From contig NIVC01003400.1 in assembly GCA_002269645.1 (NCBI GenBank), positions 35,702 through 99,701 on the forward strand: 64,000 nucleotides of DNA. The letters run 5' to 3'. Position 1 is the first letter of the stretch; each line of letters opens with the position of its first letter. Source of the stretch: Macrostomum lignano. Taxonomy: Eukaryota. The notes beneath the pieces are model-generated. The model was not told the origin of the DNA. It saw nothing but the letters and a program-made list of their open reading frames with translations, and did not search any database. Positions 1-64,000 of this stretch are shown one piece after another. The position numbers and the translations under genes were made by a program.

Positions 1-649
1 AAGAGAAGAGGGGACAGAGGACAGGAAGAGGTGATAAAAGACAGGAAGAGAAGAGGGGACAGAGGACAGGAAGAGGTGATAAAAGACAGGAAGAGGGGAC
101 AGAGGACAGGAAGAGGTGATAAAAGACAGGAAGAGGGGACAGAGGACAGGAAGAGGTGATAAAAGACAGGAAGAGGGGACAGAGGACAGGAAGAGGTGAT
201 AAAAGACAGGAAGAGGGGACAGAGGACAGGAAGAGGTGATAAAAGACAGGAAGAGGGGACAGAGGACAGGAAGAGGTGATAAAAGACAGGAAGAGGGGAC
301 AGAGGACAGGAAGAGGTGATAAAAGACAGGAAGAGGGGACAGAGGACAGGAAGAGGTGATAAAAGACAGGAAGAGGGGACAGAGGACAGGAAGAGGTGAT
401 AAAAGACAGGAAGAGGGGACAGAGGACAGGAAGAGGTGATAAAAGACAGGAAGAGGGGACAGAGGACAGGAAGAGGTGATAAAAGACAGGAAGAGGGGAC
501 AGAGGACAGGAAGAGGTGATAAAAGACAGGAAGAGGGGACAGAGGACAGGAAGAGGTGATAAAAGACAGGAAGAGGGGACAGAGGACAGGAAGAGGTGAT
601 AAAAGACAGGAAGAGGGGACAGAGGACAGGAAGAGGTGATAAAAGACAG
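1..649. repeat. Purine-rich minisatellite, 40-bp unit (dimer of a 20-bp monomer), runs off window start
   Basis: Unit agaggacaggaagaggtgataaaagacaggaagaggggac repeats essentially perfectly from 61 to ~640. Same monomer family as 1521-1872. Confidence 0.97.
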
Positions 650-698
650 CAATTAAGTAGAGAAAACTCAAAATCAACATTTTAGTTTCTTAGACTTT

Positions 699-738
699 TG
701 CCAATGCATTTCGACCACAATCGGTCATCTTCAGGGCA
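699..738 (-). ncRNA. Minimal type I hammerhead ribozyme of PLE type
   Basis: Minus strand reads ugcc CUGAAGA u gacc gauugu gguc GAAA ugca UU ggca. Stem I ugcc/ggca, core CUGANGA, one extra nt, stem II gacc/gguc, GAAA, palindromic stem III ugca. Predicted cleavage between 703 and 702. Confidence 0.8.
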
Positions 739-883
739 GACACGTCAATTAATCACGCAGAACCATGTTATAGATATTTATTTAGGAAATGAAAACTGTA
801 CAATGCCAAGTGCAAATCAATTTCGGTCCAGTCCGGTTAACAAGAGAAAAAAAACCTGAATAAAGTTCGACGAGACTGCCAAC

Positions 884-1520
884 CTAGCTAAAACACATTG
901 AGCTGGCGGCTTGCACCCCCATGGTTAACTGGCTGTTCAAAATTGGTTTCTGAGCCTTAATGTACATAGCCTCGAGAATGTTAAATTTGTTTTCTTTGCT
1001 ACAAGAATCGATCACTTTAAACATATCACAACAGCTCTTATTGCAGCAGGAGTTGCACGTGAGAAGGTGCTCATTGATGGCAGAATTTCTAATCCAATGT
1101 TCCTTAACCCTTGTGTACAAGTGTCGCTTGGTTTTACCAATGTAGGAGATGTTCTGATCCACAGAACAATGAAATTTATAGACGACACCTGCAACAAGTG
1201 GTCCAGGAACACGGGACTTCAACCTGCAGACAAACTGAGCAATCTTTTCCGTACGGAACAAAACCCGGAGCTGGAAATCAATGTGACTTCTAAATAAATT
1301 TTCCACTTTCTTCCCAAACTCCATGGAGCAGAGGCCTAAATAAGGCACCACAATAACGGGACTACGATCATTACTGAGATCATTCTTCTTGAGTATGATT
1401 TTGACCAGAAAACTTCTTGCAGAGAAACCTATTAATGATGCCGGAAATATGGCCACGAGGGTATCCATTCATCATGAACAGCCGAGTAAGCTGCTCCAGC
1501 TCATCATGAAAAAGCTTCCA
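884..1520 (-). pseudogene. Frameshifted PLE pol remnant (linker + GIY-YIG)
   Basis: The linker frame (ORF 1380..1967) stops at 1380. The GIY-YIG frame (ORF 884..1468) continues in a shifted frame near aagaagaatgat (~1375-1390). Confidence 0.8.
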
Positions 1521-1872
1521 GACAAAAGACAGGAAGAAGTGACAGAAGATAGGAAGAGGGGACAGAAGACAGGAAGGAGCGACAGAAGACGGAAGAGGTG
1601 ACAGAAGACAGGAAGAGGTGACAGAAGACAGGAAGAGGCGACAGAAGACAGGAAGAGGTGACAGAAGACAGGAAGAGGGGACAGAAGACAGGAAGAGGGG
1701 ACAGAAGACAGGAAGAGGTGACAGAAGACAGGAAGAGGTGACAAAAGACAGGAAGAGGTGACAGAAGACAGGAAGAGGTGACAAAAGACAGGAAAAGGTG
1801 ACAGAAGACAGGAAGAGGTGACAGAAGACAGGAAGGAGCGACAAAAGACAGGAACTGAAGCGACAGAAGACA
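1521..1872. repeat. 20-bp minisatellite (gacagaagacaggaagaggt), heterogeneous
   Basis: About 17 imperfect 20-bp units, same monomer family as 1-649. Confidence 0.95.
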
Positions 1873-1928
1873 GTGATGGCAAACAAAGAAGGAATGGTTA
1901 TTGGGTCGGTTATCATAAAAGCACTCAC

Positions 1929-2672
1929 TCTCCCAGGCACAGCTGGCACTGTCTCCATGTGAGCCACATCTGCCGATAATCTGTCTGGTTGAGCAGGCTG
2001 GGTGCATTGTTGTGCGCGACCACCTCAGGATCCAGAGTTGATCGCAGAATGCAGCGCGAGTTTCCGAAGGCACCAATAGTTGCCTCATAGTCAACCTATT
2101 AGGGGTAATGGACAGCTCATTCATTAACAACTTGGAAAAGTAAACTTGCATTAGCATCTAAATTTAACAACTCTTAAAAAAATAAAATTATTCCCACTAA
2201 AAAATAAATACTTTTATACATATTTAGTGTTATATTTATATGTTGAATTAAGGCCCTACCATTTCCTGTGGTCCACAAAGAGAAATGACAGCATCTGAGA
2301 ATCCTTTCACATCAAATAGCACACCAACACTATGCTTCACTTCGGTTGAGCGGCATAGATAGTCTGGCGATTTCGATGCAATCACCTCTGAAATAAAAAA
2401 ATCAATTTAAACTGTCATGTATAGTTGCAACTGTAAATATAAAAGTAAAAAGTAAAATTACATCAAACAGTAAACTAAGAAGTCTTTGCCCCACTTCTAT
2501 TGATTTCTAATTAACAAACCTACCGATTTTTTAAATTTTGACTTTCTAAATTTGTATATTTTTACTGGCTAGCTAGGATGGGCTGTTTGCATTCTGGAAC
2601 TGATAATAGTTAGTAAAGAACATTGCACTTACCAATGTATTGAGAGACATTTCGAGAGGGTGAACAACCCAT
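1929..2672 (-). CDS. Farnesoic acid O-methyltransferase (Methyltransf_FA)-like domain protein with N-terminal MGCxxS motif. 5' three exons: 2672-2633, 2387-2260, 2095-1929; continues beyond window start
   Basis: Spliced read MGCSPSRNVSQYIE-VIASKSPDYLCRSTEVKHSVGVLFDVKGFSDAVISLCGPQEM-VDYEATIGAFGNSRCILRSTLDPEVVAHNNAPSLLNQTDYRQMWLTWRQCQLCLG. It matches the family pattern FxVk..DAxIxL..YExxIGxxGNxxxxxR..W. Donors gtaagt, gtaggg, gtgagt and acceptors tttcag, aatag are phase-compatible. Confidence 0.72.
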
Positions 2673-4888
2673 TCTGGGGCTTTAATATAAGCAAATACTT
2701 AGCTTTCTTAGCTTAACTTCACAGTAAATTAAAAAAAATTTTTTACTATTACAAATATAAATTAGAACAAGTTACAGACAGACGTGAGACAGTCAGTCAA
2801 TGGACAACTAAGTTGTTCAGATCAACAACAGCTTGCTTGGTACTGTATTAATTTTCCGAAAGTTTGTAAAATATTTTATGAACAAGCTCTACTTTATGTC
2901 TGTTTCACTTGTGCCACGAATATTAGGGTTAAAGAAAAACAGAATAATTAACGACTAAATAGTACGAACAGGACTTCTAAATCACAACGGGAGCACAAAG
3001 GTAAAAAAGAACTTCGACCGTTACTAATATACACACAAAAAACTCACAACAACAGCTCTTATGCTGTCAAAACAGTTCTGCAGGCATTTATCATTAAAAC
3101 TTTACTTCAAAAAGATCAAAGATTTTTTTTATCTTAGCAAGATTTGATTTACTACGCTAACATATTCAAAGTTTGATAAGCATGTTGTTTTCTACGAAAC
3201 AGTATAGATTAATGAGTGACGTGACGTCGGTGACGACCATGCAATCTTACTCTTAATCTTTGTCTTATGTAAGGCAGTAAGGGTTATGTCCAGGGGCAGT
3301 ACGTCTATGTATCAGTTTTAGTCCTTATACTCCTAAAAATCTATTTTAATCATTGACTTTGAAGCATAAGTTAAATTTGGATAAAATTGAAATGAACTTA
3401 GCTTTTTAGTCTATTTTAGACTAAACTTAGTCTATTTTAGTGAGTTTTAAATTTGGTAATAGTCAATTTTGATAACAAAATTTGGCAATAACTAGTTTCG
3501 CAGTAGAATAAGTTAATATAAATATATTATAATAACAATCCTTAATTATTTTAATCTTATTTCTTTTATTACATTGGCTATAGTCAAGTCCCAGGGTCAG
3601 GATTGTATACTGCTGTATGCCAGAACAAAAACTGCTTCCATAGCTCATGTATGCCAATGGTATGCCAACAAACTTTTTATTGCATACAGAAATATGCCAA
3701 AATAAAAATACAAATTATGACCAATATTAATTAATAGCTTGCAAAATTTTAATATTTAAAAAATTAATATGTTTAAACTAGTATTTTTTTACTAAACTGT
3801 ATAGAAGTAGTTTATTTTTACTATTTTTGTTTTACTTTTAACTTCTTAGAAAAGTTAAATTGGGTTTTTAAATTTAGTTTGAATCTATTTTTTCATTAAG
3901 GGCTAGCTATTCCTTCTAATCAAAATTTAGCTATTGTAAATGTAACTATATGTACATGGAGACTACACCAAATGTAAACTTAAACATTTTGTATACTAAT
4001 TGTATAGATTGATGGGGACTCAGAACTTTTAGTCCCACTTACTGTCTTGACAATTTCTATATGCCAAGCTGTAGGCCTATGCCAAAAGGGCACACCAGGT
4101 CCCTCTATATATCAAGTTGTATGCAAATGGTGTACTATAAGTCCCTCTGTATGCTGGAATTTTCCGGCGTACATGTATACCATCCAGAGTCTGGCTATAG
4201 TCATAGATAGTAAAAGGCAATTATAAGTTAAAAGAATATTTGGCACTTGAATATAATAAAATTGTAGCATCAATATACAAATCAATGATAAACAAATATT
4301 ATAATATATTGTAAATTGAAATCTGCAAATGTTGCTGATTAGCATTTGTCTATTATATAACTAACTATACTTGTTAATACCATATACAAAAAGAAAGATC
4401 TTTAAATATCTCTCCCCTCTATGGCTACTTGTGTCCAGTGCAAGGTGTATTTTGTTATTGTTATTTTATAATATATCAAAAAACATTGTTGATTGACTTT
4501 ATACAAAGTATAGGTACAACATAAATTTCATAGATCCCATGCGTGTGACATACATTTACATCTGTTGCCTGGTTATAGTATTTTTAGTGCATTTAACTGC
4601 ATTAAGATAGCCCTAAGTTTGTATATAGCATTTGGAAAAAATATTTAGATGGGTGGGAAGATGTCAGAGTGTCAGATGGGAGGACATATTGTCATCAAGT
4701 AATCTAAATTGTTAGCTTATCACAATCCTATCAGTTGTGAAACCAGTTGCAGAAAGACAGATGCTTGCTGATAAGGGCCAAAATCATATAAAAATTCTGT
4801 ATGGCACAAGCCACTTCTGCAAAATTGATTGAACACCTGATCTGCATTCATTGCAACCTCTGGGTGGGTGTGCAACAGAGCCAGGATG

Positions 4889-5378
4889 ATAAGCAGCAAG
4901 GGTGCCAGCCAGAGCAGCAGGGGTGCCAGCCAGAGCAGCAGGGGTGCCAGCCAGGGCAGCAGGGGTGCCAGCCAGGGCAGCAGGGGTGCCAGCCAGAGCA
5001 GCAAGGGTGCCAGCCAGAGCAGCAGGGGTGCCAGCCAGAGCAGCAGGGGTGCCAGCCAGAGCAGCAGGGGTGCCAGCCAGGGCAGCAGGGGTGCCAGCCA
5101 GAGCAGCAAGGGTGCCAGCCAGAGCAGCAGGGGTGCCAGCCAGAGCAGCAGGGGTGCCAGCCAGAGCAGCAGGGGTGCCAGCCAGAGCAGCAGGGGTGCC
5201 AGCCAGAGCAGCAAGGGTGCCAGCCAGAGCAGCAAGGGTGCCAGCCAGAGCAGCAGGGGTGCCATTCAGAGCAGCAGGGTGCCAGCCAGAGCAGCAGGGA
5301 TGCCAGTCAGAGCAGCAAGGGTGCCAGCCAGAGCAGCAGGGGTGCCAGTTAGGACAGCAGCTCTGGCTGGCACCCTGA
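4889..5378. repeat. 21-bp GC-rich minisatellite (gagcagcaggggtgccagcca) ending in one inverted partial unit
   Basis: About 22 units. ctctggctggcaccctg at ~5361-5377 is the reverse complement of the unit. Confidence 0.95.
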
Positions 5379-6128
5379 AAAATTTCAAAAAGAAAAATTT
5401 CTGATCGAACAGTGCAAGTTCGAAGAAAATCGGTCCAGCCGTTCGGGAGAAAATCGATTGCGCACAAGCAAACATACAAATAACTCATTTTTAGTGTATG
5501 GAAATGAAAAAAACTTGAAAAACTAATGCACATGTTTCGGTGTACAGAAGAAATGACTTGCAGTTTTGGGTCACTCCATGAGAAGGTATGCTCTACCATA
5601 TCCCAGCCATAAAGTTTTTCGACAATTTCAGATAACTTCGACCGAGAGAATAGTAAAATTTATTTTGTGTGAAAGTTTTAGAAAATGTGTTTAACTCGAC
5701 ACGAGGATTTTTCACAGTAAATTTCAATTTAAATGACCAATTTAACACATTCGTTCCCGTTCATTCGACGTGTCTATCTTTAGAATTTGAATGGAAGCAA
5801 TGAGCAACTGACGTGGTGATTGATCAATGATCAGCACAATGTTTTGCCTGATTTGCTAGTTGCTTGATTGCAGAGTTTCACTGTTAGGCCTTTGCTGTCA
5901 GGATTGGCACGCTGTATCAACTTCCGTTTTGTTAGTTAACGCGCCTCGGTATTATTATCCTTCTCCCGCAACTGGTCCCTAGGTTTGGCCTGGAACACCA
6001 CCCACGCACAAATGATGACTTTGAATTGCGCGTGATTTTAAATCGGTTTCTTTAATCCGCTTCACAATTGTGTCTTAGTTGGTTGCTGAAACAAAATCTA
6101 AATTTTTCTTATCCTCTCCGGACTTCAT

Positions 6129-6248
6129 CCAATCAAGTGTTGTGTGGCGCATTCGTGTGTCTTCCGAGCACGAGCTCAGTCCGACAAAGTTATGATTTCG
6201 CAGCTATCCGGCCTATCCAATCAGCTTGCCGTTGAATTCTCTATAAAA
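6129..6248 (+). promoter_or_regulatory. Core promoter of the small secreted-peptide gene: two CCAAT boxes and a TATA box
   Basis: ccaat at 6129 and 6217, tataaaa at 6242-6248. A non-coding first exon ends at donor gtaagt 6327; branch-like ctactgac and acceptor tttcag at 6417. Confidence 0.6.
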
Positions 6249-6458
6249 ATGGCAGCACGGTAGTCGCCGACACAGACGCCAGTCTGAAACTGTTGAGAAT
6301 TGTCCTATTATCTAACGTGTCTTCTGGTAAGTGACTCTGTCTGCTGGCTGTTCAACGTATTCTAATAAGTGTTTTCAACTAGCTCCAAGTTTACAAACTT
6401 GCTACTGACCATTTCAGATTCTTCAATATCGAAAGCGCTCACAAAAAGAAGCCAAATC

Positions 6459-6854
6459 ATGCTGAAGATTCGCGCCGCTTTTGTTGTCCTCCTGCTGACT
6501 GCCTGCGTGCTGGCCGGGTTAGTTTTAGTTTGATTTTGTTTATCTAGCATGTATTTTGTGTTGCAGACACCTGACTATGCAGTGCAATAAGTTGCATTTC
6601 TCAATTGCAGCAATTCCGTGTCCGGCAGCGAGGTCTCTAACAATCGGATCTGCCGTCTGGTTGAGGCCATGGCTCGGGTGAGTCTCGGTGCCAGTCGGTT
6701 ACAAAAGATCCCATATTCGCGCATGAAACATGCAGATTTTCTTGAACTTTTCTTAAACTTGCAGGTTGCGGACTGCGACTCCGTGCCAGCTGGCATCGAC
6801 AATGTTTACCTGGGCAAGGCGCTGGAGAAACGCCGCGATCGATTCCGCGGCTGA
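6459..6854 (+). CDS. 71-aa secreted prepropeptide, neuropeptide-like. Exons 6459-6517, 6611-6677, 6765-6854
   Basis: MLKIRAAFVVLLLTACVLAGNSVSGSEVSNNRICRLVEAMARVADCDSVPAGIDNVYLGKALEKRRDRFRG*. Hydrophobic signal peptide, GT-AG introns (gttagt..ttgcag, gtgagt..ttgcag) in compatible phases, dibasic KR site and C-terminal Gly. Confidence 0.75.
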
Positions 6855-8910
6855 TGGAACGTCAACAGCTGATTTGACCACAAGACTTGTTTTGTTTCTT
6901 CAACATTCTGCCCAGGAACTGAACTGTTCTAAGAATCCCTTCTATCTCCCGACTAAGTCTGTGTATTTCGTTTTTTGAACTATCTATAACATCACACTTG
7001 AGTTTCTGGAGACTCGCTAGTGATTAGGAGAATGTTTTTTTGAACGATATCAACTTCGACGATAAAAGCACAGCTTGTGATAAACTGAAACTACAAATAT
7101 AATACACAATTATCGACTGGCTGAGTGAGTCTGTTGCTGACAGTTCTTCAACTGCCCGGTCGAAAGAGAGAGAGAGAGTTGTTAAATTGCAAACCATATA
7201 ATATCTTCCTGTTTGGTCTTGGTTTTTTTACTATGATTGTAAAATCCTTGGTTAGGATCTTGGTCTGATTGGACACTTGTCTTCTAGCTTGTTTGGCGTA
7301 TTCGATGCTTGTGGTCAAGCTCATTGAGCAATCTACAGTATAATAATTATTTTGACAATCTTAAAGCAATTATTTGTCTCCTGTCAAAAGCGCTCTCGCC
7401 TACACAAATAATCTACGAAGTAAGTTTAGTGTCTTTCAATCGCTATCGATGTGTAATCTTCTTAAGCAACACTTTCTTCAGTGCCTTTTAGCCAGTAGCA
7501 TTTCAAATCTTCGTCAGTTAAAACAAAAAATATGCTTGAGGTGTGTGAAAGAGGCTAATTTTAATGTTAACAGGAGCTTGCGATGGCACAGGCATTGAAC
7601 AACAGGGATTGACGTTAACTATTTCTGCTGAGAACTGCGTCTTGTTGGCGTTCTTGGCCGCATTCAATCCAGCGAAGGTTATCGCTTCAATTCTATCTAG
7701 GAGCGGCTGTAATCCCACAACTAAGCCCTGTGCCTTATCATGCAGCTGCGGCGGCAGCTGAACCCAAGCCTTGATCTCACTTCTATTGACTCAAAGCTTA
7801 TCTGCGTAAGCTAAGGAATTAATCGACTTATCATTCGAAAATTACTTTTTTCGAGTGAGAAAAAATGAGTTATTGCCTAGTTCAGTTGCATTTTTTACTA
7901 GACTCATTTCCATTTTTTTGCTGCACCAGTTCTTGTACAAGGATAGTGTTGCAACACCGCTACAGGATCTACAAGTTAGTACTTGAATGTGCCATGTATC
8001 GTTGCGTCTGCACACGGCTCTTCTATGGATCCTGCACTGCGCTTATGGTTGTCATGCTTTACGACCTAGCAAAGATATAAGACAACCGTTTTTACGATTG
8101 TAAACTTAAAAAGAAATGAGTTTCTCTTCAAGTTAATGCAGGTCTATTGGTGTAAGGCACTGAAATGGAACGTCATCCTATCTTCAGTTTTTTAATTCAA
8201 AATTCGTGCGGCTATTTATGGAAGTTTTTCAACCTACCAGACCAGACCTTAAGCTGACGAAGCTTTTGCTTCGGAAATTGCCTTCTTAATTCATTTGCTT
8301 TTTTGCCGAACTGCTAAAACATGAGAATTTTTGGTCAAAGAAACTTGAGCCTTCGGGGAATCGCAACTAATTTCCGTGCTAATTAGCACTGTCGAGTAGG
8401 ATCGGAGCTGTGTTGGAGCGAGTCTTAAAACCGCTTTGAGTTATTGTTGGCGCAGTATGGGGCGAGCAGAAATCCGTTTGATTCCGAGGTGGCTCCTTAA
8501 TTTCCTTCTTTTTTTACTGAGGCAAGTACTGGAATTTTAATCCTGGATTTCCACTGGTCCCTTGGGCATCGGCCTTATTATCCTCACATGATGAGATATG
8601 CATCGAGACGCGTTGGATTTATGCCAATTTCCTCCATCTTTTGCGAAGCAGATTAACCTCAGATTAGATCGATTTGGTCCGAGTCTGAATCCTTAGACCA
8701 TCTACATTCGATTTTGTGCTAGAAAAGTGAATTTATTCTATTTTTGTTGTTTTCCCTGAAAAAACTCAACTTTTATATGCTTTACAATGATGTAGAATAA
8801 ATGCTTATCACAATAGTGACCCTTCTAATTGGCAAAACTTCAAAACTCCACCAAATACAGATCAAATCACTGCAAGCAATTTCAGCCACCTGACCTATTC
8901 GCTCAGTAAA

Positions 8911-10082
8911 ATGTCGCTTGAAGCAATTCGCTACGCCAATGGCGAGCTGTCAATTATTGATCAATTGCTTTTGCCGCATCAGACAGTGTACATTCGTATC
9001 GCCAGCTGTGAGGAAGCCTGGTCAGCTATTAAAAGGATGCAGGTGCGTAATTTTGTTACATTGCGTCTTGACATTGAGAGCATACAGCTGCATCTAATCT
9101 CTGGATTTCTCAGGTTCGTGGCGCCCCAGCCATTGGCATTGTTGGCAGCTTAGCCATGGCTGTAGAGCTGAAATCGCCGGACACCCTGTCTCAGGTGGAC
9201 AGTTCGGCAAAATTGTCCGCCTGGTTAGGCGCCAAATGGGACCGACTGGTGTCGGCCCGTCCAACTGCCGTCAATCTGCAGGACAGCCGCGAACGGATGT
9301 TTCGCCTTCTATCCACCGACTGGTCAGCAATGGACGTAGCCGGTCAGCGTCTGGCCGCTGTGGAATGGCTGGAGTCGCAGCTGGAACAAGATGTCCGCTC
9401 CTGCCGAGCCATTGGAGAGGCTGGCGCCAATGCCCTACTACAAAGTGTCGAAGAGCGCGGCCTCGTACCGCCTGGTGGCCAAGTGAACGTGCTGACTCAC
9501 TGCAACACGGGCTCTTTAGCCACCGGAGGCTACGGCACCGCACTAGGCGTTGTGCGCAGCCTGCACAATCGAGGGCGCTTAGGCCGGATATTCTGCACAG
9601 AGACTCGACCCTACAACCAGGGCGCCAGGCTCACAGCCTACGAAATCGTTGCTGACGGGCTGCCGGGCACTCTAATCTGCGACAGCATGGTTGCCGCGGC
9701 CATGGCAAGCGGCCGAGTGCACGCTGTTGTCCTGGGTGCCGATCGGATCGTGTCCAACGGCGACACCGCGAACAAGATTGGCACCTATCAGATTGCCGTA
9801 CTGGCTCGTCATCATTCCATACCGTTCTTCGTGGCGGCGCCTCTTACTAGCATTGATTTTAGCATGCGCACCGGTTCCGAGATCGTCATCGAGGAGCGGC
9901 CGTCCGACGAGTTGGCCTGCGTTGCCGGCCAACGAATTGCTTGTCGCGGCATTGACATCTGGAATCCGGCGTTCGACGTTACTCCGGCCGAGCTAATCAC
10001 GGCCATAGTGACGGACACGGGCGTGGTGCCCCCAAATAATGTTGCAGCTCTGGCTAAGAAGCTGGGGGCCGAACAGGGCTGA
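8911..10082 (+). CDS. MRI1: Methylthioribose-1-phosphate isomerase, 366 aa. Exons 8911-9042, 9114-10082
   Basis: MSLEAIRY...IDQLLLP...MQ|[63 protein letters not shown]. One 71-nt GT-AG intron. Confidence 0.97.
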
Positions 10083-12727
10083 AGAACAGGCACTGAAAGG
10101 GAAGACAAATAATTGAAAATCTTGGTATTAATTTGCCGATTGCTAGTGCTGCATCCGATTCAAACCTCATGAAATTCTTGACTTAGTAGTTTGAGACGCA
10201 TTATTCCATCAGCGCTAATCCAGGAGAGATCATCAATCAATAGGATAACGTTAAAAATCTTTACAGAGCTTTGCACGAAAATGAAACGACTAAATTTTTG
10301 AACTAATCCTATATAAGTTAACACCAATTGATACCTCTAAATGGAATCAAGAGGGGAGTTAATTAAAAGTGTTACTCCTGCTCTTTCTGGTCTGAAATTC
10401 TATATAGTAAATGCTTTAGTCATTCATTTGCGTGCGGTTTTATTTTCTAATTGATCCTTTAAATCCGATTGTCTATGCAATGGTTTTAGTTTACATAAAT
10501 TATTATCTTGTGTCGCATTAAACTTCCATTAATTATAATTCATAAAATGTTCGCAGTTTATTTGACTAGTTATTACAATATTTCACGCATAATATTTCAG
10601 AATCATTTAAAGTTTTCTTACTTATTCGTCTTGCACAAATTTCGTCAAACTTCACAATTGTTAGTTACAGCAATGATATCAATGATATGGTATTTATTTC
10701 ACACTTGAAAGTAGCGACATCCTAAATACTAGCTCGGATATACCAATCTACAATGTAAAAGCCCTCTCTCAAAGCAAACATGTACTTTGGTATGAGGTGG
10801 CCGTCCAAGAATGCTCTTGAGATGGTTGAAAAATATCGATCAAAACTTTGCAGTACGACATTGAACTCGGCTAAAGAGCTATATCGATGTAAAATAAAAT
10901 CTCATCTGCTGAGTGAGTTTTGTGTCTAATTGGCTCCCTCTTGGCAGAGCCTTTTGCGTCTCTAGCTCTTCAATAGCAAAAGTGTGTGACAAATATGATA
11001 ACACGTCGTTCGCTTAACGTCCAAAATTCTTACGATATGTCACAAGTTCAACTCTGTCGAGCCACAATGACGTACAAGGTTTCTTTTTCTTTTGGTTTTG
11101 TTGTGTATTGATGATTTGTCATTGTCCTTTGCCGTCTTTTTTGCAAAGTAATCCAATGGCTGTCGAAAGACTTTAGAATCTCACCGAGGACAAAGTTAAC
11201 GCGCTCGATTAACGGGCTCAATTCAAGCTTCATTTGTTCTCATTTTCAGCACCTGGTAATTATCTTACGTTCGAAGAAGAAAGAGGTGAAGACCGTCATT
11301 ATACATTTAGATAAGTGTTGAATATAGTAACATAATAGCATGGCATATCAGTTTCTGTCAATGGCCGCTCAAAAAAATTAATTACACTCGCCTCGTTCAG
11401 GATACACGTAGGCATGATTTTATTCGTACATGATTGTAACAAATATACAACATGCGCCAGCATGTCAGTCGATGTTGATCGCAATTCTTATGCTTTCTTT
11501 CAAACCGATTCAAGGACCACTGAAGTTACGGTAAAGTCGTACTTCATAGTTAATATCATGAAGAAGTAAACTTCGGTTGTCCATGACAATTTAGTTGTCT
11601 ATGGTTAGGTTGTGCACTAGCCATGCGTTTGTTCACTTCGACAATTTACTTGTATTTTGAGCTTGGTAATAAAGAACGTCGGCATCCCGAGGAGCCCGTA
11701 GTAAATCGTTTTAGCGTTTCTAGTTCAATCAAACCTTGAGCTAGGCTTTTCCCCGCCCAGCATTTAAAGGGTTAAATCGATTATTTTTATGGCAAAACTA
11801 TAAAGTTTTTTCGAAAGTCTCGATTTTCCGGTACTAGTTAAAAGCCAATTAGCAGCTTTTAACAAAAAAACAACCTGGCAAATCCAATTTGCTTGAAGAT
11901 TAAGATTTTGAATGCATTTTGGATAATTTTTTAAATTTAGTTAGATACTGCAATAACCATATTCAAAATAAAAGATAAGAAATATTTTCACTTGTATCGC
12001 AACTTTCAGGATTCTTTGAAAACTTCCGTCTGAATTGGGACACTAGAAGCGGTCGGTCATCAAACGAACCCACAAATTCTAAACAAGCATCGAATATTAT
12101 ATTATGCTACGAATTTTTTATTTGAAGATAAGTAAAGGCAACTCAAAAACTCAATTTTTGTGCATTTCAAGTTTTGCATGTCTCGTTTACCCGCGGCCTA
12201 ACCCTAATTCCATCTGAATGACCGAATCTGATGAATGAATCTCCCTTTCATGGTCATAAGTAAAATGACACTTTACTTTTGAAAATTGGTCGAGTAATGA
12301 ATGAAAAGGTTACAAAACTTCACAATAAATTTGCCAATTTGGTAGTATGATAATTTTGGCATAAAGTTAGGCCTAGTTTCTTATCAATATTGGTAGGCTA
12401 GTCCTTTACTTTTGTTCATTCAATTATTTTCTTTAAAGATTTGTAATTTATGTTTAGGCTAGTTTAATGATGAATGCTATAACATATTTATAGAAATACC
12501 TATAAGTTTTAACATATAAATTGGCAACTGTCAACTAGTGAAACTGGTAAATGGGTAGTCCTATAGATAAAATAGCAACAATAAATAGTGGTTTTAGGTG
12601 CTGGTAAGAGGCCAGCCATGGCATAGTTTTGTTAGTGCACCATGTCCCATGATAATTGAGTTGCTTGAGTTGAGTCTACTGCATCTGCCTGCAATGATTG
12701 ACCACTAAGTTTACCTATCCTACTAAA

Positions 12728-12907
12728 CATGCTTGGGCGCAACCTATGGATTTACCTGGCCATTTCTATTGGCAACACACACATGTAAGTCACTATTGGA
12801 TGGAATAGTAGTCACGTGACTGCTCTAGTGCTCTTGGCCAATAGCAACTTACATATGTATATTGCCAATAGAAATGGCCAAGTGATTCCCAAGGTTGCGC
12901 ATAAGTG
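12728..12907. mobile_element. hAT-like MITE/foldback, 180 bp
   Basis: CA...TG ends, 8-bp TSD ctactaaa (12720-12727 and 12908-12915), long imperfect arms including a perfect 19-bp pair tggccatttctattggcaa/ttgccaatagaaatggcca, central palindrome gtcacgtgac. Confidence 0.7.
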
Positions 12908-13633
12908 CTACTAAATAATTAGACTTTGTATATTTTTGTGCTATAGTCTAGACAAATATTTTAAGCTAGGCCTATATCATTCTATGTTGATTTGATTAGT
13001 AAATTTCTAAAAAAATAAAAAATAAAAAAGTTAAGATTGAAAATATAATATAAAATAATTATTGTCTCTAAATTAAGGTATACTTAATATGGCTCCTAGA
13101 CACTTTGTCATCTAACCACTTCGTCATCTTGATGACAAAGTGACCATGGTTTTTGGACGCTTCGTCATATCAAAAAATTGTTAGTAAATCTAGATGACAA
13201 AGTGACCAAATTTTGAAGACACTTCATCATCCCAAGATTTAATAAGGCTGTAAATTGTTATTCGATCGTTATTGTTATAAGTTGTTACTCAATTAATTTA
13301 GTCTGTAAAATATAGGATTGAATACACAACTTAGAGATTCAACTTGTTGCTATAATTGGCATCTAATGTACATAATGTATACACAGTTTGCATACATACA
13401 CTTTAATGTATGAGTACGTACATATAGATACTAGTGCTCATTGTAATTATTGATTATTGATTCATTGTTCAAACTTACCAAGCTCTAATAATTATTTTTG
13501 ATTCCTTGCTAAAGCCTAAAATTAATTGGCATTATCACTTCTATAATCCAGGGGAGGCAACAAAGTATGTGGCCATGGATTTCTCCTTGCTCCACCTGCA
13601 GGGACTTAACCAACCTTTGAATCACAACCCCAT

Positions 13634-14878
13634 CCCTATTGGAATAAGTGGTATTTTCGCGGACGGCGTCCGGCGCACTTTTTCTTTTTCCTCATAGTCA
13701 TGGCGCATGGCGCGCTACGCGCGCCATGCGCCATGACGCACAGCAGCTCACAGGTAAGATGCAAGGAGGACATCACGCGCTACATACAGCGCTGCTGAAC
13801 AAGGATGAGAAGCATGCACAGGAGAAAGTCAGCAGCACGGTGGAAATTCAGCAAACTGTAAGTAAAACTTGTTTTTCTAATTTCTATAACTTTGATAATA
13901 TTGCTATGGGCTATAGTATAGCATATCTCCTATCATATGTATTGATTGCTGTGTCATCTAGAATATGCATGCAAGTTAATCGTAAAATTGGAAATTGTAG
14001 TTGAAAGATCGCAGCAGAAATGTTCTTTATTGCCTCATAAACATTATAACATAGTGCCAAATGCTAATTGCTCTTAATGTTCTCTTATAACGCAGTTGCA
14101 AGAAATAAAAAAGTAAACTAAATTCTATTAAAAGTCTCAACAAATTTTCTGCTTTGTTTAATTATCTTTTTGATTGGTTGCGCGTACATTTATTTATGCT
14201 GACATTTAAATGTGAAAATATTCTTCGAAACACCATGCTAAATAGTTATCAGATTTGATAACCCGACCCGAGCCAAAGTGCTACAACTACTACTGAAAAA
14301 GTGTGTGGATAAGGCAAAGACAATTTTGTTTGTTCGTGAACTCTGTGTTGTTCATCACGGAGTTTCTTCATTTTGTATTAACCGATTAGCCAAATTGAAG
14401 TAAAGGGTTTCAGTGTTCGTAATCATTTTAAGTACTCACTGATGCAATTGCCACACTATTTACATTATTTATTTTTCTTTGAATAGACCAACAATGTAAC
14501 TTTGTAAGTCAAAAGACGAGTAGACTAAGAATTAAGAAATAGATACAACTACAACAGAAGGGGGCAGAAGTACAGTACAGAACAGAGTGCAGTAAAACAC
14601 AAGTGCGGTAAAACACACAACTTTCTCTCAATCTCTTTAAATCTCTCAAAAACGAGTGATGCATCATCAGAATGAACATGATAGAGACTGGAGTCATGCA
14701 CAATATCACCTAAACCTAGAGTGCTATGGCACCCTAGGATTTGAAGATTTGAATGACACATCGTCCATACCACCTTAGGATTTGAAGATTGTCATGACGC
14801 ACCGTCCAGGCCACTTTATGATTGCCATGGCGCACTAGATGCACTGTCCACAGTGTCTGAAAACTTATTCCAATAGGG
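13634..14878. mobile_element. Nested non-autonomous DNA transposon, 1245 bp
   Basis: Perfect 16-bp TIR ccctattggaataagt (13634-13649) / acttattccaataggg (14863-14878). 8-bp TSD aaccccat (13626-13633 and 14879-14886). catg(g/a)cgca subterminal motifs. Confidence 0.85.
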
Positions 14879-15419
14879 AACCCCATGCAATCTGAGCTAG
14901 AGTGATGTTTCATAATGGATTTCTCCTTGCTCTACCTGCAGGGACTTAACCAACCCTTCACATGCATAAGTCTAAGCTAGAGTGTTTTCACCCCCTAAAT
15001 AAATGTGCTGAGCTGTACATGCATTTGTGTCTATGAGTGCAACATGCCAATTCTCCAACCAACTAACCACTTGGCGGATCCAAGAGGGGTGCAGGTGCAG
15101 AGATGGTCACTTTACCCCTCAAAACTGAAGTGGCCAGCGTACTCCCACTCAGAATTTTATTACAAATATGATGCATGAAATCACACATGAGAAGCAAGTA
15201 CATGTAAGAAACAGCTAGTTTATAAGTGAAAATGGCAGACATCTGCATTTTTGCCAAGAGCCAGTTAGCACAAAACAGCAAGCGCTTCAATATGATGTTT
15301 GTCAGCAATGGCAGCACCATCGTCTGTTGTGGCACAGGAATTTCTAAGGAAGAATATTGAGAGCTGTCAAGCCAAGGGGTCAAGCCAAGGGAACTTTCCA
15401 TGGAGCTGCACATGTTGTC

Positions 15420-15655
15420 GAGGTGAGCTGCCAGCCATCTAGCCACTAGCCGCCCAGCTGCAGGTAGAGCTGCCAGCCATCCAGCCGCAGGTAGAGCCGC
15501 CAGCTGTCCAGCCGCCAGCTGCCCAGCCGCAGGTATAGAGCCGCCAGCCACCCAGCTGCAGGTATAGAGCTGCCAGCCGTCCAGCCGCAGGTAGAGCCAC
15601 CAGCCGTCTAGCCGCCAGCCATCCAGCAGCAGTAAAGCCACCAGCCGTCCAGCCA
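15420..15655. repeat. Degenerate GC-rich short-period repeat (gccagccgc/aggtagag) inside the 3.2-kb element
   Basis: Recurrent gccagcc, gccgcag and gtagagc motifs. Confidence 0.7.
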
Positions 15656-16329
15656 ATTCAGTTAATTTTCAGTTAACTTTAACCAATTCACCGGGCCATG
15701 CTCGGCTTTGCCACTGGGTGAAAGCAGATTAAAAAGATTTTAACTGTCTTCTTTCCAGACAATTTTGAATCTTTTGGCAAAAACACGATCAAAATCGGTG
15801 AAGAATTGCAAGCTCTAGAGCGTTATGAACATACAAACAAACAAACAAATATTAGAGATTTAGATAGATTTAGAAGGAAAGGATCAAATTAATTCTGCAG
15901 TAATTTAAATGTATAGGTCTTAATGCTATTCTCTTTGTGCTTTGATCTTTTTGATCTTTGTGCTTACATATAGCTACAAATTACAGTATTTAACGACTAT
16001 CTTTGTGGGTTGTGACTCCGCTATTGTCTGGTCCCAAGCCCAGAATGTGAAAGGAGGAGGGCGACTATATGTAGATACATATATATGTATAATGTTTAAT
16101 CTTAATCTTTATATAGTTATATAGTTATATAATTGCATGTACGAGTATATATGTTACATATAGCAAAGTTTTTCATACAAAAAGTGGATGACGAAGGGTC
16201 CAGGGAGTAGATGACGAAGTGTCCATATTAGTAATGTGGATGACAAAGTGGTAAGATGACGAAGTGTCCAACAATAAGAGTGGATGACGAAGTAATAAGA
16301 TGACGAAGTGTCCAGTAACCCTTAATATT

Positions 16330-17800
16330 AGCTTTATATCTTCAACAATATAATATTAATTATTACTGCTTTTGAGTTGACTTTGATAATAGACTTAAAA
16401 ACCTATTAATTGACCTTTTTTGTTATAAATTAGATCTTAGGCTAATTTATTATAGGACTTGTCTTTTGTCTATCCAAAACAACATGTACAGAAAAACCTT
16501 AGTGTATAGCATTCATTTTTATATTTTGTCCTAAATTCTTTGCTGCTAATGGAGTAACCTATCTAAATCTTATAGATTCTTCTAATCTTCTATTTAAAGT
16601 CTTAATATTTTCTTAATGAAATTTGGCTCGTAGGTACCTTTACTACTTCTTTGTTACTTATAGAAATTGATAAAATATTTTTTGTTAATGACAAAAGGGA
16701 AACTATTCTAGATAAAAATAGAATAAACAGAACAATATAAGTCTCTTTTATGACAATTGTTAAAATTGGAATTGCCTTGAATGTTTTCATATCTCATTTT
16801 CTTAAAAATATTTAATGCTTAGTAACTAGTTGCATGACAATGACAATTTCTTAGTAACTAGTACTAAGTTAGTGTCAAACAAATAAGTAAAAAATTGTAT
16901 TCAATGGCTTGTCTCAAACCCTAAACCAATCTAGATTTGGAGTTCTTAAATCTTAAATCTTGAGTTCTTATCCTCTATGGTCTAAACTTTTATTGACCAT
17001 CACATAGTCTTAATGCATAGTAGTCTAGATAAAATCCTAAGTTGTATTAATCTTATAGAGCCTACAATCTTTGAACTTGCTCATTAGATATTTTACTATA
17101 AAGCTTAGAGATTGAATAACTGGAACATATTATTTAGTCTATCAAGCAAGCTGTCATGGTAAACCCTAGCCAAAAGGACTTCCTTGCTACAAATGACCAG
17201 CACTATAAAATCAATACATAAACTGAAATTGAACCAGCCATGTTTAGAATGTCATTGAAATATGCTAAGGAATAGATAATTAAAATCCTATCTATGATGG
17301 CAACTTGAAATCTTCTAGGCTCATAGAGCTGATATTATCTTTGCCTTCAAATGTCTTTGACATGGCTTCCAAGTATTGAACTTCCTTTTCTAGGTGATTG
17401 GAAGCAGTTATTATAGAAGTGGATTGTCAAATAGTAGCTGGATTTGAGGATAGGTAAAAAGTGCATTAGCAAATATAGTTGGGAATGTATCTTTCTACTT
17501 GTACCTTTCTACTTGTTGGCTCCTTTGTGGTGAAGTTCTTCAAGCTATTGAAGTTTTCCTTGATAGTCATTAGATAAAACTTGCAAAGAGAGTAGCATAC
17601 TTAAGACCTTGAGTGCTTGAAAAAAACAAAGTATTTTCATGCCTTAAAAAATGGATTGGATTTTATTTACAAAGCTTTAAGAGCCTCATCTTTTTGAAAA
17701 GAATGAAATATCACCTTTGTCTTAGCTAAGCTTGTTATAGAAGATTTCATATAGCCAATTGTTTAATAATTGTAACTTATACTCTTTTTAGGGATACAAA
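16330..17800 (-). pseudogene. Heavily decayed non-LTR retrotransposon RT/thumb remnant (Jockey/CR1-like?)
   Basis: AT-rich and riddled with stops. Faint LINE-like strings on minus strand (IPN.TIFANA near 17470-17490 resembling the FADD region; ASNHLEKEV; KVPTSQISLRKY). Pattern recognition only. Confidence 0.35.
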
Positions 17801-18132
17801 ATGACTGGTTAAGAGAAATTTAAATCAATTAAATAGATTGAGATTGCAAGAAAACTATATTTATAGAAAACTATATATTCCAACCAAATATATATATTTA
17901 TATTTATATATATATATAGTCAAATAAATTGTAGAAATAGGCACAGGACAACAGGATCTAAGGCACACATTCATGAATGTTTATTACTAATTATTTTTTA
18001 CCCTAGAGCAGATTAGTGGCATATGTCATTTAGGTCATATGAAATTCAGGTACTCATAAATTGCTTATAGGGCGTAGTTAAAATTGAAATTAGAATATTT
18101 TTGTAACTAGTTTTATTAAGAAGCAATTTCAA

Positions 18133-21100
18133 ATGTTGCAACTGCAGCAGGGAATCTGTGACTCGCCATTATCAATGGAGTCTCTAATTAAAAGTGGCTC
18201 ATTGTCATCCAATGATAAGGAGTTTTTACAGCAGTTTTCTAATGATGCAAATATGAATGCAGTAGTGAAATTGTGCGACATTCTTGAAGGCTATCTGGCT
18301 AGACGAGTGGCTCCTGTCACGCCGAGCGCACTAGAGGATGTTGTCGAGGTGATTAATGCCATTTTTTCTATTTGTATCGTGTGTTTCTTGATAAAGTAGA
18401 CATTTTTATAAACATAGATTATTAACTCAATGGCATTATCAGATTAGCTCATGTTTGCTAATCATGTCTATCACTCAGGTATCTGTTCCCTTAATTAGGC
18501 TATCGCCCAGGTATCTGCTCCCTAATTAGAGGCTATCGTCCAGGTGTCTTCCATAATAAGCTTTCGCCCAGGTGTCTGCTCCCTAATAGGCTTTCGCACA
18601 GGTGTCTGTTCCCTAATAGGCTTTCGCCCAGGTGTCTGCTCCCTAATAGGCTTTCGCACAGGTGTCTGTTCCCTAATAGGCTTTCGCCCAGGTGTCTGCT
18701 CCCTAATAGGCTTTCGCACAGGTGTCTGTTCCCTAATAGGCTTTCGCCCAGGTGTCTGCTCCCTAATAGGCTTTCGCCCAGGTGTCTGCTCCCTAATACT
18801 GTTAGAGTCTTCCGCACAGGTGTCTGTTCTCTAATAGGCTTTTGCACAGGTTTCTAGCTTAGTAATTTTCACTAAGCTATTCGCAACTAGACAAAAGCAA
18901 CCCCTCCGCCAGAAATAAAATAATTTGATATTCATATTGCCTTGTGCATTGCCCAAATCGCAGGCCTACGACTATTTGCGCTGCCATCCGCACGCCGAAG
19001 GCTGTCACGAATTGGTACATCTATTGCGCAAGCCGCATATGAAAGCCTTGATCCAGTGTCACGATGACCTAGCTAATCGTACCTACGGCCCTAGACTATC
19101 GCCTGTGCCTCACGAGGTCGATGAAGACGATGTTAGCGTGAAAATTGTCGAGTTGGTGAAGCAGGACGAGCCGCTAGGCGCCACTATTAAGATTAATGAG
19201 CGAACCGGGGCCATCCTCATTGCCCGGGTGATGCACGGAGGACTGGCTGATCGCAGCGACCTGCTGCAGGCCGGGGACGAAGTTCAAGCTGTCAATCAGG
19301 TTTGACTGATCGGCTTGTATCTTGGGGTCTGTCTGTACACGAGTCTAGCTAGCGAGCAGATCAGTGAGGCATCTAGCTAGCGGGCAGATCAGTCTGGAAT
19401 CTAGCTAGCGGGCAGATCAGTGAGGCATCTAGCTAGCGGGCAGATCAGTCTGGAATCTAGCTAGCGGGCAGATCAGTGAGGCATCTAGCTAGCGGGCAGA
19501 TCAGTGAGGCATCTAGCTAGCGGGCAGATCAGTCTGGAATCTAGCTAGCGGGCAGATCAGTGAGGCATCTAGCTAGCGTGCAGATCAGTGAGGCATCTAG
19601 CTAGCGGGCAGATCAGTGAGGCATCTAGCTAGCGGGCAGATCAGTGAGGCATCTAGCTAGCGGGCAGATCAGTGAGGCATCTAGCTAGCGGGCAGATCAG
19701 TGAGGCATCTAGCTAGCGTGCAGATCAGTGAGGCATCTAGCTAGCGTGCAGATCAGTGAGGCATCTAGCTAGCGGGCAGATCAGTGGGGCATCTAGCTAG
19801 CGGGCAGATCAGTGAGGCATCTAGCTAGCGTGCAGATCAGTGAGGCATCTAGCTAGCGTGCAGATCAGTGAGGCATCTAGCTAGCGGAGATCAGTGAGGC
19901 ATCTAGCTAGGGTGCAGATCAGTGAGGCATCTAGCTAGCGGGCAGATCAGTGAGGCATCTAGCTAGCGTGCAGATCAGTGAGGCATCTAGCTAGCGGGCA
20001 GATCAGTGAGGCATCTAGCTAGCGGGCAGATCAGTGGTGGCCAAGTGTATTAAAATGTTTTTGTAATGAAAGGCTAATGCATTTGAAATTGGCATTTACT
20101 CATTCGCAGGTGCTAGTGGCCGGCCAGGACCCCATGACGGCTATTCGAATGCTGACCACCGCCCGTGGCAACGTCCGACTCTCCGTACTGCCGTCTGAGC
20201 GCAGATCCTCGTCAACAGCTGGAGGCGTTGGGAGCGTCAGCAGCGGCGGACAGCAACAAGTCGGTGTCAGTCCGGCCACCGTGCGAGTGCTATTCAACTA
20301 CAACCCAGCGGATGACGGGCTCATACCGTGCCAAGAGGCTGGACTCTGCCTGCGGCTAGGCGACATCTTGCAGCTGGTTAATCGCGAGGACGGCGATTGG
20401 TGGCAGGCGGTCAAGGAGGGCGACGCCAGGCGGCGAGCCGGTCTGGTGCCCAGCACGGATCTGCTGCTTCGGCGGTATCAAAAGCAGCAGCAGCTTCAAC
20501 AACAGCAGCAGCAGCAGGGCCGAAGATCGAGTGTAAAGTCCACGGCGTCCTCGGCCACTTCGTCGCCTTCATCTCCGGCAACGGCGCATCGAGGTTAGTG
20601 GAAGTGTGGCGAAGCTTGATTTCATTTTGTTAGGTGAAGATTTTTATAGCGCTTCTCAACTTCATGTATTTGTGTACAGCGGCCATGTGTAAGTGTATGT
20701 GTACACAAAGCCAAATAGAGATTTATGTGGGGCGAAACTCCCATGCACCCAGCGCCAACTAGGGATTATAGGGCGCCAAAATCCCATGCACCCAACGCCA
20801 ACTAGGGATTATAGGGTGCCAAAATCCCATGCACACAGCGCCAACTAGGGATTATAGGGCGCCAAAATCCCATGCACCCAGCGCCAACTAGGGATTATGT
20901 GGCGCCAAAATCCCATGCACCCAGCGCCAACTAGGGATTATAGGGCGCCAAAATCCCATGCACCCAGCGCCAACTAGGGATTATAGGGCGCCAAAATCCC
21001 ATGCACCCGGCGCCAACTAGGGATTATGTGGCGCCAAAATCCCATGCAACCAGCGCCAACTAGGGATTATGTGGCGCCAAAATCCCATGCACTCATCGCC

Positions 21101-22076
21101 AACTAGGGATTATGTGGCGCCAAAATCCCATGCACCCATCGCCAACTAGGGATTATGTGGCGCCAAAATCCCATGCACCCAGCGCCAACTAGGGTTTATG
21201 CGGCGCCAATTGGGCAAGTGTAGCGCCGATATGACACAGTCTAATTAACGAAAACTTCGCAGTTGATACTACTAGTCACCTCGCTGTTAAGTAGCATGCT
21301 AAGCTATTTTTTACTATTTGTACTTTCTAAAAAAAGCAGACAGCTCCGGCTCCGACCAGCAGCAGCCGCCGCCGCAGTTCTTCGAAGAGCTCGGCCGATT
21401 TTATCCCGGCCAGCCGGACGGCCCAACTGGTTCGCCTGTGCCGCCCTACCGGCCGCTAGTGCTGATCGGACCGTCCGGTGTTGGTCGGCGAGAACTGGCC
21501 AGACAGCTGGTTGGCACGGATCGGGAACACTTTGCTCTGCCTGTGCTTGTCTCCACCCGATCTCAGCAGCGCCCGGAACCGTTCGTGTCTCTCACGGCTG
21601 CTCAAATCCGGGCCCTAGCCGAAGCCGGCCGCCTGGCCGAACAGTGGACAGAGGACGGCGGCAACGAGACCTGGGCTCTGCCAGTCGACTCGCTGACTAA
21701 ACTGCTCCGCGATGGCCGCGTGCCAGTCTGCGTGCCGCACGGGCCGCCGCCTCACTGCCTACTGGGCCTGCGCACTCCGTCGCTTCGAGCTTTCGTTGTC
21801 TACGTTAAGCCGCCTCCGTTGGACGTGCTCAGAGAGACCAGGGCGCCGCATCTGCTGCAGCAGCAGGAGGACAGCCTGTACGATACTGGGCGCCAGCTGA
21901 CTCTGTCCGAACTCGAGGCCATGGTCATTGAGGGCCAGCGCATGGAATCGGCCTGCGCCCACCTGATCGACTTTACCTTGGTTAATGACGATTTGCCAGT
22001 AGCGCTGGAGACTCTGTCTGAGCTGGCTTATCGATTGGAAACTGACTTCTCCTATGTGCCCAAGCACTGGCTATGA
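18133..22076 (+). CDS. MPP7: MAGUK p55-subfamily protein, MPP7-like (L27-L27-PDZ-SH3-GK). Exons ~18133/18175-18348, 18964-19299, 20110-20593, 21340-22076
   Basis: L27 ELVHLLRKPHMKALIQCHD; PDZ SVKIVELVKQDEPLGATIKINERTGAILIARVMHGGLADRS, closest in my recall to MPP7; SH3 VRVLFNYNPADD.LIPCQEAGL...WWQA..AGLVPS; GK RPLVLIGPSGVGRREL. Introns are phase-compatible. N-terminus is uncertain. Confidence 0.85.
18478..18850. repeat. 30-bp minisatellite in MAGUK intron 1
   Basis: Unit caggtgtctgctccctaataggctttcgcc, alternating variants give a 60-bp dimer. Confidence 0.93.
19345..20036. repeat. 28-bp minisatellite filling MAGUK intron 2
   Basis: Unit atctagctagcgggcagatcagtgaggc, about 24 copies. Confidence 0.95.
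20725..21210. repeat. 43-bp minisatellite in MAGUK intron 3
   Basis: Unit gcgccaaaatcccatgcacccagcgccaactagggattat(agg/gtg), about 11 copies. Confidence 0.95.
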
Positions 22077-22089
22077 GCTGGCTCTGAGG

Positions 22090-22460
22090 CAGTGAGCTGC
22101 CATCTGTTTATCTGCCCCACACTAATCCTGCAGTAAGCTGCCATCTGCTTATCTGCCCCCACACTGATCCTACAGTGAGCTGCCATCTGCTTATCTGCCC
22201 CACACTGATCCTGCAGTGAGCTGCCATCTGCTTATCTGCCCCACACTGATCCTGCATTGAGCTGCCATCTGCTTATCTGCCCCACACTGATCCTGCAGTG
22301 AGCTGCCATCTGCTTATCTGCCTTACACTGATCCTGCAGTGAGCTGCCATCTGCTTATCTGCCCCCACACTGATCCTGCAGTGAGCTGCCATCTGCTTAT
22401 CTGCCTTACACTGATCCTGCAGTGAGCTGCCGTGTGCTTATCTGCCCCCACACTAGTCCT
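22090..22460. repeat. 41-42-bp minisatellite directly after the MAGUK stop codon
   Basis: Unit cagtgagctgccatctgcttatctgccccacactgatcctg, about 9 copies. Confidence 0.93.
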
Positions 22461-23631
22461 GCAAGGACCACTTCTTGTTTAAAAATGCGTCTTATATTTG
22501 TTACTGCTGTTACTAGTCTGAATACTGACTTAAGCTTATCACTCATGCCTATACCAGAGCTGGCTTTTTTCGCTCAGTCTACAGCTTTAATTATTAATAA
22601 TTTGAATTTCTGTACCCCCCTCTGCATTGTCTAGTCACATTAGTCTGAGTTGTAGCTTTTCTAGTTAATCATCAGTGTATTAACAATACACTTGTTTTTA
22701 CTGCAGTTAAAGTTCTATTAAGCAATTATGAGTGTATACATGTGTGTATTATATATTGGCATTTGTTGTTACTTGCATATTGCTGAATTTGACTGTTCGA
22801 GAAATATATACTAAGTAACCGTATAAGCTGGCTTTGTATATATTGTTGACTACTATTGCGTTTTATTCTCTTTATTCTGTACGGCATGAATTATGAGCTA
22901 ACTTAATTCATGCTTTTAGGTATTTATGTACTAGGTTAATAATCAATAGTCATTAGCTGTTAAGAACTTTACCGTGACAAAAATCGCTAAATATTGTCTG
23001 CAAACAACTCAGTAATGACTCTAGCGACTCTGGGGTGACTCCTTTGACTGTAATGCACACTGTTGAGTCACAAGCGCATCACTTGAGTTGTAGAATCGTA
23101 GAGTCGTCCAAGAGTCGTTGTGTTAGCGCTTAACTGTCTACTAACTCAAGTAGACTAAATAGAGTTGTAATAAGTGCGGAATGCGATTCTGATTCATGAA
23201 GTGAACTCGGTGATTCTACAGCGACTCTAGCACGTCTCAGATAAGACTCTACGGCCGCAGAGTCACTTGCGTCTCTTCAGAGTCGCAGATAATAAAACGT
23301 CCCGTCGTTTTAGAGTCGTCTAGAGTCACTTCTTGTCCTATTTTACCTGTGTTACCTTCAACGACACTGGGTCTCGACGCAATTGAATCTAGGAGGCTTC
23401 CTGGCCTAAGTACCAGAATATATCGATGAATCAAAGAATAGGGCTTAACTATATATTTTCTTAAATTCTATTGCCAATTGGAAATGGAAAATTCTGAGCT
23501 CATTTTTTGCGTACTTTTGCTCCCCGAAGGGGGGGCAGACTTGCTAGTCTAATATACTAAAAATGAAAATCTTGAATTCAATACAAAGCATTCATAATTT
23601 GTTGCTTTTTCATGCTGTAAAACTCCCAGCC

Positions 23632-23997
23632 ATGCCTAGCGAGGACAGCCCCGCCCCAGTGTCCTCTGTCGGGCCGGAAGTGGACGCTCTATCAATGAAA
23701 GCGGCCCTATCTAGCGCGCCTACAACCGGACACTATATGGCCGGCATGACAGCTGTGGCCTGGCTGTGCCGCAATGCTTATTTAAAAGCGCCCTGGTTCT
23801 ACCAGCTGCCGCAGGGTCTGGTTGGCACAGCCGCTGTGTTTACCGCCGGCTATTTGCTAGACGTGTACTGGAATAATGAGCTCAAAATGCGAGCCGCCTA
23901 CGTGGCCGACTTCAAGCGAACTCACCCGGAGCTTTACCCGGAGACCAGGCGGCTGCGCTGGGGCGAGGTGCTCGATCCTTGGGTGCCGAAGCGTTAA
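23632..23997 (+). CDS. NDUFC2: NADH dehydrogenase (ubiquinone) 1 subunit C2 / B14.5b, 121 aa, intronless
   Basis: Two hydrophobic segments, then AGYLLDVY...AAYVADFKRTHPELYPETRRLRWGEVLDPWVPKR, matching the family tail (GY..; HPEdF...kktygEvl..w.PvR). ATG at 23632 in context cagccATG. Confidence 0.8.
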   Translation: MPSEDSPAPVSSVGPEVDALSMKAALSSAPTTGHYMAGMTAVAWLCRNAYLKAPWFYQLPQGLVGTAAVFTAGYLLDVYWNNELKMRAAYVADFKRTHPELYPETRRLRWGEVLDPWVPKR

Positions 23998-24347
23998 TTA
24001 ACCTAATGCTTGAGTAGGAGGGAGCAAGGCAGATTTTTGAATGCTCTCTGTTCTATTTTTAGAAAATGTCATCATCCTATTCAATACATCTTAGTATATA
24101 GGTTTAAAAGTGTGTAGCGTCCCTTAGATTAGATGGGCTCTTTAGTTCCCGTAGTGACAGTGGAATAATAGGCCATGCCTAGTGTATATTCAAAACTGCT
24201 ATTTAGCTAATATAAATCAACTTGTTATGCTCTTTTTCAAATGCCTGGACGAACTGGCTAAAAAGTTTGTTTTGGTTGACTTGTCCACTCTATTTTCTAT
24301 CTTACTTTTGTTTAGTATGTGCTTGAACCTAGCGTTGTCATGTTTGC

Positions 24348-24905
24348 AGGAATGTAGAGAGAATAGATGTCAGAGACAGGAATGTGGGAGAGAATAGATG
24401 TCAGAGACAGGAATGTGGGAGAGAATAGATGTCAGAGACAGGAATGTGGGAGAGAATAGATGTCAGAGACAGGAATATGGGAGAGAATAGATGTCAGAGA
24501 CAGGAATATGGGAGAGAATAGATGTCAGGGACAGGAATGGGGGAGAGAATAGATGTCAGAGACAGGAATATGGGAGAGAATAGATGTCAGAGACAGGAAT
24601 ATGGGAGTGAATAGATGTCAGAGACAGGAATAGGGGAGAGAATAGATGTCAGAGACAGGAATGTGGGAGAGAATAGATGTCAGAGACAGGAATGTGGGAG
24701 AGAATAGATGTCAGAGACAAAAATATGGGAGAGAATAGATGTCAGGGACAGGAATGGGGGAGAGAATAGATGTCAGAGACAGGAATATGGGAGAGAATAG
24801 ATGTCAGAGACAGAAATATGGGAGTGAATAGATGTCAGAGACAGGAATAGGGGAGAGAATAGATGTCAGAGACAGGAATGTGGGAGAGAATAGATGTCAG
24901 AGACT
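24348..24905. repeat. 31-bp purine-rich minisatellite between NDUFC2 and cystatin
   Basis: Unit gaatagatgtcagagacaggaatgtgggaga, about 18 copies. Confidence 0.95.
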
Positions 24906-24988
24906 AATAGTAGTGTATATGAGAAAAGTTTCACAACTCTCCCGTTTATTATATTTTCATGCTTGCAACTTGCTCTCACAAATCAGCC

Positions 24989-25387
24989 ATGCAGGTTAGC
25001 AACAAGCTCGGTGCACTGCTAACAGCTGTAACTGTCGCAGTGCTTGTTTCCAGCTGCCTAGCCAATGCCCACAACGCCATCCTCGGCGGCTGGAGCCAGA
25101 TGAAGCAGTCTGATATGGATAGCGACGTATTTCGCGAGTGCCTGGATGCAGCTGCCGCTGAGTACAACGCCCGGCTAGCTTCATCTGATGGAGATTCCAG
25201 TGTGAAAGCTACCGTAGGCCGAGTGAGCCAGGCCCAGCAGCAGGTGGTGTCTGGAATGAAGTACAAATTTAAGGCTAGTATGACTGTGCCCGGCTGCGAC
25301 TCCTGCGAGGACAAGAGCTGCGAATTTGTAGTCTGGTATCGCGCCTGGATGCCGGAGCGAGCCAAGGTGCTTAGCGTGAATTGTTAA
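24989..25387 (+). CDS. Secreted cystatin (type 2-like), 132 aa, intronless
   Basis: Signal peptide, N-terminal LGGW, QVVSG (QxVxG) loop, C-terminal VWYRAW (PW-loop variant), four Cys in the C-terminal part. Confidence 0.88.
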   Translation: MQVSNKLGALLTAVTVAVLVSSCLANAHNAILGGWSQMKQSDMDSDVFRECLDAAAAEYNARLASSDGDSSVKATVGRVSQAQQQVVSGMKYKFKASMTVPGCDSCEDKSCEFVVWYRAWMPERAKVLSVNC

Positions 25388-27175
25388 AGCCTTGGTTTTA
25401 ACCACAGATACTAGAATAACTGGATGGGCCGCTCAGCACATTTGCGTGTGAGCTGCTTTCAGTTCAGTAGTAGCTTAAACTGAAGCATTTTAATGTATTT
25501 TTAAAGCCAAGGCCCATTTATTGGCTCTCACCCTCCCCCCCAGCTTAAACCTTGCAACCGCGCCTTTCCACACTACCCCCCGCCCCACCCCAATTTTTAT
25601 TGCCTTTCTCGGAATTCCAGCCTAAAGCTGCCATGTACATTTCAGTGGACTGGCTAATGTACATTACTGAACCAATTAGCAAGTTGTTTACGCCTGCAAG
25701 CTTGGGCTTCTAAACTTATCAAAGACATTTTAGCTGATTTTATTTATATAAAATAGCTTATATATTCTTCTTTGCTACTGAACTGAAAGTGGCTTGCACG
25801 CGGGTGTGCTGAGTGGCCCATGCAGTTGTTCTGGTATCTGTTGGTTTCAACTTTGGGAAGCTGCAAGTTTGACAGTCGGTCAAATTGTTTAGTTTATGAT
25901 CGAATCTCAGGCTAGATAAGCCACTGATAGGTGATAAAGCACAGCTCTCGGCCATAAACAATAAAGCCATCAAACCGACCGCTCGCAATTTTAAGCTGCC
26001 ACTCTCCCACAGGCCAAAGCCAACTGACTAAGGCTCTGCTCTCTGGTTAAAAAAACAAGCAAAGTAGAGAATTTCAAAACATATTTATGAAAGGCAGACA
26101 ATTTGATTTTACCTGTGTCTAAATAAAGACAAAAGTAAGTATATAATCGGATAAAATTTCGGTTTAAAGAGTCTGTTTATATGCACATAGACGTCAAAAT
26201 ATTCTAGAATATTCTACACCTTTTCACGTTCAATTTTGATCAAAGTGCAGTTCTAAAAAAACTAGCGGAAATTCAATTCAGACGATTCAGACTGGGTACA
26301 ATTTTGTCTATGGCTAAACCTTGCCTTGGTGGCAGAATGTTTTGAACTGAGGTTTGTTTCTATTGATTTTCCGTAAGCGTTGCCCCAGTCTGAATTGTCT
26401 GAATTCGATGTTGTCTGCGAGATAGATAGTAAGTCTGGAAGTCTCTCAATTCAGTGGATAATTAGGCATGGGTTTCGACCATAGACTAAAGCTTCTCTCT
26501 GACTAGCTCTTAAGCTTGGCATCTATTTGAGCGCAAACTGCTCAAAGTCGCATTATTGAGCTCCTATTGTTAAGTGGTTATGGCTATTAAGCTTAATGTA
26601 TATTCCGCTCCACATGTAGTTTATTTTCTTCTTAGCAGCTAATCTTGTCTGCTAAGGACTTCTAAATTTGTATTTTTCGTTCTTTTATACTCCAGAATAC
26701 TACTTAGTAAGTAGTTTAAACTTCGCACTTGATAAAATATACTTAAGGCAGTGATGTTTGATACTGTTTTGGGTGTTGGGACTTTTCTGTTTTGATCCGT
26801 TTGTTGGATGAAAATTTCATGCATGTAAAAAATGGTGAAGGTCCATGGCCATCAGTCATTCGCCACAGGTTATTTTTGCATATATATTTGTATATTTTAC
26901 CTCATCTAAATTCGATATATTGTTTCATTGCTGGTTCGATAATTATTTTTGAAATACTTTAACTTTGCTATCACACGCGCGGCCATATTAAACAGTTATT
27001 GCCGCGACCGAATTCTGTTTATTTTGTCATCCCTGTCTTAAAAATGCCCAGAAAGTTTGAATTTTCAGACTTCTCAATACACTTTGTTGAAGCTTCTGTG
27101 CGCTTAGATTTGCTCCTTCTTTACGGGCATGCAGACTACTCGCTTTTTTTAAATTGGTTAGAATATGATGTAATA

Positions 27176-27202
27176 AATAGATTGGTAGATTGGTAGACAG
27201 AC

Positions 27203-27258
<56 letters not shown>

Positions 27259-27259
27259 T

Positions 27260-27310
<51 letters not shown>

Positions 27311-27311
27311 T

Positions 27312-27365
<54 letters not shown>

Positions 27366-27382
27366 AAAAAGATAGATAGATT

Positions 27383-27424
<42 letters not shown>

Positions 27425-27426
27425 AA

Positions 27427-27487
<61 letters not shown>

Positions 27488-27489
27488 AA

Positions 27490-27538
<49 letters not shown>

Positions 27539-27571
27539 AAAAAGATAGATAGATTGATAGATAGATAGATA

Positions 27572-27606
<35 letters not shown>

Positions 27607-27654
27607 AGACCGACAGACCGACAGATAGACAGGCAGGCAGGCAGGCAGGCAGGC

Positions 27655-27723
<69 letters not shown>

Positions 27724-27757
27724 GGCAGGCAGACAGACAGGCAGGCAGGCAGGCAGG

Positions 27758-27809
<52 letters not shown>

Positions 27810-27812
27810 TAA
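27176..27812. repeat. Compound tetranucleotide microsatellite (GATA)n-(GATT)n-(GACA/GGCA)n
   Basis: Direct reading; source of the IYLS/VCLS pseudo-ORFs. Confidence 0.98.
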
Positions 27813-27862
27813 GTAAGCCGCTTGTGCCCACCACCGCAGCCAATCGCTGAGCCCGGACAGAG

Positions 27863-28090
27863 ATGGCCCGCGGTCACCAGAAGATCCAGTCGCAGCAGAA
27901 AAACGCTGAGAAGAAAGCCGCAATGAAAAAGTCGCAAGGCTCTGACCAGAAGAAGGCAGCTCAGAAAGCTCTGGTGTACACCTGCACCGTGTGCAAGGCT
28001 CAGATCGGGGACATCAAGACCTACAAGATGCACTTCGAGGCCAAGCACCCCAAGATGGAGCTGCCAGCCGACCTCAAAGATGTGGAGTGA
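27863..28090 (+). CDS. ZNF706: ZNF706 homolog (4F5-like N-terminus + C2H2 finger), copy 1, 75 aa
   Basis: MARGHQKIQSQQKNA...ALVYTCTVCKAQIGDIKTYKMHFEAKHPK matches the ZNF706 pattern MARGxQKIQSQQKNA..YTCTVC..HFEsKHPK. Confidence 0.95.
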   Translation: MARGHQKIQSQQKNAEKKAAMKKSQGSDQKKAAQKALVYTCTVCKAQIGDIKTYKMHFEAKHPKMELPADLKDVE

Positions 28091-28570
28091 GAGGCTTGGA
28101 AATTTTGTCGGGCTATCGGGAGGTCCGAGTGACTGAGTCCGGTTATCCAGACATTGCCGTCTATATAGTGTACTTCTGTGATCCATTACTAGAGGCCGAT
28201 TATATTTTCCTATAAAAACTTTGAGCCCTAGGTATTGAAAAATTAAAGCAGCCAGAATTACCGCTTTGTGGGCCATTTATCCTATACTTTTAAACACATT
28301 CGTTGGAGTTTACTTGTTTTTTTTCATTGCGAGTAAGTAGTTAACGCTTGTCAACTAAGGCAGGAGAAGCAAAAATAAGCCACTGCCTCAAAATTTCTGC
28401 TTTAAATTGTCCGGATAAAATCTTTTTTTATCTAAATATACGACGAACTTAATAGCATCATTCTGGTGCTTTCCTAACAGTTTTTTTTGCCTGGCTGATT
28501 GATGCTATTTCTTTAATAAATTTTATTCAACTAGCTCTAATACCAATTCAGATGGATGTTGTGTCATTTC

Positions 28571-29030
28571 AGAGCTCTGGTTGGCTATCCACTACCTTCC
28601 CAAGATATAAGAGCGGCGGAGAGCTCTTTGGCTATCCACTCCCAACCCAAGATATGAGAGCGGCGGAGAGCTCTAATTGGCTATCCACTCCCTCTCCAAG
28701 ATATGAGAGCGGCGAAGAGCTCTGATTGGCTATCCACTCCCTCTCCAAGATATGAGAGCGGCGGAGAGCTCTGATTGGCTATCCACTCCCTCCCCAAGAT
28801 ATGAGAGCGGCGGAGAGCTCTGATTGGCTATCCACTCCCTCTCCAAGATATGAGAGCGGCGGAGAGCTCTGATTGGCTATCCACTCCCTCCCCAAAATAT
28901 GAGAGCGGCGAAGAGCTCTGATTGGCTATCCACTCCCTCTCCAAGATATGAGAGCGGCGGAGAGCTCTGATTGGCTATCCACTCCCTCCCCAAGATATGA
29001 GAGCGGCGGAGAGCTCTGATTGGCTATCAC
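28571..29030. repeat. 49-bp minisatellite carrying an inverted CCAAT box per unit, abutting ZNF706 copy 2
   Basis: Unit gagctctgattggctatccactccctctccaagatatgagagcggcgga. Ten ttggctat occurrences from 28581 to 29020. Confidence 0.95.
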
Positions 29031-29070
29031 ACGTTGCCCTCCCGCAGCCAATCGCTGAGCCCGGACAGAG

Positions 29071-29298
29071 ATGGCCCGCGGTCACCAGAAGATCCAGTCG
29101 CAGCAGAAAAACGCTGAGAAGAAAGCCGCAATGAAAAAGTCGCAAGGCTCTGACCAGAAAAAAGCAGCTCAGAAAGCTCTGGTGTACATCTGCACCGTGT
29201 GCAAGGCTCAGATCGGGGACATCAAGACCTACAAGATGCACTTCGAGGCCAAGCACCCCAAGATGGAGCTGCCAGCCGACCTCAAGGATGTGGAGTGA
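29071..29298 (+). CDS. ZNF706: ZNF706 homolog, copy 2, 75 aa (YIC instead of YTC)
   Basis: Differs from copy 1 at 4 nt (3 synonymous, 1 Thr>Ile). Confidence 0.95.
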   Translation: MARGHQKIQSQQKNAEKKAAMKKSQGSDQKKAAQKALVYICTVCKAQIGDIKTYKMHFEAKHPKMELPADLKDVE

Positions 29299-30324
29299 AT
29301 GACGGAATTTTGTTATGTAATAATAAACAGCCAACATTACCTGCCGCTCTGTTAATTTGTACTGATAAGCATCAGGGGTTTATTTTATTCGGTTTGCTTA
29401 TAGACCGGCGATCTTTAACGTAGTGTTCTGTTACTGCGTTTCTATACAGTGCTGCGTATGTACGGGCTGTTTTAACTACACTGTATGCTTGCTAAAGGAG
29501 CTTAAATTGTGCGCTTTGTTATACCTAAGCTAATGCGTCTGATATATAATAATCTTTTGTTTCTTGTTTGATCGGCCAGAATTATAAGCCAGAATTTTGC
29601 TTGCGCTACTTATAGTAGCTAAATAAAAATTGCGTTATTCTGCTGAAGTAATGTTGAAGTAGGCCACAGAAAAATGCGGTAAATATACTTTATTACAGTA
29701 TCTAATTCATAATGCCTTTATCTTCAATTTGGTTGCTTTATTATTTAAAAAAGGCTTTGATCTGATAAAAATAACACAAAAAGAGACCTCGCAATAGCTG
29801 GGGCATCGATAAAGTAGGGGGGGGGATTTCAATTAAAAGCAGCAATACAATTATTTAACAAATTGTTTTGTATGATAATCCGCATACGTTGCTGCCTAAA
29901 ATAATTTAAGCGTTGAAAATGATAAATAAACTAGTTAAATAGATTCATATATGCGAGTTTAGGACAAGTTTTTTGAACTTGCAAACATAAATTACTGCAG
30001 TAGAATGACGCTGCATCCGATTTTTCTTAAAAACCAGCTGGAGGCGCGTGGCGCTAAAGGAGGTTTTGCCATAGACAACTTCGGTGGAGAAAAATCCTAT
30101 TAAAATGCCGTTATTTACCGGCCTCCAGTTTTTTTCTTAGCAAATCCAGTTCAACATCTTGCTAATTCAATTGCACCTGCTTGTAGATTGGTTAATAAAA
30201 TAACAAATATCCTCTTGTCAGGTTCTTGTTATATTGTCAAAGCACTAGATAAATGAGATCATAAAGTTATAACTCTCAGCAACATGTTCGAATTCCAACC
30301 ACTGATAAACCTTTGTCAGATCGG

Positions 30325-31200
30325 AGCTTTCATATCTCCGAAGCTTCATGTCTCTGTAAGGGTTAAAAGTTATGCTTAGGGTTAGGTTTAGGGTTTGTCG
30401 GAGATATGAAGTGTCTGGGATATGTTGTGTCGGAGAGATGAAGTGTCGGGTGTGAAGTCTCGGGGATATGAAGTGTCCGGGACATAAAGTGTCGGGGATA
30501 TGAAGTGTCCGGAATATAAAGTGTCCGGAATATGAAGTGTCGGCGATATGAAGTGTCGGAGAGATGAAGTGTCGGCGATATGAAGTGTCGGAGAGATGAA
30601 GTGTCCGGGATATGAAGTGTCGGAGATATGAAGTGTCGGCGATATGAAGTGTCGGAGAGATAAAGTGTCCGGGATATGTTGTGTCGGAGAGATGAAGTGT
30701 CTGGGATATGTTGTGTCGGAGAGATGAAGTGTCCGGGATATGTTGTGTCCGAGAGATGAAGTGTCCGGGATATGAAGTGTCGGAGAGATGAAGTGTCCGG
30801 GATATGAAGTGTCGGGTGTGAAGTCTCGGGGATATGAAGAGTCCGGGATATAAAGTGTAGGGGATATGAAGTGTCGGGGATATGAAGTGTCTGGAATATA
30901 AAGTGTCCGGAATATGAAGTGTCGGCGATATGAAGTGTCGGAGAGATGAAGTGTCGGCGATATGAAGTGTCGGAGAGATGAAGTGTCCGGAATATGAAGT
31001 GTCGGGTATGTGAAGTGTCCGGAATATGAAGTGTCGGAGATATGAAGTGTCTGGAATATAAAGTGTCCGGAATATGAAGTGTCGGCGATATGAAGTGTCG
31101 GAGAGATGAAGTGTCGGCGATATGAAGTGTCGGAGAGATGAAGTGTCCGGAATATGAAGTGTCGGGTATGTGAAGTGTCAGCGATATGAAGTATCGGAGA
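30325..31200. repeat. Complex ~17-19-bp satellite (gatatgaagtgtcgg) with inverted units and a telomere-like spacer at the left end; probably a non-autonomous element
   Basis: More than 40 atgaagtgtc cores. Inverted ttcatatctccg/cttcatgtctc at 30329-30355, then ttagggttaggtttaggg at ~30376-30393. Confidence 0.85.
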
Positions 31201-31703
31201 TGCAATTTTTTGGCCACTGGTTTTGATGGGGCGGAAACCTTAATGTGTTGCTGAGAGTACTTGTAGTACTTTTGTAGTAACGATGTACTCAATAGAAACA
31301 GGACAGGCACACAATTGCAATGAGAGCAATATAATCTGTTTCTCATTGGCTCGAGGGCGGAGGAGGAGGCGCTAGCTATTCATGAATTATCGGAGTTCCA
31401 CGGCTATACATGAACACGGATCTACAATAGTCATACTGAAAGATATGATATCGTGCGCATGCAATCCAGCAATGCTGTACGTGGGCATGGACTTATGAGA
31501 GGCAATTTTGTTACGCAATTGCACGTTTAAAATTTCGATATTTGCTAAAAATATATCGCTCAAATCCTCAAAAGCATGGTGATCTATAACCTTTAAACTT
31601 GTAATCTTGAGCCAAAAATTTTGTAGATTTCATTTGAGGGATCGCCAAAGCTACTTCAAGGGGTGGCGCATATACAGGTACGTATACTTTTGTCAAGTCA
31701 AGA

Positions 31704-32022
31704 AGCGGCGTAAGGGCTAGGGTAGGGCTAAGGGTTAGGGCTGGGGCTAGGGCTGGGACTAGGGTAGGGCTAAGGGTCAGGGCTGGGGCTAGGGTAGGGC
31801 TAAGGGTTAGGGCTGGGGCTAGGGTAGGGCTAAGGGTTAGGACTGGGACTAGGGTAGGGCTAAGGGTTAGGGCTGGGGCTAGGGTAGGGCTGGGGTTAGG
31901 GTAGGGTAGGGCTGGGGCTGGTAGGGTTAGGGCTGGGGTTAGGGTAGGGTTAGGGCTGGGGCTAGGGTAGGATTAGGGCTGGGGTTAGGGTAGGGTTAAG
32001 GCCGGGGCTAGGGTGGGGCTAG
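31704..32022 (+). repeat. Degenerate telomere-like hexamer array (GGGTTA/GGGCTA/GGGTAG/GGGGCT)
   Basis: About 50 G3-containing hexamers on the + strand. Confidence 0.9.
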
Positions 32023-32207
32023 GTTTCGGGCTCTTATCTAATCTGTCTATCGTTTGTTTTAACTGGAACCAGCAGAAACAATTGTACCAATCAGTTAAGT
32101 ATTTGGTATCCGAGATGGGGGTATGTTTTTGATCGCCAATTAATGTCCTAGATGACACAAAATGCCCTCGCGAGCTCATGTACATGTACACATGCAAGAT
32201 GCTGCAG

Positions 32208-35200
32208 TCACACGGTGGGCCTAGTTCTCAGCCGCTCAATAAACCCATTGACCCGCTGCATCGGTCTGCTGCCGGAACTCTCTCCTCCGCCGCCGTCGCC
32301 GTCACCGTCGCCGCCCCGCCGCCGGCCGCCGCCGCCGGCGCTCAACCGATCCCTGATGGCGGCTATCCGACGGCCAAGCCGGCGCACCTTTTGAATGACC
32401 TCCTCCTGCATCAGCTTGAAGCACATGGCGAATACGGACAGACCGATGGCCACGTAGAACACCGTGGCGATCAGCTTCTCCTTGGGATTCTCGCTGTCCA
32501 CCGTTGTACCTGCGGGGCGTGGCGGGCATCCAAAGTTGAAAGCCTACATAATGAAGACAGGTCGGGCCATAGACAGCACGCAGATTTCTGACAATCTGAC
32601 ACCCCAACTTATTCTGACTCTCGGTCTTTGCCAGCTTTGAACAGCTCAGGAAAGTCTGAGCTTTTTGAATTTTCAGTCAGCAATGAACATAGTTACTTGC
32701 AAAGCACTTCAAGCGCCCTTATCATGTCGGCGACAAGGGGCTGCACTGTCAGTCAAACCATAATAAGTTCAAATAAAAACCGACGCCATGAGCAGCTAAG
32801 GCCCGGCAGTGTTAAGAGGGCCTAGCCAGCAAATTTACTGGCTCTGCTAGGATAATCAGGCCTAATGCGTGCGCCGGAGCGTGTCACCGCAATTTAGTGG
32901 CCCGGGTTTGGGGCGGTAAATCATCTGCGGCCGTCTCTAAGACTTTCGCGCGCCCACAAGCCCATATCGCTCACTTGTCCTCGTGGCTCTGCATACGAAG
33001 GCCAGCTTTCTCTCCCGTTGTTTGTGCTGGTGGGATGAATTTTCGCCTCGATTTTTTAACGCACCTTCACTCCGGCGCTTTTTTGGGTGCAGGCGGCAGG
33101 GTTTTGGGACACTTCGGGGCCCGCGCCCATAGCGAGACAGATAGACGGTATAGTTTACGATTTTTCACTTGAACCGTTTCCGCGGTCCTTCTTCTGCAGC
33201 TCTCAATTTCACTTTTTTTAGTGCCGGCTTTCGGCTGACTGGCTGAATATATTAATTGCTGTTTCCAAAACTGACGGCAACTGATAATTATATTTGGCCC
33301 TTTGATGCAGCCCTCGGATTAGCTTACCTTAGACTTCTCAGCCTAGCTGGCTTATCTCATTGTTTTACGAGCTCCAAATTTGCATTATCAAACAACTAGT
33401 CCCAGTTCATAGCCCTGTAGTACAGTTCCCCTTCGAGGTTCAAGATGATTCCCCTATTTATTCCCTTCATTAGAGCCCTTCGACACAAGATTGTCTCACC
33501 TGGCACAATATCACCGAAGCCTATTGTGCTCAACGTGATGAAGCAAAAGTATGACCATCTGATGTAGTTTTTGTCCTCCTCCCAAATTGTGAATATCAGT
33601 GCGCCGAATATGATGTACAGAATCATCACAGAGACGGACAGGGACAGGGGCACCGTGACCTGGTGCAGCGACAGGCCCTTCATCGAGTCCTTTTCGTCCT
33701 CCTCCTCCACCACAGTCGGTGTTGTCGGCGTTGGTGGCTCGTGCACGGACACGTAGCTGCACCGGCGCAGCATCGGGTTGCTGCCGGCCGCCTCCTGCAG
33801 CCACGGCGCGTTGGCCAGCGGCTCGGCCCCCACCGCCGACATCGACAGGCTGAATGGGCGACACGGAGCTCGCGACGGTTGCGCTGGTAGTGGCGGCGGC
33901 GGCGGTGGAGTCGAAGACGGCGTCGTGATAGTTGTCATCGGCGACCCAGCCCCGGCCGTCACCTTCGCCGACGCCGCATCCGGGTTTTCGGCGAACTCGG
34001 CCGGCGAGGCGGCCGCGGCGAGCCCAGCGGAGATCGCCAGGGGTGCGGATCGAGTCCGCCTGACGTTAACCGCCTCGGAGTGCTCCAGCGCAGCCGCTGA
34101 CGCCACGGGAGGCTCGGCTACCGTTTCGGGCGCTTCTGAGAACTCTTCCCAGTCGATTAGTGGCACCTGCTGCAGCTCGTCGCTGGTCCAATCCATGATG
34201 GCCTTCTGCGAGATGGGCGTCTGCACCTCGTCCATCAGCGGATTAACAGCGGCGAAGCAGTCTCCGTTCTCCGTTACTAGCGGGGCGACGCCGCCGGACG
34301 GTGGCGATGGCGGCGAGGCCAAGGAGGTTTCGTGCGCGGGCAGCACGCGGGCCATCACGTAGGCCACCCGGATGGTGGCAGCGGCGCTGGCCAGGTGCAG
34401 CGGGTTCGACTCGATCAGCGGTCGCGTCCGAACGGGCGTTGCTGCCGTGTGCTGCGGCGTCAGCGGCAGCAGCGGCCGCTGTTCGAGCATCCCGACAGTC
34501 GGCACCATCGGCGTCGCTCCCGTCGTCGTCTCATCGTCCTGCCGGTCGTCGCTGTCGCCGAGGTTCTCGGCCGTCCAAGCCTGCAGCCGTTCGGTGAGCC
34601 GGTGCAGGCGCACGTGCGACAGAGAGATTGGAATCTTAGCAGCCACCGCGCGCTGCCACTCGAGCGCCAGGGTGCGCGCGCGCTGGCGCGTCCGCTTGCG
34701 GAACACTCGGCGCCAGAACGGGCGAAAGGCGTCCCGATAGAAGAGGCGAAACGCGTCGGCCAAGTAGTCGCCGACGTTGTTGAGGTACAGAAAGGTGAGC
34801 GGGATGCCGAAGAAAGCGTAGAGCATGGTCAGCATGTAGCCGCCCTCTGTCTTGGGGACCACTTGCCCGTAGCCTGGAAGCAATTTGTGCGGTTCGTTGC
34901 AATATTTTTCACAGCATCAACAAAATTTCCGCAGACTGTATTTGATGGCAGTCCAGTCGATCAGCTCAAGTGGAAATCGGCATCAACAGAGGCAATCGGT
35001 TTATTTTTAACCAGCTGCTCACTCCCTCCCTCTCTCCATCTCAATCAGTTTGCACTGGTGTTCTATTTCGCCGAGCCTCTTTATCTCAGTTTTGTCTAAT
35101 CCGGTGCTGGTCGTCGAGAGGCAGAGAGCTCCCCCCTCTAGGAGGAGAAACGACAAAAGCAGCAAGCGACCTGCCCACGGGAAGAGCATTAATCCTTTTG

Positions 35201-38200
35201 GGAGCGAAACGGTGGCTTGAACTGGGCAGCGGGGAGAATGGAGAGAGGGCTGAGGAAGCTGGGGTCCCTCTCTCTCTCTCGAGGAGAGCATCGGGGGGAC
35301 TGCCAGTTTTGATTGAGCCTGAGAGACCGCGTCGGGGCACTCGGGCAGCGGATTCCCCCCCCCCCAGCTGGCAGTTTGCCCCGCCCTCTCGGCTTGGCAG
35401 CATCGCCGAAAAACATATGCTAGGCTGGGAGATGGAGCGGCCTGAGCAGGCGGAGAAGCGACCCTCAAGACTGATCGACACACCGGCGCTGGGGATGCCT
35501 GAAAATGCGGGAAATGAGTTTTTTCCTTCTCTCTCTCTCTTTCATTTTTCCCATCTACCGTTTCTCCCTTTGCATTCAAATAAAGAGGAAAGGAAGTTCA
35601 CGGCCAGAAATTGCAGGAATCCCCGCTGCTAAGCCGGTTGATGGGGCGGGGGAGGGCCATGGGAGGCTGGGAAATTGACTGGCGCGCTGCTCTGCGAGTT
35701 GTTCGACACGAGGCCGCCCTCCCGCTCCCAGGACATTTTGCTGCGACAGAATTGAACGAACGAAAACGCAGATTGAAGTCCGACAAGTGACTTCTGCCCG
35801 TGCCTGTGCTTGAGAACAACTCTTCTGTGTTCTCTTTGCAATTTTGTGCTGCACTCTTGGCTGCTGTGTCTCTGCTGACACTGTGAATCTCTCTGCTGAC
35901 ACTGTGAATCTCTCTGCTGACACTGTGAATCTCTCTGCTGACACTGTGAATCTCTCTGCTGACACTGTGAATCTCTCTGCTGACACTGTGAATCTCTCTG
36001 CTGACACTGTGAATCTCTCTGCTGACACTGTGAATCTCTCTGCTGACACTGTGAATCTCTCTGCTGACACTGTGAATCTCTCTGCTGACACTGTGAATCT
36101 CTCTGCTGACACTGTGAATCTCTCTGCTGACACTGTGAATCTCTCTGCTGACACTGTGAATCTCTCTGCTGACACTGTGAATCTCTCTGCTGACACTGTG
36201 AATCTCTCTGTTGACACTGTGAATATATCTCTTCTAACAATAAATCTCTATCCTGACACTGTAAATCTCTCTCCTGACACTACTTTTAGATATTACAACT
36301 TCCAAGTCTCTCTTAAAGCTTTTTAGCACTCTTTCTAACGACTTTTTTTGTTCGAAGAGAACTTAGCGTCCCATAAGAGAAAAAATTGAATTCAGTTACG
36401 GCTCGTGTGCCTGAATATTCAGACGCCATTGCGAAGCGGGTGCATTGGCCTCTCTAAGCATTCTCTAAGCTGTTGCTCCTCAAGCTCTTCCAAGATGAAG
36501 AACAGGGAGAGAATGAGAGAGAGAACGGCATGATTGATGCGATGGAGAAACTGGGAGGATGGATCATTGCACTGGGGAGAGTCGCATACATAGAGAGATG
36601 ACAGCCGACTCGCCAATGCCGCGCAATTCACGCCAAGGAGGGTTGCGAGGTTCTCGTGCGAGACGTGAGAACTCGCCGCCCCCCATGCCTTTTTATCCAG
36701 GCTGATTCTCTCCTTAGCCTCGAGATCCAAATGCCCGCTATCAAATATTTGCTTGGAGATTGTTGACCCTGACTTCCACAGTTCACTCGCGAGCGACCCA
36801 AGGGGGGGGGGAAGGGAGAGGACGCTGGAACAAGTGGAGTCCTATAGTAGAGCCACGGGAATGAACCGCGCTTTGGGAAATTATCCCCACGATTACCTCC
36901 CCGCCAGCCGTAATTAACTGCCTAATTAGTCCTCTGCGCTTTCAATTCAATTTGGTTTTGCAAATTAGAAAAAATGCACGATTTCGAGCAACCGACTACT
37001 CATATTGGCGCTTATTTGCTCACCGAATACTCTGGGATTGGGCAGGGGAATTCTTGGATAGTTAAATTTAAAAGCGGAAAACATAAGTTGATGGAAGACA
37101 GACAGGTCGGTTGGTCCGTCGCGCGGAATTTGAATGTGGTTTGTCAGTTTAATGGTAAACAAAACTGAAAATTCCCACTTGCAGCGAAATTTTTTGCGAG
37201 TCCATGATTATTCCTCATTTTTGGGATTCATTTTTTAGTCTGGATGCCAGCTGACTCTTCAAAAATGAGGCTTCACTCGGCATTTGGACTGCGGTTTGGT
37301 CCCCGAGCTCCGGAGACGGACCGCCATTGCATCTATTATTTATTGATGGGTTGACAAATCCAATTGTAATTATTTTTAAGTGCTTTCATTGCCGTTCAAC
37401 AGTGCATTGCTATTCTCACTGAGCGCTTCTCACTCCCTTCTCACTCCCTTGTCACTCCCTTGTCACTCCCTTGTCACTCCCTTCTCCCTCCCTTGTCACT
37501 CCCTTCTCACTCCCTTCTCACTTCCCTGTCACTCCCTTCTCCCTCCCTTGTCACTCCCTTGCCACTCACTTCTCACTCCCTTGTCACTCCCTTGTCACTC
37601 CCTTCTCACTCCCTTCTCCCTCCCTTGTCACTCCCTTCTCACTCCCTTCTCACTTCCCTGTCACTCCCTTCTCCCTCCCTTCTCCCTCCCTTGTCACTCC
37701 CTTCTCACTCCCTTCTCCCTCCCTTGTCACTCCCTTGTCACTCCCTTCTCACTTCCCTGTCACTCCCTTCTCCCTCCCTTGTCACTCCCTTGTCACTCCC
37801 TTGTCACTCCCTTCTCACTCCCTTCTCACTTCCCTGTCACTCCCTTCTCCCTCCCTTGTCACTCCCTTGTCACTCACTTCTCACTCCCTTGTCACTCCCT
37901 TTTCACTCCCTTGTCACTCCCTTCTCACTTCCCTGTCACTCCCTTCTCCCTCCCTTGTCACTCCCTTGTCACTCACTTCTCACTCCCTTCTCACTCCCTT
38001 CTCCCTCCCTTGTCACTCTCTTCTCACTCCCTTGTCACTCCCTTTTCACTCCCTTACCATTCCCTTTTCACCCTTGTTTCACTCCCTTCTCCCTCCATTC
38101 AATGGAAGGGAGCCAAAGGAAGGGATTCACTCCATTTTAACTCCCTTCTCACCCCTCTACCCTCATCCTTTCTCTACTCCTCTCCCTACTCTCTTTTTTC

Positions 38201-39260
38201 TCTCTCCTTGTCCTTTCTCTTTCTTTTCTTTTTTATATACAATGAAACTTTGCCCTCTTAATTTATAGATAATCAAAAACCGCCACTCAATTCGCTAGCG
38301 ACGGGGGCTATAGCCACTGCACCGCAGTCATGCCCATTCTGTAGATCCCTGGGCATGCATAAAGCACTGGGATTCGTACTCAGCTCACGGCACTGTCTGT
38401 CATACAGGGTGTACAGAGGTACCCTAAACCTAAACCTAACCCTAACCCTAACCCTAACCCTAACCCTAACCCTAGCCCTAACCCTAACCCTAACCCTAAC
38501 CCTAACCCTAACCCTAACCCTAACCCTAACCCTAACCCTAACCCTAGCCACTCCCACACTATTGCTCAGCAATGAGGTGCGGCCGCTCACCAATAGTGGT
38601 GATCACGGTCACGACGTACAGCAGCGCGCCGGAGAAGCTCCAGTTGAGATCGGCGTCATCGTAGCGGCCGTTCCAGCCGTCATCAGTCAGCCGCTTGATC
38701 AGCTGCCGGCTGAACTCGCGCATCTGGGCGGCGAATCGCCGTTCAAAGTCCTGCACGGCTGCCGCCGCCTGCGAAGACATGTTGCCGGCTGCCCCGTCTG
38801 CCGCCGCCGCCGCTGCCAGAGCGACGTTGGTCTGACTGGAGTTCCACCGACGCAGCCACCGTTGAGCCTCGTCGAGCAGCTGGCCGCTGACATTTTTCAC
38901 GGTGCTGTCCAGGTGGTCTCTGGCGGCGGCCTTCACTCGCAACTCGTCGCCCTGCTCAAGCCGACGGAACAGCTCTCCGCCAATGATGACGTACAGAATA
39001 ATGAGGCTGGACAGGCCCAGATTGGAGAACATGAATGCCAGGAAATGCTTGCAGCAGGTCACCGTCTCTTTGATTCGCTTCTTTCGACGCTGCCGACGGG
39101 CGTGCCGTCTCCGCTGCGACTTGGTGTTGTCGGCTGTCGAGGTCATAGCGGTCATGTTGATGGGGGCAGAGCGCTGGCTCTGCATCGGGGCTCGCACGGT
39201 GGGCCGCACTGTCGGGCGGGACATCTGCGGCCTCGGCCGCGGCGGCTGACTGAGCTCCAT
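32208..39260 (-). CDS. Two-pore-domain K+ channel (K2P, invertebrate TWK/TRESK-like), 781 aa. Exons 39260-38591, 34873-33500, 32509-32208
   Basis: M1, cap, P1 WSFSGALLYVVTVITTIG|YGQVVPKT, M2 TMLYAFFGIPLT, long loop, M3 VPLSLSVSVMILYIIFGALIF, P2 YFCFITLSTIGFGDIVPG|TT, M4 IATVFYVAIGLSVFAMCFKLMQE. Both introns are phase 1 GT-AG. Confidence 0.93.
35867..36280. repeat. 21-bp minisatellite in K2P intron 1
   Basis: Unit ctctgctgacactgtgaatct, about 16 near-perfect copies then decay. Confidence 0.96.
37428..38095. repeat. Pyrimidine-rich ~11-bp repeat (tcactccctt(g/c)) in K2P intron 1
   Basis: Direct reading. Confidence 0.93.
38422..38546. repeat. Interstitial telomeric repeat (CCCTAA)n, about 21 units
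   Basis: Near-pure CCCTAA. Reads (TTAGGG)n on the K2P sense strand about 44 nt into intron 1. Confidence 0.95.
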
Positions 39261-39268
39261 TGTCTTTG

Positions 39269-39294
39269 TGACCTTGACCTTGACCTTGACCGTG

Positions 39295-39331
<37 letters not shown>
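39269..39331. repeat. (TGACCT)10 hexamer array 8 nt upstream of the K2P start codon
   Basis: Nine tgacct and one tgaccg in tandem; minus strand reads (AGGTCA)n / TCAAGGTCA. Confidence 0.9.
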
Positions 39332-40029
39332 TTAGAATAGTCTGAAACTTTTCAGCCAGACTGTCGGAGTGACGCTCCTGCTCTGATCCAGATTTTTTTA
39401 AAAAAACCCGCTTTGCTGTAGAGTTTTATTGTCACCCAGCCAACCAAACGATGCATAGGTTCTGCAGCCTCAGCCAATCAGAATCGCTGGCTTGACAACA
39501 GGCAAAGTCCGCAACGAGTCTTGAAAGATTAAAGATTTCTTCTCATAGCTCTCCTGCGTGTTTTCTGCATTTTAATTTTTCCGATTGTTCGAGCTGTGTC
39601 CCGGAGTCAGTTGAATGTTGGCCCACTGTGTCCGTGATTTTACAGACATGATGCCTGATATTCAGAAGTGCACCACTTCTGTTAGTTCACAGACGGGCAT
39701 TTTGTCTAGTTCGGCTTGCACTTTAGTATAGCTGATTGCATACATGAATGCCGAAGCTTGTTCTCGCTGTGAATACTCGAATAGGCAAACTGCTTTAGAA
39801 TTGCCGAGCTTGTCATAATGAGCTGCGGATTGTGCAGGATGCAGAGCGGGGCAGCCCAAAGAAAAATTGTTACTTCCAGCTGACTGCCTCCAGCAGCCCA
39901 TTGTGCCGCTCTTCTTCACTGCCCACTTCCACTCGCTTCGTGTCCGGGCTGCGGGGGAGCTTGGACACTTGAGAGCTTGGGAAGTGCGGCTGCCTGCTTT
40001 GCATACGGTGGGCCACTGGGAGCCTGTAG

Positions 40030-41745
<1,716 letters not shown>

Positions 41746-42097
41746 CACATTAACTTCCTGCTCCCACATGGCCCACCCAGCTCCTGTCAGGCAGTAAAGT
41801 GCAGGCCAGTCATTTTCGGACTTTTATTCGTGTCCGTTTTGAATTATGCAAATGGCGCCCTGAGCTGCGCTGGACTCCGTGAGTCGCTCCTACACTCTGG
41901 CTGGTAGATTTTCAGCTCGGGTTTCCAATCTCAAAGCATTATTATGTTTTATTACTAGTTGTTACCTGCCAATCGAAACTCATTTACGATGTGAAGCATG
42001 GCGTGAGTGCCTGCCTGTCTCCAATTTCCTATGCAGATTGCGCCTGATTTTACAATTTTCAGGAATTGCGAAATCAAAATCAACATCAAAATTCAGG

Positions 42098-42547
42098 GCC
42101 AAAATATCGGCTATGGGAGTGCCAAAATATCGGCTATGGGAGTGCCAAAATACCGGCTATGGGAGTGCCAAAATACCGGCTATGGGAGTGCCAAAATACC
42201 GGCTATGGGAGTGCCAAAATATCGGCTATGGGAGTGCCAAAATATCGGCTATGGGAGTGCCAAAATATCGGCTATGGGAGTGCCAAAATATCGGCTATGG
42301 GAGTGCCAAAATATCGGCTATGGGAGTGCCAAAATATCGGCTATGGGAGTGCCAAAATATCGGCTATGGGAGTGCCAAAATATCGGCTATGGGAGTGCCA
42401 AAATATCGGCTATGGGAGTGCCAAAATATCGGCTATGGGAGTGCCAAAATATCGGCTATGGGAGTGCCAAAATATCGGCTATGGGAGTGCCAAAATATCG
42501 GCTATGGGAGTGCCAAAATATCGGCTATGGGAGTGCCAAAATACCGG
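42098..42547. repeat. 23-bp minisatellite
   Basis: Unit aaaatatcggctatgggagtgcc, about 19 copies. Confidence 0.96.
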
Positions 42548-42883
42548 CCACAGTATTGGCCGGTAAAATAGAGCAACAGAGTCCAGCTTCTGTTCCCGAG
42601 CCCTGTCAGCTCATTAGAGATGGCGCAGTGAAAAATTGTAGTTTTGTAAAAATCTCCACAAATCTAATTGAGCTTCTTGGCGCGTGAAACCCTCCAAAAT
42701 TAGCGATATTTGAAACTGAAATTTTCCCAGTGCCAACTCTATATCGAATTTCTACCTTAATTAATTAGGACCTTGAAAACCGGAAGAAGTTTCCGTGAGA
42801 AAAAATTGGAACCGAAAGACTCGAACTTGATCTGGCTCTGAAAAGTTTTCGGTAGATTTGGAAACAGAGAAATTAATTGTTGT

Positions 42884-44010
42884 GGCGCCAAAAGATGATA
42901 TGTGTTAGCGCATAAGTCGTTTATTGTGGCGCTAAAATGGGCTATTATGGCGCTAAAATGGATACTGTGGCGCTAAAATGCTATTGTGACGCTAAAATGG
43001 CTATTGTGACGCTAAAATGACTATTGTGACGCTAAAATTGATAGTGTGGCGCTCAAATGGCTATTGTGGCGATAAGATGGATAGTGTGGCGATAAGATGG
43101 CTATTGTGGCGATAAGATGGATAGTGTGGCGATAAGATGGCTATTGTGGCGATAAGATGGATAGTGTGGCGATAAGATGGATAGTGTGGCGATAAGATGG
43201 ATAGTGTGGCGATAAGATGGATAGTGTGGCGATAAGATGGATAGTGTGGCGATAAGATGGATAGTGTGGCGATAAGATGGATAGTGTGGCGATAAGATGG
43301 ATAGTGTGGCGATAAGATGGATAGTGTGGCGATAAGATGGCTATTGTGGCGATAAGATGGCTATTGTGGCGATAAGATGGATAGTGTGGCGATAAGATGG
43401 ATAGTGTGGCGATAAGATGGATAGTGTGGCGATAAGATGGATAGTGTGGCGATAAGATGGATAGTGTGGCAATAAGATGGATAGTGTGGCGATAAGATGG
43501 ATAGTGTGGCAATAAGATGGATAGTGTGGCGATAAGATGGATAGTGTGGCGTTCAAATGGCTAGTGTAGCGCTAAAACAGGCATTGTGGCGCTAAAATAG
43601 GCATTGTGGCGCTAAAATAGGCTACTGTGGCGCTAAGATGGCTAATGTTGCGCTGAATGGCTAGTGTGGCGCTCAAAAGGCTAGTGTGGCGCTAAAATGG
43701 CTATTGTGGCGATAAGATGGATTGTGTGGCGCTCAAATGGCTAGTGTGGCGCTAAAAAGGCTAGTGTGGCGCTAAAATGGCTAGTGTGGCGCTCAAATGG
43801 CAAGTGTGGCGCTAAAATGGCTATTGTGGCGATAAGATGAATAGTGTGGCGCTAAAATGGATAGTGTGGCGCTCAAATGGCTAGTGTGGCGCTAAAATGG
43901 ATAGTGTGGCGCTCAAATGGCTAGTGCGGCGCTAAAATGGATAGTGTGGCGCGCAAATGGCTAGTGCGGCGCTAAAATGGATAGTGTGGCGCTCAAATGG
44001 CTAGTGTGGC
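42884..44010. repeat. 20-bp minisatellite with homogenised centre and divergent flanks
   Basis: gtggcgataagatggatagt in the centre; gtggcgctaaaatggcta(t/g)t variants at both ends. Confidence 0.96.
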
Positions 44011-44624
44011 CTTAAAATATATATTTTCCAGACAAATAATTCTCTGTCAAAAAGCCAACAAATGAAAAATAATTGTAAGCCTTTACTTGAACAACCTGGC
44101 CTTGTTAGAACGAACGCAGGCCTGCATCAGTTTCAGCTGCTATTCTATGATTTTGAAATGTCTGTAAAAACGTGCCAAAGAGATTTGCATCCAGTCTGAC
44201 TATGGTTATAAAGTTACTATTTATAGATTTTCGAAGACGTGTTCAGGTTTGATTCCCTGTGCTTCAATATTTGCTGTCGTATGTATTTGCAAACTGAAAA
44301 TTAGCAATCCACAACCCTCTTCTCTTCTCTGTTCAACTAAGCCCGTCTTTTGTCTTGGAAAATAACTTTTAGAAAATACTGCGGTTTGTATGCAGATTGT
44401 TATGGCTCTTCTATAGCCAACAAGTTGGAGTGGCAACTTTTTTATATTTTTAGTTGCCAACCGGTCTGAATGCTTATGGTGTTAACATAGTGTCCACGGC
44501 TGCACAGTTGGGAAACATAAGGGAAACTTTTCAGTTTCTTTGTATCAATTAGCAGTATCTTATCTTCTGAAGTTACAAATAGAAAATGAAGCAGGTATCG
44601 ACTTTTCTAAGCTCATCCCAGCAC

Positions 44625-45440
44625 AAGTGAGTGAATGAGTGAGTTCATGAGTGAGTTCATGAGTTCATGAGTGAGTTCATGAGTGAGTTCATGAGTTCAT
44701 GAGTGAGTTCATAAGTTCATGAGTGAGTTCATGAGTTCATGAGTGAGTTCATGAGTTCATGAGTGAGTTCATAAGTTCATGAGTGAGTTCATGAGTTCAT
44801 GAGTGAGTTCATGAGTTCATGAGTGAGTTCATAAGTTCATGAGTGAGTTCATGAGTGAGTTCATGAGTTCATGAGTGAGTTCATAAGTTCATGAGTGAGT
44901 TCATGAGTGAGTTCATGAGTTCATGAGTGTGTTCATAAGTTCATGAGTAAGTTCATGTGTTTATGAGTGAGTTCATGAGTTCACGAGTGAGTTCATGTGT
45001 TTATGAGTGAGTTCATGAGTTCACGAGTGAGTTTATGTGTTTATGAGTAAGTTCATGAGTTCATGAGTGAGTTCATGAGTGAGTTCATGAGTTCATGAGT
45101 GTGTTCATAAGTTCATGAGTAAGTTCATGTGTTTATGAGTGAGTTCATGAGTTCACGAGTGAGTTCATGTGTTTATGAGTGAGTTCATGAGTTCACGAGT
45201 GAGTTTATGTGTTTATGAGTAAGTTCATAAGTTCGTGAGTAAGTTCATGAGTTCATGAGTGAGTTCATAAGTTCATGAGTAAGTTCATGTGTTTATGAAT
45301 GAGTTCATGAGTTCATGAGTTCATGTGTTTATGAATGAGTTCATGAGTTTATGTGTCTATGAGTGAGTTTATGAGTTCACGAGTGAGTTCATGTGTTTAT
45401 GAATGAGTTCATGAGTGAATTTATGAGCTCATGAGCTCAT
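44625..45440. repeat. 8/12-bp gagttcat(gagt) satellite, block A
   Basis: Direct reading. Confidence 0.93.
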
Positions 45441-46194
45441 GATTGTATGAAAGATCTGTAAAAATGATAAATTGCGCGTTCGAATACTCAAACTGGTTGC
45501 TCCACAGTCCTCCATTTGGGCCATAGACAATGAGAAGCCAGTCTTCAATCAGCTGGACTCTCCCAGTAAGAAATTTATTGCTTGCTGCTACTCATGAGCT
45601 CTTGAAAATGCAGTAGTAGCAAGGAGACTGGATGACCAATCGGATATCCTAGAGAATGGTAATGGTAGTCTATGGTAAAATTCGTTGAGCACAGACTTTG
45701 AGCACAGGGGCGGGAGTGAGGCAATAAAAACCCGCGTAGAATTCGAAAAGTACACGCGAACTTATAATTTAGTTGGCAGCCGGCTCTGAGGAGTGTTTTT
45801 GGTGGCCCAGTAAAAATAGCCTGCATGGAGACTGACGCTTCGGAAGAGCTGACAGGGGGGATAGCATTTTCTCACCACCACCCCCGTCTGCCTCATCTTT
45901 CCCTCCCTGCCTCTCGGATCCTTTTCAGACAGCTTCTTGAGATTTCAGACTGCCAGCGGCCGGCCATGCATTAAATCAGAAGTCAGACTGGTGGGTGAGT
46001 GAACGTACATGCATGCATGTCGAATGTATTGGTGCTGGGTGTACATTTGATGGTGGCGTGGGCTTTTCATATTTTCAGCTGGCGAAAAGCAACATATAGC
46101 GTTTGGAGAGTGTGCCTCGCTTTTATGCGTATATGTGAGAATAAGTACATTTATTGTGCGAGTGTGTCTGTGAGTACGGTTCATTAGTAATTGA

Positions 46195-46626
46195 GAGAGT
46201 GAGTGAGTGAGTGAGTGAGTGAGTGAGTGAGTTCATGAGTTCATGAGTGAGTTCATGAGTGAGTGAGTTCATGAGTGAGTGAGTTTATGAGTGAGTTCAT
46301 GAGTGAGTTCATGAGTGAGGTCATGAGTGAGTTCATGAGTGAGTTCATGAGTGAGTTCATGAGTGAGTTCATGAGTGAGTTCATGAGTGAGTTCATGAGT
46401 GAGTTCATGAGTGAGTTCATGAGTGAGTTCATGAATGAGTTCATGAGTGAGTTCATGAGTGAGTTCATGAGTGAGTTCATGAGTGAGGTCATGAGTGAGT
46501 TCATGAGTGAGTTCATGAGTGAGTTCATGAGTGAGTTCATGAGTGAGTTCATGAGTGAGTTCATGAGTGAGTTCATGAGTGAGGTCATGAGTGAGTGAGT
46601 GAGTGAGTGAGTGAGTGAGTGAGTGA
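46195..46626. repeat. 12-bp gagttcatgagt satellite, block B, flanked by (GAGT)n
   Basis: Same family as block A. Confidence 0.93.
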
Positions 46627-47069
46627 GCTAAGCTAGTTAGTTGCCAAGCAAATGAACGATAAAGGCCATGGCCTGCATGCAGTGAGCAGCTTATCACAGA
46701 CCGCCCGCTCTGTCTCTGACTCGATACATCTTGTTGTGAGTTTTTTCAGTCTTGGAAGTGGAAAGTGCGCAGTGCCAGGCGTATAGACAATCCAGGACTG
46801 TCTGCTGACCGAGTCCCCTGTGCAGAGTTCGGGGAGACAGATTGCTGCAGATGGCATTGTCCGCCTAGCGATTCGTTTGAATTACCCGATTAACTATGCC
46901 TGCTGGTTGCAGGAAATCACAATGCGAATGAAATACCTATTTTAGCATTGTGTGTTTTCCAGTATTGATATTTTATATGCTGGTCCCATACTAGGCTTCT
47001 GAAGCGGGATCACAGTTATATCATCTATTTAGTGCTGTCAGAAAAATTGGATTCAAAAAGGCTTTGAAG

Positions 47070-47340
47070 CTCTGGAATCCCTGAGTCTCTGAATCCCTGA
47101 GTCCCTGAATACCTGTGTCCCTGAATCCCTGAGTTCCTGAATCCCTGAGTCCCTGAATTCCTGAATCCCTGAGTCCCTGAATTCCTGAGTCTCTGAGTCC
47201 CTGAATCCATGAGTCTCTGAATCCATGAGTCCCTGATTACCTGAGTCCCCGAGTCCACGAACCCTTGAATCCTGAATCCCTGAGTCCCCGAATCCCTGAG
47301 TCCCTGAATCCATGAGCCCCTAAATCCCTGAGTCCCTGAA
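47070..47340. repeat. Short-period gaatccctgagtccct repeat
   Basis: Direct reading. Confidence 0.85.
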
Positions 47341-48035
47341 TATTTGAAACTATGCAAAATCGGCAGCCCCTTCAAAGCACCAGTCACAGGAGTTTACGTA
47401 CTAGTGCTTTTTTAATAAACTCGGCTCGTCATCTGTGCCAGCCGGTCATGATTTAATTGAGCTGTCAATCGATACACCCCCGAGTCCCGTCACGTCTCGA
47501 ATCTGTCAGGCCTTCGTCTTGACTAAATCTGGTTTTAGACGAGCCTTATTCTATCCAGAACCAGATAGCAGAGCGCGCTATGAGGCTAAAATACTTCAAT
47601 CGATACAGATAGGGAAGATTCAACATTTACTGTTCGCATCGAAGCTGTCAAAGCTTACTGCGCGCGGTAAAATAATATTTGGTCGTTGATTTTATTTGCT
47701 GACAGATTGCAGCTGGGCCGGTATGAAAGCGCCGCTTAGATAACAGACCCGCTGCCTCATCCAGAGAATGCATCAGCCTGAGAGCATAGCGACTAGACGC
47801 TCTCCCAACTGGCAAGCTGGGAGGATGCTGCCCAATAAAATGAAATGGAAATTTGCTCGTTGGCGAGTCCGCTTGAAACTAAAAAGTGGCACTCCAGCCT
47901 AGGGGCCCAGACAGTTCAAAACCGTCGGATCGACTTTGCCTGTCAAACTTGATGAGGTTCACTGGGGGCGTTTCAATTTTTCTTGAGCGTAGTATAGCAT
48001 TGCCAATATGCTGATTTCTACTCCGTCAAAAATCG

Positions 48036-48390
48036 ATGAGGTGGGGCCATGGGGCTAAGGGTGTGAGGTGGGGAGGTGGGGCATCGGGGGTAAGGAATGT
48101 AGAGACAGAGATAGCAGCTGAGGGTGTGAGGTGGGGAGGTGGGCCATCGGGGGTAAGGAATGGAGAGACAGAGACAGCAGCTGAGGGTGTGAGGTGGGGA
48201 GGTGGGCCATCGGGGGTAAGGAATGTAGAGACAAAGATAGCAGCTGAGGGTGTGAGGTGGGGAGGTGGGCCATCGGGGGTAAGGAATGGAGAGACAGAGA
48301 TAGCAGCTGAGGGAGTAAGGTGGGGAGGTGGGGCATCGGGGGTAAGGAATGGAGAGACAGAGATAGCAGCTGAGGGTGTGAGGAATAGAG
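48036..48390. repeat. 63-bp G-rich minisatellite, about 5.5 copies
   Basis: gtgtgaggtggggagg recurs at 48061, 48124, 48187 and onward. Confidence 0.92.
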
Positions 48391-48919
48391 AGACAGAATG
48401 CGATTCAATAATACTTACAAAACAAGCGTCTGTAATACAAAAATTCATCATATATATTTAGAAACCAGGGGATTAAATTTGCGTCCATACTGATAAGAAC
48501 AGACATACAAGCAATGAGGTTTCGAAAATGAACCATTGGAAAGTAGCAGTTGACGGATGGACTCAACTTCAATTAGACCTCAAGGCCTGAACAGGGAGTT
48601 CTCAGAATAGTGAGTCGGAATAGCGATCCCGACTGATGGATGGATTTTCAACAAATCTCATTCGGCCGAGAAGCTTTTTATTTAATTAACCTGATCTCAA
48701 ATGCGAATCTAAGCTGCTTCAGGTGTCCATTTCAGTCAGTTGATTTCTTGCCGTTTTTCTCCTGGGATCAGAGAAGTCCGCAGCTGATGGATGGGGCGGC
48801 TTGGTGGCACTTTTAGTGCAGATTGACCCAAAAGTGCTTGTTGTTACTCCACTGGGTATTAGTTAGCGGCAAAACAGTGACACACTGAAAGTTTTAAGCG
48901 AAATTACCCTCTGAATTCG

Positions 48920-49370
48920 GGGGTGGGTCAGGAACTGAAGATTCGGAGGTGGTGGGTCAGGAACCGGGGATTCTAAGGTGGGTCAGGAACCGGGGATTCT
49001 AAGGTGGGTCACGAACCGGGGATTTTAAGGTGGGTCAGGAACCGGATATTCTGAGGTGGGTCAGGAACCGGATATTCTGAGGTGGGTCAGGAACCGGATA
49101 TTCTGAGGTGGGTCAGGAACCGGATATTCTGAGGTGGGTCAGGAACCAGATATTCTGAGGTGGGTCAGGAACCAGATATTCTGAGGTGAGTCAGGAACCG
49201 GATATTCTGAGGTGGGTCAGGAACCGGATATTCTGAGGTGGGTCAGGAACCGGATATTCTGAGGTGGGTCAGGAACTGAAGGTTTCGGATGTGGGTCACG
49301 AACTGAAGGTTTCGGATGTGGGTCAGGAACCGGGGACTCGGACGTGGGTCAGGAACCGCAGACTCCGAAG
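48920..49370. repeat. 26-bp minisatellite
   Basis: Unit ggtgggtcaggaaccggatattctga. Confidence 0.92.
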
Positions 49371-51224
49371 CAGATCACGATACAGATATTAAAGACTTTA
49401 TGAGCAAGCTTTCTTCAAGCACCCATTTATGAGGTCAGCAGAAAAAGTGTGAAGTTGGCTAGACAAAAAAATGAATTGCCGAGTTATTAACGATCTTGCT
49501 ATCTCGCTATCAAAAGAGGAGCGGATCGAGACTGAACTGAGGTGTAGGGATAGATAAGCACTTGGGGTGAGCATTTTATAGTCCTACTCAAAGCCTTGAT
49601 CCAGCCAAGCTCTTCCTTGCACCAGCTCCGCACCGAATATTATTGAGCTCGAATAGAAACTTCGAGTCGAGAAGAAAAGCTCGAAAAGTTTGCAAGTTTG
49701 ATCCCACTACGAAGAAAATCCCAGCCTGTGCTTGAGTTTACTCACTAGCTAAGCTAACTTCAATCCCCTTTCTCCTCTCCCCTTTTCTTCCCCACTCGAA
49801 TGCACTTATTAAAGTGTCGCGAAATCGCCAAAAATTAGGTTAAAAGTGAGCGCTCTTTCATGGGCTAGATATGGCCAAGTCTGAGCTGCAGACGAAATAA
49901 TGTCCTTACAGTGCATGGCCTTTGCACTAATCCTCTGTTGCAGATTCCATCTCCATCTCGGGCTGGTGATTGCGTTTCGGCAAAAATAGATGCTGCACAG
50001 ATGGATCTGCGGAGAGAACGCGCCTCCCCATGTCAATTTCGCGCCAAAGCTACCCGGCAGTCTCCTCTGTATTATTCAAGCTCGCGACTTCCCCGGTTCG
50101 AAAAAATTAATGGAAATTTTTCTCCCTGGAATTGGCGCCTGAAAAAAATTTCCATATATTGCGAAAAGAGCCTTGTTGCTCCCGGAAGCGGCTGACACCG
50201 ACACCGGCTGGGGACCTCCGCCTCAGGGGGGGGGGGTCAGGAGCCGAGGCGAGGGGACTCCAGGATTCCAATCGATTTTTTAGGCCAGCTTGTTCAACAG
50301 AATCGAAGCGCAATGTCCAGAGGGAGACCAAGACAGACAGCCAGAAAACCAGGAAGGAGATTGCTTGGGCAGAGGCGCGAGATTTCAACTTAAAGAATTT
50401 CCACTCTTGCTTTCAGAAGAAAAGAAACCGCTATTCTTGTGCGTCACAATTTGCCGCTGTGCTGTAAAATATTTAAAGAGAAGTGCCGCCAACAAAAGAG
50501 AAAAGTGTTTTTCTTTGTTACTTTAAAAGCCAAAAAACACCTTTCGCGGCAGTCATTTCTCAAGCCTATAATTTATTGCCCCGATGCTTGGACTCTGTTT
50601 TAGCTAAAAATCAGAAAAATATTTTTTTCTTTTCATGGATATTTACTAATATTCTGTTCACGCCACTGTCAGTAGAATGGAAAGGATGTTGATGGCGAAA
50701 AAAAACGAATCGATACAAAATTTTACCATTTTGAAACCCATTTAGGTCATCATTCAATCAAAAAAAGGTGAGAGGAAAAATGCTTCTTTCCTGTGTCATG
50801 ACTTTCGAGGCTGAAATGTTTATCCCTTTTCCATAAAAATATAAGTCTCAGTTTTATAGAATCCATTCATTAAGTAGTTTGAGAATTGCAGCTCAGAAAC
50901 AGCAGAATCGAGGTGGACAGAGGGCTCAGGAGGGGGAGGTTGCAATAAAATATTAATAATATTTTAGCGGATATAAAAATTGACGGCCTTGGAGACTCGC
51001 GTGCAACTTCATCTTCGCCAGTTTGAGCACTAATTGAGTAGCTCCGGGATCCGAGGTGGAACGGAGTGCTGGGGAGCTGATGGCGGGGGTAGCACCGGAT
51101 GCAGCTGCTCCCTAGAATTTTTGGTGTTGATGGCTTGGTTCAGGGACACCGCGAGCTAGACATCCGGGCAGGAAGTTGAGCTCTGCAGCAAGGAAAGAGT
51201 GATGGTCCGGATGTATTATTCTCA

Positions 51225-51570
51225 AATCGAACTAGCTAAATGGGATCTATGATCTCCAACTCGAACTAGCTAAATGGGATCTATGATCTCCAACTCGAAC
51301 TCAGTGAGACTTATGATCTCCAACTCGAACTCAGTGAGACTTATGATCCCCAAATCGAACTCAGTGAGACTTATGATCCCCAAATCGAACTCAGTGAGAC
51401 TTATGATCCCCAAATCGAACTCAGTGAGACTTATGATCCCCAAATCGAACTCAGTGAGACTTATGATCCCCAAATCGAACTCAGTGAGACTTATGATCCC
51501 CAAATCGAACTCAGTGAGACTTATGATCCCCAAATCGAACTCAGTGAGACTTATGATCCCCAACTAGAAC
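51225..51570. repeat. 30-bp minisatellite
   Basis: Unit ttatgatccccaaatcgaactcagtgagac, about 11 copies. Confidence 0.94.
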
Positions 51571-51593
51571 TTGATGAGACCTATGTCCTTTGA

Positions 51594-51757
51594 GTGCCAG
51601 CATTATATTCCAAATATTCCATTTTACAGCTGGGTTGAACTGAAGCAATGCAGAGTTGAGTGTCTTGCTCAAGGACACAAATTGTTCCAGTGGGATCTGG
51701 AATCGAACCCCCAACCTTCAAGTCATAAGTCCGACACTTTAACCGCAAAGCTACAAC
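51594..51757 (-). mobile_element. tRNA-derived CORE-like SINE, partial copy (head + CORE)
   Basis: Minus strand gttgtagc..ggttcgattcc..tgtgtccttgagcaagacactcaactctgcattgcttcagttcaacccagctgtaaaatgg; homologous to 52142-52615. Confidence 0.8.
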
Positions 51758-52141
51758 TTCAAGCCTCCAATTAAGAGCGCTCCAGACTCTCTCTCCAGTG
51801 CTCCCTGGCCGCTTTTCACTTCGTCCATTTCCGTCTCCAGGGAGGATGCTTCAGAGCAGGCATAAAAATATTATAAAAATCCAACTGATCCGGCCGTTCG
51901 TCATCCAAATCCACCTCCCTACGGTTAGGCATCCCAATGGGATCGTTCTCCCTTCCAGGCCGAGCCTTAGGAACTATAGGGACATTATTGTTGGGGCACT
52001 GGCTGTATGAAGAAATTGAAGAAATTCAATTTTTGCCAGGTGCGGGCCGGCTACTCATCAATCCTCAAGCCATGAAACGCACTAGCAAAGTACAATACTA
52101 CTCGAATTTATGATTATAATGCGAATGTATAATAATAATAA

Positions 52142-52615
52142 GGGGTTGTAGCCTAGTGGTCAGAGCGTCGCACTCACGACTGAAAGGTCAGGGGTTCGAT
52201 TCCCGATCCCACTGGAACAATTTGTATCCTTGAGCAAGACACTTAACTCTGCATTGCTTCAGTTCACCCAGCTGTAAAATGGGTGCCAGCATTAGCTGGG
52301 GTAATTGAGGGTGTGTGGCGACCCCCCAGTCCTTGGACTGAACAGCCGTACGCAGCCTTCAGATGCGCCGCGCAATAGCTGCGGCTGAGCTGTCGGTTGC
52401 ACATCTGGCCATTCGGACAGGTGTAATAAATTGCAACAGAGTTTGGTCACTCTGGTGCGCCCCACAACCAGCACTGAGGCGATTCTGCTCATTCTGCTGG
52501 CTCCTGAGCACATGCAAGCGCGCCAATGCTGTATGCAGACACGCACTCATGCACACGCTCACACAGGGTGTACAGCGATCCCGACTTTCTAATCGTGGTG
52601 TCGCGAGAGTCAGAC
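52142..52615 (+). mobile_element. tRNA-derived CORE-like SINE, full-length-looking copy
   Basis: A box tagcctagtgg, B box ggttcgattcc, CORE-like tgtatccttgagcaagacacttaactc...cagttcacccagctgtaaaatggg, ~300-bp body shared with the 60.8-61.25 kb copy. Confidence 0.85.
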
Positions 52616-52662
52616 ATGTTCAAGGCTGCTACTTGACCATATACTCAAGCGAAACAGCCAGC

Positions 52663-53037
<375 letters not shown>

Positions 53038-53757
53038 GCAGAGTGCATCAGTCAGACGAAAGTAATAGTTAAAAAGTACATCAGGGTTTTTTAGTAAGCG
53101 CGGGCAGACCCGGAGTCTCCTAAAGAGAAATAGGAGACGAAATGGCCGGTGGCCGAGCAGTTTTATGGCCCCCCACTGAGAAAGAAAATGTCCGGCCGAG
53201 TCTGATCGATAAAGGGAAGAGTTGGGATGGAATTACTAGCTGGCAAGATATTCCTAAGCTGCATTATAAGCTGGGAAATGAATCACTTTGGCTGGCCGCC
53301 ATAGGCTCGGATATGGAGTACTAAAACTGGCAATCTGGAGTGGAAATTTGCTGACTTTTCATCCGGTTTTTATGCGAAAAAACCTTCGGCGCGGACAACA
53401 ACGAGAAAGTTAGAAAGTCAAATGCAGTCTTGGCGCGCTTGTTATGTGCTTGTATTTAAAACCAAAGATTTCTGTTTGGCTTACGGTTTAACGGGGTTTT
53501 TACCAGAGACGAGACTCATATAAAGAAAAAATGCGACCAGAAAAGATGGCTGAGAGATACAGGACCAGCTTCTGTTCCAGATTCTGTTGGAAAAGGATTG
53601 AGACTGGATCTCCAGATACCGGAACTAGAACTCCATGGTTCCAAGTGAGCAGTTAAAAGTCTCAATTTCCTCACTGGGGAATTGTCTCCGGACGGGAGCA
53701 GCAGTGAGAACCGTTAAGTCACAAAGTAGAACTTCAACTCATTCGAACATCTGAAGA

Positions 53758-55179
53758 ATGGCGGATGAACAAGGTAAGAAGGTATTCAGAACCTGTGCGT
53801 GGATGAAATCATTGATTTATTTTAAACATTGCCAAACAACAACCAATCAAACATAACTTATTTATGACTTTTTTACTGGATGAATGAAGGTGATGCTGCG
53901 ATCTGGGACTCTAATTACAAATTACAAAATTACCAACTAATTCAGTGTTACATATTGAATTATTAACACATTGCTTACTCTGGGTTCCTCTTAACGTCTT
54001 TTTATTACCCTATCAGAAAATACATAATTTCTGATTTAAAAGAAATTTACATGTTTGCATTGCTCTGGTTGTTAATTTTTTTAAGCTGAAGCTGCTGAAC
54101 CAGAAGTGACTGAGCTTGAAGCGACTGAGCTTGAAGCGACTGAGCCTGAAGCGACTAAGGCTGAAGCGACTGAGCCTGAAGCTGCTGAGCCTGAAGCTGC
54201 CGAACCTGAAGCGACTGAACCTGAGGCAGCTGAGCCTGAATCGACTGAGCCTGAATCGACTGAGCCTGAAGCGACTGAGCCTGAAGCGACTGAGCCTGAA
54301 GCGACTGAGCCTGAAGCGACTGAGCCTGAAGCGACTGAGCCTGAGGCAGCTGAGCCTGAATCGACTGAGCCTGAATCGACTGAGCCTGAAGCGACTGAGC
54401 CTGAAGCGACTGAGCCTGAAGCGACTGAGCCTGAAGCGACTGAGCCTGAAGCGACTGAGCCTGAAGCGACTGAGCTTGAAGCGACTGAGCCTGAAGCGAC
54501 TAAGGCTGAAGCGACTGAGCCTGAAGCTGCTGAGCCTGAAGCTGCCGAACCTGAATCGACTGAGCCTGAAGCGACTGAGCCTGAAGCGACTGAGCCTGAA
54601 GCGACTGAGCCTGAAGCGACTGAGCCTGAGGCAGCTGAGCCTGAATCGACTGAGCCTGAATCGACTGAGCCTGAAGCGACTGAGCCTGAAGCGACTGAGC
54701 CTGAAGCGACTGAGCCTGAAGCGACTGAGCCTGAAGCGACTGAGCCTGAAGCGACTGAGCCTGAAGCGACTGAGCCTGAAGCGACTGAGCCTGAAGCGAC
54801 TGAGCCTGAAGCGACTGAGCCTGAAGCGACTGAGCCTGAAGCGACTGAGCCTGAAGAGACTGAGCCTGAAGAGACTGAGCCTGAAGCGACTGAGCCTGAA
54901 GAGACTGAGCCTGAAGCGACTGAGCCTGAAGCGACTGAGCCTGAAGAGACTGAGCCTGAAGCGACTGAGCCTGAAGCTGCTGAGCCTGAAGCGACTGAGC
55001 CTGAAGCGACTGAGCCTGAAGAGACTGAGCCTGAAGCGACTGAGCCTGAAGAGACTGAACCTGAAGCGATTGAGCCTGAAGCGACTGAGCCTGAAGCTGC
55101 TGAGCCTGAAGCGACTGAGCCTGAAGCGACTGAGCCTGAAGCGACCGAGGCCGAGGCTGCTGAACCTGAAGCAGCTTAA
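53758..55179 (+). CDS. 369-aa acidic low-complexity (EATEP)n protein. Exons 53758-53773, 54086-55179
   Basis: ATG GCG GAT GAA CAA G|gtaaga ... tttttttaag|CT GAA GCT gives MADEQAEAAEPEVTELEATE... In-frame TGA lies 6 nt upstream of the ATG. Repeat variants are enriched for synonymous third-position changes in this frame. aataaa signals near 55585-55606. Confidence 0.68.
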
Positions 55180-55874
55180 ACAGCAGTGTCTCACATCCGT
55201 GAATTTTGATTCTGACTATCTTATTAATCCTAGAGCGATGATGTTTCTGCTTCTGCTTATTGTTGAAATCTGCTTGACGGTCTCGCGTCATTCGCGCTTC
55301 AATTTCAACTCTATCGCCTTATTAATCCGCAGTCTCCCTGCTAAAAAAGACAGCCTAATTCTCTATCTGTTTAACCTGAATTCCCCGCTTCGCTTGCCAC
55401 AAAGTTTTCTTGCACCACTTTGACAGCTTGCCAGACTGATTATTGCTTCGCTTTTTCACAATTTGGTTTTTTGATCTTTGGTGTTTTGGCCCTGTCGCAG
55501 TAGCTTACTGTGAGTAGTCTCGTTGGAATATTTGCAAATATTGTTGATACAAAGACAAGAAACTTATCTTGCTTTCTATAGTAAAATAAATTAAATTCAT
55601 AATAAAATTTTACCGCAATGCTTTCTGCTTAGCAATGAAAAGCTGTCTCGCGCCTTCTTCGTGAATTTCTTCGAGTTGTAGAAATTTCTGCTGGACAGTA
55701 AAAGGAAAAAAGTTATTTGCATTTTTATTGCGCCATCCTTTATATACTATATATCATATATCATACTGTTTACGCTCGTAACAACTATGCAGAAAATTTC
55801 GAAACTAATGGGGGGGCAGGAAGCGTCGAGGATATATTGACTTAGCTGCAGGGGGCATCGTCCGGCGCAGTCGA

Positions 55875-56246
55875 GAATGTCAGGAAGCATAAAAATGTCA
55901 GGAAGCATTAGCAATGTCAGGACAAAGAAACATGTCAGAAAGCATTAAATGTCAGGAAGCTTAAAAAATGTCAGGAAGCGTCAAAAATGTCAGAAAGCGT
56001 TGGGAATGTCAGGAAGCGTTTGGAATGTCAGGAAGCGTTGGGAATGTCAGGAAGCGTTTGGAATGTCAGGAAGCGTTTGGAATGTCAGGAAGCGTTTGGA
56101 ATGTCAGGAAGCGTCGAGAATGTCAGGAAGCGTCGAGAATGTCAGGAAGCGTCGAGAATGTCAGGAAGCGTCGAGAATGTCAGGAAGCGTCGAGAATGTC
56201 AGGAAGCGTCGAGAATGTCAGGAAGCGTCGAGAATGTCAGGAAGCG
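55875..56246. repeat. 19-20-bp minisatellite
   Basis: Unit gaatgtcaggaagcgtcga. Confidence 0.94.
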
Positions 56247-56297
56247 GCTCATAATGGATTAAATTAATTAGCTATTATATCATCCCAGAACAGCCGT

Positions 56298-56370
56298 CAG
56301 TGGCAGATCCAGGAGTTTTCCCGGGGGGGTCAGCCGACCCCCTTGACCCCTCCCCCTGGATCGGCCCATG
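56298..56370. mobile_element. Tiny hAT-like MITE remnant (73 bp)
   Basis: cagtggcagatccagg ... cctggatcggcccatg (13/16 inverted match). Flanks acagccgt/ctcgccgt match only partly. Confidence 0.4.
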
Positions 56371-57151
56371 CTCGCCGTTTCAAAAAGCCGTAGGAACACG
56401 CGGCTGCTGGGTGAGTAAGGCGGCGCACAGACGGCTTGAATTTGCTTAGTAAAAACCCGATCTGCGGCGCGTGACAAAGCGAGTCAGGGCAGAAATTCCC
56501 AGTGGAATTTTGGCAGTTTTTCTATTGTCAACTTTGGCCTTTACACTCGTATTCTGCTGCTCAAACTGATTGAATAGCCGCAAACAAGGAGTTCTAAGTC
56601 TAATTATTTGGCAACGTATTCAAAGCTGTTCGCGCACAAGCACGCAGGTCTCATTCTACTCGGTTTCTACTGAATAGTATTGTCTGTCGTTTATTTCGTC
56701 CAAAATCTTTGCTCAATTAGCTTTGGACATTGCTGAAAAATCCGAGCCTGAAAGAGTATTAAATTGAGTACTCAGTCGAGTACAGTGCAGTTGTATGAGT
56801 CATACCTAGCAGCAGAGCTATAGTTGCGGGTATACTGTAGATATTGTAGGTCAGCTGAAGACACACACACACACACACACACACCTGCCTGCCTATGTGC
56901 CTGAAAGTCGCATTCGCGTCTCTTCCAGCGCTTATCGATGCCCGAACGAGCGACTGATAAGAAAAGGGGCGATTGGAACAGCTAGCATGGAGCAGCTTGG
57001 GGCTGGGCACTACTCAGGGGGGGGGGTTCTTATCTCACTAAGGCCCAACCTCAACAACAAATCGAGTTAGGAAATCAAAGAAAAGCCAGCAGAGCGAAGC
57101 GTCAAGAGGCAAAAATTCGAGTCAACCGCTCTAAGCCAGACTGCTGCAGTT

Positions 57152-58243
57152 ATGTCCTTCTTCCGGGCGCCCAGCGAGTCCAAAGGCTTCGAACTAGATG
57201 ACGGAGCCGGGAGTCTGGACGCGCAGCCGCGCAGGACGGCGCCAAGCGTGACCGGCGCCAGCTCAGCGGCCGGTGGCAGCGTCGCCGCCCGCTCGCACAT
57301 CACCAAGGCCAGCCGCTACACTCAGCAGACATTCACGAATACCGCTAGCGAGTTGCCCGACCGTCGGCCGGCTCTGGTGCGCGAGGCCGAAGCGTTCCTG
57401 ATGTACCTGTACAACCCTGAGTCGGGAACCATTCTCGACCGCACACTGCCGCAATTCTTCGCTTTGATGCTATCCTACTTCATATTTTACTCCCTCATCA
57501 TTATTCTGCTGATCATCAGCTACGTGATCTTCTCATTCTTAGTTATCAATGAGGACACGCCGCACCTCACTGGAGAGCAGAACGTCCTGCGCCTCTCGCC
57601 AGCTCTGGCCATGCGACCGGTGCCTGACTTCATGGGCACGCTGATTCGCTTCAGGCAGACCCGGCCGGAGAGTTACCTGATCTACACCACCCACCTGCAG
57701 GCCTATCTGGATCAGTACGAGCTGTTTTACAACACCGAGCGCGATGTGAACATCGTGGATTGCAATATTGAGACGCAGGAGCGCGGCAGCCCCGACCCGA
57801 ACGATCCGTGCCGTTTCGAGCTCAGCTGGCTGGACCCGTGCAGCAAGCAGGGCTTCTTCGGCTATCCGCGCGGCTCGCCCTGCGTCCTGCTGAAGCTGAA
57901 CCGAGTGTTCGGCTGGGTGCCCGACATCATCAGCAACAGCACCTCGTACAATATGCTTGTGCGCTGCAACGGGAGAACGGACACGGACAGGGAGAACATG
58001 GGCCAAATTAAGTACTACCCTTCGGAGACGATCAAAGGTGTGGAGTACGGCATCATGAGCCCTCTGTTTTATCCCTACCTGACGCAGGTTGGTTACAGAA
58101 GTCCACTCGTGGCGGCTCGATTCGTTAGTCCGAAGCGAAACGTGGTCATCATGGTGGAGTGCCGGGTGTACAATGTTCGCAACGTGCGAACAACAAACGA
58201 TTTGCGATCTGATCGATTGGCGTTCGAGCTGATGATTGACTAA
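57152..58243 (+). CDS. ATP1B: Na+/K+-ATPase beta subunit (nervana-like), 363 aa, intronless
   Basis: YLYNPESGTILDRT, single TM, SPALAMRP, CRF...C..GYPRGSPCVLLKLNRVFGWVP, YYP..FYPY..Q.GYRSPLVA, IMVECR. Confidence 0.93.
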   Translation: MSFFRAPSESKGFELDDGAGSLDAQPRRTAPSVTGASSAAGGSVAARSHITKASRYTQQTFTNTASELPDRRPALVREAEAFLMYLYNPESGTILDRTLPQFFALMLSYFIFYSLIIILLIISYVIFSFLVINEDTPHLTGEQNVLRLSPALAMRPVPDFMGTLIRFRQTRPESYLIYTTHLQAYLDQYELFYNTERDVNIVDCNIETQERGSPDPNDPCRFELSWLDPCSKQGFFGYPRGSPCVLLKLNRVFGWVPDIISNSTSYNMLVRCNGRTDTDRENMGQIKYYPSETIKGVEYGIMSPLFYPYLTQVGYRSPLVAARFVSPKRNVVIMVECRVYNVRNVRTTNDLRSDRLAFELMID

Positions 58244-58454
58244 ACTTGACTAAGCATAAATTTGCATTAACCGCAACTAGCCTTATGAATCACTGTAGAC
58301 TGCTCATTAGCTTGGCTTATTGACTTCTAATTATATACATATATGAGACGTGTATACTACTTTCGAATAAACGTCAATGCAGCAAATGCATTGTGCGAAA
58401 AGGTGCCTGTGTGTAGTAATTTTATATAATTATTAAAAAATAACAAATTACTGC

Positions 58455-58762
58455 CAAGCTGCAGCGCCCGTCCATCATCCTGCGCCGGCGGCGACTTCAA
58501 CTGGCGGGCCACGTGATCCGGGCCGAGGGCTACCTGCCCCCAGCCTTTTCAGGACGTCCTGCTGCTCACCTTGCAGGGTCCGTTCAGACGGGGTCAGGCC
58601 CAGACCCGTCGATATGTGGACTCCCACGCGACGCCGGGGCGCCCGACACTGCGAACGGGGCGGACTTCATCCGCTCTCAGGCTCTGCGGCGCGCCATCTG
58701 ACGCGCCCTGCTCTGTGACTTTGCTTGCGGGGCTGCGTATTTTGTTGTTGTTGTTGTTGTTA
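58455..58762 (+). mobile_element. RTE-clade LINE 3' fragment with (TTG)n tail
   Basis: LRRRRLQLAGHVIRAE, then frameshifted LLLTLQGPFRRGQAQTRRYVD, ending in tttgttgttgttgttgttgtt. Confidence 0.75.
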
Positions 58763-59515
58763 AATTACGAACAACAAGGTCAAAACTCGTTTAGCTGAAA
58801 AAAAAATATGCACAGTCAAGCTACAAATTGTATCTCCACTGAACGATTGGATGGACTTTAAAGTACATTTTCAGCCCCTTTACTTCGAGCTTATTTAGCA
58901 TCGAAACTTTGTAAAGGTCATTTTCCTACTATAAATCCATACGAAGTTGTAGAGGCCTGAAGCAGTGGCAGTATATGTGGGCCATGGCCTTCTACTCGCC
59001 TCTTAAGTCATCACTTAATTATTGAGGGGTTAACCAGAGCCAACACTATCTTATTTTTTGAATTATGATGTGACAGCTAGCAACCAGGGGTCTGAGCCCC
59101 CTCCCTCTGTTATGATGGCTTTACTGGGTGAGTCTGCAGTCCTAAAGTCCAAGCAGGCAGCTTAACATTCAAGTTGCTGCTGTTATACTCGAAAGAAGCG
59201 GTTGAGCAGCTCAATAGCTGAGAGACAGTTTATGGAACAAAAGAAAAATAGGTGAGGGCCTGACGGGCCGCCCCAGGAGACCCACCCAGCGCCTGATGGA
59301 GAGCTGGGGTAGACACCGAGTAAACAAATTCTGCAGGGTGGGTCAGTCAGACCAGCGCCTATTTAAGTCGCAGACTGAATGGGCCTTGGCCCTTCTTTGC
59401 AAGCATCGCTGTAGAGCGAAGCGTATCTGTTAATTTAGCAAACTTCTGTTGAAAAATACACTGCTGAGATTAGCATACTCCCCCTTAGCAACTATCCACC
59501 TGAGCCCATAGAGCA

Positions 59516-62500
59516 ATGAGGCCAACAGTCGCCCTCATTGTTGCCTGCCTGTGCGTGGCGTCGGTGAGCCTCATTGACGCTCGCCGTTCGTTCCAACAGA
59601 GGTGGAATTTCCGCTACAGCTGCTCGAATCTGGTGCTGGGCGACGCGCAGTTTTACACCTGCCCGTCGGGTAAGATTTAGGGTTTTTTATTCGACTCTGT
59701 TTGAAAATTAATCAGCTAAGAAAGTCCAATTGACAACGTTAAACTGTCTCTCATGTTTACTAGGCTACCAGCTGTTCGCCAGAGGTCCGATGTGCTACCG
59801 ATTCTACTCACAGCGAATGCGCTGGGATCAGGCCAACAGCACCTGCGCCAGGTAATCTTTTAATTGCTATCCACTTGTTTAATTTGCCGTTCGATTAATT
59901 CCCTGATAGGAGATTTCGCTTAGTCTAGCGAAGACTTGTTAAACGTATCTAATTGTTCAAATCATAGGTAAAAGGCGAAAGACTTTGAAAATAGGCCTCG
60001 CCAGCTAATTAGTTTTCGTCAGTAGCAAAACTCAAGATAAATTGCTGCCAATTCATACCTACCCCCCCCCCCCCGACTTTCCAGCGTTGGCGGCCGCCTA
60101 GCCGAAGTGGAGGGTCGCTGCCTGACCCGATGGTTGGTGCGCCAGTTCCGCGGTGCCGCCTTCTCGCGCCGCTTCCGGTTCTGGTTTGGCTTGCGCTGCC
60201 ACAGAAGCTTCGATCGCGACTGCCGATCGTCCAGGGGCCGCCGGAGGGCGCAGTACCGCGGCTACTGGAACTACGGCATCATGGACTCGGGCACTGGTAT
60301 GACTTTATAATGTACTTTTGTGTGGAAGTAAGCATCTGTCATTTTTAGCACTTTGAATTCATTCGAAATGGAACTTTGTGCAGGCGAGCAATGCGCCGAG
60401 CTCGACGCCGATCAGGACAACGACGACGCCTGGAGTTTGAGCTTCTGCGACCGGAAGCGACGGTTCGTTTGCGAGGCGGAGCCGTGCACCCGCGGCTGGT
60501 ACCGCTGCAACGGCAGCGGCCGGCGCATCACCCGCTGCCAGCTGTGCGACGGCCGGAACGACTGCCCAGCCGGTGACGACGAGGATCAACCGCAGTGCCG
60601 TAAGAAGTCGTTTAATATTGAACATTAGAAACCTTTTTGACTTTAAATTTTAAAACGCGTCTGACTTTAGTGGCCGCTACATTGCATTAATTTGAGGCCT
60701 GTGCACGAAATATTTGCCGAGGGGAAGTCGCCCAATTTGCAGCAATTAGGGCCAGCCCCCAAAGGCACAGAGTGTACATGCCTGGATGATTAGAAAGTCA
60801 AAGGGCTGCCCTGTACACCTGTGTGAGCGTGTGTATGAGTGCGCGCCTGCATACAACGTTGGCTCGCTTGTGTTGTGCTCAGGAGCCAGCGGAATGGACA
60901 GCATTGCCTCAGCGCTGCTGGTTGTGGGACGATGTCGCCGGGTTGCGAGCCAGGGTGCTCACAACCTTCCTATTAACAAAAAAAATAATTCCACCGGCCC
61001 AAATGGGCAGATATGTAGCCGACAGCTCAGCCGCAGCTATTGCGTGGCGCGTCTGAAGGCTGCGTACGGCTGTTCAGTGCATGGACTGGGGAGTCGCCAC
61101 ACACCCTCAATTAGCCCAGCTAATGGTGGTACCCATTTTACAGCTGGGAAGCAATGCAGAGTTGAAGACAAAAATAGTTTCACCGGGATCGTGAATCGAA
61201 CCCCCGACCTTCAAGCCATGGGTCCGACGCTCTAATCACTAGGCTACAACCAGTAGGTGACAATATTCTTGCCATTTGTCATTATTATTTTAATAACTTT
61301 TTCTTTACTAGCTCGCCGAGTGTCCTGCGGTGGCAATTTCGATGCGAAGGTAAATACCACGGGTGAGCTGCTGTCGCCAGGCTATCCGAACAAGTACCAG
61401 AACGATGTCAAGTGCGTCTGGACAATCAAGATGGATGCTACTGACTCTCTTAAGCTGAACGTAAGTTTTCTGCTTCATTAACTGGCTAAATAAAAACACT
61501 AAAATGATTGAATGAACAATCACAAAATTTATCGCTTCATTGCAGTTCAACTTCTTCGAAACGGAGCGATTGTTCGACAGGCTGCATGTGTTCCTTGGCG
61601 ACCCGTCCGCTCTGCTTCAAGTCCGGTTGCCGTTCAGCGGCTCACTGGTCAGCGGCTACTCGTGGCAGATGCCGCAGGGCGCCGACATGATCTCTCTGGT
61701 CTTCACCTCTGACTTCAGCATGGTCTACAAAGGCTTCAACATCACCTACGAAGTCTGTAAGTTATTATTATTCAAAATTCTTTCTCTGAGATTCTATTCT
61801 ATCTCATGCGGATGGCTATGCACACATGATTTATTGTTAGTAGTTTCTCTGGAAGCCAGTCTCTTCACTAAAACGAATCTGCGTCAATGAAAAAAGTGTC
61901 TCTACAGTGCTAAGAAAAAATAGAATAGTCACGTCATGCAAACAGACTCACGCAGGCTATTTGTCTGTATGAGAACAGCTAGTTTTGCTGCCCCCCAGCT
62001 GGCTTGGGCATCATTAATTAAGAGCACAGAGGCATTCCGTCTATTTGAAAGGTGCATCAAGACGGAGAGATGGTTTGACGTCGGGTGGGCAGGCCAAGCG
62101 CATCTTGAGCGGGACAGGCATGATTGTTTGCATTAAAACTGGGTGCGCCCGAGACGGCTCCCTTTACTTATTTTATTTTCAGCCTGCAAAAATGCCAAAA
62201 GCGCTTCAAGAGGACCTCGTGTTTCACTCAGCTCTTTTATCTATTGTGCAATCACCTTGCCTTGTTTCTAAATTTAGGAACAAAACGAAAACTGGGTGGG
62301 TCTTGGCTCTAGGCCACTTCATTAAGTGGCTGTAAAGGGCCTCGGCTTTTGTCTACTCTAAGTAGGTGGGTGGAGAAACAATGAAAAAAATGTCTCTGCA
62401 CAAAAACTATTTTGCTGCTGATGCGTCAACAAGATGGCTGCAGGGTAGAGTGGGTGGCACTATGGAAACCAACACAACAAACATTGTTTGACCGGCTCAA

Positions 62501-64000
62501 GTTTAGCTTCTATCTGCAAGGAGAAGATGAAAATTTTGTTGAAACTATCAATGATGACTCATCTTTGCCTTAACCATGCAACCCTTGTAACAAAATTTGA
62601 CTGGGACCACAAACCAACCACAACACAGCCAGTGCCTCGTGCTCGTTCAGCCAGAGCATCGGCAGCCCCGGCTACTCTCTGGCGATCACCCCGGCCAACC
62701 TGACTGCCGGCAAGACTTGCTCCTGGCAGCTGTCCAGCTCGGTGTCTGCGGCCGCCAACCTGAGCTTCAGTCTGGATGCCTTCAGCATTCCGGCCGGCTG
62801 TAGCATCAAATTTTATTTCGGCACAGCCAGCAGCGATGCCTCCCTGCTGGCCGAGCTGTCCGGCACTCGGGCCTACGCCAGCTCCATCGTGTCCAGCACT
62901 TCGGCAGTGCTAGTTGAATCCTACTGCAGCTTCTCCGCGGTGCTCACTGGCCTCAGCGGCAGCATCCTCTCTGGCCGAGTTCGTCCCGGATGCAGCATTG
63001 AGATTTACGCCAGCAGCGGCGTCATCGAGTCACCCGGCTACGATGTTGCTTACCCCAACTATGCTAACTGTCAGTATATTGTCATGGCCTCGGTGCCTCA
63101 GTGGAAGCTCAACATGGAATTCTTCGAACTGGAGGTTGGCTACGACTCCGTTAACATCAGCACTAATCAGTCTTCAACTGCCTACAGCCTGCTGAGCACG
63201 CCCGAGGCGGTGCAGCAGAGCCTGACAGCTCTCGGCAGCTTCAATTCCAGCACCCAGCTTACCATCACGTTCCAATCCGACTTCAGCGTCCAGAGAAGAG
63301 GCTTCCGATTCTCATTTTCGAAGCCGTGCGTCGGTTCGCTGGGCAATCTCGCCTACGGCATGATGATGAACTACACCTGCCCCTTTGGCTCAGTGTTGGG
63401 CAACGCCAGTCTGAGAACGGAGTTTGTTGAGGTCACCTGCACGATGGGTGGCGTCTTTTCACCCAGCGCCGTGCTCTGCGTTCGTGAGTAGCTTGAGGGT
63501 GGGGTTTGATAGAGTCCTTTGTCAGTCTGACTAGCATACTAAAGAACACGTCTCAATCACTCTACAGCGAAGACCTGCGGCAGGCCATCATTGCCGGCCA
63601 ACAGCATCGCCAGGGTTGGCGGCCTGTTCCTCGGTAACCGCACCGAGTACGAATGCATGCCTGGCTATGAGCTGGTAGGCCCCAGCTATAGCGAGTGCAC
63701 CTTGGACGGTTGGACTGCGACGCCGACATGCAGATGTAAGTATTGTTTGACTGTTCTAATAGCCATGGGATACTCTTTCAGTTTTTTATTATAGTATGCT
63801 AACTACGAGTTAAGTGCAAAGTTTCGAAGTAAGGCCTGAAAATCCCTTTACGTCCATCATAGTATTTCAGAATTCCGGCACCAATATTTTATCCGCGTGC
63901 ATGTCTCGTATTTCAGCCATCCAGTGCAGCATTCCGTCGGATCGCGATCCGAACCTGGAGATTCTGCTTGGCGGCACCATTTTCAAATTTGGCGGCCTGG
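59516..64000 (+). CDS. Large secreted/membrane protein SP-CTL-LDLa-CUB-CUB-CUB-Sushi..., Uninflatable-like, 5' part. Exons 59516-59669, 59764-59851, 60085-60296, 60384-60599, 61312-61460, 61546-61756, 62629-63483, 63568-63735, 63917->64000
   Basis: Signal MRPTVALIVACLCVASVSLIDA; CTL CPSGY..CYRF..WDQANSTC..GGRLA..WFGL..C..FVCE; LDLa CTRGWYRC..CDGRNDCPAGDDE; CUB SPGYPNKY..CVWTI..FTSDFS..KGF; Sushi YECMPGYELVG..C..W. All junctions are GT-AG and phase-compatible. Confidence 0.85.
60786..61251 (-). mobile_element. tRNA-derived CORE-like SINE copy in intron 4 of the Uif-like gene
   Basis: Reverse complement aligns by eye to 52142-52615 along its length (head, cagctgtaaaatggg, gagggtgtgtggcgac, body), with a deletion in the CORE part. 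Confidence 0.85.

What the first reader, a model, noticed from the sequence alone, without database searches (positions are those of the whole stretch)
6242..6854. Cryptic four-exon gene encoding a small neuropeptide-like precursor
Seen: TATA box, non-coding exon 1, and three tiny coding exons giving a 71-aa protein with a signal peptide, two Cys (ICRL..ADC), an internal YLG-K and a terminal EKR-RDRFRG-stop. Established: dibasic cleavage plus a C-terminal Gly is the signature of amidated neuropeptides. Inference: it would release RDRFR-amide (or DRFR-amide) and possibly a ...DNVYL-amide or disulfide-linked peptide. I do not recognise the family, so it may be an undescribed signalling peptide. 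It is invisible as a single ORF.
Basis: partly seen in the sequence, partly recalled or inferred. Interest (0 to 1): 0.7.

Follow-up and report, generated by a model that had tools for sequence, protein, structure and literature searches.

The report
Small secreted flatworm protein, candidate prohormone
The four-exon gene is real, but it is already in GenBank as an unnamed 71-residue secreted protein of the flatworm Macrostomum lignano, and the idea that it makes an amidated neuropeptide is plausible but rests on short sequence motifs alone.

Summary
Splicing 6459-6517, 6611-6677 and 6765-6854 gives the 71-aa protein exactly as described.

The gene is not cryptic. The protein is identical to GenBank PAA51565.1 (BOX15_Mlig028683g1, Macrostomum lignano) and UniProt A0A1I8I5P2, named "Secreted protein". 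These gene models come from an RNA-seq-guided transcriptome. A second genomic copy, g2, is 98.8% identical over 10.4 kb and differs by one residue, V37I.

Nothing outside M. lignano resembles it:
- 5.8 billion clusters
- 1.84 billion representatives
- Pfam

Tests against NPF/NPY, FMRFamide-like, luqin, CRH/DH44/ELH and PDF families all failed.

It meets the operational prohormone criteria used for planarians: a signal peptide, a basic site (K64-R65-R66) flanking a predicted peptide, and fewer than 200 aa. It also ends in Gly. So release of (R)DRFR-amide is biochemically possible.

I found no expression, peptidomic or ortholog evidence.

Verdict: a real, already annotated, lineage-restricted secreted-protein gene. 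Its prohormone status is a reasonable hypothesis (about 0.4), not a finding. Interest is modest.

The parts
6129..6133 (+). distal CCAAT box (catCCAATcaag)
   Evidence: Pattern scan. Read directly from the sequence; function inferred.
6217..6221 (+). proximal CCAAT box (atCCAATcag), about 25 bp upstream of the TATA box
   Evidence: Pattern scan; function inferred.
6242..6249 (+). TATA box (TATAAAAA)
   Evidence: It is the only TATAAA in 5900-6330.
6272..6326 (+). putative non-coding exon 1. The start is inferred at about 30 nt after the TATA box. It contains no ATG and ends before the donor GTAAGT.
   Evidence: Sequence. The donor is kept in copy g2 despite an adjacent 6-bp deletion. No transcript data were seen here, so spliced-leader trans-splicing at 6418 is an alternative.
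6327..6417 (+). intron 1 (91 nt, GTAAGT...TTTCAG)
   Evidence: It holds 5 of the differences between copies g1 and g2.
6418..6517 (+). exon 2: 5'UTR 6418-6458 (no upstream ATG, A at -3) and CDS 6459-6517, which encodes the signal peptide MLKIRAAFVVLLLTACVLA(G)
   Evidence: translation. hydropathy: 9-residue means reach 3.07 over residues 6-19. UniProt names the entry 'Secreted protein'.
6518..6610 (+). intron 2 (93 nt, GTTAGT...TTGCAG). It contains an alternative AG at 6565-6566 that would shift the frame.
   Evidence: acceptor 6567 gives frame +2 and no stop before 6854. Copy g2 has C>A at -3 of that alternative acceptor. The annotated product uses 6611.
6611..6677 (+). exon 3: NSVSGSEVSNNRICRLVEAMAR (holds Cys34)
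   Evidence: The only coding difference between the two copies is here (6660 G>A, V37I).
6678..6764 (+). intron 3 (87 nt, GTGAGT...TTGCAG), in frame and free of stops
   Evidence: ORF 6618-6854 reads through it.
6765..6854 (+). exon 4 coding part: VADCDSVPAGIDNVYLGKALEKRRDRFRG + TGA. It holds Cys46, Gly59-Lys60, Lys64-Arg65-Arg66 and the terminal Gly71.
6855..7110 (+). presumed 3'UTR. There is no canonical AATAAA; the only variants are GATAAA at 7061 and 7079, AATATA at 7096 and AATACA at 7101. The end is not determined.

Best explanation
[quoted passage not shown] It is a small, transcribed, lineage-restricted gene with its own CCAAT/TATA promoter.

Shown: its three coding exons encode a 71-residue pre-pro-protein. 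An N-terminal signal peptide (residues 1-19 or 1-20) sends it into the secretory pathway.

Inferred, and the single most likely mechanism: the roughly 51-residue pro-protein is a peptide prohormone.
- A prohormone convertase (PC2-type) cuts at the tribasic K64-R65-R66.
- Carboxypeptidase trims the basic residues from the N-terminal product, residues 20/21-63. That product carries Cys34 and Cys46, a possible disulfide or dimer link.
- The exposed C-terminal Gly71 is converted by peptidylglycine alpha-amidating enzymes. This gives DRFR-NH2, or RDRFR-NH2 if the cut falls after R65.
- A second, weaker possibility is cleavage at G59-K60, giving a 38-39-residue ...DNVYL-NH2 peptide.
For: Gene and product:
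- The splice model is in frame.
- The identical protein is deposited by two sources, with the same 396-nt CDS span.
- GenBank Mlig models come from StringTie/TACO assemblies of RNA-seq plus a de novo transcriptome.
- A second genomic copy keeps every splice site and the whole ORF, with one conservative change.

Secretion:
- n-region K3 and R5.
- A 14-residue hydrophobic core.
- V-L-A at -3 to -1.
- UniProt names it 'Secreted protein'.

Prohormone reading:
- It fulfils the three operational criteria used to accept planarian prohormones: a signal sequence, basic sites flanking the predicted peptide, and fewer than 200 aa (PMC2953531).
- It is not similar to any other annotated protein.
- The terminal Gly lies 5 residues after a tribasic site.
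- A PC2 homolog is used as a pan-neuronal marker in M. lignano (PMC12435804).
- Amidated RF-type peptides are abundant in flatworms (established knowledge).
Against: - I found no evidence of neuronal or endocrine expression and no peptidomics. No ortholog is available to test conservation of KRR and Gly.
- There is one putative peptide copy only, and it is a very short, highly charged one.
- The amide would sit on Arg, not on Phe, so it does not match any flatworm RFamide family.
- The AlphaFold2 single-sequence model puts residues 55-70 in a helix, but at low confidence (pLDDT 55.7), so this says little.
- Small orphan secreted proteins in Macrostomum are also typical of gland and reproductive tissues (PMC7336406 abstract).
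Confidence: 0.4

Rival explanations
1. It is a secreted small protein that acts whole or is not amidated, for example a gland, defence, adhesive or reproductive secretion product. It would be a roughly 51-residue mature protein, probably two helices with one disulfide or a disulfide-linked dimer. The KRR and terminal Gly would be incidental parts of a basic C-terminal tail.
For: - The signal peptide is present.
- It is an orphan confined to M. lignano, as is usual for fast-evolving secreted proteins.
- It belongs to none of the neuropeptide families tested.
- The AlphaFold2 model puts helices at 30-43 and 55-70, running through the supposed cleavage sites, though at low confidence.
- The base rate favours this reading: small secreted proteins far outnumber prohormones (my estimate, an inference).
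Against: - The gene is absent from the complete table of published in situ patterns of reproductive and tail candidates (file 16 of PMC7336406).
- It is absent from the held neoblast and germline lists. Both absences are weak, because several files were truncated when stored.
- A tribasic site placed just before a Gly-terminated short peptide is what a prohormone looks like.
Confidence: 0.4
2. It is a divergent member of a known bilaterian neuropeptide family: NPF/NPY, FMRFamide-like, luqin, or CRH/DH44/ELH.
For: The resemblances are only superficial:
- an R-D-R-F string near the C-terminus
- a roughly 39-residue peptide directly after the signal peptide, followed by GK
- a Cys pair
- an 'EAMAR' string reminiscent of CRH
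Against: - Pfam gave no hit even at E<=10.
- Smith-Waterman scores against CRH, urocortin, sauvagine, DH44, ELH, two flatworm NPFs, NPY and PDF were within the shuffled range (p = 0.11-0.91).
- The Gly follows Arg, not Phe or Tyr, so there is no RF/RY-amide.
- There is no intron in the Arg codon before the aromatic residue, which npy genes have.
- There is no WRPQ/WRPH motif. The Cys spacing is 11, not 10, and the pair is on the wrong side of the peptide for luqin.
Confidence: 0.05
3. The transcript is real but the short ORF is not translated into a functional product. It would be a young or de novo ORF, or an annotation artefact of TransDecoder.
For: - It has no homologs.
- The ORF is very short.
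- Divergence between the two copies is too low to show purifying selection: 1 change in the 216-nt CDS against about 1% overall.
Against: - A complete n/h/c signal peptide is unlikely in a random ORF.
- The frame is maintained across two introns with strong splice sites.
- There is no upstream ATG and the start context is good.
- The ORF is intact in both copies.
Confidence: 0.1

Closest known systems
Planarian 'secreted peptide prohormone' (spp/npp) genes as defined operationally by Collins et al. 2010 (PMC2953531)
   Same: It is a short pre-pro-protein of fewer than 200 aa, with a signal sequence and a basic cleavage site flanking a predicted peptide. It has a Gly as amide donor and no similarity to other annotated proteins. 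It is lineage-restricted, as many spp genes are.
   Different: There is no cDNA/RACE, in situ or MS confirmation here, and no sequence similarity to any deposited protein outside M. lignano. It has a single basic site and one very short peptide, not multiple flanked peptides.
Flatworm FMRFamide-like peptides and NPF/NPY family
   Same: It has an Arg-X-Arg-Phe string close to the C-terminus of the precursor. A long peptide follows the signal peptide directly and is followed by Gly-Lys.
   Different: The amide donor Gly follows Arg, so the product would be ...RFR-NH2, not ...RF-NH2. It lacks the conserved npy intron in the Arg codon. There is no Pfam Hormone_3 hit and no similarity above shuffles.
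Luqin/RYamide-type precursors (PMC7041311)
   Same: The precursor contains a pair of Cys about ten residues apart. In parasitic flatworms the luqin peptide also sits at the C-terminal end of the precursor.
   Different: There is no WRPQ/WRPH motif and no Trp at all. There is no RF/RY/RW-amide. The Cys spacing is 11 rather than 10, and the pair lies N-terminal of the putative peptide.

Membership tests
Peptide prohormone (operational criteria of Collins et al. 2010, PMC2953531) | N-terminal signal sequence | tested here: met
   The n-region has K3 and R5. The hydrophobic core spans residues 6-19, with a 9-residue Kyte-Doolittle mean up to 3.07. V-L-A sits at -3 to -1. UniProt's automatic name is 'Secreted protein'. 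SignalP itself was not run.
Peptide prohormone (operational criteria of Collins et al. 2010, PMC2953531) | Basic cleavage sites flanking predicted or MS-confirmed peptides | tested here: inconclusive
   K64-R65-R66 precedes DRFRG, and the C-terminal flank is the protein's end. This is met at motif level only. There is one site, and no MS data.
Peptide prohormone (operational criteria of Collins et al. 2010, PMC2953531) | Shorter than 200 aa and not similar to proteins annotated as something else | tested here: met
   The protein is 71 aa. Pfam gave 0 families at E<=10. The only hits in 5.8 billion clusters and 1.84 billion representatives are itself and its second copy.
Peptide prohormone (operational criteria of Collins et al. 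2010, PMC2953531) | Gene model verified by cDNA | tested here: inconclusive
   The GenBank model with the identical product comes from an RNA-seq-guided transcriptome. I could not inspect reads or junction counts.
Neuropeptide (functional sense) | Expression in neurons or endocrine cells, PC2-dependent processing, a mature amidated peptide, a receptor | not testable with these tools
   The gene ID and peptide strings appear in no searchable paper. Supplements that were held contained no entry, and two papers had no supplements held.
NPF/NPY family | C-terminal R-X-R-F/Y followed by Gly (RF/RY-amide) | tested here: not met
   The C-terminus is R-D-R-F-R-G-stop. The Gly follows Arg.
NPF/NPY family | Conserved intron inside the Arg codon preceding the C-terminal aromatic residue (Collins et al. 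2010, Fig. legend) | tested here: not met
   The last exon, 6765-6854, encodes everything from V43 to the stop, with no intron near R67-F69.
NPF/NPY, CRH/DH44/ELH, PDF | Detectable sequence similarity to family members or profiles | tested here: not met
   No Pfam family at E<=10. Local alignment scores were not above 2000 shuffles (p 0.11-0.91).
FMRFamide-like peptides | Peptide ending in RF-amide (RFG plus a basic residue or stop in the precursor) | tested here: not met
   The precursor has RFRG-stop. The product would end in Arg-amide.
Luqin/RYamide type | WRPQ/WRPH-like motif with RF/RY/RW-amide; C-terminal Cys-X10-Cys | tested here: not met
   The protein has no Trp. The Cys pair is C34-X11-C46 and lies N-terminal of the putative peptide (against the features stated).

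The most novel reading that the evidence does not exclude
Mlig028683 is a Macrostomum-restricted neuropeptide or hormone gene that founds a new flatworm peptide family. A PC2-processed precursor would yield an Arg-amidated tetra- or pentapeptide, (R)DRFR-NH2. It could also yield a roughly 38-43-residue Cys-containing partner peptide that forms a loop or a disulfide-linked dimer.
Probability: 0.33. Interest if true: 0.45.

Novelty: new member of a known kind. Interest (0 to 1): 0.27.

Why it matters
If the prohormone reading is right, it adds one lineage-specific signalling peptide to the neuropeptide repertoire of M. lignano. This species is poorly charted for neuropeptides, and it is the one flatworm with routine transgenesis, so a promoter reporter and a knock-down would be easy.

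The peptide would be an Arg-amide rather than the usual flatworm RF-amide, a mildly unusual chemistry.

If the reading is wrong, this is one more orphan secreted protein among many.

Either way it opens no long-standing question. The gene model itself is already public, so the value lies only in the functional hypothesis.

Tried and rejected
1. Homology. I ran a word-indexed search of 5.8 billion protein clusters, an exhaustive phmmer search of 1.84 billion representatives and Pfam at E<=10. Only the gene's own two copies came back, so ortholog conservation of KR and Gly could not be tested.

2. Paralogs in the window. tblastn with word size 2 found nothing below E = 2 except the gene itself.

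3. Known-family resemblance. I noticed an 'EAMAR' string that looked like CRH and an 'RDRF' string that looked like NPF. Shuffle tests against CRH, Ucn1, sauvagine, DH44, ELH, two flatworm NPFs, NPY and PDF were all non-significant. I rejected luqin on its motif and on Cys spacing and position. I rejected NPY on gene structure.

4. Structure. The AlphaFold2 single-sequence model had pLDDT 55.7 and pTM 0.27. That is too poor for a fold search, so I ran none.

5. Non-coding RNA. Rfam at gathering thresholds on 5000-9000 gave nothing.

6. Literature.
   - Mlig028683 and the peptide strings RDRFRG, DRFRamide, DNVYLG, VYLamide, CRLVEAMAR and RFRamide occur in no searchable paper.
   - Supplements of Grudniewska 2018, Wudarski 2017, Brand 2020 and a 2026 differential-expression study hold no entry. 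Some of those files were truncated.
   - No supplements were held for the single-nucleus atlas preprint or the trans-splicing paper.

7. Selection between the two copies. There is 1 difference in the 216 nt of CDS, against about 1% over 10.4 kb. That is too few differences to say anything.

The look-up worked through ids P0001 and P0002.

Full report
**What is in the sequence**

[quoted passage not shown] The protein encoded at the finding is identical to GenBank PAA51565.1, "hypothetical protein BOX15_Mlig028683g1", on contig NIVC01003400.1 of assembly GCA_002269645.1.

I re-read 5800-7400 and spliced the three proposed coding exons in a script.
- The exons are 6459-6517, 6611-6677 and 6765-6854. 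They join to 216 nt in frame.
- Splice signals are good. The donors are G|GTTAGT and G|GTGAGT, and both acceptors are TTGCAG|.
- Upstream there is a TATAAAA at 6242 and two CCAAT boxes at 6129 and 6217.
- A stretch without ATG ends at a GTAAGT donor (6327). A TTTCAG acceptor follows, so exon 2 starts at 6418, one base later than a casual count suggests.
- No single ORF carries the protein.

**Is it more than a by-eye construction?**

Yes.
- The exact 71-aa sequence is held by NCBI and by UniProt (A0A1I8I5P2, automatic name "Secreted protein").
- The annotated CDS spans the same 396 nt.
- GenBank's BOX15_Mlig models were produced from a genome-guided transcriptome. That used StringTie/TACO on RNA-seq, a de novo transcriptome, and TransDecoder ORFs (PMC5730564). 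So the junctions are transcript-derived, although I could not see the reads.
- A second genomic copy, Mlig028683g2 on NIVC01004073.1, is 98.8% identical to window 1455-11840. This fits the neopolyploid genome of the species.
- That copy keeps the whole ORF with one conservative change, V37I, from G>A at 6660.
- It keeps the intron 1 donor despite an adjacent 6-bp deletion.
That acceptor would shift the frame.

The gene is therefore real, but "cryptic" and "undescribed" are not correct as a description of the gene model.

**Context**

The gene sits alone in a roughly 6.2-kb interval. A Methyltransf_FA-domain gene lies on the minus strand and ends near 2672. An eIF2B-family gene lies on the plus strand at 8896-10082. 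There is no paralog elsewhere in the window, and no Rfam family in 5000-9000.

**What the protein looks like**

Residues 1-19/20 form a textbook signal peptide. Basic K3 and R5 are followed by a 14-residue hydrophobic core whose 9-residue hydropathy means reach 3.07, with V-L-A at -3 to -1.

The remaining roughly 51 residues are:
- a polar Ser/Asn-rich start
- an amphipathic stretch that holds Cys34 and Cys46, 11 residues apart
- a Pro/Gly turn
- a basic tail with G59-K60, K64-R65-R66 and the terminal R-D-R-F-R-G

AlphaFold2 without an alignment gives helices at 30-43 and 55-70, but at pLDDT 55.7 and pTM 0.27. I did not use the model further.

**Relatives**

There are none outside the species.
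- The indexed search of 5.8 billion clusters returned only the g2 copy.
- An exhaustive phmmer search of 1.84 billion representatives returned only that cluster.
- Pfam returned nothing at E<=10.

**Mechanism**

Shown: the gene, its product and the secretory signal.

Inferred: the prohormone processing. The protein meets the operational criteria by which planarian prohormones were accepted: a signal sequence, basic sites flanking a predicted peptide, fewer than 200 aa, and no similarity to other annotated proteins (PMC2953531). M. lignano has a PC2 homolog that is used as a pan-neuronal marker (PMC12435804).

From established prohormone biochemistry:
- Cleavage after the tribasic K-R-R would leave DRFRG.
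- Its free C-terminal Gly is a substrate for amidation, giving DRFR-NH2. A cut after R65 would give RDRFR-NH2 instead.
- Cleavage at the monobasic G-K would give a 38-39-residue ...DNVYL-NH2. This is possible but less likely.

I computed the masses for a peptidomic test.

**Why I do not rate this higher than about 0.4**

The supporting features are short motifs with appreciable chance frequency.
- A terminal Gly occurs in about 7% of proteins.
- At least one dibasic pair in 50 residues occurs in roughly 40-50%.
- Prohormones are a small minority of small secreted proteins (my estimate).
- There is one short, very charged candidate peptide and not a series of flanked copies.

The equally weighted rival is a small secreted protein that acts unprocessed, such as a gland, defence or reproductive product. 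Macrostomum is known for fast-evolving, lineage-restricted secreted proteins.

The literature gave no expression data. The gene ID and peptide strings occur in no searchable paper. The gene is absent from the held supplements, including a complete table of published in situ patterns. Several tables were truncated when stored, and two key papers had no supplements held.

**Comparison with known families**

- FMRFamide-like and NPF/NPY: not a member. The Gly follows Arg, not Phe or Tyr. The npy-type intron in the Arg codon is absent. There is no profile or pairwise similarity.
- Luqin type: not a member. There is no WRPQ/WRPH motif and no Trp. The Cys spacing is 11 rather than 10, and the pair is on the other side of the peptide.
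- CRH/DH44/ELH and PDF: the resemblances I thought I saw were within shuffled expectation.

The gene is best described as working like a generic "secreted peptide prohormone" candidate of the planarian spp kind. Family membership is open.

**Verdict**

The gene is already public as an unnamed secreted protein. The neuropeptide hypothesis is reasonable, cheap to test in this transgenic-friendly species, and unproven. Novelty is at most a new member of a known kind, and interest is modest.

Noticed in passing
window 6678-6764: Intron 3 of the gene is 87 nt, in frame and free of stop codons. Retaining it would give a 100-aa isoform with the same N- and C-termini and a 29-residue insert between Arg42 and Val43.
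   Followed up: partly
window 6564 (L001 equivalent): The alternative frame-shifting acceptor AG at 6565-6566 has C at -3 in this copy but A in the second genomic copy (g2). This suggests the alternative acceptor is not under constraint.
   Followed up: partly
window 1455-11840 vs L001 (NIVC01004073.1): A second genomic copy of the whole 10.4-kb neighbourhood is 98.8% identical (74 mismatches, 26 gap openings). It includes the Methyltransf_FA gene, the peptide gene and the eIF2B gene. It is a homeolog or allele of the neopolyploid genome.
   Followed up: partly
window, whole (e.g. 5-649, 19344-20036, 30396-31201, 40033-41745, 42925-44018, 54086-55172): The window is dense with minisatellite and microsatellite arrays: 40 TRF rows with score >=200, including (AGAT)x428 and a 15-mer x72. 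Most long ORFs in the six-frame list are translations of these arrays. For example, the Pfam Pentapeptide_4 hit of 54116-55423 lies on the 15-bp repeat.
   Followed up: partly
window 38421-38546 and 31713-32023: There are interstitial telomere-like repeats: (ACCCTA)x21 at 96% match, and a degenerate GGGTTA/GGGCT-type array of about 310 bp.
   Followed up: no
window 33396-34883 (-), 57152-58243 (+), 8896-10082 (+): Other genuine coding regions are a two-pore-domain K+ channel-like ORF (Ion_trans_2, E 6e-20), a Na/K-ATPase beta-subunit ORF (E 4e-56) and an eIF2B-family gene (IF-2B, E 4e-75).
   Followed up: partly
window 4892-5348: A 21-bp tandem array (x21.8) lies about 0.9 kb upstream of the gene's TATA box. 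It produces overlapping long ORFs on both strands (4720-5599) with no Pfam match. It is probably non-coding repeat.
   Followed up: no

What the first reader, a model, noticed from the sequence alone, without database searches (positions are those of the whole stretch)
53758..55179. A 'minisatellite' that is probably a real gene: two-exon, extremely acidic (EATEP)n protein
Seen: a 16-nt first coding exon (MADEQ, purine at -3, G at +4, upstream in-frame stop, donor gtaaga) splices in phase 1 onto a T-rich acceptor at 54085 that opens exactly the E-A-T-E-P frame. Unit variants favour synonymous changes in that frame (GAA/GAG, GCG/GCA/GCT/GCC, ACT/ACC, CCT/CCA), and most replacements stay among small or acidic residues (T>A, A>S, A>E). 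The product has about two Glu per five residues, no Cys or aromatics and no signal peptide. Inference: an undescribed intracellular disordered polyanion (Ca2+/cation buffer, cytoskeletal spacer or chaperone-like) that repeat-masking pipelines would discard.
Basis: partly seen in the sequence, partly recalled or inferred. Interest (0 to 1): 0.75.

Follow-up and report, generated by a model that had tools for sequence, protein, structure and literature searches.

The report
Spliced flatworm minisatellite with acidic ORF
A 15-base minisatellite in the flatworm Macrostomum lignano is already annotated in GenBank as the second exon of a two-exon gene that could encode a very acidic (EATEP)n polypeptide, but nothing shows that the protein is made or selected for, and the sister copy of the gene is annotated in a different reading frame.

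Summary
The sequence features are real. There are 72.5 copies of CTGAAGCGACTGAGC at 54086-55172. A 16-nt ATG exon (53758-53773) with a GTAAGA donor joins a T-rich AAG acceptor, giving a 369-aa ORF that is 41% Glu.

The window is Macrostomum lignano contig NIVC01003400.1. Its transcript-derived GenBank annotation already holds a gene at exactly 53758..55179 with a 369-residue product, so the model is neither undescribed nor discarded by pipelines.

Two further genomic copies keep the exon, the intron and the array (59 and 56 units). In one of them GenBank starts 7 nt later, at a second ATG, and reads the array as basic (LKRLS)n. The frame call therefore looks like a longest-ORF choice.

The EATEP frame is open from the first ATG to the same TAA in all three copies. 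The LKRLS frame is closed by a TGA in the window copy.

Evidence for protein-level selection is marginal:
- Synonymous variant types are 7 of 15 (nominal P=0.037); pooled with the paralogue, 7 of 18 (P=0.125).
- The antisense SVASG frame scores the same counts.
- EATEP codons are non-preferred.
- There are no homologues and no Pfam match.

Open frames through arrays are common here (14 of 26 arrays). My best reading is a young, lineage-specific, transcribed and spliced minisatellite proto-gene. Interest is modest.

The parts
53752..53754 (+). In-frame TGA three bases upstream of ATG1. It is also the stop of a 39-codon upstream ORF that starts at 53635.
   Evidence: translation of the upstream 150 nt; list of upstream ATGs
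53758..53773 (+). Coding part of exon 1: ATG1 in a strong context (A at -3, G at +4), encoding MADEQ plus the first base of an Ala codon. Identical in all three genomic copies.
   Evidence: Start of the GenBank gene model (L001 6607 = window 53758).
53765..53767 (+). Second ATG, 7 nt downstream and in another frame (ATGAACAAG|intron). It feeds the (LKRLS)n frame. The GenBank model of the paralogue L002 starts here.
53774..54085 (+). Intron of 312 nt (GTAAGA ... TTTTTTTAAG). It is 301 nt in the paralogues and 11% diverged from them, but the donor and acceptor are kept.
   Evidence: Intron length equals gene span minus CDS in both annotated models.
54086..55179 (+). Exon 2 coding part, which is the 15-nt minisatellite: 72 full units of consensus CTGAAGCGACTGAGC plus a mutated last unit. 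It reads (EATEP)n when entered from ATG1.
54107..54109 (+). TGA created by the C>T variant in unit 1. In the window copy it closes the (LKRLS)n frame after 10 codons when read from ATG2.
   Evidence: The LKRLS ORF in the ORF listing starts only at 54116.
55177..55179 (+). TAA stop of the EATEP frame (G>T in the last unit). The same stop and the same C-terminal units (EATEA EAAEP EAA*) occur in all three copies.
55180..55606 (+). Putative 3' UTR. It ends at the first two plus-strand AATAAA motifs after the stop (55585-55590, 55601-55606). This is inferred, not shown.
   Evidence: Alignment to the paralogue is 94.7% identical, with an indel just after the stop.
57152..58243 (+). Downstream neighbour on the same strand: a single-exon Na/K-ATPase beta-subunit gene. 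It served as the anchor to identify the organism and fetch the paralogous loci. It is not part of the feature.

Best explanation
This is a young, Macrostomum-specific proto-gene built on a minisatellite.

Proposed mechanism:
- RNA polymerase II transcribes the locus.
- A 312-nt intron is removed, joining a short 5' exon to an exon that is essentially nothing but a 15-nt tandem array.
- The mRNA probably ends at its own AATAAA signals about 420 nt past the array.
- Scanning ribosomes would meet ATG1 first, in a strong context. By default they would make MADEQ-(EATEP)n, a proline-punctuated, Glu-rich, unstructured polyanion of 289-369 residues. Its length changes with array copy number.

I see no detectable selection on the peptide sequence. 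If the product exists, it is at most composition-dependent (a soluble charged spacer or shield) and may be neutral.

Shown here: the array, the ORF, three genomic copies, and public transcript-derived gene models that use the same intron. Inferred: transcript ends, translation, and any function.
For: - The window is M. lignano NIVC01003400.1, and a called gene sits at exactly 53758..55179 with 369 residues.
- The annotation is RNA-seq/transcriptome derived, with TransDecoder ORFs (PMC5730564).
- The paralogous locus L002 has a model with the same donor and acceptor. The removed length of 301 nt equals its GTAAG..TTAAG interval, as 312 nt does in the window.
- Exon 1, both ATGs and the splice sites are identical in three copies, although the intron is 11% diverged.
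- The EATEP frame from ATG1 is open to the same TAA in all three copies, at 369, 304 and 289 aa. The competing LKRLS frame is closed in the window.
- Of the arrays in the 17 kb covered by the annotation look-up, only this one lies in a gene model.
- EATEP is the frame with the strongest synonymous excess, nominal P=0.037.
- Youth and orphan status: no homologue and no MADEQ N-terminus among 5.8 billion proteins, no Pfam match, and non-preferred codons.
- Known precedents exist for repeat-built ORFs: PMC6410882 and PMC12888051.
Against: - No RNA-seq read, ribosome footprint or peptide was seen directly. Transcript support is second-hand, through the annotation.
- TransDecoder chose another frame in the paralogue, so the public CDS is a longest-ORF call.
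- The synonymous excess disappears when the paralogue is pooled (7/18, P=0.125). All three paralogue-specific variant types are non-synonymous.
- The antisense frame has equal counts.
- EATEP codons have an RSCU geometric mean of 0.77, against 2.01 for LKRLS.
- Apart from five codons, the ORF contains no unique sequence.
- Five upstream ATGs lie within 340 nt. Depending on where transcription starts, they could suppress initiation at ATG1.
- Array copy number drifts between copies just as it does in neighbouring non-coding arrays.
Confidence: 0.5

Rival explanations
1. A transcribed minisatellite that is functionally non-coding: either a lncRNA or transcriptional noise that happens to be spliced. 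The array is open in several frames by chance, and the annotated proteins are artefacts of longest-ORF calling.
For: - Five of six consensus frames lack stops, and 14 of 26 arrays in the window are open in at least one frame.
- The two paralogues are annotated in different frames.
- The selection signal is marginal, codon usage is poor, and there are no homologues.
- Copy number is as unstable as in neighbouring arrays, for example 72.5 against 56.5 units.
- Flanking divergence is elevated (11% in the intron against 0.2% in the neighbouring CDS), as expected next to an unstable array.
Against: - The first AUG of the annotated exon is in a strong context and opens a 1.1-kb ORF, so a cytoplasmic capped mRNA would be translated by default.
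- The EATEP frame and its stop are kept in all copies.
- EATEP shows the best synonymous excess of the five open frames.
Confidence: 0.33
2. The RNA is the upstream part of a polycistronic or outron-type precursor of the Na/K-ATPase beta gene 2 kb downstream on the same strand. The annotation pipeline cut it out as a separate 'gene'. Its only role would be as a promoter-proximal leader.
For: - The same-strand neighbour starts at 57152.
- In M. lignano about 7% of assembled transcripts are multi-gene precursors, 38.8% of genes are SL trans-spliced, and the TBONE pipeline cuts transcriptional units at trans-splice and poly(A) sites (PMC5730564).
- The arrangement is syntenic in all three copies.
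Against: - Two plus-strand AATAAA motifs lie 406-427 nt after the stop, before the next array.
- The annotation lists the locus as a separate gene with its own CDS.
- No trans-splice or poly(A) data could be examined here.
Confidence: 0.1
3. The biologically relevant product is the basic (LKRLS)n polypeptide read from the second ATG, as annotated in the paralogue. The window copy would then be a pseudogene.
For: - The GenBank model in L002 uses this frame, giving 338 aa.
- Its codons (CTG, AAG, CGA, CTG, AGC) are the preferred ones, with an RSCU geometric mean of 2.01.
Against: - The frame is closed by a TGA after 10 codons in the window.
- ATG2 is downstream of ATG1 and in a weaker context.
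- The post-array tails of this frame differ completely between copies because of indels.
- There is no synonymous excess: 5/15 and 6/18, P>0.8.
Confidence: 0.03
4. The gene model is an annotation or mapping artefact, for example repeat-containing reads mis-assembled by StringTie, and no such spliced RNA exists.
For: - Short reads map ambiguously in 1.1 kb of 15-mers.
- The third copy, L003, carries no model.
- The protein is absent from the protein collection.
Against: - Two separate models use a canonical GTAAG/AAG intron whose length fits each copy exactly, 312 and 301 nt.
- The intron and exon 1 are unique sequence, so junction reads are mappable.
- L003 is a poorly polished near-duplicate of L002, which may explain the missing model there.
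Confidence: 0.05

Closest known systems
Gadid (codfish) antifreeze glycoprotein genes, (Thr-Ala-Ala)n, born de novo from a 9-nt non-coding element (Zhuang et al. 2019, PMC6410882)
   Same: Almost the whole CDS is a tandem array of a short unit whose length is a multiple of 3. A small upstream exon, spliced in frame, supplies the N-terminus. The residues are Ala/Thr/Pro-type and the product lacks a fold. The gene is lineage-restricted.
   Different: AFGP has a signal peptide, a proven function, and orthologous non-coding precursors mapped across species. Here there is no signal peptide, no demonstrated translation, and no outgroup data.
orf143 in human lncRNA VPS9D1-AS1: a translated de novo ORF elongated by a polymorphic tandem-repeat array (Chou et al. 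2026, PMC12888051)
   Same: An ORF in an otherwise unremarkable transcript owes its length to a tandem-repeat array, and that array expands and contracts between copies or alleles.
   Different: Translation of orf143 is supported by ribosome profiling, and its birth was reconstructed phylogenetically. Neither is available here. In this locus the array makes up about 98% of the ORF.
Bacterial (E-x-T-E-P)n linker regions in secreted and cell-surface proteins (hits P0001-P0017 and others)
   Same: The same pentapeptide periodicity and composition, such as EATEPEVTEPE runs of 100-250 residues. This shows that such a sequence is compatible with a stable, extended, soluble spacer.
   Different: Those are linkers between folded domains of signal-peptide-bearing bacterial proteins. 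The matches are compositional convergence, not homology: there is no shared unique sequence and no shared N-terminus.
Engineered XTEN/PAS-type polypeptides, and natural acidic disordered proteins such as prothymosin alpha and trypanosome EP/GPEET procyclins (own knowledge, not tested here)
   Same: An alphabet restricted to A, E, P, S and T, with no hydrophobic core, high negative charge and a large hydrodynamic volume. This is what an (EATEP)n chain would 'work like'.
   Different: There is no sequence relationship. Procyclins are secreted and GPI-anchored. Prothymosin is conserved and non-repetitive. XTEN is synthetic.
Ordinary non-coding minisatellites (VNTRs) of the M. lignano genome
   Same: The array is a head-to-tail run of a 15-nt unit. 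It shows internal block duplications, copy-number differences between genomic copies, and diverged flanks. It is one of about 30 arrays in this 64-kb window. Simple and tandem repeats make up 15% of the genome (PMC5730564).
   Different: It sits in a spliced, annotated transcript directly behind an AUG-bearing exon. None of the other arrays in the annotated 17 kb does.

Membership tests
Minisatellite / VNTR | Head-to-tail array of a 10-100 nt unit with high unit identity | tested here: met
   72.5 copies of 15 nt with 91% matches and no indels. All units are in register.
Minisatellite / VNTR | Copy-number variation between alleles or paralogous copies, with internal higher-order duplications | tested here: met
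   72.5, 59 and 56.5 units in the three copies. Unit blocks 3-7 = 26-30 and 9-11 = 17-19 = 36-38.
Protein-coding gene (generic criteria) | Spliced, processed transcript | tested here: inconclusive
   Supported indirectly. Transcript-derived GenBank models in two copies imply the same GT-AG intron of 312 and 301 nt. No reads could be inspected.
Protein-coding gene (generic criteria) | ORF preserved in all copies from a plausible start codon | tested here: met
   The path from ATG1 through EATEP to the same TAA gives 369, 304 and 289 aa. This test is weak, because only 2 of 45 possible single changes to the unit create a stop in this frame.
Protein-coding gene (generic criteria) | Excess of synonymous over non-synonymous variation, specific to one frame | tested here: inconclusive
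   7/15 synonymous, P=0.037 nominal, with five frames tested. Pooled, 7/18, P=0.125. The antisense SVASG frame scores the same counts.
Protein-coding gene (generic criteria) | Codon usage like that of the host's genes | tested here: not met
   GAA, GCG, ACT and CCT are minority codons, with an RSCU geometric mean of 0.77. The LKRLS frame scores 2.01. The reference set was 2359 codons from nine ORFs in the window, eight of them with a Pfam domain match.
Protein-coding gene (generic criteria) | Homologues in other taxa, or a known domain | tested here: not met
   Only compositional bacterial linker hits were found, with no MADEQ N-terminus. No Pfam family matched. No paper contains the peptide.
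Protein-coding gene (generic criteria) | Evidence of translation (ribosome footprints or peptides) | not testable with these tools
   No Ribo-seq or proteomic data are reachable.
De novo / proto-gene | Lineage-restricted ORF with a non-genic orthologous sequence in outgroups | not testable with these tools
   Lineage restriction is suggested by the absence of homologues. No other Macrostomum genome could be searched.
Secreted repetitive acidic proteins (procyclin- or mucin-like) | N-terminal signal peptide | tested here: not met
   The N-terminus MADEQAEAAEPEV has no hydrophobic stretch. This was judged by inspection, not with a predictor.

The most novel reading that the evidence does not exclude
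A dual-frame minisatellite mRNA. Two AUGs 7 nt apart in exon 1 feed two different open frames of the same array. Leaky scanning would then yield both a polyanion, (EATEP)n, and a polycation, (LKRLS)n, from one transcript. Both frames are open in the L002 and L003 copies. Such oppositely charged polymers could associate with each other, for example as a complex coacervate. Their stoichiometry would be set by start-codon choice and their length by array copy number.
Probability: 0.03. Interest if true: 0.75.

Novelty: new member of a known kind. Interest (0 to 1): 0.3.

Why it matters
If the (EATEP)n polypeptide is really made, this would be a clean animal example of a gene whose coding sequence is a still-unstable minisatellite. 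Its protein length would vary with repeat copy number. It occurs in an organism where transgenesis and RNAi allow a direct test. It would also add a natural XTEN-like polyanion to the catalogue of highly charged disordered proteins.

The more immediate value is cautionary. In the repeat-rich M. lignano genome, the public annotation assigns two near-identical paralogues to two unrelated 'proteins', one acidic and one basic, simply because different frames are the longest. Repeat-derived 'hypothetical proteins' in this annotation should therefore not be taken as evidence of coding.

Tried and rejected
The unspliced 357-aa ORF is not on record. The exact-sequence cluster look-ups of the window product and of three paralogue products all returned 'not in the collection'. 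No accession or Mlig identifier could therefore be obtained, so no expression tables could be mined.
2. The full-length and the N-terminal homology searches returned only bacterial low-complexity linkers. I rejected these as homologues.
3. A literature search for the peptide string found nothing.
4. Rfam at gathering thresholds over the whole window found nothing.
5. I tried to recover the annotation for the rest of the window through the IF-2B, cystatin and NDUFC2 ORFs, with two alternative starts. All failed, as none is an exact gene product. The control 'how many arrays lie in gene models' therefore covers only 47152-64000.
6. I considered the (LKRLS)n frame as the true product and rejected it for the window copy because of the TGA at 54107.
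7. I considered antisense coding. The LSRFR and SVASG frames are open, but there is no antisense gene model and no ATG.
8. I did not run structure prediction or the representative-library search. A Pro-every-fifth-residue polyanion would give only a disordered model, and the search would return unannotated low-complexity hits.

Full report
**What is in the sequence**

Tandem Repeats Finder reports 72.5 copies of a 15-nt unit (consensus CTGAAGCGACTGAGC) at 54086-55172, with 91% matches and no indels. Cutting the array into units shows that every unit is in register. In one plus-strand frame each unit reads E-A-T-E-P or a close variant, ending in EAA-TAA at 55177-55179.

ATGGCGGATGAACAAG lies at 53758-53773, with A at -3 and G at +4 and an in-frame TGA three bases upstream. 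It is followed by GTAAGA. The sequence gttaatttttttaag|CT lies at 54085/54086. Joining the two exons gives a 1110-nt CDS and a 369-aa product (E150, A76, P66, T60, S7, L3, K2). It has no Cys, aromatic residues, His or Arg, and a net charge of about -149. In the unspliced DNA the EATEP frame is closed by TAA at 54082-54084. The ORF is therefore exactly the array plus five codons.

**Where the window comes from, and what is already annotated**

The neighbouring 363-aa ORF (57152-58243; Na/K-ATPase beta, Pfam PF00287) is an exact product on NCBI contig NIVC01003400.1 of assembly GCA_002269645.1. Its cluster mates are named Macrostomum lignano BOX15_Mlig027205g1 and g3.

In the same look-up, the gene called upstream lies at L001 6607..8028 with a 369-residue product and no Pfam hit. 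L001 is identical to window 47152-64000, so this gene is window 53758..55179.

The GenBank annotation of this assembly was produced from StringTie/TACO and de novo transcriptome assemblies. Transcripts were cut at trans-splice and poly(A) sites, and TransDecoder called the ORFs (Wudarski et al. 2017, PMC5730564). The gene model is therefore public and transcript-derived. It is neither undescribed nor discarded by the pipeline.

**Paralogous copies**

The two cluster mates of the neighbouring gene led to two further loci. L002 is on NIVC01001481.1 and L003 is on NIVC01004073.1. Both contain the identical exon-1 sequence, a 301-nt intron, and arrays of 59 and 56 units. L003 is a poorly polished near-duplicate of L002: the flanks are almost identical, but the neighbouring CDS carries many 1-nt indels. 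There are therefore effectively two diverged versions.

In L002 GenBank also has a gene model, but it spans 6793..8110 and gives 338 residues. It starts at a second ATG, 7 nt downstream of the first (ATGAACAAG|GTAAGG), and reads the array in the other open plus-strand frame as M-N-K-(LKRLS)n.

In both models, gene span minus CDS equals the GTAAG...TTAAG interval of that copy: 312 nt in the window and 301 nt in L002. This is good indirect evidence that the intron is real.

The same comparison shows that the reading frame in the annotation is simply the longest ORF. EATEP (369 aa) wins in the window because LKRLS is cut by a TGA at 54107-54109. LKRLS (338 aa) beats EATEP (304 aa) in L002.

**Is the EATEP frame under coding constraint?**

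Points in favour:
- It starts from the first AUG, in a strong context.
- It is open to the same TAA in all three copies, at 369, 304 and 289 aa.
- The LKRLS frame is closed in the window, and its post-array tail differs between copies because of indels.

Points against, or uninformative:
- The consensus unit is stop-free in five of six frames, and only 2 of 45 single changes create a stop in the EATEP frame. Openness therefore has little power.
- Fourteen of the 26 large arrays in the window are open end to end in at least one frame.
- The array has 15 distinct variant types. Seven are synonymous in the EATEP frame against 4.3 expected, nominal P=0.037 with five frames tested. The antisense SVASG frame also has 7.
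- Adding the paralogue gives 7 of 18, P=0.125. The three paralogue-specific types (A>G, A>R, P>T) are all non-synonymous.
- Variant occurrences are inflated by internal block duplication.
- EATEP uses minority codons of this genome (RSCU geometric mean 0.77), whereas LKRLS uses the preferred ones (2.01).
- Copy number differs between copies just as in neighbouring non-coding arrays. The 26-mer has 16.9 against 35.9 copies, (ACAG)n has 97 against 191, and the 30-mer has 10.1 against 2.1.
- Divergence between the window and L002 peaks around the array: 11% in the intron and 5.3% in the 3' flank, against 2.3% upstream and 0.2% in the neighbouring CDS. This is what one expects next to an unstable array.

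**Was the splice model convincing from sequence alone?**

It was not. In the 1 kb upstream there are 21 ATG...GT exons that would enter the EATEP frame. With a GTRAG donor there are two, and 39% of shuffled sequences give at least one. The support for the intron comes from the annotation, not from the motif match.

**Homology and literature**

The full-length search and a 67-aa N-terminal search of 5.8 billion proteins returned only bacterial (E-x-T-E-P)n linker regions. None had a MADEQ start. There is no Pfam family, no Rfam family in the window, and no paper containing the peptide.

Conceptually close cases are the gadid AFGP genes, built de novo from a 9-nt unit with a spliced upstream exon (PMC6410882), and human orf143, a translated de novo ORF elongated by a polymorphic tandem repeat (PMC12888051).

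**Interpretation**

The array is real, and the two-exon transcript is probably real. I put this at about 0.9, resting on two concordant transcript-derived models.

Whether the acidic polypeptide is made is open. I put it at about 0.5, because a first AUG in good context is translated by default unless the true 5' UTR includes the upstream ATGs at 53422-53635. That it is a selected, functional protein is less likely, at about 0.25.

My best reading is a young, lineage-specific proto-gene riding on a minisatellite. If its product exists, it would behave as an XTEN-like unstructured polyanion. This last comparison is from my own knowledge and was not tested here.

The rivals are:
- a purely non-coding spliced transcript;
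- a cut-out piece of a polycistronic precursor of the Na/K-ATPase beta gene;
- the basic (LKRLS)n frame as the true product;
- an annotation artefact.

Noticed in passing
L002 6793-8110 against window 53758-55179: GenBank annotates two near-identical paralogues of one locus as unrelated proteins, (LKRLS)n of 338 aa and (EATEP)n of 369 aa. Different frames of the same minisatellite happen to be the longest ORF in each copy. This is a caution for repeat-derived 'hypothetical proteins' in this annotation.
   Followed up: yes
window 1-64000: The density of tandem arrays is extraordinary: 65 TRF rows, about 30 distinct arrays with periods from 4 to 63 nt. About a third have periods divisible by 3, which is the chance expectation. 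Several sit between exons of real genes, for example arrays at 35869-38546 between the two K2P-channel ORFs, and 20710-21209 between the SH3 and guanylate-kinase ORFs.
   Followed up: partly
window 38421-38546 and 31713-32023: Interstitial telomere-type repeats. (ACCCTA)21 lies immediately next to a K2P channel exon. A degenerate GGGTTA/GGGCTA-like array of about 310 nt is also present.
   Followed up: no
window 40033-41745: An almost perfect (AGAT)428 microsatellite of 1.7 kb at 99% purity. (ATAG)110, (AGAC)51 and (ACAG)97 runs occur elsewhere in the window.
   Followed up: no
window 53774-54085 and 55180-55260, against L002: There is a local divergence hotspot around the array between otherwise nearly identical duplicated blocks. 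The intron is 11% diverged and the 3' flank 5.3%, with a roughly 25-nt indel block. The Na/K-ATPase beta CDS 2 kb away is only 0.2% diverged. A gapped block of about 80 alignment columns also lies near 53410 (the window lacks sequence that L002 has).
   Followed up: partly
window 884-1468 (-): A 194-aa ORF with a GIY-YIG nuclease domain (Pfam E=2.6e-6). It may be a Penelope-like retroelement remnant and sits next to a 20/40-nt array.
   Followed up: partly
L003 10001-11092: The third copy of the Na/K-ATPase beta gene is annotated as only 82 aa. Compared with L002 it carries about a dozen single-base indels near the contig end. This looks like unpolished long-read sequence rather than a true pseudogene.
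   Followed up: partly
window 53635-53754 (+): A 39-codon upstream ORF in frame with ATG1 ends 3 nt before it. A conserved TATAAA lies at 53519-53524. Depending on the transcription start site, the upstream ORF could gate translation of the main ORF.
   Followed up: no
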